Positions 1 to 64,000 of a stretch of 64,000 bases of DNA are shown here, in pieces. The notes under the pieces are model-generated. The model was given only the letters and a program-made list of their open reading frames with translations, had not been told where the DNA came from and searched no databases. Origin of the DNA: Bacteroidota bacterium. GTDB taxonomy: Bacteria > Bacteroidota > Bacteroidia > JABEUT01. Positions within the stretch are counted from its first letter, which is position 1, and every line of letters starts with the position of its first letter. The stretch is taken from the NCBI GenBank assembly GCA_013289475.1, contig JABCZW010000004.1, positions 3,596-67,595 of the forward strand, read 5' to 3'. Both the position numbers and the translations under genes were made by a program.

Positions 1-1132
1 CCCTGAAGAACATAAGATGGGTATTAAAGGAAGTTCTACACGCCAGATATTCTTTAACGATTGTAAAGTTCCGGTAGAGAACTTACTTTCTGAAAGGGAA
101 AACGGATTTAAGATTGCCGTAAATATATTGAACGTAGGCCGTATTAAACTTGCTGCTGCAGCATTGGGTTCTTGCAAAACAGTAATTACCAAAGCAGTGG
201 AATATGCAGGACAGCGTATTCAGTTTGGCCACCCGATAGGTACATATGGCGCTATTCAGCATAAAATGGCTGAACAGGCTATCCGCACATTCGCGAGCGA
301 ATCTGCTTTGTATCGCGCCAGCCGTAATATGGAAGATGTTATTGAAGGCCTTACTGAAGGCGGAATGGAGCATGGTAAAGCGATATTAAAAGGTATTGAA
401 CAATATGCAGTGGAAGCTGCTATTATGAAAGTATTTGGTTCAGAGGTGTTGAACTACGTAGTTGACGAAGGTGTTCAGATATATGGTGGTATGGGCTATT
501 CAGCAGATGCGCCGATGGAAAGGGCATACCGCGATGCACGTATCAATAGGATATTTGAAGGAACCAACGAGATCAACCGTATGCTTACTGTTGATATGAT
601 GTTGAAGCGCGCCATGAAAGGTGAAATTGATTTGATGGGCCCTGCAACAAAAATTGCAGGCGAACTGATGTCGATACCTGATTTTGGCGCACCGGATACT
701 TCGTTGTTTGCTGCTGAAAAGAAATACATACGTAACTTTAAAAAGGCTGCCTTAATGGTTGCCGGTTCTGCTGTGCAAAAGCTTATGATGAAGCTGCAAT
801 CGGAACAGGAAGTGGTAATGAACATTGCCGATATGCTAATTGAAATATATGTGAGCGAATCAATGCAATTACGTGTTGAGAAGCTTGTAAGCATGAAGGG
901 CGAACAGGAATGTGCTTTATTACTTGATATGATGCGTACCTGGTTATTTGATTCTGCTGACAGGATCAATAGGGCAGGTAAAGATGCTATCTGTTCGTTT
1001 GCTGAAGGCGATGAGCAACGTATTATGTTATCGGGCCTTAAGCGTTTTACCAAGACCGATGCATACAATACCAAAGAAGCGCGCCGCAGGATTGCAACTA
1101 AGATGATGGCTGAAAATAAATATTGTTTCTAG
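1..1132 (+). CDS. acyl-CoA dehydrogenase family protein, C-terminal part (5' end outside window)
   Basis: The frame is open from nt 2 (PEEHK precedes the tracked Met at 17). GIKGSSTRQIFFNDCKVPVENLL, YGGMGYS and RDARINRIFEGTNEINR are typical ACAD middle and C-terminal motifs. Confidence 0.85.
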   Translation, partial: PEEHKMGIKGSSTRQIFFNDCKVPVENLLSERENGFKIAVNILNVGRIKLAAAALGSCKTVITKAVEYAGQRIQFGHPIGTYGAIQHKMAEQAIRTFASESALYRASRNMEDVIEGLTEGGMEHGKAILKGIEQYAVEAAIMKVFGSEVLNYVVDEGVQIYGGMGYSADAPMERAYRDARINRIFEGTNEINRMLTVDMMLKRAMKGEIDLMGPATKIAGELMSIPDFGAPDTSLFAAEKKYIRNFKKAALMVAGSAVQKLMMKLQSEQEVVMNIADMLIEIYVSESMQLRVEKLVSMKGEQECALLLDMMRTWLFDSADRINRAGKDAICSFAEGDEQRIMLSGLKRFTKTDAYNTKEARRRIATKMMAENKYCF

Positions 1133-1135
1133 TAG

Positions 1136-2917
1136 ATGATAGAGCCAACACGCTTATTTGATATTCCGTATTACCAAAAAGAGAAATATCCTAAGCAGGA
1201 TTCTCTTGTAACTAAGGTTAATGGTACCTGGACTCCCTTCAGTACAGATGAGTTTATTCAGAACTCTGCCAAGATGAGTTATGGCTTTATGGCAATGGGC
1301 CTTGTTAAGGGCGATGCTATTGCTACTATCTCTTCTAATAATCGTCATGAATGGAATTTTGCCGATATTGGTATGTTGCAGATTGGCGTATTGCATGTGC
1401 CTGTTTATCCTACAATCAGCGATGCCGATTACCAATTTATATTTAATGATGCAGGAGTAAAATATGTTTTTGTATCTGACGAAGCGCTTTATAAGCGTGT
1501 AAAGGAGATCGTAAAGAATATTCCCGCTATAAAGCAGGTTTATACTTTTAACCAGGTAGCCGGTGCCGCGCATTGGTCGGAGGTATTGCAATTGGGTGAG
1601 AAAAACCCTCAGCCTGAAAAACTGGAAGAATTAAAGAAAGCAGTCACTCCGTCTGATATTGCAACACTTATTTACACATCGGGTACAACAGGTACTCCTA
1701 AAGGTGTAATGCTTTCGCATAATAATATTGTGAGCAATTTAATTGCATCGCATCCTTATGTACCGATCAGTTCTACAGGCAAGGCATTGAGCTTTTTGCC
1801 ACTCTGCCATATATACGAACGTATGCTCAATTACCTTTACCAGTATTCAGGCATATCTATATACTATGCTGAAAGTATTGATACCATTGGTGATAACCTG
1901 AGGGAAGTAAAACCAAATGTATTTGTGGCCGTGCCTCGAGTCATTGAAAAAATATTTGATAAGATAATTGCCACCGGAAATAAGTTGACAGGTATTAAGA
2001 AGTTTCTTTTCTTTTGGGCTGTTGGTATAGGGTCGCAGTATGAGCACTATGGAGCAAATGGCTGGTGGTATAAAATGAGATTGAACATTGCGCGTAAACT
2101 TGTTTTTAGTAAATGGGCAGCGGCAGTAGGTGGTAATTTAGAATTAGTTGTTTCGGGTGGTGCCGCACTCCAACCGCGACTGGCCCGCATATTCTGGGCA
2201 GCACAAATACCAATACTGGAAGGCTACGGGCTAACTGAGACTTCTCCGGTAATAGCCGTAAATACATTAGAGCCAAACAGTGCACATTTTGGCACAGTTG
2301 GACCAATACTGCCAGGTGTGATAGTTAAGATAGCAGAGGATGGAGAGATATTATGTAAAGGACCGAATGTTATGCAGGGTTATTATAAGCGCCCTGACAG
2401 TACTGCAGAAGCTATAGATGCGGAGGGTTGGTTTCATACCGGGGACATCGGTGTAATGGTAGATGGAAGGTTTTTAAAGATAACAGACAGAAAGAAGGCT
2501 TTACTTAAAACTTCCGGTGGAAAATATATAGCGCCGCAGCCTATTGAGAATAAAATGAAAGAGTCGCGCTATATAGAGCAGATTATGGTAGTAGGCGATG
2601 GACAAAAATTTGCAGGAGCATTAATTGTTCCAAAATTTGCTGAGCTTGAGCCCTGGGCCAAAGCTCAAAATATTACATATTCAAGCAAGGAGGAGCTTAT
2701 TCAAAACAAGGCAGTACTTGAGTTATACAGGTCCGTAATTGATAAATATAACCTGAACTTTGGCCATGTAGAACAAGTGAAGAAGTTTGAATTACTGGTG
2801 AAAGAGTGGAATGTTGCCGATGGAGAAACAACTCCTAAACTCGACCTGAAGCGCAAGGTTATTATGGAAAAGTACAAGGCCTCGGTAGATAAAATTTACC
2901 ATAACCACGAAGAATAG
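1136..2917 (+). CDS. long-chain-fatty-acid--CoA ligase (AMP-dependent synthetase/ligase family)
   Basis: 593 aa. Carries the AMP-binding signature IYTSGTTGTPKGVMLSH and GWFHTGDIG. Starts 3 nt after the ACAD stop. Confidence 0.88.
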   Translation: MIEPTRLFDIPYYQKEKYPKQDSLVTKVNGTWTPFSTDEFIQNSAKMSYGFMAMGLVKGDAIATISSNNRHEWNFADIGMLQIGVLHVPVYPTISDADYQFIFNDAGVKYVFVSDEALYKRVKEIVKNIPAIKQVYTFNQVAGAAHWSEVLQLGEKNPQPEKLEELKKAVTPSDIATLIYTSGTTGTPKGVMLSHNNIVSNLIASHPYVPISSTGKALSFLPLCHIYERMLNYLYQYSGISIYYAESIDTIGDNLREVKPNVFVAVPRVIEKIFDKIIATGNKLTGIKKFLFFWAVGIGSQYEHYGANGWWYKMRLNIARKLVFSKWAAAVGGNLELVVSGGAALQPRLARIFWAAQIPILEGYGLTETSPVIAVNTLEPNSAHFGTVGPILPGVIVKIAEDGEILCKGPNVMQGYYKRPDSTAEAIDAEGWFHTGDIGVMVDGRFLKITDRKKALLKTSGGKYIAPQPIENKMKESRYIEQIMVVGDGQKFAGALIVPKFAELEPWAKAQNITYSSKEELIQNKAVLELYRSVIDKYNLNFGHVEQVKKFELLVKEWNVADGETTPKLDLKRKVIMEKYKASVDKIYHNHEE

Positions 2918-2933
2918 ATAATTTTCCTTTAAC

Positions 2934-4049
2934 TTATTGAATGTATTTGCTCAATGCCTTTTTAAGGTATGAGCTAATTGGTTTTTCATAAAACCGGAAA
3001 CATAGTTCTGCGAACAGAAATACCAGGAGTATTACAAGAATAGGTATGTATGGTAATAGATAGCTTGAAGTAATTACCTGTGCGAGCTTATTAATTAATA
3101 ATACGCCCACAAATTGATGAATTAGGTAAATGGTATAAGAAATAACTCCTATACGTTGTATTGCTTTTATTTTAAGGAACCCAAGGTACCGGGGCTTGAA
3201 TGTAAATAAGGCAAATAAGATGCCATATACTAATAGTATTATAATAATTGACCAGTTAAAGGTTACGGGATGCTGGGTTTTATTAAGGGTGAAATGGTGG
3301 TATTCAAAGAGAATTAATATGGCAAAAACGGGTATGTTCCATTTTGCCAGTGGTTTCTTGAAAAATAACGCGTAAGACAACATACCCATCGTGAAGAACA
3401 AAATATAATCGGAAAGTAAAAAGTGAGTCAGGAATAGGGTGAGGAAGTTATTATCAGGGAAGAAATTATCGTGCAATGCCAAAATAATTGTAATAACGCT
3501 GGAGAATAATATCCAGTTTGAGATGAATTTGGTTTTGTTTATAAAGTAAATAAGTCCCGATAAAATGTAAAATGTTACTTCAATAGGTAATGACCAGTAA
3601 GAGCCATCTATATAGGCAATATTTCTATTGGGCATAATATCGTTCCATATTTTAGCATTTGTAAAGGTTAAGCTGGGCAGGAAGCCAAGGGAAGAAGGGT
3701 GAAAAATGGGGTAATTATGATCCTTATCCATAAGCATAACGCAGACATAGGTTATAACTGAACATAGCAGAATAGACGGAAAGAGCCGTATCAATCTTTT
3801 TAAGAGAAACCCGGAATAGGAGACACTTTTTTCGAGTGTATAAAGTATTACAAAGCCTGAGATTATAAAAAAGAAGTTTACACCCAGCAACCCATACTGG
3901 AAATAAGCTGCGCCTGCATTAGTATATGGATAAAAGTTTTGCGTGTAACCGGGAGGGGTCCATCTTGAGTAATAATGAAAAAGAATAACCGACAGAATAG
4001 CAATGAACCTGAAGCTATCCAATATGTCAATGCGGTGTTCCTTATTCAT
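2934..4049 (-). CDS. acyltransferase family 3 (AT3) membrane O-acyltransferase, copy 1
   Basis: 371 aa and hydrophobic throughout. The N-terminal RIDILDSFRFIAILSVILFHY matches the AT3 R...H motif region. Paralogue of 5604-6692. Confidence 0.8.
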   Translation of the reverse strand: MNKEHRIDILDSFRFIAILSVILFHYYSRWTPPGYTQNFYPYTNAGAAYFQYGLLGVNFFFIISGFVILYTLEKSVSYSGFLLKRLIRLFPSILLCSVITYVCVMLMDKDHNYPIFHPSSLGFLPSLTFTNAKIWNDIMPNRNIAYIDGSYWSLPIEVTFYILSGLIYFINKTKFISNWILFSSVITIILALHDNFFPDNNFLTLFLTHFLLSDYILFFTMGMLSYALFFKKPLAKWNIPVFAILILFEYHHFTLNKTQHPVTFNWSIIIILLVYGILFALFTFKPRYLGFLKIKAIQRIGVISYTIYLIHQFVGVLLINKLAQVITSSYLLPYIPILVILLVFLFAELCFRFYEKPISSYLKKALSKYIQ

Positions 4050-4061
4050 AGATCAGTATTG

Positions 4062-5549
4062 CTATATTTTGTTTGAGCGGTTTCTTAAAAGTCCCTTCCC
4101 TAAAATGGTAATAGTATATGCCGCAAATATCAACATAAATGGATATGCAGGCACAAAATATCTTTTTTCGCATACTCCAAGAACTACAGGATGTATAACT
4201 ATAGTGTAAACAACAATAGCGGTAATCATTATAACGGGAGTAACTAAAATACTTTGCCTGAAGAGAATTAGTATGCCTATTGCTCCAAAGCCTATTATAA
4301 ATAGGTAGAATAATGAATAAAGTATTTTAACACAATATTGTACTGTATTTAATTGACTGGTGAGTGTTACAAATAAATTATAAGTTCCGGAATGAACTAA
4401 GAAATGCTTAGTCCGCATAATGGGCGCTTTAATGTAATATAGAAATGGCTTTTCTGTCTTTATTGAGTTAGCATAAAAGAAGCACTTTGTCCTGATTGTC
4501 GCGAGCAGTGATTTCATTTTAACAGAATCCGCATTGGGGTTAGATTCGTTGGATATATAAATGGAGAGTTGTTTCTTTAAAGCCAATAAAGAATCATAAT
4601 TAAATTTAGATGTGTATATATAATCTGGCAGTGATACGCTCCGGTTATGCAATTCGGGCGGTAAGCCGTCTTCTACACCAAACCACCGTATTTCAGCATC
4701 CGGTTCCCAATATTGATTGGCACCACCCCAGCTGCTTACCAGAGTATAAAGTGGAAGATCGTAAGAGTTTGCAATCCTCGGATAATAAAAGGATGTTGCG
4801 GGAATGAATTTGTCATGTTTTAAATAATTTCGGGTTGTCCAGGCTCCATCAATCAAAATCAATGGGAGCAAAAAAGCTAAGAGTTTTGGCATTAATTTCC
4901 CGGATTTGTTTCTGTAAAAGAAAACTAAAATCAGAACGCAGAAAATTAGAAATAAAGGAGCAAATATGGGACGTAGAAAAAATACTTCAGTCAAGAATAC
5001 GCCTGAAAATACAAGGTTGATGTATGTCTTGGATCTATTATGGAGTGCTTTTAGCAGAAAGAATACAGAAAAAATCAAGAAAGAGCATGTGAAACTCTCC
5101 GTAAGCAATGTTGTGTCGAATAAGCTGGTATAGGTACTTATGGCAAATAAGTAGAAGGTTAAATAAAACATGGCTTTCGACTTGAAGATATTGTAGGCAA
5201 TAATAGCGAGGCAATAAACTGATAATGATGCTGCAATAAACTGTAGTACAATAATGATAGTATATGCTATTGTTTTACTGAATAAAAACGCGAAAGGAAA
5301 ATATAGAAGCCCATAACCGGGCATGCGAAAATCAGGACTGTAAGCACCGTGTGTAATAAGGTTATCTATCGGGCTAAAGTATGTGTAAGTATCACCGGCT
5401 ATAACTCCCCTAAAACCAGGTAAGGGGCTAAGGTCTTGCCTGTAAATGAGGAAAATGAAGATAATACTCTTAAAGAAGAACGCTAAGAATATCCAGAACT
5501 GCCACTTGTAAGGGTCTCTAAGGAAAAACATACTTAGCCGGGGTTTCAT
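4062..5549 (-). CDS. polytopic membrane protein, putative GT-C-fold glycosyltransferase (uncharacterised family), paralogue 1
   Basis: 495 aa. After TM1 there is a loop reading GDTYTY..IDNLITHGAYSPDFRMPGYG, then about 8 TM helices, a hydrophilic segment of about 160 aa (WGG, IYTSKFNYDSL) and 3 C-terminal TM helices (RYFVPAYPF). The function is an inference. Confidence 0.55.
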   Translation of the reverse strand: MKPRLSMFFLRDPYKWQFWIFLAFFFKSIIFIFLIYRQDLSPLPGFRGVIAGDTYTYFSPIDNLITHGAYSPDFRMPGYGLLYFPFAFLFSKTIAYTIIIVLQFIAASLSVYCLAIIAYNIFKSKAMFYLTFYLFAISTYTSLFDTTLLTESFTCSFLIFSVFFLLKALHNRSKTYINLVFSGVFLTEVFFLRPIFAPLFLIFCVLILVFFYRNKSGKLMPKLLAFLLPLILIDGAWTTRNYLKHDKFIPATSFYYPRIANSYDLPLYTLVSSWGGANQYWEPDAEIRWFGVEDGLPPELHNRSVSLPDYIYTSKFNYDSLLALKKQLSIYISNESNPNADSVKMKSLLATIRTKCFFYANSIKTEKPFLYYIKAPIMRTKHFLVHSGTYNLFVTLTSQLNTVQYCVKILYSLFYLFIIGFGAIGILILFRQSILVTPVIMITAIVVYTIVIHPVVLGVCEKRYFVPAYPFMLIFAAYTITILGKGLLRNRSNKI

Positions 5550-5603
5550 GGATGTAGCACCGAATGGGGTTTAAATACTCATATATTTTTTTCTGTATGT
5601 TCT

Positions 5604-6692
5604 TTACTGAATGTATTTATGACATATTTTTTTAAGATAGGCGCTTACTGGTTTTTCGTAAAATCTGTAACTAAATTCTGCAAAAAGTAATACCAGTAAA
5701 ATTACTAATAAGGGTATAAAAGGTGTAAGAAATTCCAGTTTGATTATTGCTGAAATTTTGTTGATCAGTATAACACCTGCAAATTGATGAAAAAGATAGA
5801 CAGTATATGAAATTATACCTATCCGTTGGAATATCTTCATTTTAAGAAAACCTAAATAGGAAGGTTTAAAAGCGAATATTGCAAATAATAGAGTTGACAA
5901 AGAGATAATAAGAAGAATGGACCAGTTGTAAGTATAATGATGATACTCATAAAGAATTAAAAAGATAGAAAGTATTACGTTCCACTTTGTTAAAGTCTTT
6001 TTGAAGAAGTAAGCGTAAGAAAGTATGCCCACCGTGAAGAAAATAATATAATCCGCCAGCATAAAATGGTTAAAGAAATCAGTTAAAATGACGTTGTTGG
6101 GGAATACATGAATATGTAATGCATTAGCAGCTATTATTATAGTTGAAAAAACTAACCAGTTTGAAATGAAGTTCTTTCTGTTTGAAAAGTAAATCAACCC
6201 CGATATAAGGTAAAATGTCACTTCAGTGTGCAGAGACCAGTAAGCTCCATCAATATATGCCCAATTTTTATCCGGAAATATGTCGCTCCATATTTTTGTG
6301 TTTGAAAAAGTCAAACCCGGAAGAAAGCCATGCGGTGAAGAGTGAAAGACCGGAAATAGATTGTCTTTATCCAAAAGAATGACCAAAAGGTAGGTTACTA
6401 TGGAACAGAGTAACATGGGTGGAAATAACCGGATGAATCGCTTTATTAGAAAACCTCCATATGTTCCACTTTTTTCAAGTGTATATAGTATTACAAAGCC
6501 TGATATCATGAAAAAAAACTCAACACCAAGGTAGCCGTACTGAAAATAACCGGCATAACTATTACCGTATGGGTATAAGTTTTGAGTGTGAGCCGGAATG
6601 GTCCACCTGGAATAGTAATGGTATAAAATAACAGATATAATGGCCAGAAACCTGAAACTGTCAAGTATGTCAATCCGGGTTTCTTTACTCAT
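5604..6692 (-). CDS. acyltransferase family 3 (AT3) membrane O-acyltransferase, copy 2
   Basis: 362 aa. Collinear with copy 1 from MSKETRIDILDSFRF to FYEKPVSAYLKK..KYIQ. Confidence 0.8.
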   Translation of the reverse strand: MSKETRIDILDSFRFLAIISVILYHYYSRWTIPAHTQNLYPYGNSYAGYFQYGYLGVEFFFMISGFVILYTLEKSGTYGGFLIKRFIRLFPPMLLCSIVTYLLVILLDKDNLFPVFHSSPHGFLPGLTFSNTKIWSDIFPDKNWAYIDGAYWSLHTEVTFYLISGLIYFSNRKNFISNWLVFSTIIIAANALHIHVFPNNVILTDFFNHFMLADYIIFFTVGILSYAYFFKKTLTKWNVILSIFLILYEYHHYTYNWSILLIISLSTLLFAIFAFKPSYLGFLKMKIFQRIGIISYTVYLFHQFAGVILINKISAIIKLEFLTPFIPLLVILLVLLFAEFSYRFYEKPVSAYLKKICHKYIQ

Positions 6693-6695
6693 GTT

Positions 6696-8177
6696 TTAAT
6701 TTGATGAGTGTCTTTTTATATTGCTAATGGCATACGTGGCAAATATTACCATAAAAGGATATGCCGGGATAAGATATCTGAATTCGGGCTGGCGGAATAT
6801 CATTGGGTATGCTATAACAGTATATAATATAATAACTAATAATGTTGCAATAGATAAGTTTTGGAAACTTGTTTTAGCAAGAATAATTATTCCTGCTGTA
6901 CCGAATAACAAAATCATCCAGTAGAATAATGAATATATGATTTTAACAAATATTTGAAAATAATTTAAGGAATGCAAAGGCACATTATTGAATAGATTAT
7001 ATGTTCCTGAATTTGCAATAAATCTTCTTAAGTATGTTAAGGGTGCTTTTACATAATATAGAAATGGGTTCTCTGCTTTTACAGAATTTGAGTATCGTGA
7101 ACTTGCTTCTCTTATTCTGTTAAGTACAACTTCTTTTTTTAGTTGACTTAACTTTGAATCGTCGGAAAGGGTAATGTATTGTTGTACATTGTTACGCAAA
7201 ACCAACAGGCTATCGTAGTTGAATTTTGAAGTGTAGATTTGATCTGGGAAAATATTGTTTTTTGAAGCTGAGGCTTGTTTACCGGCTATGCTATCTTCCT
7301 TCATCACAAACCAATTGTATTGAGAATCCGAAGCGCCCATTGTCCAGTCTCCTCCCCAGGCTTGTATTAATGTAATTAAAGATAGTATATGACTGTTTTC
7401 AAATGAAGGTAGCCAGTGAACAGTTAAGGGATTTATTTCATGGTGTTTTTCATACCGGGATAATGTCCATGTTCCATCAGCAATAATAAATGAAACAATA
7501 AATACCAACGGTTTTATTATAGTAATCTTCTTTTGCGTGGTGTACATATATATCATAATAATTGCCGGGACTATAATTATTAGTGGCGCAAAAGCAGGCC
7601 GTAAGAAGATGGTTTCTGTAAAAAACAGGCCTGAAAGAAAAAGTTTTCGGTTGGATGCAGAGGCTCCTGTTAGAAATTGAGCGAGATAATACATTGAGAA
7701 TATAAGAAAGGCAGTGGCGAAGCTTTCGGTCAATAAAGCATCATCATACATATTTGTATAAGTACTTATGCAGTATATATATAAAACCAGGTAAAAAATA
7801 TTTGTCGATTTAAAAATCATTTTAGCAATTAATGCTAAAGGGTAAACCGAAACAGCTGATAGAATAAGTTGTAGAATAATAACTATATTGCAGGCTACAG
7901 GCTGACTAAAAAAGAAAGCAAATGGCATATATAAGATGCCATACCCTGGCATACGAATATCAGGAGAATAATTACCTTGCTTTATAAAATTATCTATAGG
8001 TTCAAGGTATGTTGGTGTATCTCCACTGGTTAACCCCCAAAAACCTGGTATTGAACTATACTCATGCCTGCATAAAAGAAGAATAAATATGGATGCTTTG
8101 CAAAAGAAAGCAAAAAGTAGCCAAAATTGCCACTGGGATGGCTCTCTAAATAAAAATTTACTGACCTGCCCCTTCAT
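6696..8177 (-). CDS. polytopic membrane protein, putative GT-C-fold glycosyltransferase, paralogue 2
   Basis: 493 aa. Same architecture and motifs as paralogue 1 (GDTPTY..NFIKQGNYSPDIRMPGYG, WGG, IYTSKFNYDSL, RYLIPAYPF). Its 5' end overlaps the epimerase 3' end by 20 nt. Confidence 0.55.
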   Translation of the reverse strand: MKGQVSKFLFREPSQWQFWLLFAFFCKASIFILLLCRHEYSSIPGFWGLTSGDTPTYLEPIDNFIKQGNYSPDIRMPGYGILYMPFAFFFSQPVACNIVIILQLILSAVSVYPLALIAKMIFKSTNIFYLVLYIYCISTYTNMYDDALLTESFATAFLIFSMYYLAQFLTGASASNRKLFLSGLFFTETIFLRPAFAPLIIIVPAIIMIYMYTTQKKITIIKPLVFIVSFIIADGTWTLSRYEKHHEINPLTVHWLPSFENSHILSLITLIQAWGGDWTMGASDSQYNWFVMKEDSIAGKQASASKNNIFPDQIYTSKFNYDSLLVLRNNVQQYITLSDDSKLSQLKKEVVLNRIREASSRYSNSVKAENPFLYYVKAPLTYLRRFIANSGTYNLFNNVPLHSLNYFQIFVKIIYSLFYWMILLFGTAGIIILAKTSFQNLSIATLLVIILYTVIAYPMIFRQPEFRYLIPAYPFMVIFATYAISNIKRHSSN

Positions 8178-9120
8178 TATTAAGCCAATTTATGAATTTT
8201 ACAATGCCTTCCTGTAGTGAGGTGGCAGGAGAGTAATTCAATATTTTTTCTGCTTTCTTAATATTGGCAAAAGTAATGTCAACATCACCAGGCTGCATAG
8301 GCTCATACTTAATAACCGGCTTTTTATTCAAGGCTTCAGAAATGCAATTTATAAGTTCATTGAGTTTTACAGGTGAGCTATTTCCTAAATTAATTATTTC
8401 AAAAACATTTTTGCGTGATGAAACATAATTAAATGAACTATATATTCCGTTTCTTATATCATCTATAAAAGTATAATCTCTTGCAGTAGTGCCATCTCCG
8501 AATAAGCGAACAGGCTTGTCTGTTGAAATAAGTTCAACGAATTTCCTTATAGCTAAATCAGGGCGTTGGCGAGGGCCATAAACGGTAAAGAAACGGAGAT
8601 TTATAATATCAAACCCGTACAAATGATGATAAGTGTGATTGAGTAATTCACAGGCCTTTTTGGTAAAAGCATAAGGTGAAATTGGAAAATCAACTATGTC
8701 ATCTTCCGCAAAAGGGACCTTTTTATTGTTACCATATACGCTGCTCGATGAACCAAAAACCATTTTACTGATTTTATTTTGTTTCATCCATTCTAAAATA
8801 TTTAAGGTGCCTTTTATATTGGTGTCGGTATATGCTTGTGGGTCCATTATTGACGGGCGTACTCCTGCTTTAGCTGCCAGGTGTATAACTACATCTATGC
8901 AAGAAGGAAGTTCCGCAAAAGCTTCCGTATTGACAATATCAAGTTCAATGAAGGTGAATTTTTTGCTGGAAAGGGCAATGGCAAGATTCTGTTTTTTCTT
9001 ATCCTTACTGTAAAAAGGGTCGAAATTATCTATGCCTACAACTTCATGTCCCTGGCTGAGGAAATACTCAGAAACGTGGCTGCCAATAAAACCTGCGCAT
9101 CCTGTAATTAATACTTTCAT
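8158..9120 (-). CDS. NAD-dependent epimerase/dehydratase (extended SDR, nucleotide-sugar epimerase type)
   Basis: 320 aa. Rossmann motif GCAGFIGSH at the N-terminus and the catalytic YxxxK (YAFTKK). Confidence 0.85.
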   Translation of the reverse strand: MKVLITGCAGFIGSHVSEYFLSQGHEVVGIDNFDPFYSKDKKKQNLAIALSSKKFTFIELDIVNTEAFAELPSCIDVVIHLAAKAGVRPSIMDPQAYTDTNIKGTLNILEWMKQNKISKMVFGSSSSVYGNNKKVPFAEDDIVDFPISPYAFTKKACELLNHTYHHLYGFDIINLRFFTVYGPRQRPDLAIRKFVELISTDKPVRLFGDGTTARDYTFIDDIRNGIYSSFNYVSSRKNVFEIINLGNSSPVKLNELINCISEALNKKPVIKYEPMQPGDVDITFANIKKAEKILNYSPATSLQEGIVKFINWLNNEGAGQ

Positions 9121-9151
9121 AATAAACTATAAGGCTTAAAGGTATTGAATT

Positions 9152-11023
9152 TTACATAAAGTTATCCCACCACATTTCAAATACCAGCAAATTCCATAAT
9201 AATTTCCGATGGTTTTGTTTTAAAGCCAGGTGTTCCTGCTTTAATTTATATATGTATGAATAGTTGAAAATGCCATGCTTATTTATCCTTTCCTCTGAAA
9301 GGTAATGCTCCATAGTTTCTTTTAATTCATTCCTGAGCCACAAGGAAACGGGTATGCCAAAACCTTTTTTAGGGCGGTCAATTATTTCATTGGGGAGTTT
9401 ATTGCGCATCAACTCTTTTAATAAACGCTTGCCTGTAAACCCTTTTATTTTGTAGCTTTTGGGTAGATTATTTAAAAACTCTACTACGTTTACATCTAGG
9501 AATGGAGCGCGGACTTCCAATGAAGTATACATGCTTGCCCTGTCTACCTTCACTAATATATCTTCCAATAAATAAGTGCGGTAGTAAGAGTAAAGCAGGC
9601 GGTTAAACTCACTTGCATGGGGCACATCGGTTAAATACCTGTCAATACTGGTTAAGCCATTACCATTGGTTAGGCTATGTAGTGCCGCAGAAGTAAATAA
9701 TTTACTTTTTAAAGACGGAGTAAAACTGCCCAGCCAAAGCGTATGTATATATTGTTTACTTTCTTCAAAGCCTTTGAAAAATTGGGTAAGTTTAAAGTCG
9801 AGGCTAATGTTTTTATCACTGGGGGGTAATAAATTTGTCAGTGAAGAAAAGGACTTAATAAGTGGCTTGGGCAGGGCATTAAAGAAGTTCAGGAACTTAT
9901 TTGAAATGAAGGTAGGATATCCAGCCAATAATTCATCGCTGCCATCGCCACCCAATGCCACTGTAACATGTTTGCGGGTGAATTTTGAAAGAAAATATGT
10001 AGGTATAATTGATGGATCTGCAAAGGGTTCGTCAAGTTTGCTTGTTATTTCAGGTATAAGGCTTAATGAAGTATTGGCAGATAAAATATCTTCATGATGA
10101 TTTGTCCCTAATTGTTTTGCAACCAGTTTTGCATAACTGCTTTCATCGTAACTCTTTTCAGAAAAACCAATGGAATAAGTATTGATTTTTGATGAGGCAT
10201 TTTTTTGAGCATAATATGCAACGGTACTGCTATCAAGCCCGCCACTTAAAAACACCCCTAATGGCACATCAGACATTAGCCTATCTGCAACAGCATTGTT
10301 TAATAGCTTATCTAATGTTATTGTAGCATCGGTGAATGATATGTTTTGTTCTGAAAAATTTACATGCCAATATGCTTGTTTGGTTGTAATCTCACCATCT
10401 TCAAAAATCATATACTGCGATGCTTCCAGCTTGTGTATGTTTTTGAAAATAGTATTGGGCGTTGGTATATAATCAAATGTCAGGTATTCGTTAACAGCAT
10501 CAAGGTTCAGTTCTTTGGTAACCAATGGGTGTTGTAAAATAGCTTTCAGTTCGGATGCAAATACAATGGTGCCATTTATTATTGAATAGTGCAGCGGCTT
10601 TTTCCCCATTCTGTCGCGAGCCAACAACAACTTCTTCTTGTTGAAATCATAAATGGCAAGGGCAAACATTCCATTCATTTTTTCAAGAAACTTCTCACCA
10701 TACTCCATGTACAGGTATACTATTACTTCAGTATCTGATGTTGTCCGGAATGTGTATTTATTCAGGCGCATTAATTCTTCCTTCAGTGCAAGGTAATTAT
10801 ATATTTCACCGTTAAATGTCAGCATAACCGATCTATCGGCCGAAAAGAATGGCTGTTGTGCCTCAGGGCTTAAATCAATTATACTTAGGCGTGCATGGGC
10901 AAAACCCGCATTTTCAATCAGCGATGTACCCTGGTAATCAGGCCCGCGATAACTGATCGCCTTGATCATCCGCCTTAAATCGTCTTCGCTGCCCTTACCT
11001 ACAAAACCTGCTATTCCGCACAT
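9152..11023 (-). CDS. asparagine synthase (glutamine-hydrolysing) family amidotransferase, paralogue 1
   Basis: 623 aa. MCGIAG provides the N-terminal Cys2 nucleophile, and the PP-loop SGGLDSS is present. It sits inside a glycan operon. Confidence 0.85.
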   Translation of the reverse strand: MCGIAGFVGKGSEDDLRRMIKAISYRGPDYQGTSLIENAGFAHARLSIIDLSPEAQQPFFSADRSVMLTFNGEIYNYLALKEELMRLNKYTFRTTSDTEVIVYLYMEYGEKFLEKMNGMFALAIYDFNKKKLLLARDRMGKKPLHYSIINGTIVFASELKAILQHPLVTKELNLDAVNEYLTFDYIPTPNTIFKNIHKLEASQYMIFEDGEITTKQAYWHVNFSEQNISFTDATITLDKLLNNAVADRLMSDVPLGVFLSGGLDSSTVAYYAQKNASSKINTYSIGFSEKSYDESSYAKLVAKQLGTNHHEDILSANTSLSLIPEITSKLDEPFADPSIIPTYFLSKFTRKHVTVALGGDGSDELLAGYPTFISNKFLNFFNALPKPLIKSFSSLTNLLPPSDKNISLDFKLTQFFKGFEESKQYIHTLWLGSFTPSLKSKLFTSAALHSLTNGNGLTSIDRYLTDVPHASEFNRLLYSYYRTYLLEDILVKVDRASMYTSLEVRAPFLDVNVVEFLNNLPKSYKIKGFTGKRLLKELMRNKLPNEIIDRPKKGFGIPVSLWLRNELKETMEHYLSEERINKHGIFNYSYIYKLKQEHLALKQNHRKLLWNLLVFEMWWDNFM

Positions 11024-11030
11024 AATAATT

Positions 11031-12497
11031 CTATAAATCGGTGGCCTCTAATTTATTTACTAATGAAGGTGAGAATTTATTTAACAACCAATATAAGCAA
11101 TATCCGGCACAAATAACTATAAATGGATAAGCCGGTATAAGGTATCTGTTCTCATTCTCTCTTATTACAACTGCATGAATAAGAATAGTAAAAACCGGTA
11201 TTGCCGGAATTATACAATTTAAATATAATTTGAAGATTAACGGTAGCATAAGTAATATGCCCAAAAAGCCAAAACTTAGTATTATATAATAATAAGCATT
11301 ATAGAATTTGCTGATGGTATTATTAATGTAAAGCTTAGTAACAGGGTGTATGCTAAACAGCAGTGCATTCAACCTTTTTTCATTACTTTTTATGTAAAAT
11401 ACATATGGGTTTTCTTTCTTTTCTGACAAAGTATATCGATTAAATTTCTCAATAACTGTTCTTTGATAGTCTGATTTCTGCAGCGTAGAAAGACATGAAT
11501 CAGTTGTCATCCGGGTTATAAGGTTCTTTAATGTTTTAAGGCTATCGGCATTAAATTGGGATGTATAAATATAACCCGGAAAGGGAACAGAATCATTTTT
11601 TGAGCCTGAACCAAACGTACAAGGCTTGCCATTGCCGAACCATGATATTTCAGCTTTAGGGTCTACAAACCAAATAGCTCCTCCCCACGATTGTGTAAAT
11701 TCTATCATCGATTTTAAATGGGTATTCTCAATCCATGGAAAATAAACTGTTTTGGTGAGAGGTGCAATTTTTTTGTAGTTTATATAATTACGTACTATCC
11801 ATGCTCCGTCTATTATTGCAATAGGGAGGAGCAACAAAAACGCAGGAAACATTTTTCTTTTGGAGCGCATTAATACTATTACCGCCAGTACAAACAGAAT
11901 CAAAAAAAGTGGCGAAAAAATTGGGCGTAAAAAGGTTGTCCAGGTTAAAAATGAGCCGGAGAAAATAAGTTCTTTTATTTCATATTTGTCAAAATAACGT
12001 GCAAAAAAATGAATGGATAAAATAAGGGTAGATGTAGTCAGACTTTCTGATATAAGCACGGGGTCCTGGATGCTTGAGAAGATGCTGGTGGTATAAATCA
12101 GGAAAGTGAGATAGAAAAGAGTATTGCTTTTGAATATTTTTTTTACGGTCAAAGCCAGCACATAAACAGAGAGTGATGAAAGCAGCAATTGAATTATAAT
12201 TAAAATATTACAGGCTGTGGCTTTTGAGAAAACAAGTAACAAAGGATAGTAAAGCACTCCGAACCCTGGCATACGGTAATCGGGGGTGTAAGAGCCTGTT
12301 TTTATTAGATTTTCAAATGGCAGCATGTATCCTTCGGAATCACCACGTAACCCGCCCCAAAAGCCCGGAAAATGATTGTATTGGCTAAAATGTATTACCA
12401 GCAAGAAAAAGATTAACCTGCTTATAAAGGCTAAACTAAGCCAGTATGGCCATTTTGATGTTGCAGGAAACAATAGTGTTATAAAGCCTTTACCCAT
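11031..12497 (-). CDS. polytopic membrane protein, putative GT-C-fold glycosyltransferase, paralogue 3
   Basis: 488 aa. Motifs GDSEGY..NLIKTGSYTPDYRMPGFG, WGG, IYTSQFNADSL and RYLIPAYPF, with the same TM layout as the other two paralogues. Confidence 0.55.
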   Translation of the reverse strand: MGKGFITLLFPATSKWPYWLSLAFISRLIFFLLVIHFSQYNHFPGFWGGLRGDSEGYMLPFENLIKTGSYTPDYRMPGFGVLYYPLLLVFSKATACNILIIIQLLLSSLSVYVLALTVKKIFKSNTLFYLTFLIYTTSIFSSIQDPVLISESLTTSTLILSIHFFARYFDKYEIKELIFSGSFLTWTTFLRPIFSPLFLILFVLAVIVLMRSKRKMFPAFLLLLPIAIIDGAWIVRNYINYKKIAPLTKTVYFPWIENTHLKSMIEFTQSWGGAIWFVDPKAEISWFGNGKPCTFGSGSKNDSVPFPGYIYTSQFNADSLKTLKNLITRMTTDSCLSTLQKSDYQRTVIEKFNRYTLSEKKENPYVFYIKSNEKRLNALLFSIHPVTKLYINNTISKFYNAYYYIILSFGFLGILLMLPLIFKLYLNCIIPAIPVFTILIHAVVIRENENRYLIPAYPFIVICAGYCLYWLLNKFSPSLVNKLEATDL

Positions 12498-12584
12498 TAT
12501 GCATTTATCATAACAAATATAAAGTATTTTGAAGTATAGTATTATTGGTATTTGCCTATCCGAAACACCGGAATAGCTTTATTA

Positions 12585-13318
12585 CTATTCCTTTTTTCTG
12601 GCAACACAAAAAATTGATGAACCGTAAAGTTTTTTTTGCATCAACCAACACTCCGCTATAAAACATACCGCAATTATTCTATGCAATAGTTTTACCAAAC
12701 TATTGGGTGGGGCAGGGGTTTTAATTGGCCTGTCTTTACGGAATTTTTTAAGCAATAAAATTGAAAGATATATTGAGTTAAATACGTAGCGTATATCAAC
12801 AACTTCAAAGCCTGCTCTATTAATAAGTTTCTCGGTCATTTTTAAGTCATACCTTCTGAAATGACGGTAAAAGTCATCGAAATTGGTCCATATTTCCTTT
12901 CTTGCCGGAACCGTGAGTACCAGGTGGGTTACTCCTTCATACTTTGCTAAAACAGATTTCAGGAACCTTTCATCATCCTCAATGTGTTCAATAACATCAA
13001 GAAGCATTAGTGTTTTGAATTTTTTTCTGAAGTTTTCATCTAAATCAAGTGCATTGGTACCGGTTACTATCTTACCTTCAATTCCATCTAAGGGTAATAC
13101 ATTTGCGAGTTCAACGCCAAAGCAGTCAATATTTCTGCGGGTTAAATATTTTATAATTATCCCCTGGCACAACCAATTTCAATTATCGGGCCGTTGAATA
13201 GTTTTTTTTCTTTAATGGTCCGGTATAAAATATGGTTCCTTGCCAACGACCAATATGAAACCTCGGCACCGGCAGGGTATCCAATACTAAACTCGGCATC
13301 ATTATAGGCAGTACTCAT
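12585..13318 (-). pseudogene. class I SAM-dependent methyltransferase interrupted by a 1-nt frameshift
   Basis: The ATG at 13318 directly abuts the upstream gene's stop (13319-13321). That frame reads MSTAYNDAEF...NGPIIEIGCARG and then hits TAA at 13157-13159. The tracked ORF 12585-13172 continues in another frame as (L)CQGIIIKYL. One extra G in the G4 run (C4 on the + strand, 13161-13164) would give IIEIGCARGIIIKYL. The total length of 734 nt is not a multiple of 3. Confidence 0.7.
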
Positions 13319-14140
13319 CTATTTCTTCTTGCCTCCGAATTTCCATGAGTTGCCATTTCTGAAAATAATGTAAGCGGAGCTCTTATCTATTTCAGGATAC
13401 TTATCGAGCCATTCCTGTATGGTTTGTTTAGATATATAAACGGTTTGAGGGGTGACCAACTGATCAAACGCCACGTGCCTGAAAAAAAGAAAACCTCTTT
13501 TTGCTATCCAACAGGAATATTCATATAATGGAAACTTCTTGAACATTTTACTTGTAGAAATTATCTTTGCGTATATAAAGTAAGGTACAACAATTGGTGT
13601 AGCAATGAGGTATTTAGTAAACCACCAGGGCAGCTTTGAAGCTATTTTCCTGATTGGATCAACAATATAAATTACAACTGTGTTACCTTCTTTGGCGTAA
13701 ACCCAGCAGTGAAAACGCCCTCCGGGCTTTGTGTTCCTTAAAACAGATTCAAACCCGTCGATTGGCTTTTTTAAGTGATGTAATACACCAATGCAATAAA
13801 CAAGATCATAACCACTACCGGCAAACTTGGTAAGGTCAAATTGCGTGATTTTGAAGTTTTTAAACCCGGTTTGCGCCATGTTTTTTTCGCACGAAAGAAC
13901 AGAATCTCCCAAATCAACACCTTCAATATACGCAGGTTGCCAAGCAGGTATATGGCATAATAGGCTTCCGTTCCCGCAACCTAGTTCTAAAACTGTTTTA
14001 CCGGCCACATCCGCCTTAGTAATAGGGGCAAACCAATCCTCAAACTGGTCGACTGTATATACTGATCCTCCTGGTAAATTGTTCCACGAAGAAGCAAATG
14101 CCTCTGCTGTTTTCTTATCCTCAGATTCTAATGTATTCAC
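13319..14140 (-). CDS. class I SAM-dependent methyltransferase
   Basis: 273 aa with motif I VLELGCGNGS. Its start lies 1 nt from the upstream gene's stop. Confidence 0.8.
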   Translation of the reverse strand: MNTLESEDKKTAEAFASSWNNLPGGSVYTVDQFEDWFAPITKADVAGKTVLELGCGNGSLLCHIPAWQPAYIEGVDLGDSVLSCEKNMAQTGFKNFKITQFDLTKFAGSGYDLVYCIGVLHHLKKPIDGFESVLRNTKPGGRFHCWVYAKEGNTVVIYIVDPIRKIASKLPWWFTKYLIATPIVVPYFIYAKIISTSKMFKKFPLYEYSCWIAKRGFLFFRHVAFDQLVTPQTVYISKQTIQEWLDKYPEIDKSSAYIIFRNGNSWKFGGKKK

Positions 14141-14141
14141 A

Positions 14142-14705
14142 CTATTTCTTTATAAAAATATACTCAATTTCTTCAAATCCTCCTACCCAAAAACACCATA
14201 TACGTGAACAAAGTGATGGGCTAAGCTTTGCGAAAAAATTAATTATAACATTAATAACATGCATAACAGAAATAATAAACTTACTAATGCCCATATAAGG
14301 AAGCAGATGAAAGAATGCAAAATAATGAAGTTCAACTTTTTCTAATTCAAATGCTACACCGTAATAACCTGATTTGGTGAATGTGGGATTGAAATAGTAC
14401 GGAAATGTGAGATCGAAACCTGCCTTATGTTCAGAGTGTGTAAAGCCGCGACTAAAATGTGGTACCTTTAATTGCAATTTTCCTCCTTTTTTGAGTATTC
14501 TGTGGAGCTCTTTCATAATGACAAGTGGTTTATCCAGGTGTTCTATCACATGTGAAGCGAGAATAAAATCAAACTCCTCGTCTTTAAAAGGGTATGGGAT
14601 AACATTCAGGTCGTATTGTAAATCTACTTTTACATGAGAATGAAAATCAATATTTACAAAACCTTCCTTATAATCAATGCCGCAACCCAGGTTTAACTTA
14701 TTCAT
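14142..14705 (-). CDS. class I SAM-dependent methyltransferase (Methyltransf_11-like)
   Basis: 187 aa with N-terminal LNLGCG and FDFILASHVIEHL. Confidence 0.75.
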   Translation of the reverse strand: MNKLNLGCGIDYKEGFVNIDFHSHVKVDLQYDLNVIPYPFKDEEFDFILASHVIEHLDKPLVIMKELHRILKKGGKLQLKVPHFSRGFTHSEHKAGFDLTFPYYFNPTFTKSGYYGVAFELEKVELHYFAFFHLLPYMGISKFIISVMHVINVIINFFAKLSPSLCSRIWCFWVGGFEEIEYIFIKK

Positions 14706-14706
14706 A

Positions 14707-15648
14707 TTAAAAGTTAACTTTCTCTTTAATAGTGAAAGGGAACTTATTTTGACTTTCGTAATAGGTGCGCATCATCATTTCGGCAAGCACACCCATAAGA
14801 ACCATTACAATACCAACTATAAAAAACATGGCTGCAATAGTTGGCAGGGGAGTTTGAATAAAATCTTTTTGCCCGGTTAGTTTAAAATAAATAGCCAGGC
14901 CTGCAGATAGAAGCATAACAAGGAAAGACAAAATGCCGGCCCCGCCAAAAAAATGTATAGGGCGCTGCATAAATTTATCCAGAAATTTTATAAGAACAAG
15001 GTCAAGTATTACTTTATATATCCTGAATAAACCATAGTTACTCTTGCCATACATACGTGGCTGATAGTTCACCGGAATTTCAGTAACCTTGCCGCCCTGC
15101 CATTGGCAGAATACGGGTATAAAGCGATGCATTTGCCCATAGAGGCGTACATCCTTTATCACATCTCTTTTGTATGCTTTTAAGGTGCAGCCATAATCGT
15201 GCAACTTAACACCCGATATTTTGCTTATTAGGCCATTGGCTGCCAGCGACGGTATTTTTCGCGTAAGAAACTGCCCTTTCCACCTGGCTTGCCTCCATCC
15301 ACTCACTACATCATATCCTTCTTCCATTTTGGCCAATAGTTTGGGAATATCATTCGGATCGTTCTCCAGATCACTGTCAATAAGAATCAATATATCTCCC
15401 GTGGCGGACTGTATACCTGCATTAATAGCTGCTGTCTGGCCAAAGTTTCTTTTTAAGTTTATGAGTTTAATAGCGGAGTTTTTTGCAGCTGTTTTCAGCA
15501 TTTCATCCCACGATGAATCTTTTGAGCCGTCATTTACTGCAATAATCTCATATTCATAACCCGTCAAAGCCTTTTCAAGCGTACTGAAAAGTAATTCAAT
15601 GCCTTTGGCTTCGTTATAAACCGGAAGTATTATAGAAAGCCTAGACAT
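14707..15648 (-). CDS. GT2 polyprenyl-phosphate glycosyltransferase (GtrB/ArnC/DPM1-like)
   Basis: 313 aa. Motifs LSIILPVYNE, NDGSKDSS and DSDLEND (DxD), plus two C-terminal TM helices typical of this GT2 subgroup. Confidence 0.8.
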   Translation of the reverse strand: MSRLSIILPVYNEAKGIELLFSTLEKALTGYEYEIIAVNDGSKDSSWDEMLKTAAKNSAIKLINLKRNFGQTAAINAGIQSATGDILILIDSDLENDPNDIPKLLAKMEEGYDVVSGWRQARWKGQFLTRKIPSLAANGLISKISGVKLHDYGCTLKAYKRDVIKDVRLYGQMHRFIPVFCQWQGGKVTEIPVNYQPRMYGKSNYGLFRIYKVILDLVLIKFLDKFMQRPIHFFGGAGILSFLVMLLSAGLAIYFKLTGQKDFIQTPLPTIAAMFFIVGIVMVLMGVLAEMMMRTYYESQNKFPFTIKEKVNF

Positions 15649-15690
15649 ATTGATGCGTAAGGTTAACGATTAATGTATGCAAAGATAAAT

Positions 15691-16401
15691 TTAAAAGTTA
15701 GGTTTAAGCAGGTATTTGCTGTAAAACAGGTTAATGGCTTCAACCACTTCATCGGCAGTATCAACTACACTAAAAAGGTTCAAATCTTCAGGGCTTGCAT
15801 TTTTCTCCGCATCAATCATTTCTTCCTTTATCCATTTTAAAAGGCCTTCCCAATATTTTTTACCCACCATTACAACAGGGAAGTGAGCTACTTTATTGGT
15901 TTGTATAAGTGTGAGTGCTTCAAATAATTCATCTAATGTGCCGAAGCCACCGGGTAATACCACAAAGCCCTGGGCATATTTAACAAACATTACTTTACGG
16001 ACAAAAAAGTAGTCGAAGCTTATTAATTTATCATGGTCAATAAAAGGGTTATGTGATTGTTCCATAGGTAAGGTAATGTTCAATCCTACAGAACGGCCTC
16101 CGCCTGCTTTGGCGCCTTTATTGGCTGCCTCCATAATGCCGGGCCCCCCGCCTGTTATAACACCATACCCGTTGCGGGTAAGCTTAAAAGCAATTTCAGA
16201 TGCAAGCTTGTAATAGGTATGCGAAGGCTTTGTCCTAGCTGAGCCAAATAAAGACACGCAAGGGCCTACTTTTGCCATTTTCTCGAATCCTTCAACAAAT
16301 TCGGCCATTACCCTGAATATTTGCCAGGAGTCTGTTGCCTTTACTTCATTCCATGACTTATCCTGAAAGGCTTTTTGTATTTGTTCTTCGTCGTTGAGCA
16401 T
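15691..16401 (-). CDS. LOG family / TIGR00730 Rossmann-fold protein
   Basis: 236 aa with GGGPGIMEA and PGGFGTLDELFE motifs. Confidence 0.85.
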   Translation of the reverse strand: MLNDEEQIQKAFQDKSWNEVKATDSWQIFRVMAEFVEGFEKMAKVGPCVSLFGSARTKPSHTYYKLASEIAFKLTRNGYGVITGGGPGIMEAANKGAKAGGGRSVGLNITLPMEQSHNPFIDHDKLISFDYFFVRKVMFVKYAQGFVVLPGGFGTLDELFEALTLIQTNKVAHFPVVMVGKKYWEGLLKWIKEEMIDAEKNASPEDLNLFSVVDTADEVVEAINLFYSKYLLKPNF

Positions 16402-16419
16402 ATGAGATGTGATTAAGTG

Positions 16420-19284
16420 TTATAGTTCTTTAGCCAAGTATACGGCAGTATGGCTCTTTTTGTTTTTTATTATTTCTTCGGGGGTGCCTTCAACTATTAT
16501 TTGGCCGCCTTTAGCGCCGCCTTCTGGGCCAAGGTCAATAATATGATCGGCTACTTTTATTACATCCATATTATGTTCTATAACAATAACAGTGTTGCCA
16601 TAGTCAACCAGCTTATTTAATACATCAAGCAGCAGGCGGATGTCTTCAAAATGCAGGCCTGTGGTTGGTTCATCGAGTATATAAAGAGTATTACCGGTTT
16701 GCCTTTTCGATAATTCTGTTGCTAATTTGGTACGTTGTGCCTCACCACCTGATAAGGTAGTGGAGGATTGACCTAATGTAATATAGCCTAAGCCTATCTG
16801 GCTAAGAGTAACTATTTTTTGATGTATAGAAGGAATCTCAGAGAAAAACTCGACTGCTTGTTCAACCGTTAAGTTAAGTACATCGTTAATTGATTTGCCT
16901 TTAAACCTTACCTCAAGGGTTTCCCTGTTATAACGTTTGCCATTGCATTCGTTGCAAACCACATATACATCGGGTAAAAAGTTCATTTCAATAGTGCGTA
17001 AACCTGCGCCCTGGCATGTTTCGCACCTGCCGCCCTTTACATTGAAAGAGAATCTTCCCGCCTGGTATCCGCGTATTTTAGCCTCAGGTAATGCTGCAAA
17101 CAGGTTACGTATGTCGGCAAAAACGTTTACATAGGTAGCAGGGTTTGAACGTGGAGTTCGCCCTATAGGTGCCTGGTCAATTTCAATTACCTTATCTATG
17201 TGTTGCAAGCCGGTAATGGAATCATATTCCAATGGTTTTTTCTCTGCCCGGTAAATATGATGGTTGAGAATAGGGTAGAGGGTTTCATTAATTAAAGATG
17301 ATTTCCCTCCGCCCGAAACACCGGTTACGCAAATAAGTTTGCCTAATGGAAAAGCTACTGTAACATTCTTCAGATTATGGCCTTTGGCTCCTTTCAATAC
17401 AATTTCTTTGCCACTGCCTTTCCTGCGTTTCGTGGGTATGGCAATTTCTTTTTTCCCTAAAAGGAATTCGGCAGTAAGGCCCGGCTGCTTAACAAATTTT
17501 TCAGGAGTTCCCTGGGCAACAATTTTACCACCATGCATACCTGTGCCGGGGCCAATGTCTATAATCCAGTCCGATGCAAGCATCATTTCTTTGTCATGCT
17601 CAACAACAATTACTGAATTACCAATATCACGCAATTGCTTAAGCGCTTCAATAAGTTTGGTATTATCACGCTGGTGCAGGCCAATGCTTGGCTCATCGAG
17701 TATATACAATACGCCAACCAGTTGCGAACCTATTTGTGTAGCAAGGCGTATACGTTGTGCCTCGCCGCCCGATAATGTACGGGAGCTGCGGTTAAGAGTG
17801 AGGTAATCGAGCCCTACGTTAAGCAAAAACTGTGCACGGCTGCGGAGCTCTTTTAAGACTTCTTTGGCAATAATTTTATTTTTAGCGCTTATTTTGCTTT
17901 CTATTGTAAGGAACCAATCATAGAGTGCGACAATATCTAAAGAGGCTAATTCAGCAATGTTCTTATCATCAATTTTAAAGTAAAGGGCTTCTTTCTTTAA
18001 TCGGGTTCCTTTGCAATCGGGGCATATTACTTTATTCATAAAGCCCGAAGCCCATTCTGCCAGCCCGGGTGTATCGCTCTCCTGCCTTTGGCGTTCAATA
18101 AAGTTAACGATACCTTCAAAATTCAGTGCATAGCTGTGTGCATTGCTGGTTAGGCTTTCACGCACTTTCAATATTTCATCAGAGCCATATAAAATAGTAT
18201 GTATAGCTTCTTCAGGTATTTTGTTTACAGGTGTATCGAGGGTAAAGCCATGCTTTTCGCCAATAGCGTCAAGCTGACGGAATATCCAGTTATCTTTTCT
18301 TTTACCCACAGGGGCAATAGCACCGTCGTTAATTGATTTGTGGGTATCGGGTATAATTTTTTTTGCATCAATTTGCGCCACTTCACCCAGACCATTACAA
18401 TTCGGGCATGCACCATAAGGAGAGTTGAATGAGAAAAGATTGGGTGCCGGCTCATCGTAAGATATGCCTGAAGTAGGGCACATTAAAAAACGGCTGTAAT
18501 GATGTACCTTGTTATCTTCGGTAATTACTGTAATAATTCCTTTGCCGTTTTTCATAGCAAGGGCAACCGATTCGGTAATTCGTTTTTGCGAATCAATATG
18601 TACTTCAACCCGGTCAATAAGCACTTCAATATCGTGTATGCTATACCTGTCAGTATGCATACCGGCCTTTATTTCTTTTATGTCGCCATCAATTCTAACG
18701 CGTGAGAAGCCGCTTTTTCGCAATTGCTCAAAAAGCTCTCGGTAATGGCCTTTTCTGCCTTTTACAACAGGTGCAAGTATTTGTATCTTCTGTTTGTCGA
18801 ATTTTTCAATTATCAGGTCCACTATTTGTTTCTCTGAGAACCGAACCATTTTTTCTCCTGTTACATACGAGAATGCTTCTCCTGTTCGGGCAAATAGTAG
18901 GCGAAGAAAGTCATATATTTCAGTAATGGTACCAACCGTTGAGCGCGGGTTTTTATTTACCGTTTTCTGCTCAATAGATATAACGGGGCTAAGGCCTTCA
19001 ATTTTATCTACATCAGGCCGTTCCATACTGCCTAAAAACTGGCGGGCGTATGCCGATAATGTTTCAATGTACCTGCGTTGCCCTTCCGCATAAATGGTAT
19101 CAAATGCCAATGATGATTTTCCGCTGCCGCTTAAACCTGTAATTACCACAAGCTTGTTACGCGGTATTGAAAGACTTATGTTCTTCAGGTTATGTTCGCG
19201 GGCGCCAATAACCTCAATGTATTCCTGTGCGGAAATAATATCATTGGGTTTTTCAAGTATCTCCGTCTTCACCTTATTTTTCAA
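16420..19284 (-). CDS. uvrA: excinuclease ABC subunit A
   Basis: 954 aa. Two ABC modules (GLSGSGKSS and GVSGGGKSS, with LSGGEAQR twice) and CxxC zinc-finger pairs. Confidence 0.97.
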   Translation of the reverse strand: MKNKVKTEILEKPNDIISAQEYIEVIGAREHNLKNISLSIPRNKLVVITGLSGSGKSSLAFDTIYAEGQRRYIETLSAYARQFLGSMERPDVDKIEGLSPVISIEQKTVNKNPRSTVGTITEIYDFLRLLFARTGEAFSYVTGEKMVRFSEKQIVDLIIEKFDKQKIQILAPVVKGRKGHYRELFEQLRKSGFSRVRIDGDIKEIKAGMHTDRYSIHDIEVLIDRVEVHIDSQKRITESVALAMKNGKGIITVITEDNKVHHYSRFLMCPTSGISYDEPAPNLFSFNSPYGACPNCNGLGEVAQIDAKKIIPDTHKSINDGAIAPVGKRKDNWIFRQLDAIGEKHGFTLDTPVNKIPEEAIHTILYGSDEILKVRESLTSNAHSYALNFEGIVNFIERQRQESDTPGLAEWASGFMNKVICPDCKGTRLKKEALYFKIDDKNIAELASLDIVALYDWFLTIESKISAKNKIIAKEVLKELRSRAQFLLNVGLDYLTLNRSSRTLSGGEAQRIRLATQIGSQLVGVLYILDEPSIGLHQRDNTKLIEALKQLRDIGNSVIVVEHDKEMMLASDWIIDIGPGTGMHGGKIVAQGTPEKFVKQPGLTAEFLLGKKEIAIPTKRRKGSGKEIVLKGAKGHNLKNVTVAFPLGKLICVTGVSGGGKSSLINETLYPILNHHIYRAEKKPLEYDSITGLQHIDKVIEIDQAPIGRTPRSNPATYVNVFADIRNLFAALPEAKIRGYQAGRFSFNVKGGRCETCQGAGLRTIEMNFLPDVYVVCNECNGKRYNRETLEVRFKGKSINDVLNLTVEQAVEFFSEIPSIHQKIVTLSQIGLGYITLGQSSTTLSGGEAQRTKLATELSKRQTGNTLYILDEPTTGLHFEDIRLLLDVLNKLVDYGNTVIVIEHNMDVIKVADHIIDLGPEGGAKGGQIIVEGTPEEIIKNKKSHTAVYLAKEL

Positions 19285-20476
19285 ATATCATAAGCTCATC
19301 TTTTGGTTTGAGCTTTAATGTATCGGTAATAGAATTCCATGCGCAAAGCTTTTCTACCGGTACGTTATACTGCTTTGCAATAGATTGTATGTTTTCACCG
19401 GCTTTTACAATGTGTATGGTTATTTTGCCTTTGCTTCCGTCTTGCTTTATAAGCGTGTCGGCTGCTTTTGCAATTAAAGAAGTACTGTCGGCAAAGGTTA
19501 CATATTCACCAAGGTCAAGAAAGGGAACATTCTTCACCGGAAGCGAAATAGCGTAAATGCGCTTATCGGCATCGGGTAGTTTATCAGTAAGCAGCCAGGG
19601 GTTAAGCATTTTCAGCACCCTGTAATTTATTCCTTTACTTATTGCAAAATCTGCCAGGTTGGTAATAGATGAATCAACCGGCATAAGATATACCGGCAAC
19701 TGGTTATACATATCTGCAGGTTTAAGGTAATAGCCAAATTGTTTCGGAGAAGATGACAAAGCCTTAAGTGCTAATATACGGTAAACATAACGTGCTGTTT
19801 CAGTATTCAATTCAAGCTCGTAATAGTTATTCTGCCTTTGTCTTTGTAGTTCTTTTGCTACTCCGCCCAGGCCCAGGTTATAAGATGCTGCTACCAGTGT
19901 CCAGTTATGAAATTCTGCATAAGCTTCTTTAAAATAACGGCAGGCTGCTTCGGTGCTTTTTTCAAGATTATAGCGTTCATCTACATCTTTGGTTATCTCA
20001 AGCCCGTAAGCTTCACCTGTCGACCTCATAAACTGCCAAAATCCTGATGCACCTACGCCGGAAACTTTATAGCTGAATCCGCTTTCGGCCATTGCCAGGT
20101 ATTTAAAATCTTCCGGTATTCCGTTCTTTTTAAGTATTTGTTCAATTACAGGAAAATAGCGATGCGTGCGCTTCAAAACCAGTAATGTTTGCGATTGCCA
20201 ATATGTATTTACGAGCATTTCCTGTTCCAGGTTTTCCCTTATTCCAAAATGGTTCATCGGTACTTTTTCCCCCGCAAAACTCATGGTATCGGGTAAAGGA
20301 ACAGGGAATATTTTATAGCTCTGGCTAAAGGAGTTGTTGTCGGCATTAATATTGCCTGAGGAGTTTAGTAATTCAATTGTCATGGAAAGAAGTACTACGC
20401 TTCCACCAACGAAGAATATGTTCTTAAGTTTGCCTTTTACTGCATCGGGAATTATTGTTGAAATATTAAGCCTCAT
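19274..20476 (-). CDS. membrane-bound lytic transglycosylase with C-terminal LysM domain (MltD-like)
   Basis: SLT core AMAESGF...GFWQFM and a LysM domain (HIVKAGENIQSIAKQYNVPVEKLCAWN). I chose the internal Met (MRLNIST), which precedes a TM anchor. The tracked ORF start at 20542 lies inside the upstream gene. Confidence 0.8.
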   Translation of the reverse strand: MRLNISTIIPDAVKGKLKNIFFVGGSVVLLSMTIELLNSSGNINADNNSFSQSYKIFPVPLPDTMSFAGEKVPMNHFGIRENLEQEMLVNTYWQSQTLLVLKRTHRYFPVIEQILKKNGIPEDFKYLAMAESGFSYKVSGVGASGFWQFMRSTGEAYGLEITKDVDERYNLEKSTEAACRYFKEAYAEFHNWTLVAASYNLGLGGVAKELQRQRQNNYYELELNTETARYVYRILALKALSSSPKQFGYYLKPADMYNQLPVYLMPVDSSITNLADFAISKGINYRVLKMLNPWLLTDKLPDADKRIYAISLPVKNVPFLDLGEYVTFADSTSLIAKAADTLIKQDGSKGKITIHIVKAGENIQSIAKQYNVPVEKLCAWNSITDTLKLKPKDELMIFEK

Positions 20477-21536
20477 TTTCTTTCTTTTTGATGCGGGTAA
20501 TAATAAAAAAGGCAATGAGTGAAAGAAGAAAGTAAGCACCAAAGAGGCTGCAATACAATACAGACCAGTCTTTTATGTATTTGTTTATGAATACAACAAA
20601 TAGTAATGATACGCCGGAGTAGGCAGAATATAGAATGGCTATACTGGTTTCTTTAATGCCCAGGTAAAAAAGGTGGTGTGTAGTGTGGTCTTTACCTCCT
20701 ACAAATGGTGAGTTGCCTTTTAGTATGCGGTTAGTAAAAACAATAGTAGTGTCAATTATGGGTAATGCAAATGTTAACAGTACAGAAAGCAGGCGTTTGG
20801 TAGCCGGCAAGAAAGGCTCGGGCGAGGTGCCCCATAAAAATAAAATACTTACCGCTGCCATAAATGCACCCAGGAATTGTGTCCCGGTATCGCCCATATA
20901 CATCTTTGAAGGATACCAGTTAAAGAGCAGGAAAGCTGATATAGCCGATGCTGTGCCGAGTATAAGTGTAAAGAAAACCGAATCGGATTGCCTGTCAATA
21001 ATTAATAAACAAAGGATAACTACAAGTGCATTAAGCGATGCAATAGATGAAATAGCATCCATATTATCGAGCAGGTTTATAGCGTTCATTATACCAACCA
21101 CCCAAAGCATGGTAATAAAATAGTTAATGTATATATTTTGAAATAGTTGTATGTAAATACCTGAGTAAATAAGAATAATGCCGCAAAAGACCTGCGCCGA
21201 AAATTTCAGAACAGGATTGGTATCATAGGCATCATCGGCCAGCCCCATAAGGAAAGCAATTGTACAGGCAGCAAGCATACCCAGTGTTTGTGCGTGCAAT
21301 AATATATTGGTCGATTGAAAGAAGAGAGAATATATTATGAGAGATAAAAGGAAGGTGATAAAAAAGGTAATACCTCCCAGTGCGGGCTTGTGTACATCGC
21401 TCCAACGGATAATGTTTTCACTTTTCCGTATTCCTAATGTTCGCGAAAACTTAAGAAATAAGCTGTTCAGGAGTATAGAAAGCACAAAAACCAATGTGAA
21501 ATAACTAAAGTAAAAAAGCGGGTGATTAAGCGACAT
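20466..21536 (-). CDS. polyprenyl-phosphate sugar-1-phosphate transferase, MraY/WecA (GT4) family
   Basis: 356 aa and polytopic, with motifs NAINLLDNMD and MGDTGTQFLG. Confidence 0.8.
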   Translation of the reverse strand: MSLNHPLFYFSYFTLVFVLSILLNSLFLKFSRTLGIRKSENIIRWSDVHKPALGGITFFITFLLSLIIYSLFFQSTNILLHAQTLGMLAACTIAFLMGLADDAYDTNPVLKFSAQVFCGIILIYSGIYIQLFQNIYINYFITMLWVVGIMNAINLLDNMDAISSIASLNALVVILCLLIIDRQSDSVFFTLILGTASAISAFLLFNWYPSKMYMGDTGTQFLGAFMAAVSILFLWGTSPEPFLPATKRLLSVLLTFALPIIDTTIVFTNRILKGNSPFVGGKDHTTHHLFYLGIKETSIAILYSAYSGVSLLFVVFINKYIKDWSVLYCSLFGAYFLLSLIAFFIITRIKKKENEA

Positions 21537-21546
21537 GGAATAGAGG

Positions 21547-22089
21547 TTAGAACTGGCTTTTAAAATCCTTAAATAGTTTACCGTTTTTATCTTTTTCAGA
21601 TAAAACAGGGTTTTCTATATTCCATTTAATATGCAGGTCCGGGTCATTCCAATAAATAGAATCTTCAGAGGCTTTATTATAAAGCCTTGAACATTTATAA
21701 AGGAATACTGTATCATTTTCGAGTGTTTTAAATCCATGGGCAAAACCTTCGGGTATGTACAACATGGTTTTGTTTTTTTCACTCAGTTCCAGGCCAAAGT
21801 GCTCGCCATAAGTTGGTGAATTTTTCCGTATGTCAACCGCTACGTCCCAAACAGAACCCTGTATTACCCTAACCAGTTTTGACTGAGCAAAAGGAGGGTT
21901 TTGAAAATGAAGCCCGCGCAAAACACCTGTTTGCGACATTGATTGGTTGTCTTGCTGAAAGTCATCAGTTATACCCAATCCGGCAAATACCTTTTTATTA
22001 TAAGGCTCATAAAAATATCCTCTCTCATCCTGAAATACCTTAGGCTGAATGACCAATAATCCCTTAAGCGGTGTTTGCGTTACTTCCAT
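21547..22089 (-). CDS. rmlC: dTDP-4-dehydrorhamnose 3,5-epimerase
   Basis: Cupin motifs QPKVFQDERGYFYE, RGLHFQ and GSVWDVAVDIR. The start is set at MEVTQTPLKG. The tracked upstream extension reads the Wzc YG repeat in another frame. Confidence 0.88.
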   Translation of the reverse strand: MEVTQTPLKGLLVIQPKVFQDERGYFYEPYNKKVFAGLGITDDFQQDNQSMSQTGVLRGLHFQNPPFAQSKLVRVIQGSVWDVAVDIRKNSPTYGEHFGLELSEKNKTMLYIPEGFAHGFKTLENDTVFLYKCSRLYNKASEDSIYWNDPDLHIKWNIENPVLSEKDKNGKLFKDFKSQF

Positions 22090-22096
22090 TTCTGTT

Positions 22097-24535
22097 TTAT
22101 GCTTCGTAATAATTATTATGCCCGTAACCATAACCGTAACCGTAACCATAGCCATAATAACCATAGCCATATGGATTGCGTTTAAGGTTTACGCCGTTCA
22201 GGACAAAAGAAAGTTTGTGCAAATGATTTTTGTAATATAAACGATCTACAAAATGAACAAATTCACGTTTCGAATAATCTGCTCTCATTACATAAATAGG
22301 GTAATCTGCTTTTTGTAGCATGGCTATTCCATCAGTTACAAGTCCCACAGGCGGATTATCTATTATAATAATATCATATTTTGTTTTAAGCAACTCCAGT
22401 AAGTCATCCATTGCTTTGCTTATTACAAGCTCAGATGGATTGGGAGGAATTGGCCCAGCTGTAATTACGTGAAGATTCTCGAGTTCTGACACCTGTATGG
22501 TTTCTTCCAATTTATTTTTGCCTATCAGCAAAGTGCTCATTCCCTTCGAATTGTCCATGCCAAGTGCAGTATGTATCCTGGGCTTGCGCATATCAAGGTC
22601 AAGAATAATAACTTTTTTGCCCGAATAGGTAATGAGGCCAGCCAGGTTTATAGAAACGAATGTTTTGCCTTCGCCGGATATCGTGGATGTTATGGCGATT
22701 ATTTTAGCTTCTGCATCGTTTGAAATAAACTGGAGGTTTGTACGTATAGAACGGAAAGACTCAGCCAGCAGCGATTTTGGATTATGGTTAACAATAAACT
22801 GCGATGAAGGGATTTCTTTTGTATATAATGGCACAACGCCAAGCAATGTTATTGGACTTTCAGCTATATGCTCAATATCTTCAAGTGAAGAAATATTATT
22901 ATAAAAAAGATAGATGATCAAAAGAATTACAATGCTTATACCGAACGCTGCAATTACTGCTATGGTAAAACTCAGGGTTTTTTGCGGAGAAACCGGTATT
23001 TGAGATGCAGTAGCATTTTCAAGTACCTGGCTTTCGGCTACATACCCGGCTTTTGATATCTGGTATTCGGTCTTTTTTTCGAGTAACGCATCATAATATT
23101 TTTCATTAATGCTAAAGAGCCTTTGCAATCTCATGAAATCAATACTTGTTCCGGTTGATTTATCAGGATAAAGAGCTTTTATATGATTAATTTGACCTTC
23201 AAGATCAGATTTTTGTGATTCGAGTTTCTCACTTATTACAGGAATGCAAAGCATTATCAGCTTCTTTTGATTATCTATTTCCTTATCAAAATTTACAGCA
23301 CTTGGGTTATCAGGCTTTATGTCAAAGCCTGCATCCTGCTTTTTAACCATCATTCGGCGCAGTTCGGCCAGGTAGTCTTTCAACTGGTCGCCTACATTGC
23401 TCCCGCTTAGTAAAATCAATAATTCGGTAGGGTCAATATCTTGTTTGGCGCTTATTTCACTAACCAGGTGCGATAGTATCTTTTCATTCAAATCCAAAGC
23501 AGTTAGTTGATCCTCAAGGGTTGAGAGGTGAGTCATATTTATTGCAAAGGCACTTTGGGCGGGAGTTGTAGCAGTATTTATTGTGTTATTGCTTGGAAAA
23601 GAGTCGAGAGATAATTCAATAAGCCGTATTTTATCAAGTTCATATTGTAATTGTTCATCAACAAATCTTAAAATGCTTTGGGCACTCTCCGTTTTTTTGC
23701 TTAATGAATGTTGTATGTAAACTTTTGCTATTGAATTTGCCAGGTCTGCGGCTTTTGAATCATTAAAATCTTCGCACGAAATTTGTAAGGTACGCGCATC
23801 CGGATTCAATACTTTTACAGTAATACTTGGTGCGTATTGCCTGGCTAACTGGGCAGGACTGTTTATAATAAAAAAACAGGCATCTTTTTTTACCTGGCCC
23901 TGTAAAGTTTCAAGCAGGCTGTAATTTAAAATAATTATTTTCAGGTTCCCGTCTGGTGTGGTGGTCCAATTGCCCGATGTAAATGGAATCGTTTCATTGT
24001 TCCCATTTTTTGAATACGTGATCTGGCCTGATGTTGAAGATAAGCAGCGTATGTAGATTTTTTGACTCAGTAATTTTTTTGAAGCAATACTATCACAATC
24101 GACATGATAAGGCCCGGATAAATATTGTTCGTCATTTTTAAAGGTACCTTCCGTAAAATAAGAAACATTCATATTAGGAAGTGAACGGAAAACTTCTTCC
24201 AGAAAAAGAGGTGAACGGATCAGTTCTACCGATTGAGCCAATTCTTCATCAGGTGACTGAAAAAGTGAAGAGGTATTTGAACCAAGAATCATGTTCGATT
24301 TATTCTGAGAATTAATTTGTATGGTGCTGCTTTCCTCAAATATACGTTGTGCGTAACGTAAGTAAAGAATTGTAATGACAAAAGCGCTGAGGAAAACAAT
24401 TGCAACCCATTTCCATTTTTTTTGAGCAATTAAAATGAATAATGACAAGTCGAATTCTTCGTTAATGGAAGAAGGCTTCTTGGGTTTGCGTTGCCTTGGA
24501 GGTATAGGCGAGTTTTCCGGAGCTGTATTTTGCAT
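22097..24535 (-). CDS. polysaccharide co-polymerase / tyrosine autokinase (Wzc/PCP-2a type)
   Basis: 812 aa. Has an N-terminal TM helix, a long coiled periplasmic domain and a second TM helix. The cytoplasmic P-loop kinase carries SGEGKT (Walker A) and IIIDNPP. The C-terminal Tyr cluster reads YGYGYYGYGYGYGYGYGHNNYY. Confidence 0.88.
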   Translation of the reverse strand: MQNTAPENSPIPPRQRKPKKPSSINEEFDLSLFILIAQKKWKWVAIVFLSAFVITILYLRYAQRIFEESSTIQINSQNKSNMILGSNTSSLFQSPDEELAQSVELIRSPLFLEEVFRSLPNMNVSYFTEGTFKNDEQYLSGPYHVDCDSIASKKLLSQKIYIRCLSSTSGQITYSKNGNNETIPFTSGNWTTTPDGNLKIIILNYSLLETLQGQVKKDACFFIINSPAQLARQYAPSITVKVLNPDARTLQISCEDFNDSKAADLANSIAKVYIQHSLSKKTESAQSILRFVDEQLQYELDKIRLIELSLDSFPSNNTINTATTPAQSAFAINMTHLSTLEDQLTALDLNEKILSHLVSEISAKQDIDPTELLILLSGSNVGDQLKDYLAELRRMMVKKQDAGFDIKPDNPSAVNFDKEIDNQKKLIMLCIPVISEKLESQKSDLEGQINHIKALYPDKSTGTSIDFMRLQRLFSINEKYYDALLEKKTEYQISKAGYVAESQVLENATASQIPVSPQKTLSFTIAVIAAFGISIVILLIIYLFYNNISSLEDIEHIAESPITLLGVVPLYTKEIPSSQFIVNHNPKSLLAESFRSIRTNLQFISNDAEAKIIAITSTISGEGKTFVSINLAGLITYSGKKVIILDLDMRKPRIHTALGMDNSKGMSTLLIGKNKLEETIQVSELENLHVITAGPIPPNPSELVISKAMDDLLELLKTKYDIIIIDNPPVGLVTDGIAMLQKADYPIYVMRADYSKREFVHFVDRLYYKNHLHKLSFVLNGVNLKRNPYGYGYYGYGYGYGYGYGHNNYYEA
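22121..22171 (-). repeat. 17-codon (Tyr-Gly)n repeat encoding the Wzc C-terminal tyrosine cluster
   Basis: On the + strand this is cccgtaaccataaccgtaaccgtaaccatagccataataaccatagccata, i.e. tandem GGN-TAY hexamers on the coding strand. Confidence 0.9.
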
Positions 24536-25314
24536 TAGAATACTTTGACGCTTTTAAGCAATGTAATGGTTAACAATACAGTAGATATGAGACTAAGTGT
24601 CGGGGTAAGCCTTTCTAGGGCAACTCCTACCGGTCTGATTTGAGGCGTGACATATATTATATCACCTTCCTGCAAAATGGTGCACCCATCTTTAATGCCA
24701 TTAATAGTAGATAAATCTATCATATAAACGTTTGGTTTATTTGGATTACCCCGTATTAATTTTATTTTTTTTGCCTTCCCATCTTCAGTAATACCACCTG
24801 AAATGGCAAGGACTTCTATAAGAGTGGTATTGTTATTGACTAAAGGTACAACCTTTGCAGTGCCCGGATTTCCCGGAAATATAATAACCCTGCGGTTTGT
24901 AACTGAAAGTATAATAAATGGTTTTATATAATATTGCGAAAACTTCTGTTCGAGCATCTGAATGGCTTCCCGTATGGTAAGTCCTACAATAGGTATTCTT
25001 CCCAAAACAGGCAGCCGTACTGTTCCATCGGGCTCAACAAGATATTGTATGTTATTTGATCCGGCACCTGAGGAAGGGGTTCCGGTGGATGAGTTATCAA
25101 CGATATTGGTATAGTCAATTAAACGGAATCCATCTTGTGAATATAACCTGAGGCTAAGGAAGTCGTTTGCTGATATTTTATAGTCAGTGCTCGATATAGA
25201 ATCATTAAGTTTAGCAAATGGATAATTGCGTGGGGTTTTTAACATCATACTTGGGTATAGCCAGGAACAGCCGGTTAAAGTAACCACGCAAATCAAAAAC
25301 AATAACTTCCTCAT
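24535..25314 (-). CDS. polysaccharide export outer-membrane lipoprotein (Wza-like)
   Basis: Start set at MRKLLFLICVVTLTGC (lipobox). The size is Poly_export/SLBB-like. It shares one base with the Wzc start (24535). Confidence 0.78.
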   Translation of the reverse strand: MRKLLFLICVVTLTGCSWLYPSMMLKTPRNYPFAKLNDSISSTDYKISANDFLSLRLYSQDGFRLIDYTNIVDNSSTGTPSSGAGSNNIQYLVEPDGTVRLPVLGRIPIVGLTIREAIQMLEQKFSQYYIKPFIILSVTNRRVIIFPGNPGTAKVVPLVNNNTTLIEVLAISGGITEDGKAKKIKLIRGNPNKPNVYMIDLSTINGIKDGCTILQEGDIIYVTPQIRPVGVALERLTPTLSLISTVLLTITLLKSVKVF

Positions 25315-25356
25315 AAAATCTATTAGGTTGATAAGAAGTACCAAAAGTACTAAAAA

Positions 25357-26565
25357 TCATAATGCCTGAATATGTTTATCTTCTATGAGTTTACGGTATA
25401 AGTTGCTCATATTCAATGCTAAAGAAGTATAGTGGAAATGGTTCATTACAAATTCTTTGCCCTTTTCTGACAAATTTTGCCTTAAAACCCTATCATTACA
25501 AAGCTTTATAAGGTTTTCTGCAAATGCTTCAACATTGTTTACCGGTGATAAAAGGGCAGTTACTTCAGGAATTACCACATTTTCAATTCCGCCAGTCTGG
25601 GTCGAAATTATGGATCTGCCTGCTGCCTGTGCCTCAATAAGGCTTACGGGAGTGCCTTCGTTAAGTGATGAAAGTGCTATAATATCTAGCCCTGCAGTAG
25701 CAATATCGGCTTCTTTTATCCATGAAGTGAAGAAAACATCGGCATTTGCATGCAGATTTGTACGCGAAGTAAATGAAAGCCCTATTTCTTTACAATATTC
25801 CATTAGCTCTTCTTTCAGTTCCCCATCTCCAATAACAAAGGCTTTTATTTTTTCGGTTGTTTTAGCTTTTGCCAATTGAAAGGCCTTTAAAAAAAGCCTG
25901 TGGTTTTTAACAGGAACGAGCCTGCCTATTATACCAATGGCAATTTCGTTATCAGCAATTTCATATTGCTCTCTGAATTGCTTTCTTTTTGATTCCTGGT
26001 TTGCCCAAAACCTCTCCAGATCGAACCCGAGCGGAACAATATGAAATTTATCTGCCGGGGCTATTTTATGAATGGCTGAAAGTTCATGTTTTTGTTTTTC
26101 GCTTAATGTAACCAACGCAGTAGTTCGTTTAGCCAAATAGCGCTCAATGTTTTTATAAACTGTTGTTTGAATATTGCCAAAATAGGAGTGAAACACATGC
26201 CCGTGAAAAGTATGCACGGTAATAGGAACCTTGCACGCGAATGCAGCCATACGCCCCAATGCACCGGCTTTTGCAGCGTGTGTATGTACAATATGAGGTT
26301 TAAAATCTTTTATGAGTTTTTTGATTTCTTTATACGCAGCAATATCGTTCATGGGATTAATAGAGCGCCGCATTTCTTTTACAATAATCGGTTTAACTCC
26401 ATTTTGTTCCAGTATAAAATCTGAACTGGCCTCCGATTCCTCTTTAGTTCCACCAACCAAAAGTGTTTCAAACTCGGGTGCCATGTAACGTGTAAGATAG
26501 GTTACATTGTAGGTTGGCCCACCCAGGTTAAAACGGTTTATAAGTCTAAGTACCCGGTATGCCAT
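25357..26565 (-). CDS. GT-B fold glycosyltransferase (GT4 family)
   Basis: 402 aa with SSLNEGTPVSLIEAQAAG (EX7E region). Abuts the asnB-like gene with 0-nt spacing. Confidence 0.8.
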   Translation of the reverse strand: MAYRVLRLINRFNLGGPTYNVTYLTRYMAPEFETLLVGGTKEESEASSDFILEQNGVKPIIVKEMRRSINPMNDIAAYKEIKKLIKDFKPHIVHTHAAKAGALGRMAAFACKVPITVHTFHGHVFHSYFGNIQTTVYKNIERYLAKRTTALVTLSEKQKHELSAIHKIAPADKFHIVPLGFDLERFWANQESKRKQFREQYEIADNEIAIGIIGRLVPVKNHRLFLKAFQLAKAKTTEKIKAFVIGDGELKEELMEYCKEIGLSFTSRTNLHANADVFFTSWIKEADIATAGLDIIALSSLNEGTPVSLIEAQAAGRSIISTQTGGIENVVIPEVTALLSPVNNVEAFAENLIKLCNDRVLRQNLSEKGKEFVMNHFHYTSLALNMSNLYRKLIEDKHIQAL

Positions 26566-28464
26566 TTATAAATTTTGTAAATGTTTTTTGTACCAGTGCT
26601 GAAATACTATCAGGCCCCAAACTCTTGCTACCGATTCCTGCGGGTTGTTTGAAAAGAGTTGCTGCTTTAATGCTTTAATAGCTGAAGGATTAAAAATCCC
26701 CTGTTCTTCAATATACGTATCGTTAAGCCATACAGTTTCAATTTTATCGCGCAATCCGGTTTTGAACCATTTTAATAATGGCACCTCAAAGCCATGTTTT
26801 TTACGGGTAAGAATTTCTTCGGGTAATAGGTGTGCAACCGCTTCTCTTAATATTCTCTTCTGGCTATCGGCTGTTATTTTGTATTCTGTTGGTAATGAAA
26901 AAAGAAAATTCACCAGCCTGTAATCCATCAAGGGCACACGCACTTCAAGGCTGTTAGCCATGCTCATTGAATCGGTTTTTACCAACATATCGTTTTGCAA
27001 TACCAATTGCACATCAGTAAATAATAGCGAATTAAAATCGTCGTTTATTCCTTTTAATAATTCGTGTTTTCTTATGTTGTTAGTTGTCTCCAGGATTCCT
27101 TTTTTATGAGCTAATAATTCCAAAGCTTCATTTGCTTTTGCAATTGATGCCCATCTCCAATACCTTTCTGCTGCATTCATTTTAGCACCTTCGGCAAAGC
27201 GTATGCCTTGCCTGGCAATATTGCCCAGCTTGCTGTTTCTCGATTGAGGCATCATGCGTAAAAAAGGCAGGGCCGTTGTAGTAAGTGTTTTGTAATAACC
27301 GGCATGTTGTAGTTTATATTCAGCCCGGTGCTTGTTGTAGCCAGCCATAAGTTCATCGCCGCCATCGCCCGAAAGTGCAACAGTAACATGCTCCCTGGTT
27401 TTGCGCGAAAGTATATGCATGGGTATAGCAGACGAATCTCCGAAAGGCTCATCAATAGCATCAAGTACTTTAAAGAGTTCATTGTACAGATCATCGCTAT
27501 CGAGCATAAAGGCATGATGATTTGTCTTCAGTTTTTTGCTCACCATTTCTGCATATCTGCTTTCATCAAACATCGGCTCATCTTTATAGCCAATGGAGAA
27601 AGTCATAAGGTCGGGCTTATGAATAGACGCCAATGCCGTAACCGCTGAGGAATCCAATCCACCACTAAGGAATGTGCCAAGTGGAACGTCAGATATAAGG
27701 CGCTTTTGCACTGCATCATCTAATAAATTGTAATACGTTTTCTTCGCCTCCTCAAACGAGCTGACAGTTATGGGTTCAGTTGCAGGGTATGCATTTTTAC
27801 AAAATGGTTTGAATGAAACAGGTTCACCAACTTTTATTTTGCAATAATGCCCTACAGGAAATTTCTTTACGCTTTCTAAAATAGTATCGGGGGCAGGTAT
27901 ATAATTGAGTTGAAGGTATTGTAGTAATGATGAATTATCAATTGCCTTGCTGATAGGATAGTTCAGCATGGCTTTCATTTCCGATGCAAAAATGAACTTG
28001 TCTTTATCGGTGGAGTAGAAGAGAGGTTTTATGCCGAACCTATCACGTGCAATAAACAATGTTTTTTCGTGCGTATCGAAAATGGCAAGTGTGAAAAAGC
28101 CATTCACATTTTCTAAAAATGCTTCTCCCTTGGTTATATATAATTGCAGCAAAACCTCCGTATCGCCACTGGTGCGGAATGAAATTCCTTGCTTTTGTAA
28201 TATTTCTTTATGCTCTTTATAATTGAAAAACTCACCATTATAAACCAGTACATATCTTTTATCGGCGCTGTAAAATGGTTGGTTCGAACCCGGGCTGGTA
28301 TCTATAATACTAAGGCGTGTCTGCCCAAGTGCGGCATGTTCATGGAAATAGGTTCCTTCATTGTCAGGCCCCCTATGGTGCAAAGCGGAAATAGCCTTGT
28401 TTAATGCCTCCCTGTAGTTTTCTGCGTTTTCAGTATGGGTAAAAATACCCGTTATGCCACACAC
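26566..28464 (-). CDS. asparagine synthase (glutamine-hydrolysing) family amidotransferase, paralogue 2
   Basis: 632 aa. Uses a GTG start followed by CGITG (Cys2 nucleophile) and has the PP-loop SGGLDSS. It is the first gene of the EPS block. Confidence 0.85.
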   Translation of the reverse strand: MCGITGIFTHTENAENYREALNKAISALHHRGPDNEGTYFHEHAALGQTRLSIIDTSPGSNQPFYSADKRYVLVYNGEFFNYKEHKEILQKQGISFRTSGDTEVLLQLYITKGEAFLENVNGFFTLAIFDTHEKTLFIARDRFGIKPLFYSTDKDKFIFASEMKAMLNYPISKAIDNSSLLQYLQLNYIPAPDTILESVKKFPVGHYCKIKVGEPVSFKPFCKNAYPATEPITVSSFEEAKKTYYNLLDDAVQKRLISDVPLGTFLSGGLDSSAVTALASIHKPDLMTFSIGYKDEPMFDESRYAEMVSKKLKTNHHAFMLDSDDLYNELFKVLDAIDEPFGDSSAIPMHILSRKTREHVTVALSGDGGDELMAGYNKHRAEYKLQHAGYYKTLTTTALPFLRMMPQSRNSKLGNIARQGIRFAEGAKMNAAERYWRWASIAKANEALELLAHKKGILETTNNIRKHELLKGINDDFNSLLFTDVQLVLQNDMLVKTDSMSMANSLEVRVPLMDYRLVNFLFSLPTEYKITADSQKRILREAVAHLLPEEILTRKKHGFEVPLLKWFKTGLRDKIETVWLNDTYIEEQGIFNPSAIKALKQQLFSNNPQESVARVWGLIVFQHWYKKHLQNL

Positions 28465-28520
28465 CTTTGTTGTATAAGTATTGTTCTTACTTCAAAAATA
28501 CAGATAAAATGGCACTTGTA

Positions 28521-28597
28521 AGCCCCAAACCCCTAAAGGGGCTTTGAAATAAGTTACAGCTATATTGACTTTTAAGCCCCTTTAGGGGTTTGGGGCT
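28521..28597. repeat. perfect 24-bp inverted repeat with a 29-bp spacer (nested palindrome)
   Basis: AGCCCCAAACCCCTAAAGGGGCTT (28521-28544) is the exact reverse complement of AAGCCCCTTTAGGGGTTTGGGGCT (28574-28597). Each arm is itself self-complementary (AGCCCC...GGGGCT). Confidence 0.9.
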
Positions 28598-28652
28598 GAA
28601 ATTAGAACGAATTGCCACTATATTGATATTTTTGCCGTAAATAATTTGCCTT

Positions 28653-29984
28653 ATGATAAAAGCTAATGACCCAGGTTTACAATCGTGGATTGAAGTTCCC
28701 GCCAACAGTGATTTCCCTATTCAAAATTTGCCTTTTGGGGTAGGGGCCTTAACTTCTCTATTACATAACGGGCAAGGTGAAATTCTATCCATAGGAGGAG
28801 ACTTGGCAGAGGTAGACCTGGGGGGACCGGTAACCATAATTGGTAATACAGTTATAAGCCTTGAAGCATTGCAGGCCATAGGTTATTTATCTTCATTGAA
28901 TTTGCCGGAGGGAGTATTCAGTACCCAATACTTAAATGAATTTATTGAGTTAGGCAAACCTGTATGGAGGGCATTGAGAGACAGGCTTTCGGAGATATTC
29001 AGAAAAGATAACCCTGAGTTAAGAGATGATAAAGAGGCAAGGAAGAAATGTCTTTTTAATGTAGCTGATGTGCAAATGTTAATGCCTGTAAAAATTGGCG
29101 ATTACACCGATTTTTATTCGAGTAAAGAACATGCTACCAATGTAGGTACTATGTTCCGTGATCCGAAGAATGCACTGTTGCCAAACTGGTTGCACTTGCC
29201 TGTTGCATATCATGGCAGAGCCTCTTCTGTTATTGTATCCGGGCAAAATTTTCATCGCCCTAAAGGACAAATGACTCCACCCAATACCGAAACACCTGTG
29301 TTTGGCCCGACAAAAGCATTAGATATTGAATTGGAAACGGCATTTATAATTGGCAAATCAACTGAGCTTGGTCAATCTGTAAGTACAAAAGATGCCGAAG
29401 ATCATATTTTTGGAATGGTATTGTTTAATGATTGGTCGGCACGAGATATACAGCGCTGGGAATATGTGCCACTGGGCCCGTTCCTTGCCAAAAATTTTGC
29501 ATCAACCATATCACCCTGGATAGTTACACTGGATGCGCTGGAGCCTTTCCGTGTAAAAGCGCCTGAACAGCAAACACCTGTTTTGCCTTATTTGCAGCAT
29601 GCACCGGGCAATACAGCAGTAGATATTAATTTAGAAGTTTACCTGCAACCTGAAAATACAGATGCATTAAAAATTTGTACATCGAACTACAAGTATATGT
29701 ACTGGACTATGGACCAGCAACTGGCGCATCATACTGTAAATGGTTGTAATATAAATGTGGGCGATATGATGGCATCGGGTACTATTAGCGGACCCACGCC
29801 TGATTCGTTTGGTTCATTATTAGAGATTACCTGGGGTGGAGCGAATCCTATAAAATTCCCTAACGGGACAGAACGTAAATATTTGCAGGACGGCGATACA
29901 GTTATTATTAAGGGTTATGCCAAAAATGATAATGTACGTATAGGTTTTGGTGAGGCTAAAGCCAAGGTGTTACCTGCTTTATAG
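28653..29984 (+). CDS. fumarylacetoacetase
   Basis: 443 aa with N-terminal SDFPIQNLPFGV and C-terminal FAH-fold motifs (DWSARDIQRWEYVPLGPF). Confidence 0.88.
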   Translation: MIKANDPGLQSWIEVPANSDFPIQNLPFGVGALTSLLHNGQGEILSIGGDLAEVDLGGPVTIIGNTVISLEALQAIGYLSSLNLPEGVFSTQYLNEFIELGKPVWRALRDRLSEIFRKDNPELRDDKEARKKCLFNVADVQMLMPVKIGDYTDFYSSKEHATNVGTMFRDPKNALLPNWLHLPVAYHGRASSVIVSGQNFHRPKGQMTPPNTETPVFGPTKALDIELETAFIIGKSTELGQSVSTKDAEDHIFGMVLFNDWSARDIQRWEYVPLGPFLAKNFASTISPWIVTLDALEPFRVKAPEQQTPVLPYLQHAPGNTAVDINLEVYLQPENTDALKICTSNYKYMYWTMDQQLAHHTVNGCNINVGDMMASGTISGPTPDSFGSLLEITWGGANPIKFPNGTERKYLQDGDTVIIKGYAKNDNVRIGFGEAKAKVLPAL

Positions 29985-30926
29985 TTTCACTCCTATAACC
30001 AGCACATCATCTACTTGTTCCAAATCTCTTTTCCATTCCTGGAAGGTATTGTCAAGTATCTCTTTTTGAGCCTGCATGTTGACCGGTTTAAGCTCTGTAA
30101 AAACCTGTTTCAGGTTTTTGTACATAAACTTTTTTCCCTTGGTACCTCCAAACTGGTCCATATAACCATCGCTGAACATATAAAGCGTATCGCCCTCGTG
30201 TAATTGACGGGTGTGAGTTGTAAAGGGTAAATACCTTTCATATCTGCCTACTGGCTGCTTGTCTCCGTTAATTTCAAACATCTCTCCGTTACGGAAATAG
30301 AGTAATGGGTTATTGGCACCGCTCCATTCAATTAATAATGTTTTTTTATTTATGGCGCATAATGATATATCCATTCCGTCATTCATATCCACTTCCGATC
30401 CATTAAAAGCACGAAGCACCATGTCTCTTACTTTATCGAGTATTTTACCGGGTTCTTTAATGCCATACTCAACAACTGCTTTGCTTAAGAGAGCACAACA
30501 TACCATGGTCAACATGGCGCCTGGCACACCATGCCCTGTGCAGTCGGCGGCAGCCAGAAACACGGTGTCGCCAACTTCTTCAAACCAGCAAAAATCGCCT
30601 GAAACTATTTCTTTGGGTAAGTGGTAAACAAACGATTCAGGAAATACATTTTTTAAATTATCCTTGCAGGGGATAATAGCATCCTGTAAAGTTTTAGCAT
30701 AAGTTAAACTGTCATTTTTATCTTTTATAATTTCTTCTATTTGTGCTATGTAATTGTTCTGGTGGAAGTCTATAGGGCTGCTTGCTTTAAAACCTCTGGC
30801 AATAGAGTATACCGGTTTTTCTCTCGTGTAATTGGTAGTGCTTTCTATCCCTGTATAAGGTGGGGCTGAGCTTGTACGCCTGGCAGAAGCGTTGATGTGA
30901 TGGTAGGGTTTCATGGCGTTTTGCAT
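29979..30926 (-). CDS. PP2C/SpoIIE-family serine phosphatase
   Basis: 315 aa with AADCTGHGVPGAM and a C-terminal DDVLVIGVKL. Confidence 0.8.
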   Translation of the reverse strand: MQNAMKPYHHINASARRTSSAPPYTGIESTTNYTREKPVYSIARGFKASSPIDFHQNNYIAQIEEIIKDKNDSLTYAKTLQDAIIPCKDNLKNVFPESFVYHLPKEIVSGDFCWFEEVGDTVFLAAADCTGHGVPGAMLTMVCCALLSKAVVEYGIKEPGKILDKVRDMVLRAFNGSEVDMNDGMDISLCAINKKTLLIEWSGANNPLLYFRNGEMFEINGDKQPVGRYERYLPFTTHTRQLHEGDTLYMFSDGYMDQFGGTKGKKFMYKNLKQVFTELKPVNMQAQKEILDNTFQEWKRDLEQVDDVLVIGVKL

Positions 30927-31068
30927 TAATTAGTTTGTATTTATTTAATTACAAAACAAAGGTAGTTCGGGGAAAGGGCCTTTTTATTGGCTATGTAGTG
31001 AGATGTGGTAAACTGTGTAATGAACTGCTAAAACTGCGTAATAGATTAAGCGGTTATAGTTTTTGCGA

Positions 31069-32439
31069 TTATTGCTTTATAAACTTCAAATATGTAAACT
31101 CATTGGCATTGCTGCATTTCAGGAAGTAGATACCATTTGCCAGCCAATCAATATTAAGCTGAAAGGTATTATTGCCTTTCTGTAACCCGGTAGTATAAAT
31201 GCCGGCAATATGGCCGGCCATGTCAATTATTTCTAATTCTTCTACTGTAGTTATTTGCGAATAATAATTCAAAAATAATGTTGAATGTACCGGGTTGGGG
31301 TAGATGCTGAAAGAATATTTTGGGTTTATATTTATGGTTTGTATTTCAGAATAGGTTGATTGCCCGTCAAAGTTTGTTTGTTTAAGCCTGTAATATGATG
31401 TGCCTGTATATGGTGTTTCATCAACTGCTTTATAATAAAGAATTTTGGTACTGTTGCCCGCACCCGCTATTTTGGTTACAGTATCATAATCGATTCCATT
31501 AACTGTCTTCTCAATAGTGAATTCCTTATTGTTTATTTCTGAAGCTGTAGACCAGGTTAGGTCTACCATGCCCTGGCTGTTTAACTGTGCCTGAAAAGAT
31601 AATAACTCAATTGGCAGGGGGTTTGAAACCGCGTTCGTGGAGCCAAAAGCAAATGGGCTGAAGCTGGAAACCGGAATAGAAGTAATATTACCTGCACTCC
31701 CTGCTGTCATTGCAGTATGGCCTTTATCCTCCCACGCAGTACCATTGAAGTGTGCAATTCGTAATGTGGTGTCGTATGTTTGTATGCCGCTTGCTAACGC
31801 ATTTTGCCAGTATAACGTTGTATTTACCGCATCACCCGCAACGCTTTCCGATAGTGTCCAGAATTCAATGGTGCTTACATTGGCAAGCGGAGCATTTAAG
31901 GAAGTTGTGTTGGTGTAAGCACTATGAAAATATTGTGCAGTAAGTGTATTTGTAATGGTAGCCGGAGCAGTAACACCAAGCCTTGCCCAGGTGGAACCAT
32001 TACCTAATGGAAATACAAAAGCAGTATTCCCTTTTTTTGCCATTGGCCCATCAACAAATGATGTTGCATTGCCGCTTGTTGATGTTGCTCCTGCATTAAG
32101 TGTGAGTATATTAGTTGCTGTGGTTTTTAAAATACCGCCGGTGAGTGTCAGTGTACCTCTGATATTTTCAGGTGTGGCCAGTGTTATTCCTCCGCTTGTA
32201 TTATTAAGTGTTAGATTGTTAAAGGTAACAGTGTTTGTGCCACCGATATTTTGAGCTGCGTTGCCACTAATACTAACTACTACTGCCGAATCTACAAAAG
32301 AACCGTTATTGATAAAACTACCAAAGAAGGAAATATTAGCTCCGTTGTGAATAGTAAAATTGCCATTGTTCGTAAACTGGCTTTGTGCCAATGCACCAAT
32401 GCTTAGAACAAGTGAGATTAATGTGGTTATCTTTTTCAT
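31069..32439 (-). CDS. T9SS type A sorting-domain-containing secreted protein
   Basis: 456 aa. Has a signal peptide, an Asn/Thr/Gly-rich beta-helix-like N-terminal region, and a C-terminal YPNPV...GIYFLK...KFIKQ sorting domain. Confidence 0.8.
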   Translation of the reverse strand: MKKITTLISLVLSIGALAQSQFTNNGNFTIHNGANISFFGSFINNGSFVDSAVVVSISGNAAQNIGGTNTVTFNNLTLNNTSGGITLATPENIRGTLTLTGGILKTTATNILTLNAGATSTSGNATSFVDGPMAKKGNTAFVFPLGNGSTWARLGVTAPATITNTLTAQYFHSAYTNTTSLNAPLANVSTIEFWTLSESVAGDAVNTTLYWQNALASGIQTYDTTLRIAHFNGTAWEDKGHTAMTAGSAGNITSIPVSSFSPFAFGSTNAVSNPLPIELLSFQAQLNSQGMVDLTWSTASEINNKEFTIEKTVNGIDYDTVTKIAGAGNSTKILYYKAVDETPYTGTSYYRLKQTNFDGQSTYSEIQTININPKYSFSIYPNPVHSTLFLNYYSQITTVEELEIIDMAGHIAGIYTTGLQKGNNTFQLNIDWLANGIYFLKCSNANEFTYLKFIKQ

Positions 32440-32442
32440 GAT

Positions 32443-33861
32443 TTATTTTATTGTAATGTTCATGGTTTGAGCAGTAATACCCGTATTATCTGTATTATTT
32501 TCTACCCAAACCTCAATATAATCATTAGGGTTAAGGAGCACAGTGCATAAAACAGGTACGGCTTGCTCGTCATTGCCGGTGGTTATTTTAGTAAACACCC
32601 CCGACTCTGGTAGCTGAACCCCATTTTTAAAAATAAAGAACGAATAATTCTTATTGTTTCCGGTTGAGGTAAAGGATACAGAGCATGTTACTATAAATGA
32701 TTGAGTTTTTCTTCCTGTATATGTTAGCCTGTTATTTGTAGGTGCTGTAACCCTAAACAGGTTTGTTGATGTAGTTGTTCCAAGTATTTTGGTTGGAGTG
32801 TTGTTGGCAGTAAAAGTTGTTACAGCAGGTGTTGTTATATAAAAATTGCCAGTGGCCTCATCATCTTTTTGGGTATTTAGCCCAATAGATTCAACTTCCC
32901 AATTATCTGTAAATGTACCTATAGAATAAGTGCCCGTTCCTGTATACAACAGCATTTTAAGCGAGCCATTAGCTATAGAGCTTATACCCGAAACATTTAT
33001 ACCGGTTGCGGTGTTAGTTGAACTTACATTACGCCCGCCACCCAGCAGTTGTATTATATTAAACTTGCCTGTAAAGGTTTCATAAGTATTATGGTTAGAT
33101 ATATCCCAAAAGTTATCATATATTCCAACAACACTATCGTTTTGAAAAGTGATACCATTAGTGTTGGCAAAATAGACAATATTGGAAAAAAAAACTTTAC
33201 CACCCACGCTTTGTATTGTTCCTAAACTATTGCAACCAATCATGTTGCAGTTTTGTACCAGCAGGTTTTTGATGGCGCCACTTGCATTTATATTAAATAA
33301 GCTTCCTGCAGGAGCTGATAGAGTAAGTGATAGAACACTTCCTGTATTTGCCCCTGTAAATAATTCTGAAGCGCCTGTGTAAACTAATTTATCATTTAAC
33401 CCATCGGCCCCTGTTATTTTGCATCCATTCAGGTCAATTTTATTTGTAAGTGTAATTGTGCCATTTATTTCGTACAGGGTTCCTGCAACTAATGTTATAA
33501 CCCCACTTACCGGGGCCGGGAAATCGGAAGCGGATTTTACCAGCACGTAATTTGTCCTTGTGTTGGCAGATGTAGTAATGGCCAGCCATTTACTTCCATT
33601 CCAAACATAAAAGCCATCGGCTACAGTTCCGCCTGTACTGTAAATAAGCATACCTGCAGGAACGGTGCCTGAAAGCGGAGCGACTGCATTAATACTATTT
33701 AGTGCCATTCGCGGCGCCAAAAATCCCTGGTTGGTACTCTCCAGCTCAAATAAGGAGTTTGTATTAATTGTGTTTGGGTTGTTACCTACTTTTACTTGTG
33801 CCGCTGTGGTAATTATTAATCCAAGAAATAAGCAGATACTTAAGAGGGTTTTAGTTTTCAT
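32443..33861 (-). CDS. secreted hypothetical protein
   Basis: 472 aa. Has a signal peptide (TTAAQ) and the N-terminal motif VGNNPNTINTNSLFELESTNQGFLAPRM. I saw no T9SS C-terminal domain. It lies 3 nt upstream of the T9SS cargo gene. Confidence 0.65.
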   Translation of the reverse strand: MKTKTLLSICLFLGLIITTAAQVKVGNNPNTINTNSLFELESTNQGFLAPRMALNSINAVAPLSGTVPAGMLIYSTGGTVADGFYVWNGSKWLAITTSANTRTNYVLVKSASDFPAPVSGVITLVAGTLYEINGTITLTNKIDLNGCKITGADGLNDKLVYTGASELFTGANTGSVLSLTLSAPAGSLFNINASGAIKNLLVQNCNMIGCNSLGTIQSVGGKVFFSNIVYFANTNGITFQNDSVVGIYDNFWDISNHNTYETFTGKFNIIQLLGGGRNVSSTNTATGINVSGISSIANGSLKMLLYTGTGTYSIGTFTDNWEVESIGLNTQKDDEATGNFYITTPAVTTFTANNTPTKILGTTTSTNLFRVTAPTNNRLTYTGRKTQSFIVTCSVSFTSTGNNKNYSFFIFKNGVQLPESGVFTKITTGNDEQAVPVLCTVLLNPNDYIEVWVENNTDNTGITAQTMNITIK

Positions 33862-34104
33862 ATATGTAGTTTAAATAATCAGTTCATGATTAGAGAACAA
33901 AAGTGATGACATTCGATTTATAAAGTATTATGCCATTAAAAGAGAATCTTACACATATTACATCTTTCAGTAGCCAATTGAAATTTGTTAATAATGCCGG
34001 AACAAATGTCAGCATGCTTTACACTATATACATTGATGATGTAACGAACCAGGGTAACGTATGTAACCAAACAGGTAAATGGTGTTGTAAAATATTTGCT
34101 GATT

Positions 34105-35565
34105 TTATAAAGCCTCGCCTGCATTAGGCAGCTTAATGGTAAAAGTGCTTCCCTTCAAGGGTTCGCTTTGCACCTGTATAGTTCCTTTTAGCCTTTCTAC
34201 CAGTTTTTTTACAATATATAAACCCAGGCCAGAACCATTGGCTCTGGGGTCGCCTTTAAAGAACATGTCAAATACTTTCGACCGTACTTCTTCATTCATA
34301 CCTGTGCCGTTGTCTTCTATGGTAATAATAATACCCGTATCGGTATTTTTTGCATTTATTTTAATAAATGAATTGGGTGAATCTCTTCTGTACTTAATTG
34401 CATTATTAAATAAGTTGTAAATAATAGAGTGCAAATACTGTTTATCGCAATAAAAATCTCCATCTACATTAATATCTGTTGAAACCTTTACTTTCATGAG
34501 CCCGGGTATATTATCTAAAGAGCGTATGATCTGTTCAACAGTATCTTCCAGGTCAATTTTTTCCATCGTGGTCTCAGAACGGTTTACCCGTTGCAGGTTA
34601 AGTAACGACATCAGCTGGTCTTCTATCTTCCGGTACGAGCGGTGTATTTTGTCAATATAATCAAGCGCTATTGTATCATTTACTTTAACCGAGGCCAGGT
34701 ATATATAGTTTTTTGCTGAATTGATCGGGCCGCGCAGGTCATGGCTCATTTGGTAAATGAGCATATTCAGTTGTTCTATTTTGGCTTCTGTTATTTTACG
34801 CGTCGAAATATCTTTCGATATTCCGTAAACCCGTATAAGTTTTCCTTCTTCATTTTTAACGGTATGAAGAAGTGTATGTAATATGCTTATTTTTCCATCA
34901 TCGGCACGTACTATGCGATACTCAATATCTAATGATTTTCCTTTTGTTTCGGTATCGGTAATTTGCTTGTAAACATTGTCCCTGTCTTCAGGATGAATAA
35001 GCCCTATATAAGCTATAAAACTGGCCGGAAAATCGGAGCTTACACCAAAAAGTTTACGCAGGCCCTCCGACCAGAAAATTTCATTCGTAACAAAATCGGC
35101 GTTCCAGTTTCCTATTTTGGCCATGTACTGTGCTTCAGAAAGGAGGCGTTCTGTTTGAACAACTTTCTCCTGGGCACTTTTTCGTTCAGTAATATCTCTT
35201 ACAATACCTTCTACTTTAACCAACTTACCATCATTATCAAGTGTAGGAATTATTTTTCCTTCTATCCACTTTATGTTTTTGTTTTTATGAATGATGCGGT
35301 ACTGGTTAAAAACCATTCTTCCACTTAACAGTTCATCGTCGTTGGTTTCAATAATATGTTTATCATCAGGGTGTATTACCTCTTTCCATAAATTTATATT
35401 GCCTATAAACTCAGCCTGTGTATATCCATACATTCTTTCGCATGCCTGCGACATTTGCAATACCCGGTATTCTTTCATATCGACTGAAAAAAACACTTCA
35501 TCAACATATTCGAAGAGATGTTCGGGGTCGCTGAATGTTTTTTTTAATTCCACAGCGTTACTCAT
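34105..35565 (-). CDS. cytoplasmic PAS-domain sensor histidine kinase
   Basis: 486 aa. Two PAS/PAC segments, the H-box MSHDLRGP and the ATPase boxes NNAIKY, DNGTGM and GSGLGL. No TM helices. Confidence 0.85.
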   Translation of the reverse strand: MSNAVELKKTFSDPEHLFEYVDEVFFSVDMKEYRVLQMSQACERMYGYTQAEFIGNINLWKEVIHPDDKHIIETNDDELLSGRMVFNQYRIIHKNKNIKWIEGKIIPTLDNDGKLVKVEGIVRDITERKSAQEKVVQTERLLSEAQYMAKIGNWNADFVTNEIFWSEGLRKLFGVSSDFPASFIAYIGLIHPEDRDNVYKQITDTETKGKSLDIEYRIVRADDGKISILHTLLHTVKNEEGKLIRVYGISKDISTRKITEAKIEQLNMLIYQMSHDLRGPINSAKNYIYLASVKVNDTIALDYIDKIHRSYRKIEDQLMSLLNLQRVNRSETTMEKIDLEDTVEQIIRSLDNIPGLMKVKVSTDINVDGDFYCDKQYLHSIIYNLFNNAIKYRRDSPNSFIKINAKNTDTGIIITIEDNGTGMNEEVRSKVFDMFFKGDPRANGSGLGLYIVKKLVERLKGTIQVQSEPLKGSTFTIKLPNAGEAL

Positions 35566-36278
35566 AATTGTCTGTGAAACATTAGTTTAAGTAACGCTTC
35601 TTTATATATGGGGCTAAGGGTAATTTCGCCGGGTATGCCATTTGGTTTTGCATTCTTTAATGTAAGTGTGTCATGTTCAATTTCATGTATGGCATGCATG
35701 GCTACCAATTGATGCCTGTTAGCTTTAACCAAATGGGGGGCAGCCAACATCAGGTCTTCCAGTTTGTAATCCATCAGGGTATATTTTATTCCCCCGTTCA
35801 TAATAAGGCATTTATTGCGTGAGTCAACCTCATCGGTTGTAACGTATAAAAAATCGGGTAAATAGAGTTTTATTTTTTTGCTGCACTCTGCTATGTTAAA
35901 TAAACCGTATTCTATCTTATCGCCTATCTGTTTGTATGCTTTTTCAAATGCGTAATCAAGCCTCTCCTTGTTAAACGGTTTAGTTACAATATCAATAGGT
36001 TTTAAGTTAAGGGCTTCCTTTAGTTTGTCTTCGCTGCCGGTAATAAAAATATAAGGTTTATTGCCAAGTACCTGTGCCACTACCAGACCATTTATTCCCG
36101 GCATGCTAATATCTAAAAGGCAAAGGTCGAAATTGATCACGGGGGCTTCTTTAATGAATTTCGCTGGGTCAAGATAAGTGCGATCGATATTTACTATGCT
36201 GGAGTTTTCGTAGAGATCCTTAAGTATCTCGTGCATACTTTCATCATCGTCAACAACAGCTACGTTAAGTTTCTTCAT
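35562..36278 (-). CDS. LytTR-family response regulator
   Basis: 238 aa. REC domain (VAVVDDD, LLDISMPGINGL) plus a C-terminal LytTR-type domain. There is a 4-nt ATGA overlap with the kinase gene. Confidence 0.82.
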   Translation of the reverse strand: MKKLNVAVVDDDESMHEILKDLYENSSIVNIDRTYLDPAKFIKEAPVINFDLCLLDISMPGINGLVVAQVLGNKPYIFITGSEDKLKEALNLKPIDIVTKPFNKERLDYAFEKAYKQIGDKIEYGLFNIAECSKKIKLYLPDFLYVTTDEVDSRNKCLIMNGGIKYTLMDYKLEDLMLAAPHLVKANRHQLVAMHAIHEIEHDTLTLKNAKPNGIPGEITLSPIYKEALLKLMFHRQL

Positions 36279-36548
36279 ATCAGGGTAAGTATTAAAATGT
36301 GTATTAGTGATTGTTTTTCAAAACTCGTCAACCCCCGACCGGTTAAGCATGATAACTCACAGTAAACGTGTATGATTTATATCATGGCATTTGATATTTG
36401 TCAATATAATCAGCCATTTGCCGACACCAATGAAAGCAGAAACTTACCTCTCTGCCTTATTGAAGGAGCTATCTGCTGAATAATCAGGCGAAAACATTTA
36501 TAGGCAAATCTTCATCTTACCTTCAGTTAGCTTATATATATTCGTATT

Positions 36549-37243
36549 ATGAGAAATGTTATTGTTATACTATGCTGTTTGATTCTGGCTGCAAAAAGCC
36601 TTTTAGCCCAACAAGGACGTATTGATACTACGGCACCTCATAACGGATTTAGAAATGTTATGACCTATGATGCCCATGATAATAAGGTAAGTGATATAGA
36701 ACAGGAGCTATTAAATGGCAAAATATTGGCATTAATACAGCTACCTATAACGATCACCATAAAGTATTAAGTTCCATATCCCAATATGGCTGGCAATGTT
36801 TTTTTACATACGATAAGCAGAATAACCCGGTAAACTTTATCAGGCAATACCGGCACGATTCTGGTTATGCGAATGTGGAACAGTACTTTTATACTTACGA
36901 TACCAATAATAAAAGGGCCAGCGAATTACTACAAACCTGGAATGGTACGGAGTGGGTAAATAAGTCGCAACAGTTTTTTAAGGATGATGTGCACTTAGCA
37001 CAAACCTGGGACGGAGAGCAATGGGTGAACAGCAGGCAAATTAAATATACTTATGATGACAGGGGTAATAACACGAGCCAATTAGCACAAAACTGGAACG
37101 GGAAAGAGTGGGTGAACAGCGAGCGTTGGACGTATGTCTTCGATGCCGATAATAATCAAACAAGTTATACCGACGAGGTATGGAATGGTACCCAATGGGG
37201 GCCATGGCAGCCGATGAGAGATGGGGTCCCGGGCAAGCAGTAA
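36549..37243 (+). pseudogene. degraded secreted repeat protein (W-[ND]-G-x-[EQ]-W-V-N repeats)
   Basis: The signal-peptide ORF 36549-36770 and ORF 36875-37243 are in different frames. The second frame is open back to about 36700, which implies a frameshift near 36700-36720. The repeats read WNGTEWVNKSQ, WDGEQWVNSRQ, WNGKEWVNSERW and WNGTQWGPW. Confidence 0.55.
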
Positions 37244-37755
37244 CCCATTTGAATATCGATCAACGAACGGCGAAGCCCTCACGAGTAATACCGAAGTTCA
37301 GGAAAATTTAATTTGTTTTAAACCGTTGAAAAAAAATGCGGGGCATTACATTATATTAGATACAATGCTTTACCCCACCACTCAAGGGCTGCCCCGCAAG
37401 AACAAAACTACATTAAATTGGTTTCATGAAACCTGATATTTATCAATTTCTTTAAAATGCTTCTTTAACTATTAAAAGCTTATACAAAATACGGGTATAA
37501 TGGTATCAAATAACAAGATAAGTTATACCGATGAAGTATGGAACGGTACCCAATGGGGCCTAACGGCTACCAATGAGAGATGGTGTTCCTGGAGAGTGAA
37601 CGGTAATAAATTTTAAAGGTCTGTAACCGACAATGCATAAAACTTGTAAAGCAGGAAGGATAAAAAAATGAGACCTATCCAGAATGCCACTCTGCGAATA
37701 TCATTTTCATTTCTGCCCGATACTATTCTTAAAATTGCCTTCATATTTGTTGTGT

Positions 37756-39693
37756 TTAGTTGCTTCGTGTTTTAATAAATTTTTGTTGCTGTATATTGTT
37801 TTCCGTTGTTATACGCAGCAGGTATACACCTTCTGTCAATTGGCTGGTGTTTATATTGCCTCCCGGAGCTAATTGATTTGCATTGTATACAGTTTGCCCC
37901 ATGCAGTTTATTATTTCCACCCTGGTAATATTGTCGTTCTTTCCCAGTTGAATGTTTAAATTATCTGTTACCGGGTTAGGGTAAATGGTAAGTGCTGAAA
38001 CTGTGGATTGGAATTTGACAGGCTTCACACCGAACGTTTCAGATTTTCCGTCAAAATCGGTTTGCTTAATACGGTAATAGAGTGTTCCATTTCCGTTTAC
38101 CTTGTTGGCAGCATTATCGTCTATAAAAGAATAATAAATTGTTTTATCGCTATTGCCTGCGCCTTTTATGGTCCCTATATTTTCCCAGTTCGATCCGTCT
38201 TTGCTACGCATAACCGTAAAATAATTGTTGTTTATTTCGGTGGCTGTCGCCCATGTAAGTTTTGCCGTTACTCCTGCGGCTTGTGCGTCAAAGCTTAGTA
38301 AGCCAATAGGTAAGCCTGAATTGGCTGGTACGGTTACCGTTGCAGAAACCACAGAACCTGCCCAGTCGGTTACTGTTACAGTATATGTGCCTGCTGCCAG
38401 CCCAATGGCAGTATCGGTAGTTTGTGCATTTGGGTCAGACCATAAATAAGTGTAATAACCGTCTCCAGAGGGGCTCTGCATCCCTCCTGTCGGGTTTGCG
38501 GTTGCAATGCCGTCACTGTCTCCGCTGGAACTTACATTGGCTACCACACTTGCGGTTGTATTTAACAATGTATCTGCAAAAATATAACCTTCGCCCACTC
38601 CACTACCGGCAGTAGCAACGCCAACCATACCATACAACATGTTTCCCGAAATTACAACATTACCTTGTGGGCTTCCACCTGTAATCGGGTATTGATAGAA
38701 TTCCCATAAAGCAGTATATCCGCTTCCATCGGGATGCACAGAGAAAACATTTCCATAACTCGATTCTGCCGCGCTTGACATTCCATACAATAAGCCATTA
38801 TAAGCCGTTAATGAGCCAAAGGCAAGACTAGCATCTGCCACACCACCCGAGAGGTTGCTGCCACCAACAATAGCCCCGGAATTAAGCAGCACTGTAAACC
38901 CGCTTCCATCGGTATGGATGGAGAAAATAGTACCACCTCCGGATGTTCCTCCATATATCCCTCCATAATATGTCATTCCGTATAACAAACCATTATAAAG
39001 GATCAATGAACCGTGTGGAGATGCTCCGGTTAAAAGGCTAAAATCGAACATTTCCTTGTATCCGCTCCCATCGGTACGTATACAAAAGATATTACCATAT
39101 CCGGTACTTCCATATGTAGCCATTCCGAACAAGGTATCTCCGGTAACGGAAGCGGTTAATGAGCCAACTAAATTAGAGCCAACAATTACAGGGGTAGCCA
39201 TGGTGTGCAGCGTTGTAAATCCGCTTCCGTTGGTATCTATCGAGAAAATAGTACCATTTCCCTGACTTTTTGTTCCATAAAACTTACCGCCTAAAAGGGT
39301 TAATGAGCCTTCAGGTCCGCTGCCTATTTCTGCCAAAACTTTAAACCCGCTTCCATTGGTATGAATGGAGAAAATGACACCAAGGTAAGGTGTCATACCA
39401 TATAATATATTTCCGGAAAGGATAAGATTACCAATAGGAAATTCGCCATCAGTTGTAATAAAACTATGCAGTACCTGGTACCCGCTTCCATCTTTATTCA
39501 TTGAAAATATACAACCTCCACCAAGTGTGCCTCCAAGTTTTGACATCCCAAATAAGGTGTCTCCTGTAACAGAAAGAGTTAATGAACTTTTAGGATTTCC
39601 GACGCCAAAATCATGCAGGTCCGCAAATTGAGCATTAGCTGTTCCTATTCCTAAACAGAACAAAGCAAATACTAACAAGTTAATTTTTTTCAT
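37756..39693 (-). CDS. T9SS cargo with Gloeo_Verruco (GloVer, TIGR03803-like) tandem repeats
   Basis: 645 aa. About 7 repeats of the type G..L[YF]GM....GG..G.G.IFS...DGSG[YF]..L. Ends in the C-terminal YPNPV...GVYLLRI...KFIK sorting domain. Confidence 0.8.
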
Positions 39694-39779
39694 GTTGGGA
39701 GTTTTACAAATTCAGGGATAGCGTTACTGATTTATTGCAGCAAAACTATTACCTGAACGTAAGAACACCTATGAAATAA

Positions 39780-39799
39780 GGGGGACAAGAAGTGGACAA
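39780..39799 (-). promoter_or_regulatory. tandem TTGTCCMC direct repeats (11-bp phase) upstream of the GloVer T9SS gene
   Basis: The minus strand reads TTGTCCAC-TTC-TTGTCCCCC, 87-106 nt upstream of the ATG at 39693. The same motif pair occurs at 41162-41180. Confidence 0.45.
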
Positions 39800-39825
39800 C
39801 ACTAATTATTAATAATGAATTCTGT

Positions 39826-40212
39826 TTATTCGCTTACGAATTTCAAGGCTTCATCATAGGTGTTGAATAACCTGGTGCTATTGCCCTGCATGCGAGATAT
39901 ACGGTACAGTGCCAATACAACCGGCCCCATTCCAATACCTGCTTTGTGCGTTACTTTTTTACTTCCGTATTTAGCTACCTGCATGGCATAATAAACCATA
40001 CGCGGAGTAAATTTTATACCGGTAAGGTCTATAACAGCGCGTATTTCATCAAAGGGAGACTGGAAGGTTACAGTGCGCATATACTGTGTGCAGGCAATAA
40101 ATTCTTCTTCTGTTGTACCTTTCAGGTCAATGGCAAGAATATGCTTTCCGTTAACGGTGAGCCATTGAAAATGTTTTTCAATTTTTTTTAATATTTCCTT
40201 GTCTGTTACCAT
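39826..40212 (-). CDS. hypothetical protein, possibly STAS/SpoIIAA-like fold
   Basis: 128 aa and soluble. It ends ...LFNTYDEALKFVSE, which resembles STAS-like C-termini. The assignment is weak. Confidence 0.45.
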   Translation of the reverse strand: MVTDKEILKKIEKHFQWLTVNGKHILAIDLKGTTEEEFIACTQYMRTVTFQSPFDEIRAVIDLTGIKFTPRMVYYAMQVAKYGSKKVTHKAGIGMGPVVLALYRISRMQGNSTRLFNTYDEALKFVSE

Positions 40213-40238
40213 ATACCGGCGGCTATTTTAATGAGTCA

Positions 40239-41096
40239 TCAAACATTATTGATAAACTCCCGTAATGATTGTGACTCAGCAAGCCCGAGTTTTTTCTTTA
40301 AGCGTGTCTGCGCTTTTTTTACACTTTGGTGATCAATAGAGAATAAGACAGCTACCTGCTTATTATCTAATCCCATTTTCAGGCAGGCGCAATGTTTTTT
40401 ATCGGTAAGCGAAAGGGAAGCTATTTTATCAAGTTTAGCAATAAAATCGGGTTGAGTTTTATTAAAATAAGAGAAGAACGATTCAATGCGTTCATCTTCA
40501 TTCATGAACCGCCTGATGGTGTTCTTCAGTTCAATAACGCTGTCGGTGAAATTGGCTGTATTCATTTTCTCAAGGCATGAATGAATATAATACAGCTCAC
40601 TGTTTTTTTTCATCATCAGCATGGTATACGAACTTAGCTCGCGGTCGCGGGCAGTTAATTCACGGTTGAAAAAATCATTCAGGTCATCTAAGGTAGATGC
40701 ATGATGATATTGTGAGCCGACCTTCAGATACTGTCTTGACTCCAGTGCATTTTCTACCATTTCAACCAATTCAGTACCCTTCACTTTTTCAGTAACATAT
40801 AGATCTACTTCAGGGTAAATTTCATGATTCGAGAATTTTTCCGGTACCTGCATAATGATTGGCGGGTAATCGGTAGCGGTTTTTATTTGTTGCGATATTA
40901 ATAGTATCAGGGGGGTATTATCGGGCAAAAGAAAGTTTTGGTCTAATATCAGGAGGTCATAACGCTTTAAATAGCCCGAATCAAATTTTTCAGGACTGCT
41001 AAGCTCACGAATAACTTTATGCCCTTCGTCAGAAAGCGCTTTAAGCACTTTGCTTGCAAAATCTTTCTTATGGCTTAACAGTAGAATTTTAGACAT
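40239..41096 (-). CDS. LuxR/GerE-type HTH transcriptional regulator with atypical receiver-like N-terminus
   Basis: C-terminal LTDKKHCACLKMGLDNKQVAVLFSIDHQSVKKAQTRLKKKLG. The N-terminal MSKILLLSHKK...DLLILD region lacks the usual acidic pair. The start is set at the ATG at 41096. The tracked extension translates the TTGTCCCC repeats. Confidence 0.7.
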   Translation of the reverse strand: MSKILLLSHKKDFASKVLKALSDEGHKVIRELSSPEKFDSGYLKRYDLLILDQNFLLPDNTPLILLISQQIKTATDYPPIIMQVPEKFSNHEIYPEVDLYVTEKVKGTELVEMVENALESRQYLKVGSQYHHASTLDDLNDFFNRELTARDRELSSYTMLMMKKNSELYYIHSCLEKMNTANFTDSVIELKNTIRRFMNEDERIESFFSYFNKTQPDFIAKLDKIASLSLTDKKHCACLKMGLDNKQVAVLFSIDHQSVKKAQTRLKKKLGLAESQSLREFINNV

Positions 41097-41161
41097 GATC
41101 ACTTTGTTGGTTTTACCGCCAAAATACATCCCAAAAATATCAAATTGTAAATAAGGCGAAA

Positions 41162-41180
41162 GGGGACAAACGGGGGACAA
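41162..41180 (-). promoter_or_regulatory. tandem TTGTCCCC direct repeats (11-bp phase) upstream of the LuxR-type gene
   Basis: The minus strand reads TTGTCCCCCG-T-TTGTCCCC. After 22 nt comes TATTTTTG (a TAnnTTTG -7 box at 41132-41139). Confidence 0.45.
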
Positions 41181-41303
41181 GTATTTCTATAATTACTATA
41201 CCAATAACAAAAGGGAGTTACTGCAATGGAAGGAGTGGATGAGAATTGAGAAATATATTGTTATGAGAGATTTATAATCAGAGCATTAAGCATGCCCCGG
41301 CTA

Positions 41304-42032
41304 TCACCAGAACGAAAAATCTACATTGACTTGTCCATAATAACCACTCCATACATATATGTTTGAAAGGGTGTACATATAACCACCATTGGCTCCTACA
41401 AACATATTTTTCATGGCGTAGAATTGTATGCCGGCCATTGCTATTACGTATGCAGTGGCTTGCTTGTTCTGTACAAAGCAACCTGATTCAATACCAAAGT
41501 CAGGGACAAGGAACACCCGTTCAGGATTTTTTTCAAGAGATAGGGTTAGCCCTAATGACATATTAAGAATAGACCGTTCGTTTTCTTTAGTACTGCTCAT
41601 TAACCCGATTTTTCCATAAAAGCGCGCATGGCTTGGCCCATCATCATCGTTATTATGCACCTTGCCATAAAAAAGATATTCTACTGCAAGGCCGGAATAT
41701 GCCCCTACAGAGTCAGAGCGTTTGGGTACATAATATTGGTAAACAAAGCCAGGCATAAAAGAAGTTTCAAAGTAATATACACTGTTATATTTTTCATTAC
41801 TTATCCATTTATGTTTAAACCAGGTGCTGTCTCCGTATGAATCGCCATCTTTTAACCTGATCTTATGATCATCTCCCAATTTATACAAATCAGTAACGGC
41901 ATAACGTGTTCCCTCAAAATATGTCGAATCTTTCTTGTAGTGGCTTTCATATCCGTAGTAACGTTGCGCATTAATTGTGGTTTGGCAGATAAATAAAAGT
42001 ACTACCGTTGACAAATAGATAAGTTTTTTCAT
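41304..42032 (-). CDS. hypothetical outer-membrane beta-barrel-like protein
   Basis: 242 aa. Has a signal peptide (TINAQ), alternating aromatic/Gly composition and a C-terminal ...VDFSFW. Confidence 0.6.
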   Translation of the reverse strand: MKKLIYLSTVVLLFICQTTINAQRYYGYESHYKKDSTYFEGTRYAVTDLYKLGDDHKIRLKDGDSYGDSTWFKHKWISNEKYNSVYYFETSFMPGFVYQYYVPKRSDSVGAYSGLAVEYLFYGKVHNNDDDGPSHARFYGKIGLMSSTKENERSILNMSLGLTLSLEKNPERVFLVPDFGIESGCFVQNKQATAYVIAMAGIQFYAMKNMFVGANGGYMYTLSNIYVWSGYYGQVNVDFSFW

Positions 42033-42380
42033 AATGCCTTTAATTTAGTGAGTAATGAGTATTAGTGTCATGTATGGTTCAGTGGCGTGTAGCAAATGTA
42101 ACTATAAGAATTATAATAATCAATTTATAGGTTACAACGAAATGTGTTTTCGGGTTGTTGAAAACTATATAAACATTTTAAACCCAATAATAAATAAAAT
42201 GTTTAATTTTGCTCACTGATAATCTAACTTAAAATTACGGGGTTCGCGAGGGCTTCGCCGTTGCCATCTTTAGCCGCTTATTCATATTTATATAGGAATG
42301 AAAACAGAAAGAGTAAAGGATAGATTATGTTCCGGCTCAGTTTGCTGCGACATCTATTTTAATGTTTTGGCATATATGAA

Positions 42381-42477
42381 CGGGTTGACACGGGTTGACA
42401 CTTTTGGGGTGTTTTAAAATTGCAAATTACTAATTATCAATGAATTACAAAAATAAATGCCCCAAAAGTGTCAACCC
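42381..42477. repeat. tandem 10-mer plus perfect 18-bp inverted repeat upstream of groES
   Basis: CGGGTTGACA occurs twice in tandem (42381-42400). GGGTTGACACTTTTGGGG (42392-42409) is the exact reverse complement of CCCCAAAAGTGTCAACCC (42460-42477). The 50-nt spacer is AT-rich. Confidence 0.85.
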
Positions 42478-42678
42478 ACAAATTTTGGTGATTATGAGGC
42501 GTTTAACTAAAAGCGATAGATAAATAAACAAAGCTGGCAGGTGTTATGCTTTTTTGGCATAGATTCGCGTTCCCAAGTGAAAAAATGGCACCTCTGAGCA
42601 CTTGGCATAGAAATTGACAGTATACGAAGCAGAGAACTAATTAAACATTAATATAACAATTCTAAATCTAAAAAAATC

Positions 42679-42966
42679 ATGGCAAAAAAAGTAAACTTCG
42701 TACCTCAGGGCGACCGCGTATTGGTTGAGGCTGCTGAGGCAGAAAGCAAAACATCGGGTGGTATTATTATACCTGATACTGCTAAGGAAAAACCCCAAAA
42801 GGGAGTGGTAGTGGCAGTAGGCCCGGGCAAAAAGAAAGATGAGCCTGTAACCCTAAAAGTAGGCGATAAAGTACTTTACGGAAAATATTCGGGCACCGAG
42901 ATTGGCATAGATGGTAAAGAATACCTGATTATGCGCCAGGATGACGTTTTAGGATACTTTGAATAA
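42679..42966 (+). CDS. groES: co-chaperonin GroES
   Basis: 95 aa with PQGDRVLVE...[18 protein letters not shown]. Confidence 0.97.
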
Positions 42967-43086
42967 TAATAACCAATTTGGTAACTCGGCTATTTGATAA
43001 TTTGATGATTGTAGAACCAATTTGTCATTATCAAATTACCAAACTATCAAATCATCAAATTAAATCAATAACAATAAATACAATAA

Positions 43087-44727
<1,641 letters not shown>

Positions 44728-44760
44728 TAGTCAGGCATCGCTTTATAATTTATGAGAAGC

Positions 44761-44799
44761 CCCGGTTTCCGATATCCATCGGAAACCGGGCTTTTTTTT
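44761..44799 (+). terminator. rho-independent terminator after groEL
   Basis: CCCGGTTTCCGAT-atcc-ATCGGAAACCGGG forms a 13-bp stem and is followed by CTTTTTTTT. Confidence 0.85.
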
Positions 44800-44901
44800 A
44801 AAAGGAATAGAGAGTAATTAAGAAGGCTTTGTGAATAACTGCAAAATGCCCAAAATTGCCCAGTATGGAAAGAATGTTAATTTTGTAAGGATATTGAAGT
44901 C

Positions 44902-45594
44902 ATGACATCTATTACACGTGAGATTTACAAAGGTTTTTTTAAACCTTTTTTAGTTTTATTATTTGTGGGTTTCTCGTCCGTTTCTTTCGGGCAGGAAGCT
45001 TCAGGGAATAGCGCCGGTTCATCGCCCGCCGATGAAATGGATATTTTTGGGTTGGGCGTTGGTTATGGCGGTGGTTTAGGAGGCCCCGGTGTATCGTACA
45101 GTTTATTGCCAAATTATTCCGGTACAACATCTCCTGGCTTTATGCTTTCATACGAACATAAGTTTGCTAAACAATTTGGTATCGGCGCCAGCTTTTCTGT
45201 TGCCAGTGCATCGTATACCGGTAATAACATACCGTACAACATTATTGATCCGTTTGGAAAACCTTTGGGCTCGGGTAATCTTAATAATAAAGTGAATGCA
45301 ACTTACCTTGGTTTAGCAAGCAGGCCTCTTTACCACTTTAAAGGCAGCGATAAGTTTGATCCATATGGAGGCTTGATATTTGGTTTTACATTTACTTCTA
45401 TGTCATCATCTACGACCACAAACCAGGGAACATATAATTCTCATGAATTTTACCCGGGTATCTTGTTCGGAGTAGTTGCGGGTGGAAGATATGCAGTATC
45501 TAAAAAGATACTAATATGGCTCGAATTGAGTTATTCAGGTATGCCTGACTATTTGGCTAACATAGGTGTAGCATATAAGCTAACCAGGTTCTAA
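44902..45594 (+). CDS. outer-membrane beta-barrel protein (OmpW/porin-like)
   Basis: 230 aa. Has a signal peptide (SFGQE), Gly/aromatic-rich strands and a C-terminal ...AYKLTRF. Confidence 0.6.
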   Translation: MTSITREIYKGFFKPFLVLLFVGFSSVSFGQEASGNSAGSSPADEMDIFGLGVGYGGGLGGPGVSYSLLPNYSGTTSPGFMLSYEHKFAKQFGIGASFSVASASYTGNNIPYNIIDPFGKPLGSGNLNNKVNATYLGLASRPLYHFKGSDKFDPYGGLIFGFTFTSMSSSTTTNQGTYNSHEFYPGILFGVVAGGRYAVSKKILIWLELSYSGMPDYLANIGVAYKLTRF

Positions 45595-45635
45595 ATAATA
45601 TCGCCTATGGGCGGTTATGGTTATTTAAAAAGATT

Positions 45636-46619
45636 TTGAAAGTCCTTATTATTCAAACAGCATTTATTGGTGATGTAATACTGGCAACACCGGTTGTAGA
45701 AAAACTGTACCAGCATTTTCCCGATGCTCAAATTGATTTCCTGCTCCGCAAAGGCAATGAATCATTATTTGAGAAACATCCTTATCTGAATAATGTCATA
45801 GTATGGGATAAGAAGGCCGGTAAATACTCAGCGCTTTCCCGCATCATATCTGAAGTAAGGAAAGCTAAATATGACAAGGTAATAAACCTTCATCGCTTTG
45901 GTAGCTCGGGCTTGGTAACATTCCTTTCGGGTGCGAAAGAAAAGATTGGGTTTGATAAGAACCCCTTCTCATTCTGCTATACAAGGAAAGTGCAGCATAT
46001 TATAGGTGATGGTAAACATGAAGTAGAAAGGAACCTGGAGTTAGTTGCTTCGTTTACTGATACTGGAATGCAATTGCCAAGGTTATATCCTCAGCCTACT
46101 GATTACGAATCGGTCGCCCTGTACAAAGCGAAGCCATATATATGTGTTGCGCCTTCATCGGTATGGTTTACCAAGCAGTTCCCTGCCAATAAGTGGATAG
46201 AGTTTTTAGATAGACTGGAGAGTAAATACAAAGTTTACTTATTAGGCGCTGGCGGTGATATCGAGCTTTGTAATCAAATCATTCAGTCGACTAAGAATAA
46301 ACAAGTAAAGAACCTTGCCGGTAAATTATCATTCCTTCAGTCGGCGGCATTAATAAATGATGCAGTAATGAATTATGTAAATGATTCAGCACCTATGCAT
46401 ATAGCCTCAGCTATGGATGCCCCGGTAACGGCAGTATATTGTTCAACGGTTCCTGTATTTGGTTTTGGGCCGCTTTCTAAAAAATCGTTTATAATTGAAA
46501 CTGAAGAAAAGTTGGATTGCCGCCCATGTGGCTTGCACGGATATAAGGCCTGCCCTAAAGGCCATTTTAAATGTGCTACCACTATTAAAACTGAAAGACT
46601 GCTGAAAGTATTGGAGTAG
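45636..46619 (+). CDS. glycosyltransferase family 9 (heptosyltransferase-like)
   Basis: 327 aa. Uses a TTG start, then KVLIIQTAFIGDVILATP, and later NDSAPMHIA. Confidence 0.8.
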   Translation: MKVLIIQTAFIGDVILATPVVEKLYQHFPDAQIDFLLRKGNESLFEKHPYLNNVIVWDKKAGKYSALSRIISEVRKAKYDKVINLHRFGSSGLVTFLSGAKEKIGFDKNPFSFCYTRKVQHIIGDGKHEVERNLELVASFTDTGMQLPRLYPQPTDYESVALYKAKPYICVAPSSVWFTKQFPANKWIEFLDRLESKYKVYLLGAGGDIELCNQIIQSTKNKQVKNLAGKLSFLQSAALINDAVMNYVNDSAPMHIASAMDAPVTAVYCSTVPVFGFGPLSKKSFIIETEEKLDCRPCGLHGYKACPKGHFKCATTIKTERLLKVLE

Positions 46620-46626
46620 TAAAAGC

Positions 46627-47340
46627 CTACCTGCCGATGAGGAAGACTGTCGGATGATCGTTGAAGCTTTGTTTCTCAGAACGCCACTCCTTTATTGTTT
46701 TTGTGTGAATGTACTCGGTGGATAAAGTGATATCGGAAGCAATACAGAGAAGGGTTTCAGGCCTGCAGGTGCTTAGTATATCTTGCAGCAAAGCGTCGTT
46801 TCGGTAAGGGGCTTCTATAAATATCTGGGTTTGGTTCTCTTTATAAATGGCTGTTTCAAGTTGCCTTATTTTCAATCCTTTTTCAGGCTGTTTCTTAGGT
46901 AAGTAACCATGAAATGCAAACCCTTGTCCGTTCAGGCCCGATGATATAAGGGCGAGCAGGATAGAGGATGGGCCAACCAGTGGCACCACTTTAATACCAT
47001 GTTTGTGCGCAAGCCTGACTACCTCAGCTCCCGGGTCAGCAATGCCCGGGCAGCCTGCATCAGACAGTAACCCAACATTCTTGCCTTTTAGCAGGCCATC
47101 AATATAGGGCTGTATTTGTCCTGATGAAGTGTGTTCGTTAAGTAAATGAAATAAGATTGAGTCGATTGGTTTGCTTGCCATCTTTACCAGAAATCTTCGT
47201 GCACTGCGCAGGTCCTCTACAATAAATTCATCCAACGATTGTATGATTTCTTTATTGGAGTTAGGTATAGAGCGCTCAATTACTGAATCGCCCAACAAAC
47301 TCGGTATGAGATATAAAGTACCTTTAACTATATTACTCAT
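46627..47340 (-). CDS. SAM-dependent methyltransferase, tetrapyrrole-methylase (RsmI-like) fold
   Basis: GTLYLIPSLLGD, LSDAGCPGIADPG and GPSS motifs. The start is set at MSNIVKG, 4 nt after the LMW-PTP stop. Confidence 0.7.
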   Translation of the reverse strand: MSNIVKGTLYLIPSLLGDSVIERSIPNSNKEIIQSLDEFIVEDLRSARRFLVKMASKPIDSILFHLLNEHTSSGQIQPYIDGLLKGKNVGLLSDAGCPGIADPGAEVVRLAHKHGIKVVPLVGPSSILLALISSGLNGQGFAFHGYLPKKQPEKGLKIRQLETAIYKENQTQIFIEAPYRNDALLQDILSTCRPETLLCIASDITLSTEYIHTKTIKEWRSEKQSFNDHPTVFLIGR

Positions 47341-47344
47341 CAAA

Positions 47345-47827
47345 TCAGGGGAGTAATTCTCCCTTTTTAATTTTGTCTGCAATAGTAGTTGCAGCTTTAT
47401 CTATTATATGGTAAACCTTATCAAAGCCCTTCTCATCACCATACCATGGGTCAGGTACTGAATCATTTGAGCCGGGATGAGCAGCATCGAGAAACAGCCT
47501 CACTTTGTCTTTATCTTTCTCATCTTCTGCCAATAACATTATATCAGCATAATTCGCGCTATCCATAACATATATACGGTCGAACTTTGCAAAGTCAGTA
47601 CTTCTGAATTGTTTTGCCCTGTTAGAAGAAACATCAAGGCTATGGGTCATGGCATTGGCAATGGTGCGTGCATCGGGTGCTTCTCCGGCATGTACAGCAG
47701 ATGTGCCGGCAGAATCGACTTCAATGCCTGTTATTTTCCTTTCTTCCAGTTTCTTTATCATCAAAAACTTTGCTAATGGCGAACGGCAGATATTTCCGTG
47801 ACAAACCATTATTATCTTCTTATTCAT
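47345..47827 (-). CDS. low-molecular-weight protein-tyrosine phosphatase
   Basis: 160 aa with the active-site loop VCHGNICRSP and a DP motif near the C-terminal third. Confidence 0.88.
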   Translation of the reverse strand: MNKKIIMVCHGNICRSPLAKFLMIKKLEERKITGIEVDSAGTSAVHAGEAPDARTIANAMTHSLDVSSNRAKQFRSTDFAKFDRIYVMDSANYADIMLLAEDEKDKDKVRLFLDAAHPGSNDSVPDPWYGDEKGFDKVYHIIDKAATTIADKIKKGELLP

Positions 47828-47883
47828 AGTAAATTCAATAATTACAAATGTATAAGTAATTCTTACAGGGGAATATTAAATAC

Positions 47884-47947
47884 GTGATTTGTGTAACATT
47901 TCCCTGAGCTTTTGTAATGTTTCCTGATGCCAGGTAAATCACTTTTG
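47884..47947 (+). promoter_or_regulatory. shared promoter-like module P1 (upstream of lipoprotein gene 47985)
   Basis: GTGATTTGTGTAAC-N15-TGTAATG-N20-CACTTTTG, with the ATG 38 nt downstream. Confidence 0.6.
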
Positions 47948-47984
47948 CACCGTGAAAATTATTTCACGATTAAATAAAAAAAAG

Positions 47985-48830
47985 ATGAAGACACTAGTAT
48001 ACATTTCAATAGCAATGCTGCTTATTAATGGCTGTAGCGATAAACAAGAAAAGCAAATTAAGGCACTGAGCATGAATGATTCTGCGTTAATGAATGAAAA
48101 TGCGCAGAAGGATTCATCCATTATAGCTTATGTAAAATCAATGAATGAGATACAGGATAATCTTGATAGTATAAAAGCCGCTGAAAACATATTGTCAATA
48201 AACACAAAAGGCAATGAGAATAAGAAAAGTATTGTAGGCGACATTAGGAGTATAAATATTCAGTTGCTTAAATACCATAGAGAAATATACTCATTGGAAA
48301 GGAAATTGAAATTAGTGAATAGTCAAAATAAAGAACTGCGGAAACTGGAAGGGCATCTTTCAAGTGAGCTGGCAGAAAGGGATTCAATGATAACTGTATT
48401 GCAAGGGAAGCTTGCTAAAATGAATGATTCGCTTGTGACCGTTATTAAACAATTCAATGATAGTATGGTTGTTATTAATAAGCTAAACGGTAAAATTACT
48501 GATATGACAAATGAAATGAATACAGTTTATTATTCAATAGGAACTGTTAAGGAATTTAAAAAGAATGGTGTTATTACCAAGGAAGGCGGGTTTGCCGGAA
48601 TAGGCCGAACCACTGAAATGAAGAAAAACTTTAATACACAGTATTTTACCAAAGCAGACATGGAGAAATTACTCGTAATACCATTTATGAGCAAGTTTGA
48701 AAAACTGGTAACCAACCATCCTGCAAGTTCCTATACTATTACCAATAATCATAAGTCAGATTCATTGATCATTAAATACCCTGGATTATTCTGGAGTATA
48801 TCAAAATATCTGGTAGTTATTGTGAAATAA
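47985..48830 (+). CDS. hypothetical coiled-coil lipoprotein
   Basis: The start MKTLVYISIAMLLINGC carries a lipobox and lies 38 nt after the P1 box. The middle region is rich in heptad-like repeats. Confidence 0.7.
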   Translation: MKTLVYISIAMLLINGCSDKQEKQIKALSMNDSALMNENAQKDSSIIAYVKSMNEIQDNLDSIKAAENILSINTKGNENKKSIVGDIRSINIQLLKYHREIYSLERKLKLVNSQNKELRKLEGHLSSELAERDSMITVLQGKLAKMNDSLVTVIKQFNDSMVVINKLNGKITDMTNEMNTVYYSIGTVKEFKKNGVITKEGGFAGIGRTTEMKKNFNTQYFTKADMEKLLVIPFMSKFEKLVTNHPASSYTITNNHKSDSLIIKYPGLFWSISKYLVVIVK

Positions 48831-48874
48831 CCTTGAATATTTCTTAAAATTTTAACGATACTAAAAGCCGAGAA

Positions 48875-49189
48875 ATGGTACTGGCATACGAACTGAATAT
48901 TGCGGGACTGCTTTTTGATATTGTAGGTGCAATTGGCATATTCAAAACAAAAATAATAGGCCTGCAGAAGACATCAGAAACTAAAGTGTTAAGGCGTAAC
49001 CCAAGTAGCAATCTTAACCTGGAGAAGAAAATTGATGAGTTGGAAAGTGAGATAAATGATATTATTGGAGCCACCAACCAGAAAAATAAAGGCAACGACA
49101 AAAAAGCAATAATCTTCTTCTTGTTAATATTTTCAGGTTTTTTATTACAGGTAGTTGCCTCGTTCGTAAATATTATATCCACAAAATAG
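48875..49189 (+). CDS. hypothetical small membrane protein
   Basis: 104 aa with two hydrophobic helices flanking a charged coiled segment. It lies 44 nt after the lipoprotein gene. Confidence 0.5.
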   Translation: MVLAYELNIAGLLFDIVGAIGIFKTKIIGLQKTSETKVLRRNPSSNLNLEKKIDELESEINDIIGATNQKNKGNDKKAIIFFLLIFSGFLLQVVASFVNIISTK

Positions 49190-49270
49190 TTTATAATTAA
49201 TTCCGTGTGCTTATTAAATGAAATATGTTTTAATGCACCATGAAATTTCTCAAGCAACATATATAAATGA

Positions 49271-49334
49271 GTGAAACATGTAAGATTGTTTAAAGTACAT
49301 ATAAAGCTTTTAACATGAAATGCCCTCACCTTTG
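49271..49334 (+). promoter_or_regulatory. shared promoter-like module P2 (upstream of csbD-like gene)
   Basis: GTGAAACATGTAAG-N15-TATAAAG-N20-CACCTTTG, with the ATG 40 nt downstream. Confidence 0.5.
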
Positions 49335-49373
49335 TATCGTATTAATTATTAATCTTTTAATCTAAAAAATAAA

Positions 49374-49667
49374 ATGGAAACCCCAAACAAGACAACAGAA
49401 GCAACTCAGATTAAAACCCCTGAGGCAACACAAAACAAAACTTCAGAAACAACCCAAAGCAAACCTTCTCAAACTTTTAAAGTTACCGGCAATTGGGAAG
49501 ATCAATCAAAGAAACTTAAAACTAAGTTTACCGAACTTACCGATTCAGATTTGAAACTGGAAACCGGCAAAGAATCTGAAATGTTGGGCCGTGTACAAAC
49601 CAAGCTGAACAAAAACCGCGAAGAAGTTATTGACATTATTAAGCAAGGTCAGGAGCAAACAGTGTAA
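49374..49667 (+). CDS. CsbD-family general stress protein
   Basis: 97 aa. After a Thr/Gln-rich N-terminus comes GNWEDQSKKLKTKFTELTDSDL...GKESEMLGRVQTKL, a CsbD-like pattern. Confidence 0.7.
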   Translation: METPNKTTEATQIKTPEATQNKTSETTQSKPSQTFKVTGNWEDQSKKLKTKFTELTDSDLKLETGKESEMLGRVQTKLNKNREEVIDIIKQGQEQTV

Positions 49668-49737
49668 TTAATTCCAATTAAATGGACAAAGGAGTATTTG
49701 AAATATAGTACAAAATCATTTAATAGGCCACAACAAA

Positions 49738-49767
49738 GGACAGGAACTTAAAAGCCTGTCTTTTTTT
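49738..49767 (+). terminator. probable rho-independent terminator after csbD-like gene
   Basis: GGACAGG-aacttaaaag-CCTGTCT (one G-U pair) followed by T7. Confidence 0.5.
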
Positions 49768-49868
49768 GTTTACTCCTGAAATAACGCTTAACGCGTTACT
49801 AACCTGCTATATATAGGTATAAGTATTCAATGACATATATGTTTATTATAAGCTAAAGTGTAAAATAT

Positions 49869-49932
49869 GTGATTTGTGTAACTATTCGGAGTACTTATGT
49901 AAGGTATTTAAGGTTAAATGAACGCATCTTTG
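49869..49932 (+). promoter_or_regulatory. shared promoter-like module P3 (upstream of AraC-kinase-regulator operon)
   Basis: GTGATTTGTGTAAC-N15-TGTAAGG-N20-CATCTTTG, with the ATG 46 nt downstream. Confidence 0.6.
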
Positions 49933-49977
49933 TTCATATTAATAAATCTCCTGAATTTGAAACTGTACATTAAATAT

Positions 49978-50541
49978 ATGGTAAGTGCCCGCTGCAAAAT
50001 GGCAGTAAAAGAAGAGCTGAAGAAGCTTGGCTTGCACTTTATGGTTGTGGATTTGGGAGAAGTAGAGGTGATGGAAGAGATGTCGGTTGAGCAGCTTAAA
50101 TTATTGAATATAGGCTTACACAGCTCGGGTCTTGAATTAATGGATGACAAAAGAGGGGTGCTGATTGAAAAAATTAAGAACGCAATTATTGAAATGATAC
50201 ATCATTCGGATGAAATAATTAAAACAAATTTCTCTGATTATTTAAGCGAAAAATTAAAGTACGATTATACATACCTGTCAAACTTATTTACTGAGGTACA
50301 GGGAACTACAATTGCCCAATTCATTACTGCACATAAAATAGAGAGGATAAAGGAATTAATGATGTACGATGAACTGAATATTACTGAAATTGCCTGGAAA
50401 ATGAATTATAGCAGCGTGGCGCATTTATCTAATCAATTTAAAAAATTTACAGGCCTTACACCAACACAATTTAAGCAGATGAAAGACAAGAAACGAAGCC
50501 CGATAGAAGAGATTGGGAACTTAAATGGTACAATAAGTTAA
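49978..50541 (+). CDS. AraC-family transcriptional regulator
   Basis: Start set at MVSARCKMAVKEELKKLGL. The C-terminal dual HTH reads YLSNLFTEVQGTTIAQF...ITEIAWKMNYSSVAHLSNQFKKFTGLTPTQF. Confidence 0.82.
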   Translation: MVSARCKMAVKEELKKLGLHFMVVDLGEVEVMEEMSVEQLKLLNIGLHSSGLELMDDKRGVLIEKIKNAIIEMIHHSDEIIKTNFSDYLSEKLKYDYTYLSNLFTEVQGTTIAQFITAHKIERIKELMMYDELNITEIAWKMNYSSVAHLSNQFKKFTGLTPTQFKQMKDKKRSPIEEIGNLNGTIS

Positions 50542-50569
50542 CAATGCCTTTACTTTATATAAGAAAGAA

Positions 50570-52588
50570 ATGAAAACAGCTCAGGAGCAGTCCCAATATG
50601 CAAGAAGCTTAATAGAAGCTACCCTGGACCCCTTGGTTACTATTAATATTGAAGGTATAATTACAGATGTGAACGAAGCAATGGTTAAGGCTACTGATAA
50701 AGCCCGTAGTAAGATTATCGGAACTAATTTTACTGATTATTTTGTAGAAACAAAAGAAGCATTTAATATATTCAAAGAAGTTTTTAAAAAAGGGTTTGTG
50801 TTAAATTATCCGCTAACCATAATAGATGGTGTATTGACGGATGTATTATTAAATGGTTCAGTTTTTAAAGATTTAGATAAAAAAGTGCTTGGAGCAGTTA
50901 TAGTTGCAAGAGATATTACCGGATTGAAAAGGATTGAAAAGGAATTGACAGAAGCCAAAGTGGTTGCAGAATTGGCTACCGGATTTGCAGAAGAAGCCCA
51001 AAGTAAAGCCGAAAGTGCTACAAAAATAGCTGAGGAGGCTACCCGGATAGCGGAAGATGCAGTTAAGGCTAAGCAGCAGTTTTTGTCGAACATGAGCCAT
51101 GAGATACGTACACCTATGAATGCTATTATAGGGTTCACAAAAGTAGTATTGAAAACTGACCTTTCGGCAAAGCAAAACGAATACCTGACCGCGATAAAGA
51201 TGAGCGGAGATGCGCTAATTGTACTTATTAACGATATACTTGATCTTGCAAAGGTTGATGCTGGTAAAATGACGTTTGAACAATCTCCGTTTAAAATGGC
51301 ACTGTCTATATCGGCAATGCTGCATTTATTTGAAACTAAGATACAGGAAAGGAATTTGGAGTTGGTGAAGGAATACGACAGCAAAATTCCGGAAGTATTG
51401 ATCGGTGACCCTGTACGGTTACACCAGATTATTTTGAATCTGGTTAGTAACGCAGTTAAGTTTACCACTATAGGGAAAATAGTAGTTGCTGTTAAATTAA
51501 TAAGTGAAGATGAGGATAATGCAATTATTGAGTTTGCAGTTACAGATACCGGAATAGGAATACCACAGAATAAGATAGAAAAGATCTTCGAGAATTTCCA
51601 ACAAGCATCAAGTGGAACTTCAAGGTTATATGGGGGCACAGGCTTAGGACTGGCTATTGTTAAACAACTGGTAGAATCGCAAGGCGGAGTTATTAAAGTG
51701 AAAAGCGAAATAGGTACAGGCTCAACATTCAGTTTTACTCTTAGTTTTCAAAAAGCAAAAGGTAAATTTGAAGTGGAGCCTGAATTATTGGAGCTCGATA
51801 AGGAAATAAAGAATATAAGAATATTGGTTGTAGAGGATATTACCCTCAACCAATTACTTATGAAAACATTATTGGATGATTTCGGGTTTGAGCGTGATAT
51901 TGCGGCTAATGGTAAAATAGCAATTGAAAAATTACAGAATCAAAATTATGACATCATTTTGATGGACTTGCAGATGCCTGAGATGAATGGGTTTGAAGCT
52001 ACCGAATACATACGTAACACAATGCATTCTAAAATACCAATAATAGCTTTAACGGCCGATGTAACTACTGTTGACCTGGCAAAATGCAAAGCAGTTGGGA
52101 TGAATGATTATATAGCAAAACCTATTGATGAAAGAGTACTATACAGTAAAATAATCGGGTTGATAAAAAAACCTCTTCTTCTTCCTGTGGGGGATACTGA
52201 AAATAAAAAGAATCAAAGTAAGAAACTAAGATGTATTGATATGGCTTATTTAATGCAACGTACAAAATCTAATCCTAAATTGATGATGGAAATGATTTCG
52301 GTTTACCTGGAGCAAACACCCCCATTGGTTCATGCAATGAAAAAGGGTTTCCAGGATAAGGACTGGGAATCGGTATATGCAGCAGTGCATAAAATGATTC
52401 CTTCTTTTTCAATAATGGGCATTAGTATTGATTTTGAGAATATGGCAAAAAAAGTTCAGGAATATGCGAGCACACAAAAGCAAACAGATGGAATACCTGG
52501 TTTGGTTATACAGCTTGAGGACATTTGTACCCAGGCATGCTTAGAATTGACAGAGGAGTTTAATATGATTAAAAACGCCAAAGTATGA
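50570..52588 (+). CDS. soluble hybrid sensor histidine kinase (PAS-HisKA-HATPase-REC-HPt)
   Basis: 672 aa. H-box SHEIRTPMNAI, ATPase boxes NAVKFT, DTGIGI and GGTGLGL, REC (ILMDLQMPEMNG), and a C-terminal HPt-like helix bundle (AVHKMIPS). No TM helices. Confidence 0.88.
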   Translation: MKTAQEQSQYARSLIEATLDPLVTINIEGIITDVNEAMVKATDKARSKIIGTNFTDYFVETKEAFNIFKEVFKKGFVLNYPLTIIDGVLTDVLLNGSVFKDLDKKVLGAVIVARDITGLKRIEKELTEAKVVAELATGFAEEAQSKAESATKIAEEATRIAEDAVKAKQQFLSNMSHEIRTPMNAIIGFTKVVLKTDLSAKQNEYLTAIKMSGDALIVLINDILDLAKVDAGKMTFEQSPFKMALSISAMLHLFETKIQERNLELVKEYDSKIPEVLIGDPVRLHQIILNLVSNAVKFTTIGKIVVAVKLISEDEDNAIIEFAVTDTGIGIPQNKIEKIFENFQQASSGTSRLYGGTGLGLAIVKQLVESQGGVIKVKSEIGTGSTFSFTLSFQKAKGKFEVEPELLELDKEIKNIRILVVEDITLNQLLMKTLLDDFGFERDIAANGKIAIEKLQNQNYDIILMDLQMPEMNGFEATEYIRNTMHSKIPIIALTADVTTVDLAKCKAVGMNDYIAKPIDERVLYSKIIGLIKKPLLLPVGDTENKKNQSKKLRCIDMAYLMQRTKSNPKLMMEMISVYLEQTPPLVHAMKKGFQDKDWESVYAAVHKMIPSFSIMGISIDFENMAKKVQEYASTQKQTDGIPGLVIQLEDICTQACLELTEEFNMIKNAKV

Positions 52589-53019
52589 AAAATGAAAATA
52601 AAATAAGGCTTTTCCTGGTAGATGATGACGCTTTGTTTTTAAAATCATTAGAAGTTGAATTTTTAGAACATGCTGATTTTGATATTAAAACATTCGCAAG
52701 TGGTGAGCTTTGTATTGCTGAGTTGTCAAAAGCCCCTGATGTTATCATTTTAGATTATCACCTTAATGGTATTGATAAAAATGCCATGAATGGAGTTGAT
52801 ACGTTAGATAAAATTAAAGAATTTAATCCCGATATCCCAGTTGTAATGCTCTCATCACAGGATAAAATAGATGTTGCAGTTAACTGCATGCATCATAAGG
52901 CTTTTGACTATGTGGTGAAAAGCGAAACCGCTTTTACCCGCTTACAAAAGATCATTACTACTATTTTCCATTACAAGAAAATGGAAAAGACACTTAGCTG
53001 GTATATGGAAAGGATGTAG
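52585..53019 (+). CDS. single-domain response regulator (REC only)
   Basis: 144 aa with LFLVDDD and IILDYHL. There is a 4-nt ATGA overlap with the kinase gene. Confidence 0.82.
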   Translation: MKNENKIRLFLVDDDALFLKSLEVEFLEHADFDIKTFASGELCIAELSKAPDVIILDYHLNGIDKNAMNGVDTLDKIKEFNPDIPVVMLSSQDKIDVAVNCMHHKAFDYVVKSETAFTRLQKIITTIFHYKKMEKTLSWYMERM

Positions 53020-53055
53020 CCCTTTCATAAACTTCTTTTTTCCCCTTTCTGATAC

Positions 53056-53119
53056 GTGAATGATGTAAGCTTTTCCGAAGGTTGTGTAGTAATTGTAGAG
53101 CGGTATTGCCGCACCTTTG
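53056..53119 (+). promoter_or_regulatory. shared promoter-like module P4 (upstream of DUF3494 gene)
   Basis: GTGAATGATGTAAG-N15-TGTAGTA-N20-CACCTTTG, with the ATG 42 nt downstream. Confidence 0.5.
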
Positions 53120-53160
53120 TACTGATGCAAAAATTATTTTGCAACTTAAATTTAAAGAAA

Positions 53161-53916
53161 ATGAAAAAGTTAAAAGCAATAACCGCCACTGCAATTGCAT
53201 CGGTTGTTTTAATGGCCGCATGTACCAAAACAAATACATCTCCTGCCGCATCAACCGGCACAAACCCAGTTGTGATACCTGTTCAAGCTACTACTCAAGC
53301 TTCGGTATCACTTGGCACTGACGCCTCTACTATGGCGGTTCTTGCAGGTTCAGATGTTACAAGCACAGGAGCGACAAATATTACAGGCGATCTTGGCCTT
53401 AGCCCGGGTACTTCTGTAGGCGGGTTTCCTCCGGGAATATTAAATGGAACAAAATATATCAATGGCCCAATAGCGAGCCAGGCAAAGCTTGACCTGACTT
53501 CAGCATATAATGATGCTGCAGGCAGAACTTGTACTGATATAGTAACATTATCCGGTAATATTGGCGGGTTAACATTAACTCCGGGGCTTTACAAGTCAAC
53601 ATCATCGCTTGCTGTATCTTCCGGCGACCTTACATTTGATGCAAAGGGAAACGCGAGTGCGGTATTTATAATTCAAATAGCATCTACACTAACTGCTACT
53701 TCTGGCCGTAAAGTAATCCTTGCAGGAGGTGCACTAGCATCTAATATATTCTGGCAGGTGGGCAGCTCTGCAACCTTTGGAACTACTTCTGTTTTTAAAG
53801 GGACTATTATGGCAATGCAGTCCATTTCGTTCGATACAGGAGCATCGCTTGATGGCAGGGCTCTTGCAAGAATAGGTGCCGTTACATTGGCAGGAAATAT
53901 AATAGTTAAACAATAA
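53161..53916 (+). CDS. DUF3494 / ice-binding-protein-family lipoprotein
   Basis: The start MKKLKAITATAIASVVLMAAC carries a lipobox. Family motifs follow: ILAGS.VT.TG.T.ITGDLG.SPG, LDLTSAYNDA, LTPGLYK, NIFWQVGSSAT and GRALA...VTL. Confidence 0.8.
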   Translation: MKKLKAITATAIASVVLMAACTKTNTSPAASTGTNPVVIPVQATTQASVSLGTDASTMAVLAGSDVTSTGATNITGDLGLSPGTSVGGFPPGILNGTKYINGPIASQAKLDLTSAYNDAAGRTCTDIVTLSGNIGGLTLTPGLYKSTSSLAVSSGDLTFDAKGNASAVFIIQIASTLTATSGRKVILAGGALASNIFWQVGSSATFGTTSVFKGTIMAMQSISFDTGASLDGRALARIGAVTLAGNIIVKQ

Positions 53917-53936
53917 CCATTTATTTTAACATTAAA

Positions 53937-53965
53937 AGCGTTGCATATTCAGCAACGCTTTTTTT
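53937..53965 (+). terminator. rho-independent terminator after DUF3494 gene
   Basis: AGCGTTGC-atattca-GCAACGCT followed by a T-run. Confidence 0.8.
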
Positions 53966-54003
53966 ATGCCTGCCAGACAAAAATGTAATGGAAACAGATA
54001 AAC

Positions 54004-54067
54004 GTAATTTATGTAACTAAAGCGTACAGATCTGTAATGCATAAAGGTTGGAAGGTATGCACCTTTG
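54004..54067 (+). promoter_or_regulatory. shared promoter-like module P5 (upstream of lipoprotein/lmo0937-like genes)
   Basis: GTAATTTATGTAAC-N15-TGTAATG-N20-CACCTTTG, with the ATG 40 nt downstream. Confidence 0.6.
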
Positions 54068-54106
54068 ACGCGTGAAAATTAATTCACAATTAAATAAAAA
54101 CAAACT

Positions 54107-54697
54107 ATGAAAAATCTAATTAAATACCTCTCGGTAAGTATAGTAGCATCTGTTCTGCTGTCTTCCTGCGGCTCAAACTTTTCAATAACAAAGCGCCATT
54201 ATAATAATGGTTATTATATTGATTATACCAGGAACAATAAAGCAGTTCCTAATGCAGAGGAAAAGACTGCCCAGGTGAAGACACAAACTCCTTCGATATC
54301 TGAACAGGCCCCGGTTGAAGGAAATACCACAAACCAAATACAGCCGCAAAGCAATAAGCAAAATAATGCTTTGGGCATATTTAGTAATAGTAAAAAAGAA
54401 GCTAAAGCTAATTTACAGACAGTTACTAAAACACTACCAATAAATAAGGTTGGTTTTGCCGGAAGCAATGCTGCAAAAGACAAGCAAGCATCTTTCGAAG
54501 CGCCGAATGTAATTGCCAATTCTGCTGACAGGGATGATGGCAGGGCATTAAGTTTTTTATGGCTTGTTATCGTTATTATTTTAATTATTTGGTTAATTGC
54601 AATTATAGCAGGCGGTTTTGGCCTTGGTGGTTTAATCAATCTGCTGCTTTTGATAGCATTGATCTTACTTATATTATGGTTGTTGAGAATTATTTAA
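54107..54697 (+). CDS. lipoprotein with C-terminal lmo0937-like double-TM module
   Basis: 196 aa. Has a lipobox (LLSSCG), a low-complexity Gln/Asn/Lys-rich linker, and the C-terminal LWLVIVIILIIWLIAIIAGGFGLGGLINLLLLIALILLILWLL. Confidence 0.7.
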   Translation: MKNLIKYLSVSIVASVLLSSCGSNFSITKRHYNNGYYIDYTRNNKAVPNAEEKTAQVKTQTPSISEQAPVEGNTTNQIQPQSNKQNNALGIFSNSKKEAKANLQTVTKTLPINKVGFAGSNAAKDKQASFEAPNVIANSADRDDGRALSFLWLVIVIILIIWLIAIIAGGFGLGGLINLLLLIALILLILWLLRII

Positions 54698-54729
54698 TTA
54701 GTAACGTTTAAAATAAAAAAATAAAAATC

Positions 54730-54882
54730 ATGGGAAATCTATTGTATATTATCGCGGTAATATTGGTTATTAGTTGGGCTATCGGTTTTATCGGCTACGG
54801 AGTAGGGGGCCTCATTCACGTTCTGCTTGTAATAGCGGTAATAGCAGTAGTCCTCAGGCTTATACAAGGAAAGCCACTTTAA
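54730..54882 (+). CDS. lmo0937-family small membrane protein (50 aa; too short for the ORF track)
   Basis: I translated it by hand: MGNLLYIIAVILVISWAIGFIGYGVGGLIHVLLVIAVIAVVLRLIQGKPL*. It resembles the C-terminus of the preceding ORF. Confidence 0.7.
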   Translation: MGNLLYIIAVILVISWAIGFIGYGVGGLIHVLLVIAVIAVVLRLIQGKPL

Positions 54883-54920
54883 CCAATAGCCTTAATAGGC
54901 TTATGATCTATACGTAAATA

Positions 54921-54950
54921 AAAAGAGAGGCCATTTGGCCTCTCTTTTTA
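54921..54950. terminator. bidirectional rho-independent terminator between the lmo0937-like gene and dnaA
   Basis: AAAAGAGAGGCC-attt-GGCCTCTCTTTTT has an A-tract on one side and a T-tract on the other. It sits between convergent genes. Confidence 0.8.
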
Positions 54951-54971
54951 TCTGTATATTAAATATTATTT

Positions 54972-56408
54972 TTATTGGTAATTACTCAGGGTAATTTTCT
55001 TTTCCAGTTCAAGTATATAGCCTTTAAAGCGCTTGTCAGTATCAATCAGGTTGTTCACTGTTTTGCATGCATGCAGCACAGTAGCGTGGTCCTTACCGCC
55101 ACATTGCAGCCCAATACTTGCAAGTGATGATTTGGTAAAGCTTTTGGCAAAATACATAGTTATCTGGCGAGCCTGTACAACCTCTCTCTTACGTGTCTTT
55201 GACTTGATCATTTCAATAGGCAAGCCAAAGTAATCGCACACTACCTTTTGTATATAGTCAATAGAAACTTCGCGGGCAGTGTTCTTCACAAATTTGTCAA
55301 TCATTTGCTTGGCAAGCTCCAGTGTAATAGCCTTTTTATTGAGCGAAGATTGAGCAACCAATGATATCAATGCACCTTCAAGTTCGCGAACATTGCTGTT
55401 AATACTGTAAGCAAGATATTCTACTACATCGCTCGATATGTCAAGTCCTTCGGTATATATTTTGCGCTGAAGTATAGCTATTCGTGTTTCAAGGCCCGGT
55501 ATTTGCAGGTCGGCAGCAAGGCCCCATTTAAAGCGCGAAAGCAGGCGTTGTTCCATACCTTCAATTTCTACCGGAGGCTTATCGGAAGTAAATACCAGTT
55601 GCTTGTTGTTTTGATGCAGGTGATTAAATATGTGGAAGAACACATCTTGTGTTTTTTCTTTTTTAGCCAGGAACTGTACATCATCAACTATTAACACATC
55701 TATCATCTGGTAGAAGTTGATAAAATCGTTTTGTGTATTGTTCTTGGTAGCATCAATAAACTGGGTAGTGAATTTTTCTGATGATAAATAAAGAACAGTC
55801 TTATTAGGAAGGTTATTCTTTATTTCTAAGCCGATAGCATGTGCAAGGTGAGTTTTACCCAGGCCTACACCACCATATATAAAGAGCGGGTTGAAAGATG
55901 TGCCACCCGGCTTTTGCGCTACTGCAAATCCGGCAGAGCGTGCAAGACGGTTACAATCTCCTTCAATAAAGTTCTCGAAAGAATAATTCGGGTTAAGCTG
56001 TGGTGCAACATCTACCTTCTTTAACCCGGGAATTATAAACGGGTTACGAATAGGGTTCTTATTAAGATCAATAGGAATATTAACAGGTTGTCCTTTTGCT
56101 GCCTGCTTGTTAGAGCCAGGAATTTTTACAGTGTAAGGTTTAGCATTGCGGGTATTCTCCATAACAATGCTGTACTCTAAGCGTGAATCAGAGCCTAACT
56201 CTCTTTTAATAGCCTTTTTAAGTAAAGTTATGTAATGTTCCTCAAGGTACTCGTAAACGAATTGACTGGGCACCTGTATGGTCAGTACATTATCTTTTAA
56301 CTTGATTGGCTTAATAGGCTCGAACCACGTCTTAAAGCTTTGTGGTGTCACGTTATCCTTGATAATCGTAAGACAGTGTTCCCAAACTTTAACGTGCGTT
56401 TTTTCCAT
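54972..56408 (-). CDS. dnaA: chromosomal replication initiator protein DnaA
   Basis: 478 aa. N-terminal W..CL..IK......F.TWF, the AAA+ motif GGVGLGKTHL, and a C-terminal DNA-binding domain (GGKDHATVLHACK). Confidence 0.97.
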   Translation of the reverse strand: MEKTHVKVWEHCLTIIKDNVTPQSFKTWFEPIKPIKLKDNVLTIQVPSQFVYEYLEEHYITLLKKAIKRELGSDSRLEYSIVMENTRNAKPYTVKIPGSNKQAAKGQPVNIPIDLNKNPIRNPFIIPGLKKVDVAPQLNPNYSFENFIEGDCNRLARSAGFAVAQKPGGTSFNPLFIYGGVGLGKTHLAHAIGLEIKNNLPNKTVLYLSSEKFTTQFIDATKNNTQNDFINFYQMIDVLIVDDVQFLAKKEKTQDVFFHIFNHLHQNNKQLVFTSDKPPVEIEGMEQRLLSRFKWGLAADLQIPGLETRIAILQRKIYTEGLDISSDVVEYLAYSINSNVRELEGALISLVAQSSLNKKAITLELAKQMIDKFVKNTAREVSIDYIQKVVCDYFGLPIEMIKSKTRKREVVQARQITMYFAKSFTKSSLASIGLQCGGKDHATVLHACKTVNNLIDTDKRFKGYILELEKKITLSNYQ

Positions 56409-56767
56409 TAGTTGATCAGAAGTATGATAGTTTTAACTGAATATATTTTACAATTTATTTCGTGCGATAATTTAATACTGGCAAAAAAAAGCAAATCATT
56501 TCAAATAAAAAATTTTTTATGCTCTTGTTTTTCTAGAAAAAAAATATATATATAACTCCTTTCTTTTGTATAATCTCTAAATTGCCTATAAAATCAAGCT
56601 TTTCAAAGATACTGATATTTTTATCGAAAAACAAAAATCAGGTCGCAATGATAAATAATAATTTTGTTCCGTAACAAGAATATTTTAGAAAAAATATTTC
56701 TTTGGCTTAATGTTAAACTTAAACAAATTCTACTATTTTTGACAGAATTAATCTATCGTATTATCAC

Positions 56768-57601
56768 ATGAAAAAGAATTTGTTGGTTTTTGGCTCCCTT
56801 ACATTAGCAGTAATGACAGGAGTGATAGGGTGTAAGAGCAATGATGGACCTGCCATGCCCCAGGATGAAGTAATTAAAGATAGTACCAAATCGGGTACCC
56901 TTAGTAACCTTAACCTTATTTTATCTAATATTCCTGCACCTTCCGCAATATCTAAAGAGTTGGTGAAGGAAGGTATCCAGGTTAATTCATCCATACTGAA
57001 CACACCTGATAAAGCCAGCAGTTACTCGGGTAATTTTGCACAGGCAATAAATATGGGTATATATGGTGCCGATATGGGTTACCTTGCCAGTTACAACCAA
57101 ATGCAGCAAGCTACTTCTTATCTAATACAAGTTGGTAAACTCGCTCAGGGTTTAGGTATTACTTCTGCTTACGACCAAAAGCTTATGGATCAGTTTAAGA
57201 GTGCTACAACAAACAAGGATTCAATTGATATTGTTATTCAAACTGCTTTTGACAGGGCTCAAAAAGAACTATATTCAAATAAACGCGCATCTACCAGTAC
57301 TATAATATTTGCGGGTGGCTGGATAGAAGGCTTATACATTGCTACTAATCTTGTAAAAGATGAGAAGAATGATAAGAACAAAGATTTATATAGCAGAATA
57401 TGGAGCCACGTTTATGCATTCAGTTATTTGCAGAAGGTATTGACTGATTATAAAGCCAGCAACCCTGATTGTGCTAACTTGCTTACCCAACTCCAGCCTT
57501 TGTTCGATGCCTCTTCGAAACTAAGCGATGGCGGACTATCATTAAATGATGTTCAGAACCTGAAACAAATAGTTACAGGCATTAGAAGCAAATTGATTTA
57601 A
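56768..57601 (+). CDS. hypothetical lipoprotein
   Basis: 277 aa with a lipobox (VIGC) and an otherwise helical, soluble composition. Confidence 0.6.
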   Translation: MKKNLLVFGSLTLAVMTGVIGCKSNDGPAMPQDEVIKDSTKSGTLSNLNLILSNIPAPSAISKELVKEGIQVNSSILNTPDKASSYSGNFAQAINMGIYGADMGYLASYNQMQQATSYLIQVGKLAQGLGITSAYDQKLMDQFKSATTNKDSIDIVIQTAFDRAQKELYSNKRASTSTIIFAGGWIEGLYIATNLVKDEKNDKNKDLYSRIWSHVYAFSYLQKVLTDYKASNPDCANLLTQLQPLFDASSKLSDGGLSLNDVQNLKQIVTGIRSKLI

Positions 57602-57620
57602 TAGAGTTATTCAAAAGGAA

Positions 57621-57648
57621 AGCCCCGCATTTTGCGGGGCTTTTTTAT
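57621..57648. terminator. rho-independent terminator between convergent lipoprotein and tolC-like genes
   Basis: AGCCCCGC-atttt-GCGGGGCT followed by TTTTTATTTT. Confidence 0.8.
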
Positions 57649-57668
57649 TTTCAGTAATAATAATGGAA

Positions 57669-58970
57669 TTACTTTACCAGTTGAGCTGCCAATTGAAGCA
57701 ATTGTGTTTCGCTTACCTTGGCATTATACCTGTCTGTTGCCACCTGGCTTCCTGCTGAAGCAAAACTTGTTTGTGCCTGTTGTAACTGAACTATATTGCT
57801 TGTACCTATTCTGAATTGTTCTAGAGCCACGTACACATTTTCCTTTGCAATAAGGAAATTATCTTCATCCATTTTCAATATTTTAATATTATCTTCATAT
57901 TGCTGGTATGCTACCAATAGTGCAGCATTTTCTTGTAATTGCGCCTGGCTAAAATTAAGCTTAGCACTCAATTCATTTATTTCAGCATTTTTATGCTGGA
58001 TGTTAATTATAGAGCCATTAAAAATTGTCCAGCCAAATGTCAATCCACCCGATATACCCTGCGATTGGTTAAGGAGAGCAAAACCTGCATTAGATTGTGT
58101 GCGAGACAGGCCATAGCTAAGTCCAAGGTTTAAAGTAGGCAATCGCATAGCATTTACTTCTTTCAAGCTATTTTCGGCTACTTTAATATTGGTTTGAGAT
58201 AACATTAAAGAAGGGTTCTGGGCTATCATGTTCTTCTTCAAACTGTCATAAACTAATGTTCTATTCATAGGAATAGAGTCACTTACCATATATGAGGTTT
58301 CAACCGGAAGCTCAATTAATTGGTTTAGTTGAACTATGGCGTTGGTAATGCTAACCTGTTGCCTGAAATAGGCCGAACGCTGAATATTATAACTTACTTC
58401 AGCTTGCAAAAAATTGAGTTTAGAGCCTGTACCGATTTTATACTGTTCATCGGCAATATCCATTTCTTCTTTATACAATGCCATATTTGAATCCAATACC
58501 ATTAGGAGTTCTTTTTGTTGAACTATATTGTAGTATGCTTGTATAACAGCCGCAATGTTATCTTGCATGGCTTCCTTTACATATAGCATTCCTTCATCTT
58601 TTAAAAGTCCTAATTGATCATAGGCAATAAACATCTTTGTTCCATCGAATAGTGTCCATGTTAGTCCTATGTTCGGAGCTAAAGTCGAAGAAACAACATC
58701 ACTTTTGTTAAGCTCTAAACCGGTACTATACTTTTGGTCTATGGTATTATTAGAACCACTATACCCTGCATTAAGTGAAATATCGGGTAGCATACCTGCT
58801 TCACCCGGTGCATGGTTATTTGAAGCTATTTGATAATTATTTTGGGCTATAAGAATATTATAGTTCTTTTTAAGGACTATGGCTATGGCACTATCAAGCG
58901 AAAGAAATGATTGTGCTGAAGAAGCTAAGCCTGAGGCAAGGAAAGCAAATAACAAGCTATATTTTTTCAT
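57669..58970 (-). CDS. TolC-family outer-membrane efflux protein
   Basis: Start set at MKKYSLLFAFLASGLASSAQS (signal peptide), 13 nt after the RND stop. The two-repeat coiled/barrel composition is typical of OEP-family proteins. Confidence 0.82.
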   Translation of the reverse strand: MKKYSLLFAFLASGLASSAQSFLSLDSAIAIVLKKNYNILIAQNNYQIASNNHAPGEAGMLPDISLNAGYSGSNNTIDQKYSTGLELNKSDVVSSTLAPNIGLTWTLFDGTKMFIAYDQLGLLKDEGMLYVKEAMQDNIAAVIQAYYNIVQQKELLMVLDSNMALYKEEMDIADEQYKIGTGSKLNFLQAEVSYNIQRSAYFRQQVSITNAIVQLNQLIELPVETSYMVSDSIPMNRTLVYDSLKKNMIAQNPSLMLSQTNIKVAENSLKEVNAMRLPTLNLGLSYGLSRTQSNAGFALLNQSQGISGGLTFGWTIFNGSIINIQHKNAEINELSAKLNFSQAQLQENAALLVAYQQYEDNIKILKMDEDNFLIAKENVYVALEQFRIGTSNIVQLQQAQTSFASAGSQVATDRYNAKVSETQLLQLAAQLVK

Positions 58971-58983
58971 AAATGCCATATAG

Positions 58984-61900
58984 TTATGCATTAGGAGTAG
59001 GTTCATGTTTTTTTGTCGGGCGTGCCATATACGTGTAAATGGCAGGTATAACAAATAGTGTTAATACAAGTGCAAACATTAGTCCGCCTACAATTACTAT
59101 TCCCAGCGATTTACGGCTTGTAGCCCCCGCACCTAATGCCAAAGCAATTGGTAAGGCACCTAATGCCATCGCCAATGTTGTCATAAGTATAGGGCGGAAT
59201 CTGGATATAGCAGATTGAATAACCGCTTCTCTCAATGGTAATCCTTCCTTTTCCTGCAATTGGTTGGCAAATTCAACAATAAGGATACTGTTTTTAGTAA
59301 CCAACCCAATTAGCGTTATTATACCAATTTCGCTGAAAATATTGAGTGTTTGATTAAAATACCATAATGAAATCAAGGCACCTGCCATTGCCAGCGGAAC
59401 AGTAAGCATTATTATAAATGGGTCAATAAAGCTTTCAAACTGGGCAGCCAGAATGAGGTATATAAGAACAAGGGCCAGTATAAAAGCGAATACAATGTCG
59501 CCCGAACTTTCCACAAAATCGCGCGAAGCGCCTGAAAGCTCAGTAGTAACACTACCAGGCAAATAGGCCTGCTTTGTTCTGGGGTTTATTGTTTTTGCTA
59601 ATTTGTTCATTTCGTCGATACCATCGCCAATAGTTTTGCCGGCTGCCGGAGTAGCTGATATGGTGGCTGATTCAAAACGATTGTAGTGATATAGCTGGGC
59701 AGGGCTTGCCGTATCTTTAATATGTAACAGGTTATCTAATTGTATAGCGTTGCCTTTAGAGCTTTTTACATACATAGATTGTATATCGAGCGGTTTTGTC
59801 CTGTTACCATTCTCAAACTGGCCAATTATTTTATACTGGTTGTTGTTCATGTAAAAATAATCGAAGCGCTGCCCACTAAGGGATGCCTGCATGGTTAAAG
59901 CAATATCACGGACAGATACTCCCATATCACTGGCTTTATTCCTGTCAATAGAAACATCAAGTTGCGGATGGTTAAACTTAAGATTTATATCAGGCGATTT
60001 AAAAACAGGATCTTTCATTACTGCCTGGTAAAAATCAGGAACAACATTTCGCAGATCCTGTAATGTGGGTGCTTCAATTACAAATTGTATAGGCTGGGCA
60101 AATTTACCTGAACCAATAGCTATAGTTTGCTCCTGTACTACAATTGCCCTGGCCGATGGGAAGCGTGGTAATTGAGAGGTGAGCATATTGGCAATATCAT
60201 TCTGCGACCGTTTTCGCTGGTCAGGCGGTACCAACACAATTCTGCAATAACCGGTATTTAATGCCCCTGAACCGGTAAATGAAGGCGAAGTAATAGTAAG
60301 GCATATTTTTCTTTCAGGTACTGTATTTTGAACAAGATTGTTAACCGAATCCATATAGGTATCGGTAAAATTATATGATGCACCTTCAGGCCCTGTAACC
60401 GTTACCCGCATTAACGATTTATCCTCTAAAGGCGCAAGTTCTTTTTGCAGGCTACCTCCAATAAATATTATAATAACAACACAAGCAGCAATAATAATTA
60501 AGGAAACCCACCGTATCTTCATAAACGAATGCAGCATATTGCTATACCAATTGTTCATAGCCTCAAAAAAGGGCTCTGAACGTTCGTAGAATTTACTTTT
60601 TTTATGATTCTTCCTGGCTAACTTAACATTCAATACAGGCGTAAGTGAGAGTGATACGAATGCTGAAATAAGCACAGCACCGGCTACCACAATGGCAAAT
60701 TCACGGAAGAGCTTTCCGGTAAATCCTGAAAGGAATATAATGGGAAGGAAAACTATTGCAAGGGTAATAGAGGTTGATACTACAGCAAAAAATATTTCTT
60801 CTGACCCTTTCTTCGCGGCTTCCATAGGATCCATGCCATCCTCTATTTTTTTATAAATATTTTCAGTTACTACTATACCATCATCCACAACAAGCCCTGT
60901 TGCCAATACAATACCAAGTAATGTTAAGATATTGATAGATAGGCCACCAACATACATGATAAAGAAAGCTCCTATAAGTGATACAGGTATATCTAAAAGC
61001 GGACGTAAGGCAATAAGTACATCACGGAAGAAAAGATAGATAATAATGATAACAAGAATGAAAGCTATAGCAAGGGTTTCTTCAACTTCAGAAATAGAAT
61101 TGCTGATATTTACAGTAGTATCTAATGCGGTATCCACCACAAAATCTTTCGGTATGGTCTTTTTAATCTGGTCGAGGCGTTTATAAAACTCCTTCGCAAT
61201 ATCAATATAGTTAGCGCCGGGTTGGGGTACAATTCCCAGTCCAACCATAGGACGCCCCGACTCTCTCATTATTGTTTCAAGGTTTTCAGGGCCTAGTTGC
61301 GCATAGCCAATATCTTTTACCTTAACAGTTTGTGGCCCGCTTGATTTGATAATAAGATTATTGAAGTCATCTTCAGTAACCAGGTTAGCACGTGTGTTTA
61401 CCGTAAGTTGTGTGGTATTCCCTTCAACACTACCTGCAGGAAGGTAAACATTTTTTGCAGTAAGCGCAGTTTGTATATCAATAGGAGTTAAGCTATAGGA
61501 AGCCAGCTTTGCTGGGTCCATCCAAATACGCATAGCATATTTTTTTTCGCCCCACACTTGTATGGTACTAACACCGGGAATGGTTTGAAGTGTATTCTCA
61601 ACTACGTTTTCAGCATAGTCGGTTACTTCCATGTCATTTTTTGTGGAACTTTTCAGTGTAAGTGCCAATATAGCATCAGAGTTAGCATCGAGCTTGGTAA
61701 CAACCGGTGGAGCATCTATATCGAGCGGGAGCAATTTTGTTCCCTGTGCCACTTTATCGCGTACGTCGTTGGCAGCAGTTTCCATATCGGTACCCAGGTT
61801 AAATTCAACCGATATACTGCTAAGCCCCTGTGCACTGCTCGAAGAAATATCACGTATTCCCTGCACACCATTTATGGCACGTTCAAGCGGAATGGTGATT

Positions 61901-62085
61901 TGAGATTCTATTACATCAGGGTCGGCACCGGTATAGTTTGTCTGCACCGAAATAACGGGAGGATCTATTGCTGGGTAATCGCGTATACCAAGCCGGTTAT
62001 AACCTATACCGCCAAATAGCACTATGGTAATAGACATTACCGTTGCCATTACCGGTCTCTTTAAACTTATGGATGAAAGACTCAT
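58984..62085 (-). CDS. RND efflux transporter permease (AcrB/HAE1-like)
   Basis: 1033 aa. The 12-TM, two-large-loop layout starts with MSLSSISLKRPVMATVMS, and DDGIVVTENI is present. Confidence 0.92.
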   Translation of the reverse strand: MSLSSISLKRPVMATVMSITIVLFGGIGYNRLGIRDYPAIDPPVISVQTNYTGADPDVIESQITIPLERAINGVQGIRDISSSSAQGLSSISVEFNLGTDMETAANDVRDKVAQGTKLLPLDIDAPPVVTKLDANSDAILALTLKSSTKNDMEVTDYAENVVENTLQTIPGVSTIQVWGEKKYAMRIWMDPAKLASYSLTPIDIQTALTAKNVYLPAGSVEGNTTQLTVNTRANLVTEDDFNNLIIKSSGPQTVKVKDIGYAQLGPENLETIMRESGRPMVGLGIVPQPGANYIDIAKEFYKRLDQIKKTIPKDFVVDTALDTTVNISNSISEVEETLAIAFILVIIIIYLFFRDVLIALRPLLDIPVSLIGAFFIMYVGGLSINILTLLGIVLATGLVVDDGIVVTENIYKKIEDGMDPMEAAKKGSEEIFFAVVSTSITLAIVFLPIIFLSGFTGKLFREFAIVVAGAVLISAFVSLSLTPVLNVKLARKNHKKSKFYERSEPFFEAMNNWYSNMLHSFMKIRWVSLIIIAACVVIIIFIGGSLQKELAPLEDKSLMRVTVTGPEGASYNFTDTYMDSVNNLVQNTVPERKICLTITSPSFTGSGALNTGYCRIVLVPPDQRKRSQNDIANMLTSQLPRFPSARAIVVQEQTIAIGSGKFAQPIQFVIEAPTLQDLRNVVPDFYQAVMKDPVFKSPDINLKFNHPQLDVSIDRNKASDMGVSVRDIALTMQASLSGQRFDYFYMNNNQYKIIGQFENGNRTKPLDIQSMYVKSSKGNAIQLDNLLHIKDTASPAQLYHYNRFESATISATPAAGKTIGDGIDEMNKLAKTINPRTKQAYLPGSVTTELSGASRDFVESSGDIVFAFILALVLIYLILAAQFESFIDPFIIMLTVPLAMAGALISLWYFNQTLNIFSEIGIITLIGLVTKNSILIVEFANQLQEKEGLPLREAVIQSAISRFRPILMTTLAMALGALPIALALGAGATSRKSLGIVIVGGLMFALVLTLFVIPAIYTYMARPTKKHEPTPNA

Positions 62086-62105
62086 AGCTGGGGTTGGTTC
62101 AAAAA

Positions 62106-63164
62106 TTAATAAACGCTTTTAAACTTTATATTACTTCCGGGATGCACCAATTGCAAACCTCGTGTAAGTATAGTATCTCCTTTTTTTAACCCTTTCACTA
62201 TTTCTACAGTTGAATCAGTCCTGATTCCCAAATCAACGGTTGAAGAGGTAACGATGCCATTTTTTGATGTATAAACCAATTGCCCACTGATTTGTGGTAC
62301 TATAGCTTCGGTTGGTATCATTAGGGCGCTGTCTGAATGACTTAATTCAATATTAATGTTTGCAAAGGCTCCCGGTAACAGGTGCCCATCTTTATTATCT
62401 GAAAGAGCACGAACGTGAATACTCCTTGTATTCTCATCTATTTTCGGATCAATAGCATATATCTTACCCTGGAATAAATTACTGTAACCGCTAACATTGA
62501 AATTTATCTGTTCGCTTTTCTGTACCTGGCTCTGGTATTTCTCCGGCACGAAAAAATCGATCTTTATGGGCGACGTTTCTTCGATATTTACCAGCACAGT
62601 ATTTTGCGATACATAGCTTCCTTCACTTATATTCCTGATACCAACAATCCCATCAAACGGAGCGCGGATATCGGTATAGTTTATTTGTACTTGTAACAGC
62701 TTAATATCAGCAAGTACACTGTTAAGGTTGTTCAAGGCAATATCATAATCCTGCTGGCTTATGCCATTAATGGCAAGTAGCTTTTTCTGCCTTTCTTCAG
62801 TAACCTGGGCTAATTGTTTGGCAACTTCATCTTTTTGTAACTGAGCCTGCAACTGGGCATCATCAATCTTAACAAGCATATCTCCCTTGTTTACGTGACT
62901 GCCCTCGGTAAAGTAAATATGTGTTATGACCCCTGCCAACTGACTCTGTAGTGTAACTTCTTCATTAGAAAGTACGCTACCTGAAACCGTTATTTGCTTT
63001 GCTATTTGAGAAGGTTTTACTACTCTTCCCTCAACTATTACTGCAGCCTGTTGCGCCTTCTGGTTTTTTTGTACGCCACTGGCATCTGTGTTACGCGGTT
63101 TAAAAATTACAAGAAGCGTTATTGCCGCAGCTATTACAATTAACCAAATCCATGTCTTTTTCAT
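62106..63164 (-). CDS. RND efflux periplasmic adaptor (membrane fusion protein)
   Basis: 352 aa with an N-terminal anchor, a coiled-coil hairpin (QLQAQLQKDE...) and barrel domains. Confidence 0.88.
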   Translation of the reverse strand: MKKTWIWLIVIAAAITLLVIFKPRNTDASGVQKNQKAQQAAVIVEGRVVKPSQIAKQITVSGSVLSNEEVTLQSQLAGVITHIYFTEGSHVNKGDMLVKIDDAQLQAQLQKDEVAKQLAQVTEERQKKLLAINGISQQDYDIALNNLNSVLADIKLLQVQINYTDIRAPFDGIVGIRNISEGSYVSQNTVLVNIEETSPIKIDFFVPEKYQSQVQKSEQINFNVSGYSNLFQGKIYAIDPKIDENTRSIHVRALSDNKDGHLLPGAFANINIELSHSDSALMIPTEAIVPQISGQLVYTSKNGIVTSSTVDLGIRTDSTVEIVKGLKKGDTILTRGLQLVHPGSNIKFKSVY

Positions 63165-63183
63165 AATTGAATGGGGTGGGGTG

Positions 63184-63645
63184 TTATGATATCTTTAAAT
63201 TCTTTATGTTTTTATAAATGATGTTAAGCCTGTTATGAAAGTCTTTGACGTCATCTGCGTTAAATTCTTTCATTATTGCCTTATTAATTGTGTTTACGGT
63301 TTGTTTTATTTCAGGCATATGTTTTTTGCCCTTAGCGGTAAGCTGTATCCAATATTCTCTCCTGTCGGTAGGGTTTTGGGTCCGTTTAATGAACCCTTTT
63401 TTGCCAAGGTCATCCAGTACACCAACCATCATGGTTTTATCGATATGCAGAGTATCGGCAATGAATTTCTGGCTGCATTGGCTGCCCATTTTGTCAATTA
63501 AAACAAGTACAGAAAAGTGCTTTTCGAGCCCTAGGTGTTTAAGCTTTTGAGCAAGCACAGAAAGATAGAGCCTGCCTAAGAGGCCAAACTTTCTTCCAAA
63601 AGAAAATTCTTCGATTTCAAATATTGAAACCTCTTTTCTGGTCAT
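63184..63645 (-). CDS. MarR-family transcriptional regulator
   Basis: Winged-HTH pattern (IADTLHIDKTMMVGVLDDLGKKGFIKRTQNPTDRREYWIQLTAKG). The ATG at 63645 is preferred over the tracked TTG at 63672. Confidence 0.82.
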   Translation of the reverse strand: MTRKEVSIFEIEEFSFGRKFGLLGRLYLSVLAQKLKHLGLEKHFSVLVLIDKMGSQCSQKFIADTLHIDKTMMVGVLDDLGKKGFIKRTQNPTDRREYWIQLTAKGKKHMPEIKQTVNTINKAIMKEFNADDVKDFHNRLNIIYKNIKNLKIS

Positions 63646-63669
63646 GGGGTTTGATTTAAAAAGAGATGA

Positions 63670-63712
63670 CAAATATAGTTTGTTTCATGAATAGTTGACA
63701 AACTAAACTATC
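63670..63712 (-). promoter_or_regulatory. candidate promoter and palindromic operator of the marR-RND operon
   Basis: The minus strand reads TTTG-N21-TATATTTG (the -7 box is the reverse complement of 63670-63677). Inverted repeats overlap it: TAGTTTGT (63676-63683) with ACAAACTA (63698-63705), and ATAGTTT (63675-63681) with AAACTAT (63705-63711). Confidence 0.45.
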
Positions 63713-63722
63713 ATAAAATATG

Positions 63723-64000
63723 TTAAGTTTTCCTGCTGATGGTGCTGTTCCTTAATAAAACAGAAACTTTTTTATCAATAGGAAAAGTAAACATGTCTTC
63801 TGATAATGAGTTAATTGGCAGCCACCTGAAACTCATGGCTCCTTCGCTTGCTTCTGCAAAATCAAAAGCCTTATCAGATGTGTGTATAGTATATGGTGAT
63901 GTTTCTTTTATAATATAATAGATACTTATAACCTGTGCTTTGGGGTTAAACGCCGAGGGTTGAAAGAAATCGGTTGTGTAAAAATGGTTTACCACATCCA
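63723..64000 (-). CDS. NUDIX-hydrolase-like protein, C-terminal part (5' end outside window)
   Basis: The frame is open to the window edge. The C-terminal ...FRWLPINSLSEDMFTFPIDKKV resembles Bacteroidota NUDIX-domain proteins. The assignment is tentative. Confidence 0.45.
   Translation of the reverse strand, partial: DVVNHFYTTDFFQPSAFNPKAQVISIYYIIKETSPYTIHTSDKAFDFAEASEGAMSFRWLPINSLSEDMFTFPIDKKVSVLLRNSTISRKT

Follow-up and report, generated by a model that had tools for sequence, protein, structure and literature searches.

Three diverged paralogues of an unnamed GT-C-fold family beside a conserved sugar-tailoring cassette in a Bacteroidota genome: candidate glycosyltransferases of a surface glycan

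Introduction

The 64,000-nt stretch of contig JABCZW010000004.1 analysed here (hereafter the window; GCA_013289475.1, Bacteroidota bacterium, positions 3,596-67,595 of the forward strand) encodes three related polytopic membrane proteins, A, B, and C, and the question that it raises is what these proteins do. An earlier note on this DNA had likened them to GT-C glycosyltransferases and placed them in no named family. We consider it likely, as one joint proposition, that they are three old paralogues of a single unnamed Bacteroidota GT-C-fold family, which, in the periplasm and with three acceptor specificities, transfer a sugar of probable uronic-acid origin from a lipid carrier to a surface glycan. 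The family is real and uncharacterised, though the logic of such a system is already known.

Results

The three reading frames lie where the earlier note had put them, all on the minus strand: A (4062..5549, 495 aa), which carries all the family-invariant residues; B (6696..8177, 493 aa), the copy used for the AlphaFold model; and C (11031..12497, 488 aa), the most diverged copy. Their paralogy is clear from pairwise identities of 37-45%, far above chance: A shares 45% with B and 38% with C over the full length, B and C are 37% identical (BLASTP E 3e-91), and B as query retrieved A at E 1.5e-123. The five motifs described previously, G-D-[TS]-x-x-Y, N-[LF]-I-x-x-G-x-Y-[ST]-P-D-x-R-M-P-G-[YF]-G, WGG, IYTS[KQ]FN[YA]DSL, and R-Y-[FL]-[IV]-P-A-Y-P-F, were all found in A, B, and C. 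The first periplasmic loop (EL1) is the best-conserved region among the three (43-59% identity), and a large insert (33-38%) and TM8-10 (32-40%) are the least conserved. In a neighbour-joining tree (no bootstrap), A grouped with L005, L003, and L004, B formed the basal branch of this clade, and C fell in a separate clade with L009, A and C each being paired with a protein of another MAG; this topology suggests that the paralogue split is old and has been maintained.

The family to which A, B, and C belong comprises 758 clusters at 50% identity (E<=1e-30), is nearly restricted to Bacteroidota MAGs, commonly with 3-5 copies per MAG, and has no member named beyond "hypothetical protein". The three proteins indeed fit none of the curated GT-C families. 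Nine residues (D53, Y57, P77, G78, Q103, P194, W237, S365, and R467; B numbering) do not vary among the 68 aligned relatives, and D73, R75, D145, and E151 are near-invariant in this set.

The model of B comprises TM1, EL1, six TM helices, an insert of ~160 aa, and three further TM helices, ~10 TM helices altogether. The layout proposed earlier thus stands for TM1, the loop, the insert, and the three final helices, but the ~8 helices claimed before the insert are six in the model. EL1 of B (residues 36-79; 7941..8072, minus strand), a putative catalytic loop predicted to lie outside, holds the invariant D53 and Y57 as well as the PDxRMPGYG motif. Its periplasmic location is borne out by the positive-inside rule: the density of K+R is 0.243 in the predicted cytoplasmic loops versus 0.073 in the short periplasmic ones, and it is higher on the cytoplasmic side in 68/68 members. 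In every one of these members, the invariant non-TM residues D53, Y57, and R467 fall in predicted periplasmic loops, and D73, R75, D145, and E151 are within or bordering predicted outside loops. The insert of B (residues 246-405, between TM7 and TM8; 6963..7442, minus strand) is periplasmic and, by the secondary structure of the model, alpha-helical; it bears the WGG and IYTSKFNxDSL motifs and matched no PDB fold (best E 4.2). The suggested analogy with PMT loop 5 therefore holds for the position after TM7 but not for the domain itself, which is helical and not an MIR domain. A seven-TM module followed by a variable part is the architecture of the A/B/C family, and it is also that of GT-C enzymes (PMC11127046).

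Three independent lines, namely the Pfam clan register, the PDB neighbours of the B model, and the periplasmic EL1, support the GT-C likeness, both as a fold and as homology within the clan. B matches PF03901 (Glyco_transf_22) at 32.9 bits (cut-off 23.8), C matches PF03901 and PMT_2 weakly, and PMT_2 is the commonest Pfam match in the family (30/68 members). These GT-C-clan matches share a common register (residues ~98-228 against PMT_2 positions 22-153) and are partial, spanning TM2-TM7 only. The AlphaFold (AF2) model of B has a pLDDT of 92.3 and a pTM of 0.93, and its best PDB neighbours in Foldseek are all GT-C proteins (PglB, STT3, DPY19, ALG3, ALG9, ArnT, AftB, PMT, and EmbC), with WaaL and Wzy absent from the 50 best matches. 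Those with a probability >=0.6 are exclusively of the GT-C fold, including the GPI-transamidase subunit 9ub7_B, presumably PIG-U; GPCR decoys reached a probability of ~0.1. The E-values of the GT-C matches are weak (>=0.02) at TM-scores of 0.3-0.46, and Pmt1/2/4 gave the smallest deviation over the TM core (rmsd 6-10 Å, ~260-300 columns). At the sequence level, no solved GT-C structure was matched by the family, and the PMT/ArnT model PF02366 was essentially unmatched in 68 members, though E. coli ArnT itself matches it at 2e-62. The hhalign and HMM comparison with E. coli ArnT was negative, and D53 is therefore not demonstrably equal to the catalytic Asp of ArnT, PglB, or PMT. The acidic/aromatic EL1 motif is invariant and predicted to be periplasmic in 68/68 members, but its supposed resemblance to ArnT/PMT was not confirmed by profile scoring.

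The lipid-linked donor is presumably made by a GT2 polyprenyl-phosphate glycosyltransferase (14707..15648, minus strand), which was correctly recognised as GtrB/ArnC-like: it resembles ArnC (E 1e-47), GtrB (4.5e-37), and DPMS (1e-24) in the PDB over its full length, scores 181 bits on the ArnC and 154 bits on the PgfS model of NCBIfam (both under the equivalog cut-offs), and ends in two C-terminal TM helices. An unbiased neighbour clustering of 75 related loci (6 kb window) returned this GT2 as the commonest neighbour of the family (38 loci), followed by AsnB (28), the epimerase (27), and methyltransferases (9-13); no other neighbour exceeded 6, and control genes occurred at 1-3 of 79 loci. 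About half of the family copies lack a GT2 inside the 6 kb.

From 15648 down to 2934, all genes run in one direction and are spaced -20 to 87 nt apart (with the frameshifted methyltransferase MT3 read correctly), and a candidate operon is therefore plausible. All its members lie on the minus strand. The sugar-nucleotide 4-epimerase (NAD-dependent, UDP-glucuronate 4-epimerase-like; 8158..9120) has 5u4q (8e-78) and 6zl6 (7e-63) as its best PDB matches, ahead of WbgU, WbpP, and GalE, and keeps YxxxK as well as 'GPRQRPD', the motif that in the B. cereus enzyme contains Arg185, which binds the carboxylate. The AsnB-type glutamine amidotransferase (9152..11023; Asn_synthase and GATase domains in Pfam) has the Cys2 nucleophile and an SGGLDS motif, and is nearest to the WbpS uronamide-forming family; its best NCBIfam model is TIGR03108 eps_aminotran_1 (551 bits; cut-off 817), a family that includes WbpS, WbqG, and PGN_1234 (PMC7468200). 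Three class I SAM methyltransferases are also encoded: MT1 (14142..14705, 187 aa; Methyltransf_11, E 2e-11; homologue in 9-14 related loci), MT2 (13319..14140, 273 aa; Methyltransf_12, _31, and _23 matches; homologue in 11-13 loci), and MT3 (12585..13318), which is frameshifted inside SAM motif I, with its first 53 codons in one frame and the other 195 in another, and has intact homologues of 243-248 aa at other loci. The run also has two acyltransferase-3 (AT3) genes set among the GT-C genes: copy a (2934..4049; PF01757, E 6e-26), the last gene of the run, and copy b (5604..6692; PF01757, E 3e-24), an OafA/Oac-type membrane O-acyltransferase that is 64% identical to copy a and not conserved with the family (1/79 loci). 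A flippase gene (GtrA, ArnE/F, MATE, or SMR type) is absent from the operon and the conserved neighbours.

Several of these features point to the nature of the sugar and its destination. A uronic-acid theme is suggested by the carboxylate-binding Arg of the epimerase, the WbpS-like AsnB, and one family subclade that adjoins WbpD-, WbpB-, and WbpA-like genes. A surface-glycan setting is favoured by Wza, Wzc, WecA, RmlC, and GT4 upstream within the window, by Wzt, Wzi, and GT4 neighbours at the family loci L012 and L075, and by the interleaved AT3 genes.

Discussion

Overall, we infer the donor, the acceptor, and three distinct specificities as follows. The epimerase would convert UDP-glucuronate to UDP-galacturonate, and the ArnC/GtrB-like GT2, judging from its homology, would place that sugar on polyprenyl phosphate at the cytoplasmic face. 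More speculatively, amidation or methylation of the sugar, whether it precedes or follows lipid attachment, may be the task of the WbpS-like amidotransferase and the SAM methyltransferases; alternatively, these enzymes and the epimerase could belong to a cytoplasmic nucleotide-sugar pathway for another glycosyltransferase. Some flippase would then flip the lipid-linked sugar, and each GT-C paralogue would take the lipid-phosphate-sugar at the membrane-periplasm interface, where Asp53 of EL1 may catalyse the transfer with the aid of Y57, R75, D145, E151, and R467. On the surface glycan, be it O-antigen, capsule, or LPS core, each paralogue would have its own target position or linkage, as the conserved EL1 against the diverged insert and TM8-10, the old split, and the 3-5 copies per MAG suggest, and the two AT3 proteins might append O-acyl groups.

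The same chemistry might instead have lipid A or inner-core LPS as its acceptor, as with ArnT and the Rhizobium galacturonosyltransferases RgtA-D/RgtF, and each paralogue would then modify its own position. The precedent is Rhizobium, in which the bactoprenyl-phosphate-GalA synthase RgtE works with several GT-C paralogues (PMC7663294), and the epimerase resembling UDP-GlcA 4-epimerases and the GT2 being closest to ArnC agree with it. Nevertheless, we regard this acceptor as unlikely: PF02366, a model that E. coli ArnT does match, is unmatched, lipid A genes are absent nearby, the cassette is located in O-antigen or capsule-type loci, and AT3 O-acyltransferases and 3-5 copies per genome better suit variable polymers. 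Still less probable is protein O-glycosylation like that by PMT or PgfM1/PgfM2, in which Ser/Thr residues of exported proteins would receive a monosaccharide from a lipid carrier. The PMT_2 matches, the soluble insert at the position of the PMT loop-5 domain, and the PgfS score of the GT2 would fit such enzymes, but the helical insert is no MIR domain and matches no solved fold, PF02366 is essentially unmatched, and the neighbours are polysaccharide genes with no candidate substrate protein encoded nearby. A GT-C-like fold serving as a scaffold, lipid-binding subunit, or transporter, as PIG-U does in GPI transamidase, draws on 9ub7_B among the fold matches and on the catalytic equivalence left unproven by the comparison with ArnT; it is very improbable given the linkage to a donor-making GT2 and the invariant D53/Y57/R467 and near-invariant R75/D145/E151 in periplasmic loops of all 68 members, which argue for a conserved active site. 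Least credible is that the proteins, instead of being GT-C transferases, are polymerases or ligases of the Wzy or WaaL type, the alternative raised by the earlier note, or of the EpsG type, acting on undecaprenyl-diphosphate-linked repeat units. In favour are the polytopic build, the periplasmic loop, and the polysaccharide surroundings, a Pfam match to EpsG in 1/68 members (1e-4), and the lack of a Wzy or ligase gene in the Pfam-scanned parts of the window. Against it, there are no Wzy_C or O-antigen ligase Pfam matches even at E<=1, the 50 best fold matches include no structure of WaaL, Wzy, or SEDS, and the tight linkage to a polyprenyl-monophosphate GT2 suits a GT-C donor.

The proposed periplasmic transfer of a lipid-linked sugar to a surface glycan has parallels in several known systems. 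The Leptospira LA_3751/LA_3752 family of putative glycosyltransferases (NF047440), whose name LA3751_2_3_fam suggests neighbouring paralogues, is the sole NCBIfam model matched by all three of A, B, and C (residues ~80-270) and has a similar model length (460), but the scores of 19-35 bits are far under its 200-bit cut-off, which rules out membership. That family is itself uncharacterised. PMT/GT39 protein O-mannosyltransferases and PMT_2 proteins share the Pfam matches, the lowest TM-core rmsd, and a soluble domain after TM7, where PMT loop 5 also lies; unlike PMT, which has four TMs after loop 5 and an MIR beta-trefoil, A, B, and C have three TMs after an all-helical insert and are set among bacterial polysaccharide genes. 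The Pgf cluster of Streptococcus mutans (PgfS, PgfE, PgfM1, and PgfM2) follows a comparable gene logic, with at least two GT-C proteins encoded alongside an epimerase and a GT2 (PMC11092751), but PgfM1/PgfM2 are YfhO-type, a model that the A/B/C family does not match, and in this Gram-positive organism the sugar acceptors are proteins rich in Ser/Thr.

The ArnC/ArnT lipid A aminoarabinose pathway resembles the locus in its GT2, in a polytopic GT-C partner whose first periplasmic loop has conserved Asp/Tyr (the RYA and YFEKP motifs of this loop are indispensable in ArnT; PMC5377068), and in a sugar tailored around the lipid-linked stage. It differs in that A, B, and C match neither PF02366 nor E. 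coli ArnT at the profile level, that their soluble domain is inserted after TM7 whereas that of ArnT is C-terminal, and that the locus holds an AsnB amidotransferase and methyltransferases instead of ArnA, ArnB, ArnD, and ArnE/F. In the Rhizobium Rgt system, the sugar is supplied by a UDP-GlcA 4-epimerase, and the epimerase of the window bears the UGAepi signature. There, one polyprenyl-phosphate-GalA synthase serves the GT-C paralogues RgtA-D/RgtF, which act on different acceptor positions (PMC7663294), a likeness of gene logic (one GT2, several GT-C paralogues); the phylum is another, the setting is lipid A rather than capsule/O-antigen, and the locus studied here has amidotransferase and methyltransferase genes in addition.

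AT3 O-acetyltransferases are often found with Gtr-type modules. The GtrA/GtrB/Gtr* and related three-component periplasmic systems, including GT136, similarly pair a GtrB-type GT2 with a GT-C protein to decorate a completed glycan beyond the cytoplasm; which GT-C protein takes part differs among them, and further GT-C families continue to be established (PMC11127046). Unlike these systems, the locus and its conserved neighbours contain no GtrA, MATE, or SMR flippase, the A/B/C family has no sequence kinship to any curated Gtr model, and three GT-C genes stand together in one candidate operon.

Three diverged paralogues in a variable glycan island

Three ORFs on the minus strand, GT-C A (4062-5549, 495 aa), GT-C B (6696-8177, 493 aa) and GT-C C (11031-12497, 488 aa), were found where the earlier note had located three paralogous polytopic proteins. 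Their pairwise amino acid identities are 45% (A-B), 38% (A-C) and 37% (B-C, E-value 3e-91), and all the motifs described previously are present in A, B and C as well as throughout an alignment of 68 relatives. In this alignment (B numbering), D53, Y57, P77, G78, Q103, P194, W237, S365 and R467 are invariant, and D73, R75, D145, E151 and the glycines of the WGG motif are nearly so. The first periplasmic loop after TM1 (EL1) is the best-conserved region among A, B and C (43-59% identity), and the periplasmic insert of about 160 aa together with TM8-10 is the least conserved (32-40%), a pattern expected if the three enzymes had a common donor and catalytic chemistry and different acceptors. In a neighbour-joining tree (no bootstrap), A clusters with proteins from other MAGs (loci L005, L003, L004 and L002), B stands at the base of the clade containing A and the L008 protein, and C groups with the L009 protein in a separate clade. 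On these separate positions, the paralogues are old lineages rather than a recent local triplication.

The three genes belong to a minus-strand run that starts with a GT2 gene (14707-15648) and continues with three SAM methyltransferase genes (MT1, MT2 and MT3), GT-C C, an AsnB-like amidotransferase gene, an epimerase gene, GT-C B, an acyltransferase-3 (AT3) gene, GT-C A and a second AT3 gene, ending convergently against an acyl-CoA synthetase gene. The G+C content of this run is 33-38%, compared with 40-43% in its flanks. Gene content between UvrA-LOG and the acyl-CoA synthetase varies: the site holds 11 genes in the window, one GT-C gene only in L003 and L004, and the order GT2-MT-AsnB-epimerase-GT-C in L008. 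We conclude that positions 2934-15648 form a variable glycan island. Upstream, also on the minus strand, are genes for a LOG-family protein, UvrA and an SLT/LysM protein, and beyond them a cluster for polysaccharide export and assembly (20466-28464, minus strand) encoding a WecA/MraY-like GT4-family transferase, RmlC, a Wzc-like tyrosine kinase, a Wza-like exporter, a GT4 and a second AsnB, the last being 38% identical to the AsnB of the operon.

Within the run, the first 20 nt of GT-C B (8158-8177) are also the last 20 nt of the epimerase gene, and MT1/GT2 and MT2/MT1 are each 1 nt apart, which suggests translational coupling. Promoter and terminator counts did not exceed those of shuffled sequence, in a scan that targets sigma-70 sites and may miss Bacteroidota-type promoters; an Rfam scan of the window gave no matches. 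MT3 (12585-13318, minus strand) is interrupted by a frameshift of 1 nt that follows a GGGG run in SAM-binding motif I, near 13157-13166. The first 53 codons extend from the ATG at 13318 to a stop at 13157-13159; the rest of the gene corresponds to the listed 195-aa ORF. In other loci, uninterrupted homologues have 243-248 aa, and the sequence in a Logan assembly (L001) is identical to that of the window; the frameshift points either to a pseudogene or slippage variant or to an error in the reads or the assembly. The two AT3 genes (2934-4049 and 5604-6692, minus strand), which are not conserved partners of GT-C elsewhere (1 of 79 loci), are 64% identical, compared with 45% for A and B, indicating that the two GT-C/AT3 pairs diverged unevenly. 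Elsewhere in the window, two proteins with Por_Secre_tail type IX secretion sorting domains (31069-32439 and 37756-39693, minus strand), with a PAS histidine kinase and a response regulator between them, confirm the Bacteroidota origin of the DNA.

Profile and fold evidence for a GT-C enzyme

The GT-C likeness proposed for A, B and C was supported by matches to Pfam families of the GT-C clan (CL0111) in one register, and by matches to GT-C folds. B matches PF03901 (Glyco_transf_22) at 32.9 bits (cut-off 23.8) over residues 90-231, in an alignment that covers only model positions 71-216 of 414 and so falls short of a full-length GT22 match. C shows weak matches to PF03901 and PMT_2, and A has no Pfam match. 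Among the 68 relatives, 30 match PMT_2 and 13 match PF03901 at E<0.01. Both are members of the GT-C clan (PMC7801869). The register is constant, residues ~98-228 aligning with PMT_2 positions 22-153, and all of these matches are partial, spanning TM2-7 only. PDB searches with 3-sequence and 68-sequence profiles returned only spurious TM matches (ABCG25, opioid receptor; E>0.05).

An AlphaFold2 model of B, built with the 68-sequence alignment, had a pLDDT of 92.3 and a pTM of 0.93. When this model was compared with the PDB using Foldseek, the matches at probability >=0.6 were GT-C-fold proteins, namely PglB, yeast and human STT3, DPY19, ALG3, ALG9, ArnT, AftB, Pmt1/2/4 and EmbC, together with a GPI-transamidase subunit that we take to be PIG-U. 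The top GT-C enzymes reached probabilities of 0.9-1.0, with E-values of 0.02-0.3 and TM-scores of 0.30-0.46, and the GPCR matches interleaved in the list had a probability and a TM-score of ~0.1 each. A search of viral structures yielded uncharacterised proteins only. The fold support is genuine, but it is not strong in absolute terms.

The model also revises the TM layout, for which about eight helices had been counted between the loop and the insert, to ~10 TMs in all: TM1, a 44-residue loop, six TMs, the ~160-residue insert and three TMs. GT-C enzymes have a core of 7-13 TMs, and this count lies in that range. With TM boundaries taken from this model, the positive-inside rule was applied to the 68 members. 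The K+R density was 0.243 in predicted cytoplasmic segments and 0.073 in short periplasmic loops, net charges were +8.2 inside and -2.0 outside, and the density was greater inside in 68/68 members, which supports a cytoplasmic N-terminus. This orientation puts on the periplasmic side the GDxxY/PDxRMPGYG loop, the D145/E151 loop, the RP194 loop, the insert and the ExRYxxPAYPF loop. The earlier note had named a cytoplasmic placement of this conserved GD..Y loop as evidence against its GT-C reading, and on the predicted topology that reading passes the check. In B, this loop is the 44-residue EL1, predicted to lie outside, with Asp53 and Tyr57 invariant in 68/68. Overall, A, B and C very likely adopt the GT-C fold and are enzymes whose active site faces the periplasm.

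The insert had been likened to loop 5 of PMT, and this analogy holds for its position and fails for its fold. Loop 5 of PMT lies after TM7, as the insert does. In PMT, however, it contains a MIR domain, whereas the insert, modelled alone (pLDDT 83), is alpha-helical, contains no MIR domain or recognisable carbohydrate-binding module, and has no counterpart in the PDB by Foldseek (best E 4.2). The family also differs from ArnT, in which a periplasmic soluble domain is C-terminal; here, the helical insert follows TM7 and a C-terminal domain is absent.

Relation to named GT-C families

Likeness of EL1 to the corresponding loop of ArnT and PMT was one of the earlier note's reasons for its GT-C reading. 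The characteristic EL1 motifs are DExRYA ... YFEKP in ArnT and a DE motif in PMT. By eye, GDTxxY...G[ND]Y.P...RMP resembles PDETRYA...GDW..P...EKP of ArnT, as does the B loop as a whole (GDTPTYLEPIDNFIKQGNYSPDIRMPGYG) the 33-residue loop of ArnT, in which the RYA and YFEKP motifs are essential (PMC5377068). In PMT_2 coordinates, the loops of B and ArnT are in compatible register. Against this, hhalign of the family alignment with the single E. coli ArnT sequence, a weak test with a one-sequence template, gave no alignment, and, with filters off, HMMs built on residues 44-84, 44-110, 1-245 and the whole protein produced no alignment of positive score to E. coli ArnT. The motif likeness thus stands by eye and by PMT_2 register and not by HMM or hhalign. 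As neither hhalign nor the loop HMMs gave an alignment, we only infer that D53 corresponds to the catalytic Asp of ArnT, PglB and PMT; on its conservation and predicted location in EL1, Asp53 would be the catalytic acidic residue.

E. coli ArnT matches PF02366, the model for PMT and ArnT, at 2.4e-62; A, B and C do not match it, and a single relative among the 68 does (E 1.8e-3). NCBIfam gave sub-threshold matches only, to the uncharacterised Leptospira LA_3751/LA_3752 family, and no curated Pfam or NCBIfam model spans the family. Judged by profiles, A, B and C can be placed in the GT-C superfamily and in none of GT83, GT39 and GT22, in agreement with the original statement that they fit no named family. 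The alternative that they are Wzy- or WaaL-like polymerases or ligases was rejected, as A, B and C have no Wzy, WaaL or EpsG match at E<=1, a single relative of 68 matches EpsG (1e-4), and no Wzy, WaaL or SEDS protein occurs among the 50 best Foldseek matches.

Distribution and conserved partners

A homologue search returned 172 proteins, and the 120 listed are all named only "hypothetical protein", with organism-named records from Bacteroidia or Flavobacteriales MAGs. An exhaustive profile search over 1.84 billion cluster representatives retrieved, depending on the threshold, 758 (E<=1e-30), 1997 (1e-10) or 7436 (1e-3) proteins, which puts the family at a minimum of 758 clusters at 50% identity. 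The best 150 matches are mostly of 450-525 aa, a few fragments aside. Among GTDB species representatives, 79 loci were found, all in Bacteroidota MAGs except for one Omnitrophota bin, and MAGs with more than one copy are common: KR3_bin-0479 has five, and MAG 11 and YF1.bin105 have four each. The members lie at variable glycan loci of Bacteroidota.

To these 79 loci, tblastn of the window proteins assigned GT2 in 37, AsnB in 31, the epimerase in 26 and the methyltransferases in 13-17, compared with 1-3 for unrelated flanking genes and 1 for AT3. All-vs-all clustering of neighbours within 6 kb at 75 loci gave the same ranking, with GT2 at 38, AsnB at 28, the epimerase at 27, the methyltransferases at 9-13 and any other neighbour at <=6 loci. 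Recurring gene orders are epimerase-GT-C-GT2-MT-MT-AsnB and GT2-MT-MT-AsnB-GT-C; in L012 and L075 the cassette lies among Wzt, Wzi and GT4 genes. MAGs of Spirosoma and Aquirufa (L071, L075) carry the cassette as epimerase-GT-C-GT2-AsnB.

Two further observations concern individual loci. In one subclade (L018, L021, L023, L027, L066 and L080), WbpD-, WbpB- and WbpA-like genes lie just downstream of GT-C, encoding a hexapeptide acetyltransferase, a GFO/IDH/MocA oxidoreductase and a UDP-sugar 6-dehydrogenase, along with an epimerase. This gene content resembles the Wbp uronic-acid pathway and would tie the subclade to diacetamido-uronic-acid synthesis. In L075, from a Spirosoma MAG, an NAD-dependent epimerase/dehydratase domain and a GT2 domain are fused in one 655-aa protein (17725-19692, plus strand). 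Its gene lies ~6 kb from the cassette and adjoins split transketolase genes, and the protein may be another sugar-activation and lipid-loading enzyme.

Donor and acceptor

The GtrB/ArnC-like nature claimed for the operon GT2 was upheld by full-length PDB matches to ArnC (1e-47), GtrB (4.5e-37) and an archaeal DPMS (1e-24), so a GtrB-type polyprenyl-phosphate sugar synthase accompanies the GT-C genes. Its two hydrophobic C-terminal segments resemble the two TM helices of such enzymes. This GT2 probably makes the lipid-linked donor for the GT-C paralogues, and its presence in the operon and near 38 of 75 loci points indirectly to a polyprenyl-phosphate-linked sugar as the putative donor. A flippase (GtrA, ArnE/F, MATE or SMR) is absent from the operon genes, all of which are accounted for, and the conserved annotated neighbour clusters contain no small membrane protein or transporter; it may be encoded elsewhere.

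In PDB searches, the epimerase is closest to 5u4q and the 6zl6 series, ahead of WbgU, WbpP and GalE. We take the 6zl6 series to be the Bacillus cereus UDP-glucuronate 4-epimerase, whose Y149/K153/R185 numbering fits. The window epimerase keeps the segment GPRQRPD, which in the alignment contains the position of Arg185, the residue that holds the uronate carboxylate in the B. cereus enzyme (PMC12338863). In the amidotransferase, both the Cys2 nucleophile and an SGGLDS motif are present, and the best NCBIfam match is TIGR03108 (eps_aminotran_1), a family whose members WbpS, WbqG and PGN_1234 convert uronic acids to uronamides (PMC7468200). The transferred sugar could be a hexuronic acid, possibly amidated or methylated, an assignment that we regard as tentative. 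For the acceptor, we tentatively favour a surface polysaccharide over lipid A/core, and both over protein.

A bolder proposal, which we consider unlikely as a whole, is that the family would found a new GT-C family in CAZy, as the terminal enzyme of a conserved five-to-six-gene Bacteroidota pathway. In this pathway a hexuronic acid would be loaded on polyprenyl phosphate, neutralised on its lipid carrier by the WbpS-like amidotransferase and/or the SAM methyltransferases, and transferred in the periplasm, the paralogues writing different positions of a surface glycan. If this were true, the several paralogues per genome would make the pathway one of the chief sources of diversity in the surface glycans of environmental Bacteroidota. 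Characterising the family would annotate thousands of genes, probably reveal new lipid-linked donor chemistry, and explain part of this diversity, with a bearing on phage and predator recognition; no principle would be overturned.

Comparison with known systems

GT-C enzymes build or decorate envelope glycans in lipid A modification, O-antigen seroconversion, protein glycosylation and mycobacterial arabinan synthesis. New GT-C families are still being added singly, each by experiment, as GT136 was in 2024 (PMC11127046). The GtrA/GtrB/Gtr* system includes a dedicated flippase, whereas none was found in the window operon or among its conserved neighbours. The logic is an established one: a GtrB/ArnC-type GT2 works with GT-C transferases that act outside the cytoplasm, several paralogues serve as many acceptor sites, and O-acyltransferases accompany them. 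The Gtr, Arn, Rgt, Pgf and GT136 systems are known examples. What is new here is a large unannotated GT-C family outside every curated GT-C family, with a helical insert that has no structural match and a conserved partner set of an epimerase, a WbpS-like amidotransferase and methyltransferases.

Follow-up and report, generated by a model that had tools for sequence, protein, structure and literature searches.

The locus examined here raises the question of why five neighbouring transcription units in one Bacteroidota genome should carry the same 64-nt sequence upstream of their start codons, and whether this sequence belongs to a single island of genes or to a regulatory system of wider occurrence. 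The original prediction had described a module of three blocks (A, B and C, at offsets 0, +29 and +56) repeated on the plus strand, and a pattern scan of the window (the whole 64,000-nt stretch of DNA that we analysed) reproduced all five copies, with their sequences and offsets, at the coordinates given for them. These are P1 (47884..47947; an exact match scoring 44.1 bits with a weight matrix derived from other genomes alone), P2 (49271..49334; 40.5 bits), P3 (49869..49932; 51.8 bits), P4 (53056..53119; 50.2 bits) and P5 (54004..54067; 36.3 bits), all with zero mismatches to the degenerate pattern. The same scan located a sixth copy, P6, on the minus strand at 33898..33961 (30.9 bits), in which the single mismatch lies in block B (CATAATA). 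The description of the module as a feature of the island is therefore correct for five of the six copies in the window, but not for P6, which lies outside it, nor for the system as a whole, which is phylum-wide. Chance matches in 100 dinucleotide shuffles came to 0.00 at two mismatches and 0.02 at three, and when the 64 kb were scanned with the other-genomes matrix, the six sites scored 31–52 bits with no further site above 8 bits, while 20 shuffles peaked below 0.

The genes that follow the plus-strand copies lie on the same strand. The P1 unit encodes a Cbp1-family coiled-coil lipoprotein (47985..48830; NCBIfam NF052320, E = 2.7e-54) and a small membrane protein taken from the ORF list which has no Pfam or NCBIfam family match (48875..49189). 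P2 is found 5' of a gene for a CsbD-like protein (49374..49667; the Pfam CsbD hit is weak, with tblastn matches in 26 loci) which is followed by an intrinsic terminator (49730..49769; -14.8 kcal/mol, z -4.1), and P3 is found 5' of an AraC–kinase–receiver operon. P4 precedes the gene for an ice-binding-like (PF11999) lipoprotein (53161..53916; E = 6.3e-62), which also has an intrinsic terminator at its 3' side (53934–53962; -15.3 kcal/mol, z -4.8). The P5 unit (54107..54882) consists of genes for a lipoprotein with a DUF5670-like tail (54107–54697) and an lmo0937-family peptide (54730–54882), with a third terminator located before dnaA (54918–54951). The P6 unit, on the minus strand, is an ORF for a 472-aa secreted protein of unknown family (32443..33861; no Pfam or NCBIfam match), and its ATG at 33861 comes 36 nt after block C. 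Across the window copies, 36–45 nt intervene between block C and the start codon.

The original prediction would have failed had the module occurred only here, or had it been no more common upstream of genes than inside them, and neither proved to be the case. Pattern scans of genomes and metagenomes identified at least 324 unique copies (all such totals are lower bounds), nearly all from Bacteroidota and covering five orders, in both orthologous and distant loci, with no Bacteroides genome among the module matches listed. Copies lying mostly within an ORF made up only 8 of 176, though ORFs of 100 aa or more take up 78% of these loci. Positions left free by the search pattern were also conserved in the copies from other genomes, conservation being confined to the three blocks with the bases between them unconstrained. 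The scans also bore out the rigid N15/N20 spacing and fixed start-codon distance which had been anticipated: when the spacers were left free, 128 of 135 copies were canonical and the other seven were shorter by 1 bp, the A–B spacer being 15 nt in all 135 (and at 177 of 189 block A sites), while the B–C spacer had its fixed length in 153 copies and another length in three. In the other-genome copies the distance to the downstream ATG peaks at 35–41 nt past block C.

The gene content that follows the modules is similarly conserved, and the expectation of a shared set of stress and envelope gene families was upheld, with the qualification that the label "stress" comes from gene content alone. The same downstream families recurred in two independent samples (CsbD, ice-binding-like proteins, OmpA-type lipoproteins, YtxH, Usp and the AraC gene), with CsbD the most common; a module was found at 23 of 26 other loci with CsbD genes, and at 29 of 35 loci with ice-binding-like genes. 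The conserved regulon also takes in BON proteins, beta-barrel envelope proteins and lmo0937-like peptides. This phylum-wide conservation of gene content suggests a sigma-independent general or envelope stress programme, although induction by stress remains an inference.

We consider it probable that the module is a sigmaA promoter with a weakened -7 box, activated by an AraC-type protein from two repeats and controlled by a kinase and receiver, which serves a stress regulon. Each copy would be a promoter at which the housekeeping sigmaA of Bacteroidota (the use of which is inferred) depends on an activator, with block C (nAYCTTTG, usually CACCTTTG) acting as a -7 box weakened at its first base. 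Within block C, the A and TTTG hardly vary and keep a constant position, and the bases at "nn" are fixed to YC. The original prediction had block C beginning with C, which is so in all five island copies but elsewhere is a preference and not a rule (in an unconstrained search of 135 copies, C was found in 75 or 56%, T in 29 or 21%, G in 25 or 19%, and A in 6 or 4%). The predicted transcription start lies 5–6 nt past block C at about module position +68/+69 (around 47952–47954 for P1); in published work, the B. thetaiotaomicron TACCTTTG box is found by dRNA-seq 6 nt 5' of the transcription start, and the reported position of sigmaA boxes is -12 to -5. The ATG mode of 35–41 nt past block C would then give a 5' UTR of ~30–36 nt, and published 5' UTR medians are 24 and 32 nt. 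About half of the copies have a stem-loop that begins right past block C at module +67/+68 and shows covariation (56% of pair cells are paired). In P1 this is GUGAAA-AUUA-UUUCAC, which coincides with the predicted transcript 5' end (47951..47968; -7.1 kcal/mol, z -4.8), and equivalents lie on the same strand at 53126–53143 (P4) and 54072–54087 (P5). Such a short 5' structure on roughly half of the transcripts is likely to act as a stabiliser.

No -33 TTTG is present 19–21 nt 5' of the -7 box (positions +32..+37 are AACAct, and few copies have G at +40); its place is taken by a pair of direct repeats of 14 bp each, with a period of 21 bp. The distal repeat GTGAATnATGTAAC is block A (positions 0–13) and is centred at ~-62 from the predicted start, while the proximal repeat, nnnAaTTRTGTAAC, ends in block B (AaTTRTGTAAC being positions 24–34), 21 nt 5' of block C, and is centred at ~-41 with a span of ~-48..-34 counted from the inferred start. 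Block B had been assigned to the -33 place, and the proximal repeat does occupy the position of the missing TTTG. The class II AraC/XylS-type geometry proposed for the TGTAA repeats also stands up, as far as can be said without binding data: the spacing is rigid, two direct half-sites are found ~21 bp (two helical turns) apart, and the proximal of these reaches up to or into the -35-equivalent element, given the inferred start. Two AraC protomers may thus sit on one face of the DNA, with the proximal one standing in for the -33 contact in class II activation.

The most likely binder of blocks A and B, though binding is only inferred, is the AraC-family protein of the P3 operon (49957..50541, plus strand; HTH_18 E = 1.8e-18). 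The start originally given for this gene, ATG 49978, should most likely be replaced by TTG 49957 on the basis of codon-level conservation, making a protein of 194 aa with an ~85-aa N-terminal alpha/beta domain of unresolved fold and a two-HTH DNA-binding domain, the structure model of which matches the DNA-binding domains of GadX, MarA, SoxS and AraC. It is followed on the same strand by genes for a cytoplasmic PAS hybrid histidine kinase (50570..52588; PAS-HisKA-HATPase-REC plus a C-terminal region which aligns with the HPt part of TorS and ArcB) and a 144-aa single-domain response regulator (52585..53019; REC only, the start of which overlaps the kinase stop codon), both assigned from domain hits. 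The kinase and receiver presumably set the activity of the activator, this control being inferred, and P3 upstream of the operon would provide positive feedback in the window. The operon is 65–82% identical across orders (full-length or nearly full-length kinase orthologues are 62–77% identical over ~20 loci, and receiver orthologues 64–82% over 23 loci). We note that a probable counterpart is found in Flavobacterium psychrophilum (AraC of 179 aa, hybrid kinase and 144-aa receiver; orthology was not checked by sequence), and that this and its neighbours are among the most weakly expressed genes in all 32 published conditions, which include several stresses.

The link that had been drawn between this operon and the modules is observed beyond the window, as the three genes are found alongside modules at about one in four 8-kb loci and the operon often has a module upstream. 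It remains conceivable, though we think it unlikely, that the promoter is as described but that another transcription factor, encoded elsewhere, binds blocks A and B, with the linked AraC protein a mere member of the regulon. There are no binding data, linkage alone does not establish binding, our view was limited to 8-kb slices around modules, and a module lies 5' of only 12 of 27 orthologous AraC genes (~45%) with none upstream in an AraC subfamily at 59–67% identity, which indicates that self-control is not universal and leaves the cognate paralogue uncertain. Against this, no DNA-binding family other than AraC is repeatedly linked to modules within these slices, the 21-bp direct-repeat geometry fits the AraC-type domains of this phylum (PMC3878776), and the extreme conservation of the AraC protein (at least 8000 homologues, the best 120 being 76–100% identical) parallels that of the motif.

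A different promoter assignment, in which an alternative or ECF-type sigma factor would recognise block A as its -35 and block B as its -10 element (TGTAAC-N15-TGTAAY), with the start just past block B and block C in a leader of ~70 nt, seems to us improbable. TGTAAC does resemble an AAC-type -35 and TRTAAT a -10 hexamer, alternative sigma factors run stress regulons in other phyla, and a stationary-phase sigma factor has been proposed for Bacteroides by Ryan et al. However, no recurrent sigma or anti-sigma gene was found downstream or nearby in 240 loci, with sigma families absent from 130 downstream genes and 935 neighbouring ORFs; block B repeats block A in direct orientation, which is not the case for -35 and -10 elements, and a 15-nt spacer without a CGT-type -10 is atypical of ECF promoters. 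The leader would also be twice the phylum median length, and would leave unexplained the sigmaA -7 signature of block C at a rigid distance and the stem-loops directly past it.

There is very little to recommend a structured cis-regulatory RNA (a riboswitch or leader) whose transcription would start further upstream: although the element is conserved 5' of start codons and the downstream hairpin covaries, this covariation does not extend beyond the optional +68..+83 hairpin, with none within positions 0–63, RNAalifold predicted no pairs from 90 copies, there is no Rfam match, and the blocks are not mutually complementary and are separated by unconstrained sequence. The occurrence of several copies per locus, clustered in islands, might also suggest remnants of a MITE-like mobile or repetitive element spread by transposition without any regulatory role, but this can be dismissed almost entirely given conservation of the three blocks only with free intervening bases, the lack of terminal inverted repeats and target duplications, a fixed orientation and distance to start codons, and the same downstream gene families across five orders.

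With the sigmaA-dependent, AraC-activated promoter retained as the preferred reading, we tentatively propose, as a possibility which still falls short of being the likelier case, that these promoters belong to an undescribed and sigma-independent general stress response of Bacteroidota, in which a PAS hybrid kinase and receiver act through a small AraC-type activator on dozens of class II promoters. The gene families fit the content of a general stress regulon, and the probable F. psychrophilum counterpart is silent in the 32 conditions. If the proposal is true, the targets would be the CsbD, YtxH, Usp, BON, OmpA-type and ice-binding-like genes. To our knowledge, RpoS, sigmaB and EcfG are absent from this phylum. 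We found no prior description of this regulatory system in the searchable literature, in agreement with the suggestion that the regulon is undescribed.

General stress responses elsewhere are run by alternative sigma factors, including sigmaB in Firmicutes, RpoS in Proteobacteria and PhyR-NepR-EcfG in Alphaproteobacteria. The system here resembles these in having CsbD, YtxH, Usp, BON/OsmY-like, Dps-like and envelope proteins in the regulon, in the cytoplasmic PAS kinase or kinases presumed to feed a receiver, and in control genes within a positive feedback loop, but differs in the absence of a linked alternative sigma or anti-sigma and in control apparently through a transcription activator. 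We rejected a sigma-based response of the sigmaB/RpoS/EcfG kind on the criterion of a dedicated sigma factor (no sigma gene is linked in the loci inspected and the -7 box is sigmaA-like), and also an ECF promoter, which would have an AAC -35 and CGT-type -10 ~16–17 nt apart and a self-controlled sigma/anti-sigma pair (here a 15-nt spacer separates the blocks, the candidate -10 reads TRTAA, and those loci have no linked sigma gene). Compared with the canonical sigmaA promoter (-33 TTTG / -7 TAnnTTTG), block C keeps the A, the TTTG and the usual start-codon distance, but the first base is mostly C, nn is YC, and TGTAAC replaces the -33 TTTG. A non-canonical Bacteroidota promoter motif is also known in B. 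thetaiotaomicron PM2, which is tied to stationary-phase and oxidative-stress genes and is near-palindromic with -10 and -30 elements, mostly at internal or antisense starts (Ryan et al. 2020, PMC7366714); no sequence relation to our module has been established.

Like MarA, SoxS and Rob, the regulator would be a small AraC-type activator of a dispersed stress regulon, and the model of its DNA-binding domain superimposes on MarA and SoxS; these proteins, however, act as monomers at one 20-bp site of variable position, unlike the two sites in a rigid 64-bp frame seen here. Class II activation from tandem direct repeats is known for AraC (I1-I2 at araBAD), XylS (at Pm), RhaS/RhaR and MelR. Shared with these are two asymmetric direct-repeat sites ~21 bp apart on one DNA face, a proximal site at the -35-equivalent region of a promoter without a good upstream element, and a regulator which is often self-controlled. 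The differences lie in the regulator, which at only 194 aa carries an uncharacterised N-terminal domain and no cupin or sugar-binding domain, in a promoter belonging to the Bacteroidota -33/-7 type, in the partnership with a hybrid kinase and a receiver-only protein, and in the targets, which would be stress and envelope genes and not a catabolic operon. The AraC-type domains of Bacteroides HTCS proteins have predicted motifs of 12–16 bp direct repeats with ~21 bp between sites (Ravcheev et al. 2013, PMC3878776), and the sequence matches include a solved HTCS DNA-binding region. We rejected an HTCS-type AraC-domain regulon, as there are three separate proteins, no periplasmic sensor and no polysaccharide-utilisation targets, leaving only the motif geometry in common. 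The pathway logic of kinase, receiver and AraC domain is also alike, but where an HTCS is one fused periplasm-sensing polypeptide serving one polysaccharide locus, separate cytoplasmic proteins here would serve a dispersed phylum-wide regulon and, if our reading is true, would in effect be a split YesN/HTCS-type regulator.

Five forward-strand copies of a 64-nt module, with blocks A, B and C at offsets 0, +29 and +56, had been proposed as a shared promoter of the units in one island, and re-reading of the window confirmed the positions (P1–P5, starting at 47884, 49271, 49869, 53056 and 54004), sequences and offsets of all five. A degenerate summary of these modules, GTRANNNRTGTAAS-N15-TRTAR-N22-CAYYTTTG, matched each of them with no mismatches, and when used to search the window it also found a sixth copy (P6) on the minus strand outside the island (33961..33898, with CATAATA as block B), 36 nt upstream of an ORF for a 472-aa secreted protein. 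Shuffled sequence gave 0.00–0.02 matches to the pattern, and a weight matrix trained only on copies from other genomes scored the six window sites at 31–52 bits, the rest of the window at no more than 8 bits and shuffles below 0. The observation is therefore real and far beyond chance, and it was slightly incomplete. We note that P6 follows closely behind a gene for a PAS histidine kinase (34105–35565, minus strand), and that the two ORFs behind it (32443–33861 and 31069–32439, both minus strand) encode secreted proteins of unknown family.

Scanning one genome per prokaryotic species with the exact pattern recovered at least 120 loci, and about 116 of the 120 records among the matches listed are labelled Bacteroidota. 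These matches include Bacteroidales (among them Prolixibacteraceae, Paludibacter, Williamwhitmania and Salinivirgaceae), Chitinophagales (including Saprospiraceae and Lewinellaceae), Cytophagales, Flavobacteriales (including two named Flavobacterium species and Flagellimonas) and Sphingobacteriales, with none from Bacteroides or Prevotella among the matches listed in this exact-pattern scan. Carriers available in culture include Flavobacterium xinjiangense, F. fryxellicola, Chitinophaga pinensis, Pontibacter humidus and Flagellimonas lutimaris. The other four records listed are labelled Akkermansia, Saccharibacteria (two) and 'bacterium' (L024, L026, L028 and L077); since L024, L026 and L028 carry homologues of the island kinase and receiver (approximately 70–80% identical in L026 and L028), and L028 an AraC gene homologue as well, we infer from sequence that the module contigs in metagenome-assembled genomes labelled Akkermansia, Candidatus Saccharibacteria or 'bacterium' are probably mis-binned. 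The copies among the matches listed are strongly conserved at positions which the search pattern left free, and give the phylum consensus AAATGT-GTGAATnATGTAACTTATT...AaTTRTGTAACAcTT...(about 20 nt)...CACCTTTGTa..GTGAAAATT. The original prediction of a regulon is supported by conservation beyond the island in several orders; the module is phylum-wide and not a feature of the island alone.

The module is also rigidly built. In 907 kb of DNA from the matches listed, TRTAA follows block A by exactly 15 nt at 177 of 189 sites, and the distance between blocks B and C is fixed in 153 copies compared to three which are 1 bp shorter. A separate metagenome scan left both spacers free (11 x 11 combinations), and among the matches listed 128 of 135 copies have the canonical spacing, seven have a B–C distance one bp less, and no other combination occurs. 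The base before AYCTTTG in this free-spacer sample is C in 75, T in 29, G in 25 and A in six of the copies listed, and the C that begins block C in all five island copies is therefore preferred and not invariant. Blocks A and B are parts of two 14-bp direct repeats with a period of 21 bp, which agrees with the AraC/XylS class II geometry suggested earlier; AATnRTGTAAC is found in both, and the distal repeat has an additional GTG and is flanked by AAAT(G)T. A near-palindrome around block B (AAAGT..ACTTT, +22..+39 of the module) exists at the level of the consensus only, with no excess pairing and no covariation. A CRP/FNR-like site (TGTGA-N6-TCACA) was considered for block A and rejected, since the ATG that would have to serve as spacer is strongly conserved (+7 is A in 96% of the copies among the matches listed, and TG, which is fixed by the search pattern, is present in 6/6 window copies) and its right arm reads TAACT. 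Inspection also ruled against block C as a sigma-54 element, for which the GG/GC spacing is wrong.

The intergenic position claimed for the window modules is general, with only 8 of 176 modules among the matches listed lying mostly within an ORF in loci that are 78% covered by ORFs of at least 100 aa, and the first downstream ATG peaks 35–41 nt after block C in genome and metagenome samples alike. No consensus pairing was predicted by RNAalifold across 90 aligned copies, positions within the module share negligible mutual information, and an Rfam search of 47000–55500 in E-value mode returned only sub-threshold chance matches, none of them at the modules. A sigma-70-type promoter scan found 29 sites where 30.8 were expected, and is uninformative for Bacteroidota. 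The module behaves like a promoter rather than like an RNA or a repeat, and we hold with high confidence that it is a conserved promoter defining a regulon. In Bacteroides thetaiotaomicron dRNA-seq tables a TACCTTTG box lies upstream of the mapped start and ends 6 nt from it (PMC7366714), and in a Flavobacterium psychrophilum study the sigmaA box spans -12 to -5. Applying these published distances, transcription is predicted to start at +68/+69 of the module, which would leave a 5' UTR of about 30–36 nt, compared to published phylum medians of 24 and 32 nt. Numbered from this predicted start, block C would occupy -13..-6, and the proximal and distal repeats would be centred at approximately -41 and -62, covering about -48..-34 and -69..-55, respectively. 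Centres near -41 and -62 are the classical positions of class II and class I activators, respectively. TTTG was not found at the -33 position of the module consensus.

An inverted repeat, GTGAAA-ATTn-TTTCAC, begins at +67/+68 in roughly half of the copies. Its pairing reaches 56% compared to 45% in shuffles, with 0/500 shuffles equalling the observed value, and falls to 33–44% when the stem partners are slid by 1–3 columns; covariation across the region as a whole is strongest at position pairs 68–83 and 70–81, and compensated variants such as GTGGA..TCCAC are seen. In the window it follows P1 (47951–47968, -7.1 kcal/mol, z -4.8), P4 (53126–53143) and P5 (54072–54087). A 5'-terminal stem-loop is consistent with transcription starting directly behind block C, and the transcript-end structure GUGAAA-AUUn-UUUCAC probably stabilises the mRNA, though a palindromic operator is not excluded. 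It should be noted that the bottom strand of the stem, GTGAAT, repeats the first six bases of block A, and whether the element serves to stabilise the mRNA, as an operator or as an additional activator half-site is undecided.

Pfam annotation of 130 genes, each the first after a module in another genome (among the matches listed), identified CsbD (17), Ice_binding (13), AraC HTH_18 (11), OmpA (10) and outer-membrane beta-barrel (9) families, followed by DUF6600, YtxH and DUF5670 (3 each), Usp and REC (2 each), and BON and DUF4142 (1 each), with Dps-like and YceI-like proteins also found by inspection. The metagenome sample is similar (CsbD 20, ice-binding-like 16, small cupin 10 and coiled-coil lipoproteins 8 among the matches listed). 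Conversely, using a matrix trained on metagenome copies, the module was found directly upstream of 23/26 CsbD, 29/35 ice-binding-like and 7/8 'PPWGPAGY' protein genes in the genome loci listed. When all 935 ORFs from these loci were clustered, the commonest were histidine kinases, ice-binding-like proteins, OmpA lipoproteins, receiver, AraC and CsbD proteins, and no recurrent sigma factor or non-AraC DNA-binding family was found amongst them. The window units fit these recurring families: P1 precedes a Cbp1-type coiled-coil lipoprotein and a small membrane protein, P2 a CsbD-like protein, P3 an AraC–kinase–receiver operon, P4 an ice-binding-like lipoprotein, and P5 a lipoprotein/DUF5670 and an lmo0937-like peptide. 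Intrinsic terminators lie between units at 49730–49769, 53934–53962 and 54918–54951. The last of these is strong and bidirectional and ends the island immediately beside dnaA (54972–56408, minus strand), so that in this genome the stress island adjoins the replication initiator gene. Conservation, spacing, intergenic position and recurrent families together support and enlarge the original interpretation of a shared promoter module and an undescribed Bacteroidota regulon.

The AraC protein of the P3 operon has at least 8000 homologues, and the best 120 clusters are 76–100% identical over their full length, an unusually strong conservation for a transcription factor. Among the 120 genome loci listed, tblastn found AraC in 30, the hybrid kinase (50570–52588 in the window) in approximately 20 at 62–77% identity over full or nearly full length, and the 144-aa receiver (52585–53019) in 23 at 64–82% identity, the usual order being AraC–(PAS proteins)–kinase–receiver. 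We note that many genomes have one or two stand-alone PAS-domain ORFs between the AraC and kinase genes which resemble the N-terminal PAS of the kinase (e.g. L059:4419-5306, L089:3885-5192 and L112:2424-2987), and that these are absent from the window. In an AlphaFold model of the AraC protein (pLDDT 80), a standard two-HTH AraC domain superimposes on GadX, MarA, SoxS and AraC and is preceded by a small alpha/beta domain and a long helix. Folded alone (pLDDT 64), the N-terminal domain gave no significant fold match, and its weak likeness to CopA/Atx1 metal-binding domains (E>0.1) makes an 'HMA-like' label a mere lead. The closest solved relatives by sequence include the AraC-type output domains of the receiver-containing regulators YesN and AraT and of a hybrid two-component protein. 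The AraC gene, first placed at ATG 49978, most likely starts at TTG 49957 and encodes 194 aa, in agreement with the public gene call; this is inferred from codon-level comparison of 24 orthologues, in which a seven-codon extension, (M)KLYIKY (49957–49977), before the MVSxRCK methionine is conserved with synonymous variation, starts with TTG, ATG or GTG, and in 4/24 directly follows an in-frame stop. A weak TTG start may keep the basal level of a master regulator low.

Twelve of the 27 AraC orthologues listed with enough upstream sequence have a module upstream, and P3-type positive feedback is therefore common but not universal. Those with modules belong mostly to a 70–80%-identity subfamily with kinase and receiver genes behind, while a 59–67%-identity subfamily has no module; which paralogue is the primary activator is undecided. 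Both lie side by side in two loci (L049:2118-3277 and L007:5069-7308), and such pairs suggest a constitutive sensor copy and a feedback-amplified copy. In the absence of binding data, we consider it fairly likely that the linked AraC protein is the activator and binds as two protomers. Protomers at approximately -62 and -41 would replace the -33 contact of sigmaA, and the signal would pass from the PAS hybrid kinase to the receiver-only protein and on to the AraC-type activator, with the receiver–activator link being inferred. Overall, the modules form a promoter class of rigid construction, present throughout the phylum, inferred to depend on an activator and linked to a highly conserved set of AraC, hybrid kinase and receiver genes.

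Whether the system is a general or envelope stress response is evenly balanced in our judgement, this label being drawn from gene content. One lead calls for caution here. In F. psychrophilum THCO2-90 the operon THC0290_1150-1153 encodes a 179-aa AraC-family protein together with a hybrid kinase and a receiver of 144 aa; it is weakly expressed in all 64 samples from 32 conditions, and shares the list of weakly expressed genes with many neighbours including a Usp gene (PMC9723704 and Table S4 therein). The surrounding approximately 75 kb (THC0290_1129-1210) account for a large share of the genes on this list (PMC9723704 Table S4). This operon is a probable counterpart of the island operon, though it is a look-alike whose orthology has not been checked by sequence. 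Should the orthology hold, common laboratory stresses leave the system tightly off, which fits an activator-dependent promoter and would explain the absence of the motif from transcriptome studies.

Bacteroidota rank among the major bacteria of the gut, soil, fresh water and the sea; their non-canonical promoters are poorly understood, and we know of and found no general stress regulator defined for them. With the 64-bp signature, regulon members can be predicted in any genome or metagenome of the phylum, the three-gene control module is 62–82% identical across orders and can be deleted, and the structural prediction of AraC protomers in place of the sigmaA -33 contact is clear. A Bacteroidota general or envelope stress response would become a directly testable question, and synthetic biology would gain a tightly off, activator-dependent Bacteroidota promoter.

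As the original prediction supposed, no description of this motif or regulon was found in the full-text literature searched, also when the exact block A strings were used, although subscription journals were largely outside this scope and a prior description is not excluded. None of the F. psychrophilum motifs SM1-6 matches the module, and no module-like sequences were found in the portion of the start-site table available to us. PM2, a non-canonical B. thetaiotaomicron promoter motif that might be offered as prior art, is not equated with the module; unlike the module, it is near-palindromic and found mostly at internal and antisense starts (PMC7366714). Mechanistically this would be AraC-type class II activation, which is already known, while the system itself appears new, as do its architecture and scope. 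The geometry of the module is that predicted for the AraC-type domains of Bacteroides hybrid two-component proteins, whose sites are 12–16-bp direct repeats approximately 21 bp apart (PMC3878776), and together with the sequence relatives of the AraC protein this suggests that the system is an unbundled, cytoplasmic version of the hybrid two-component design.
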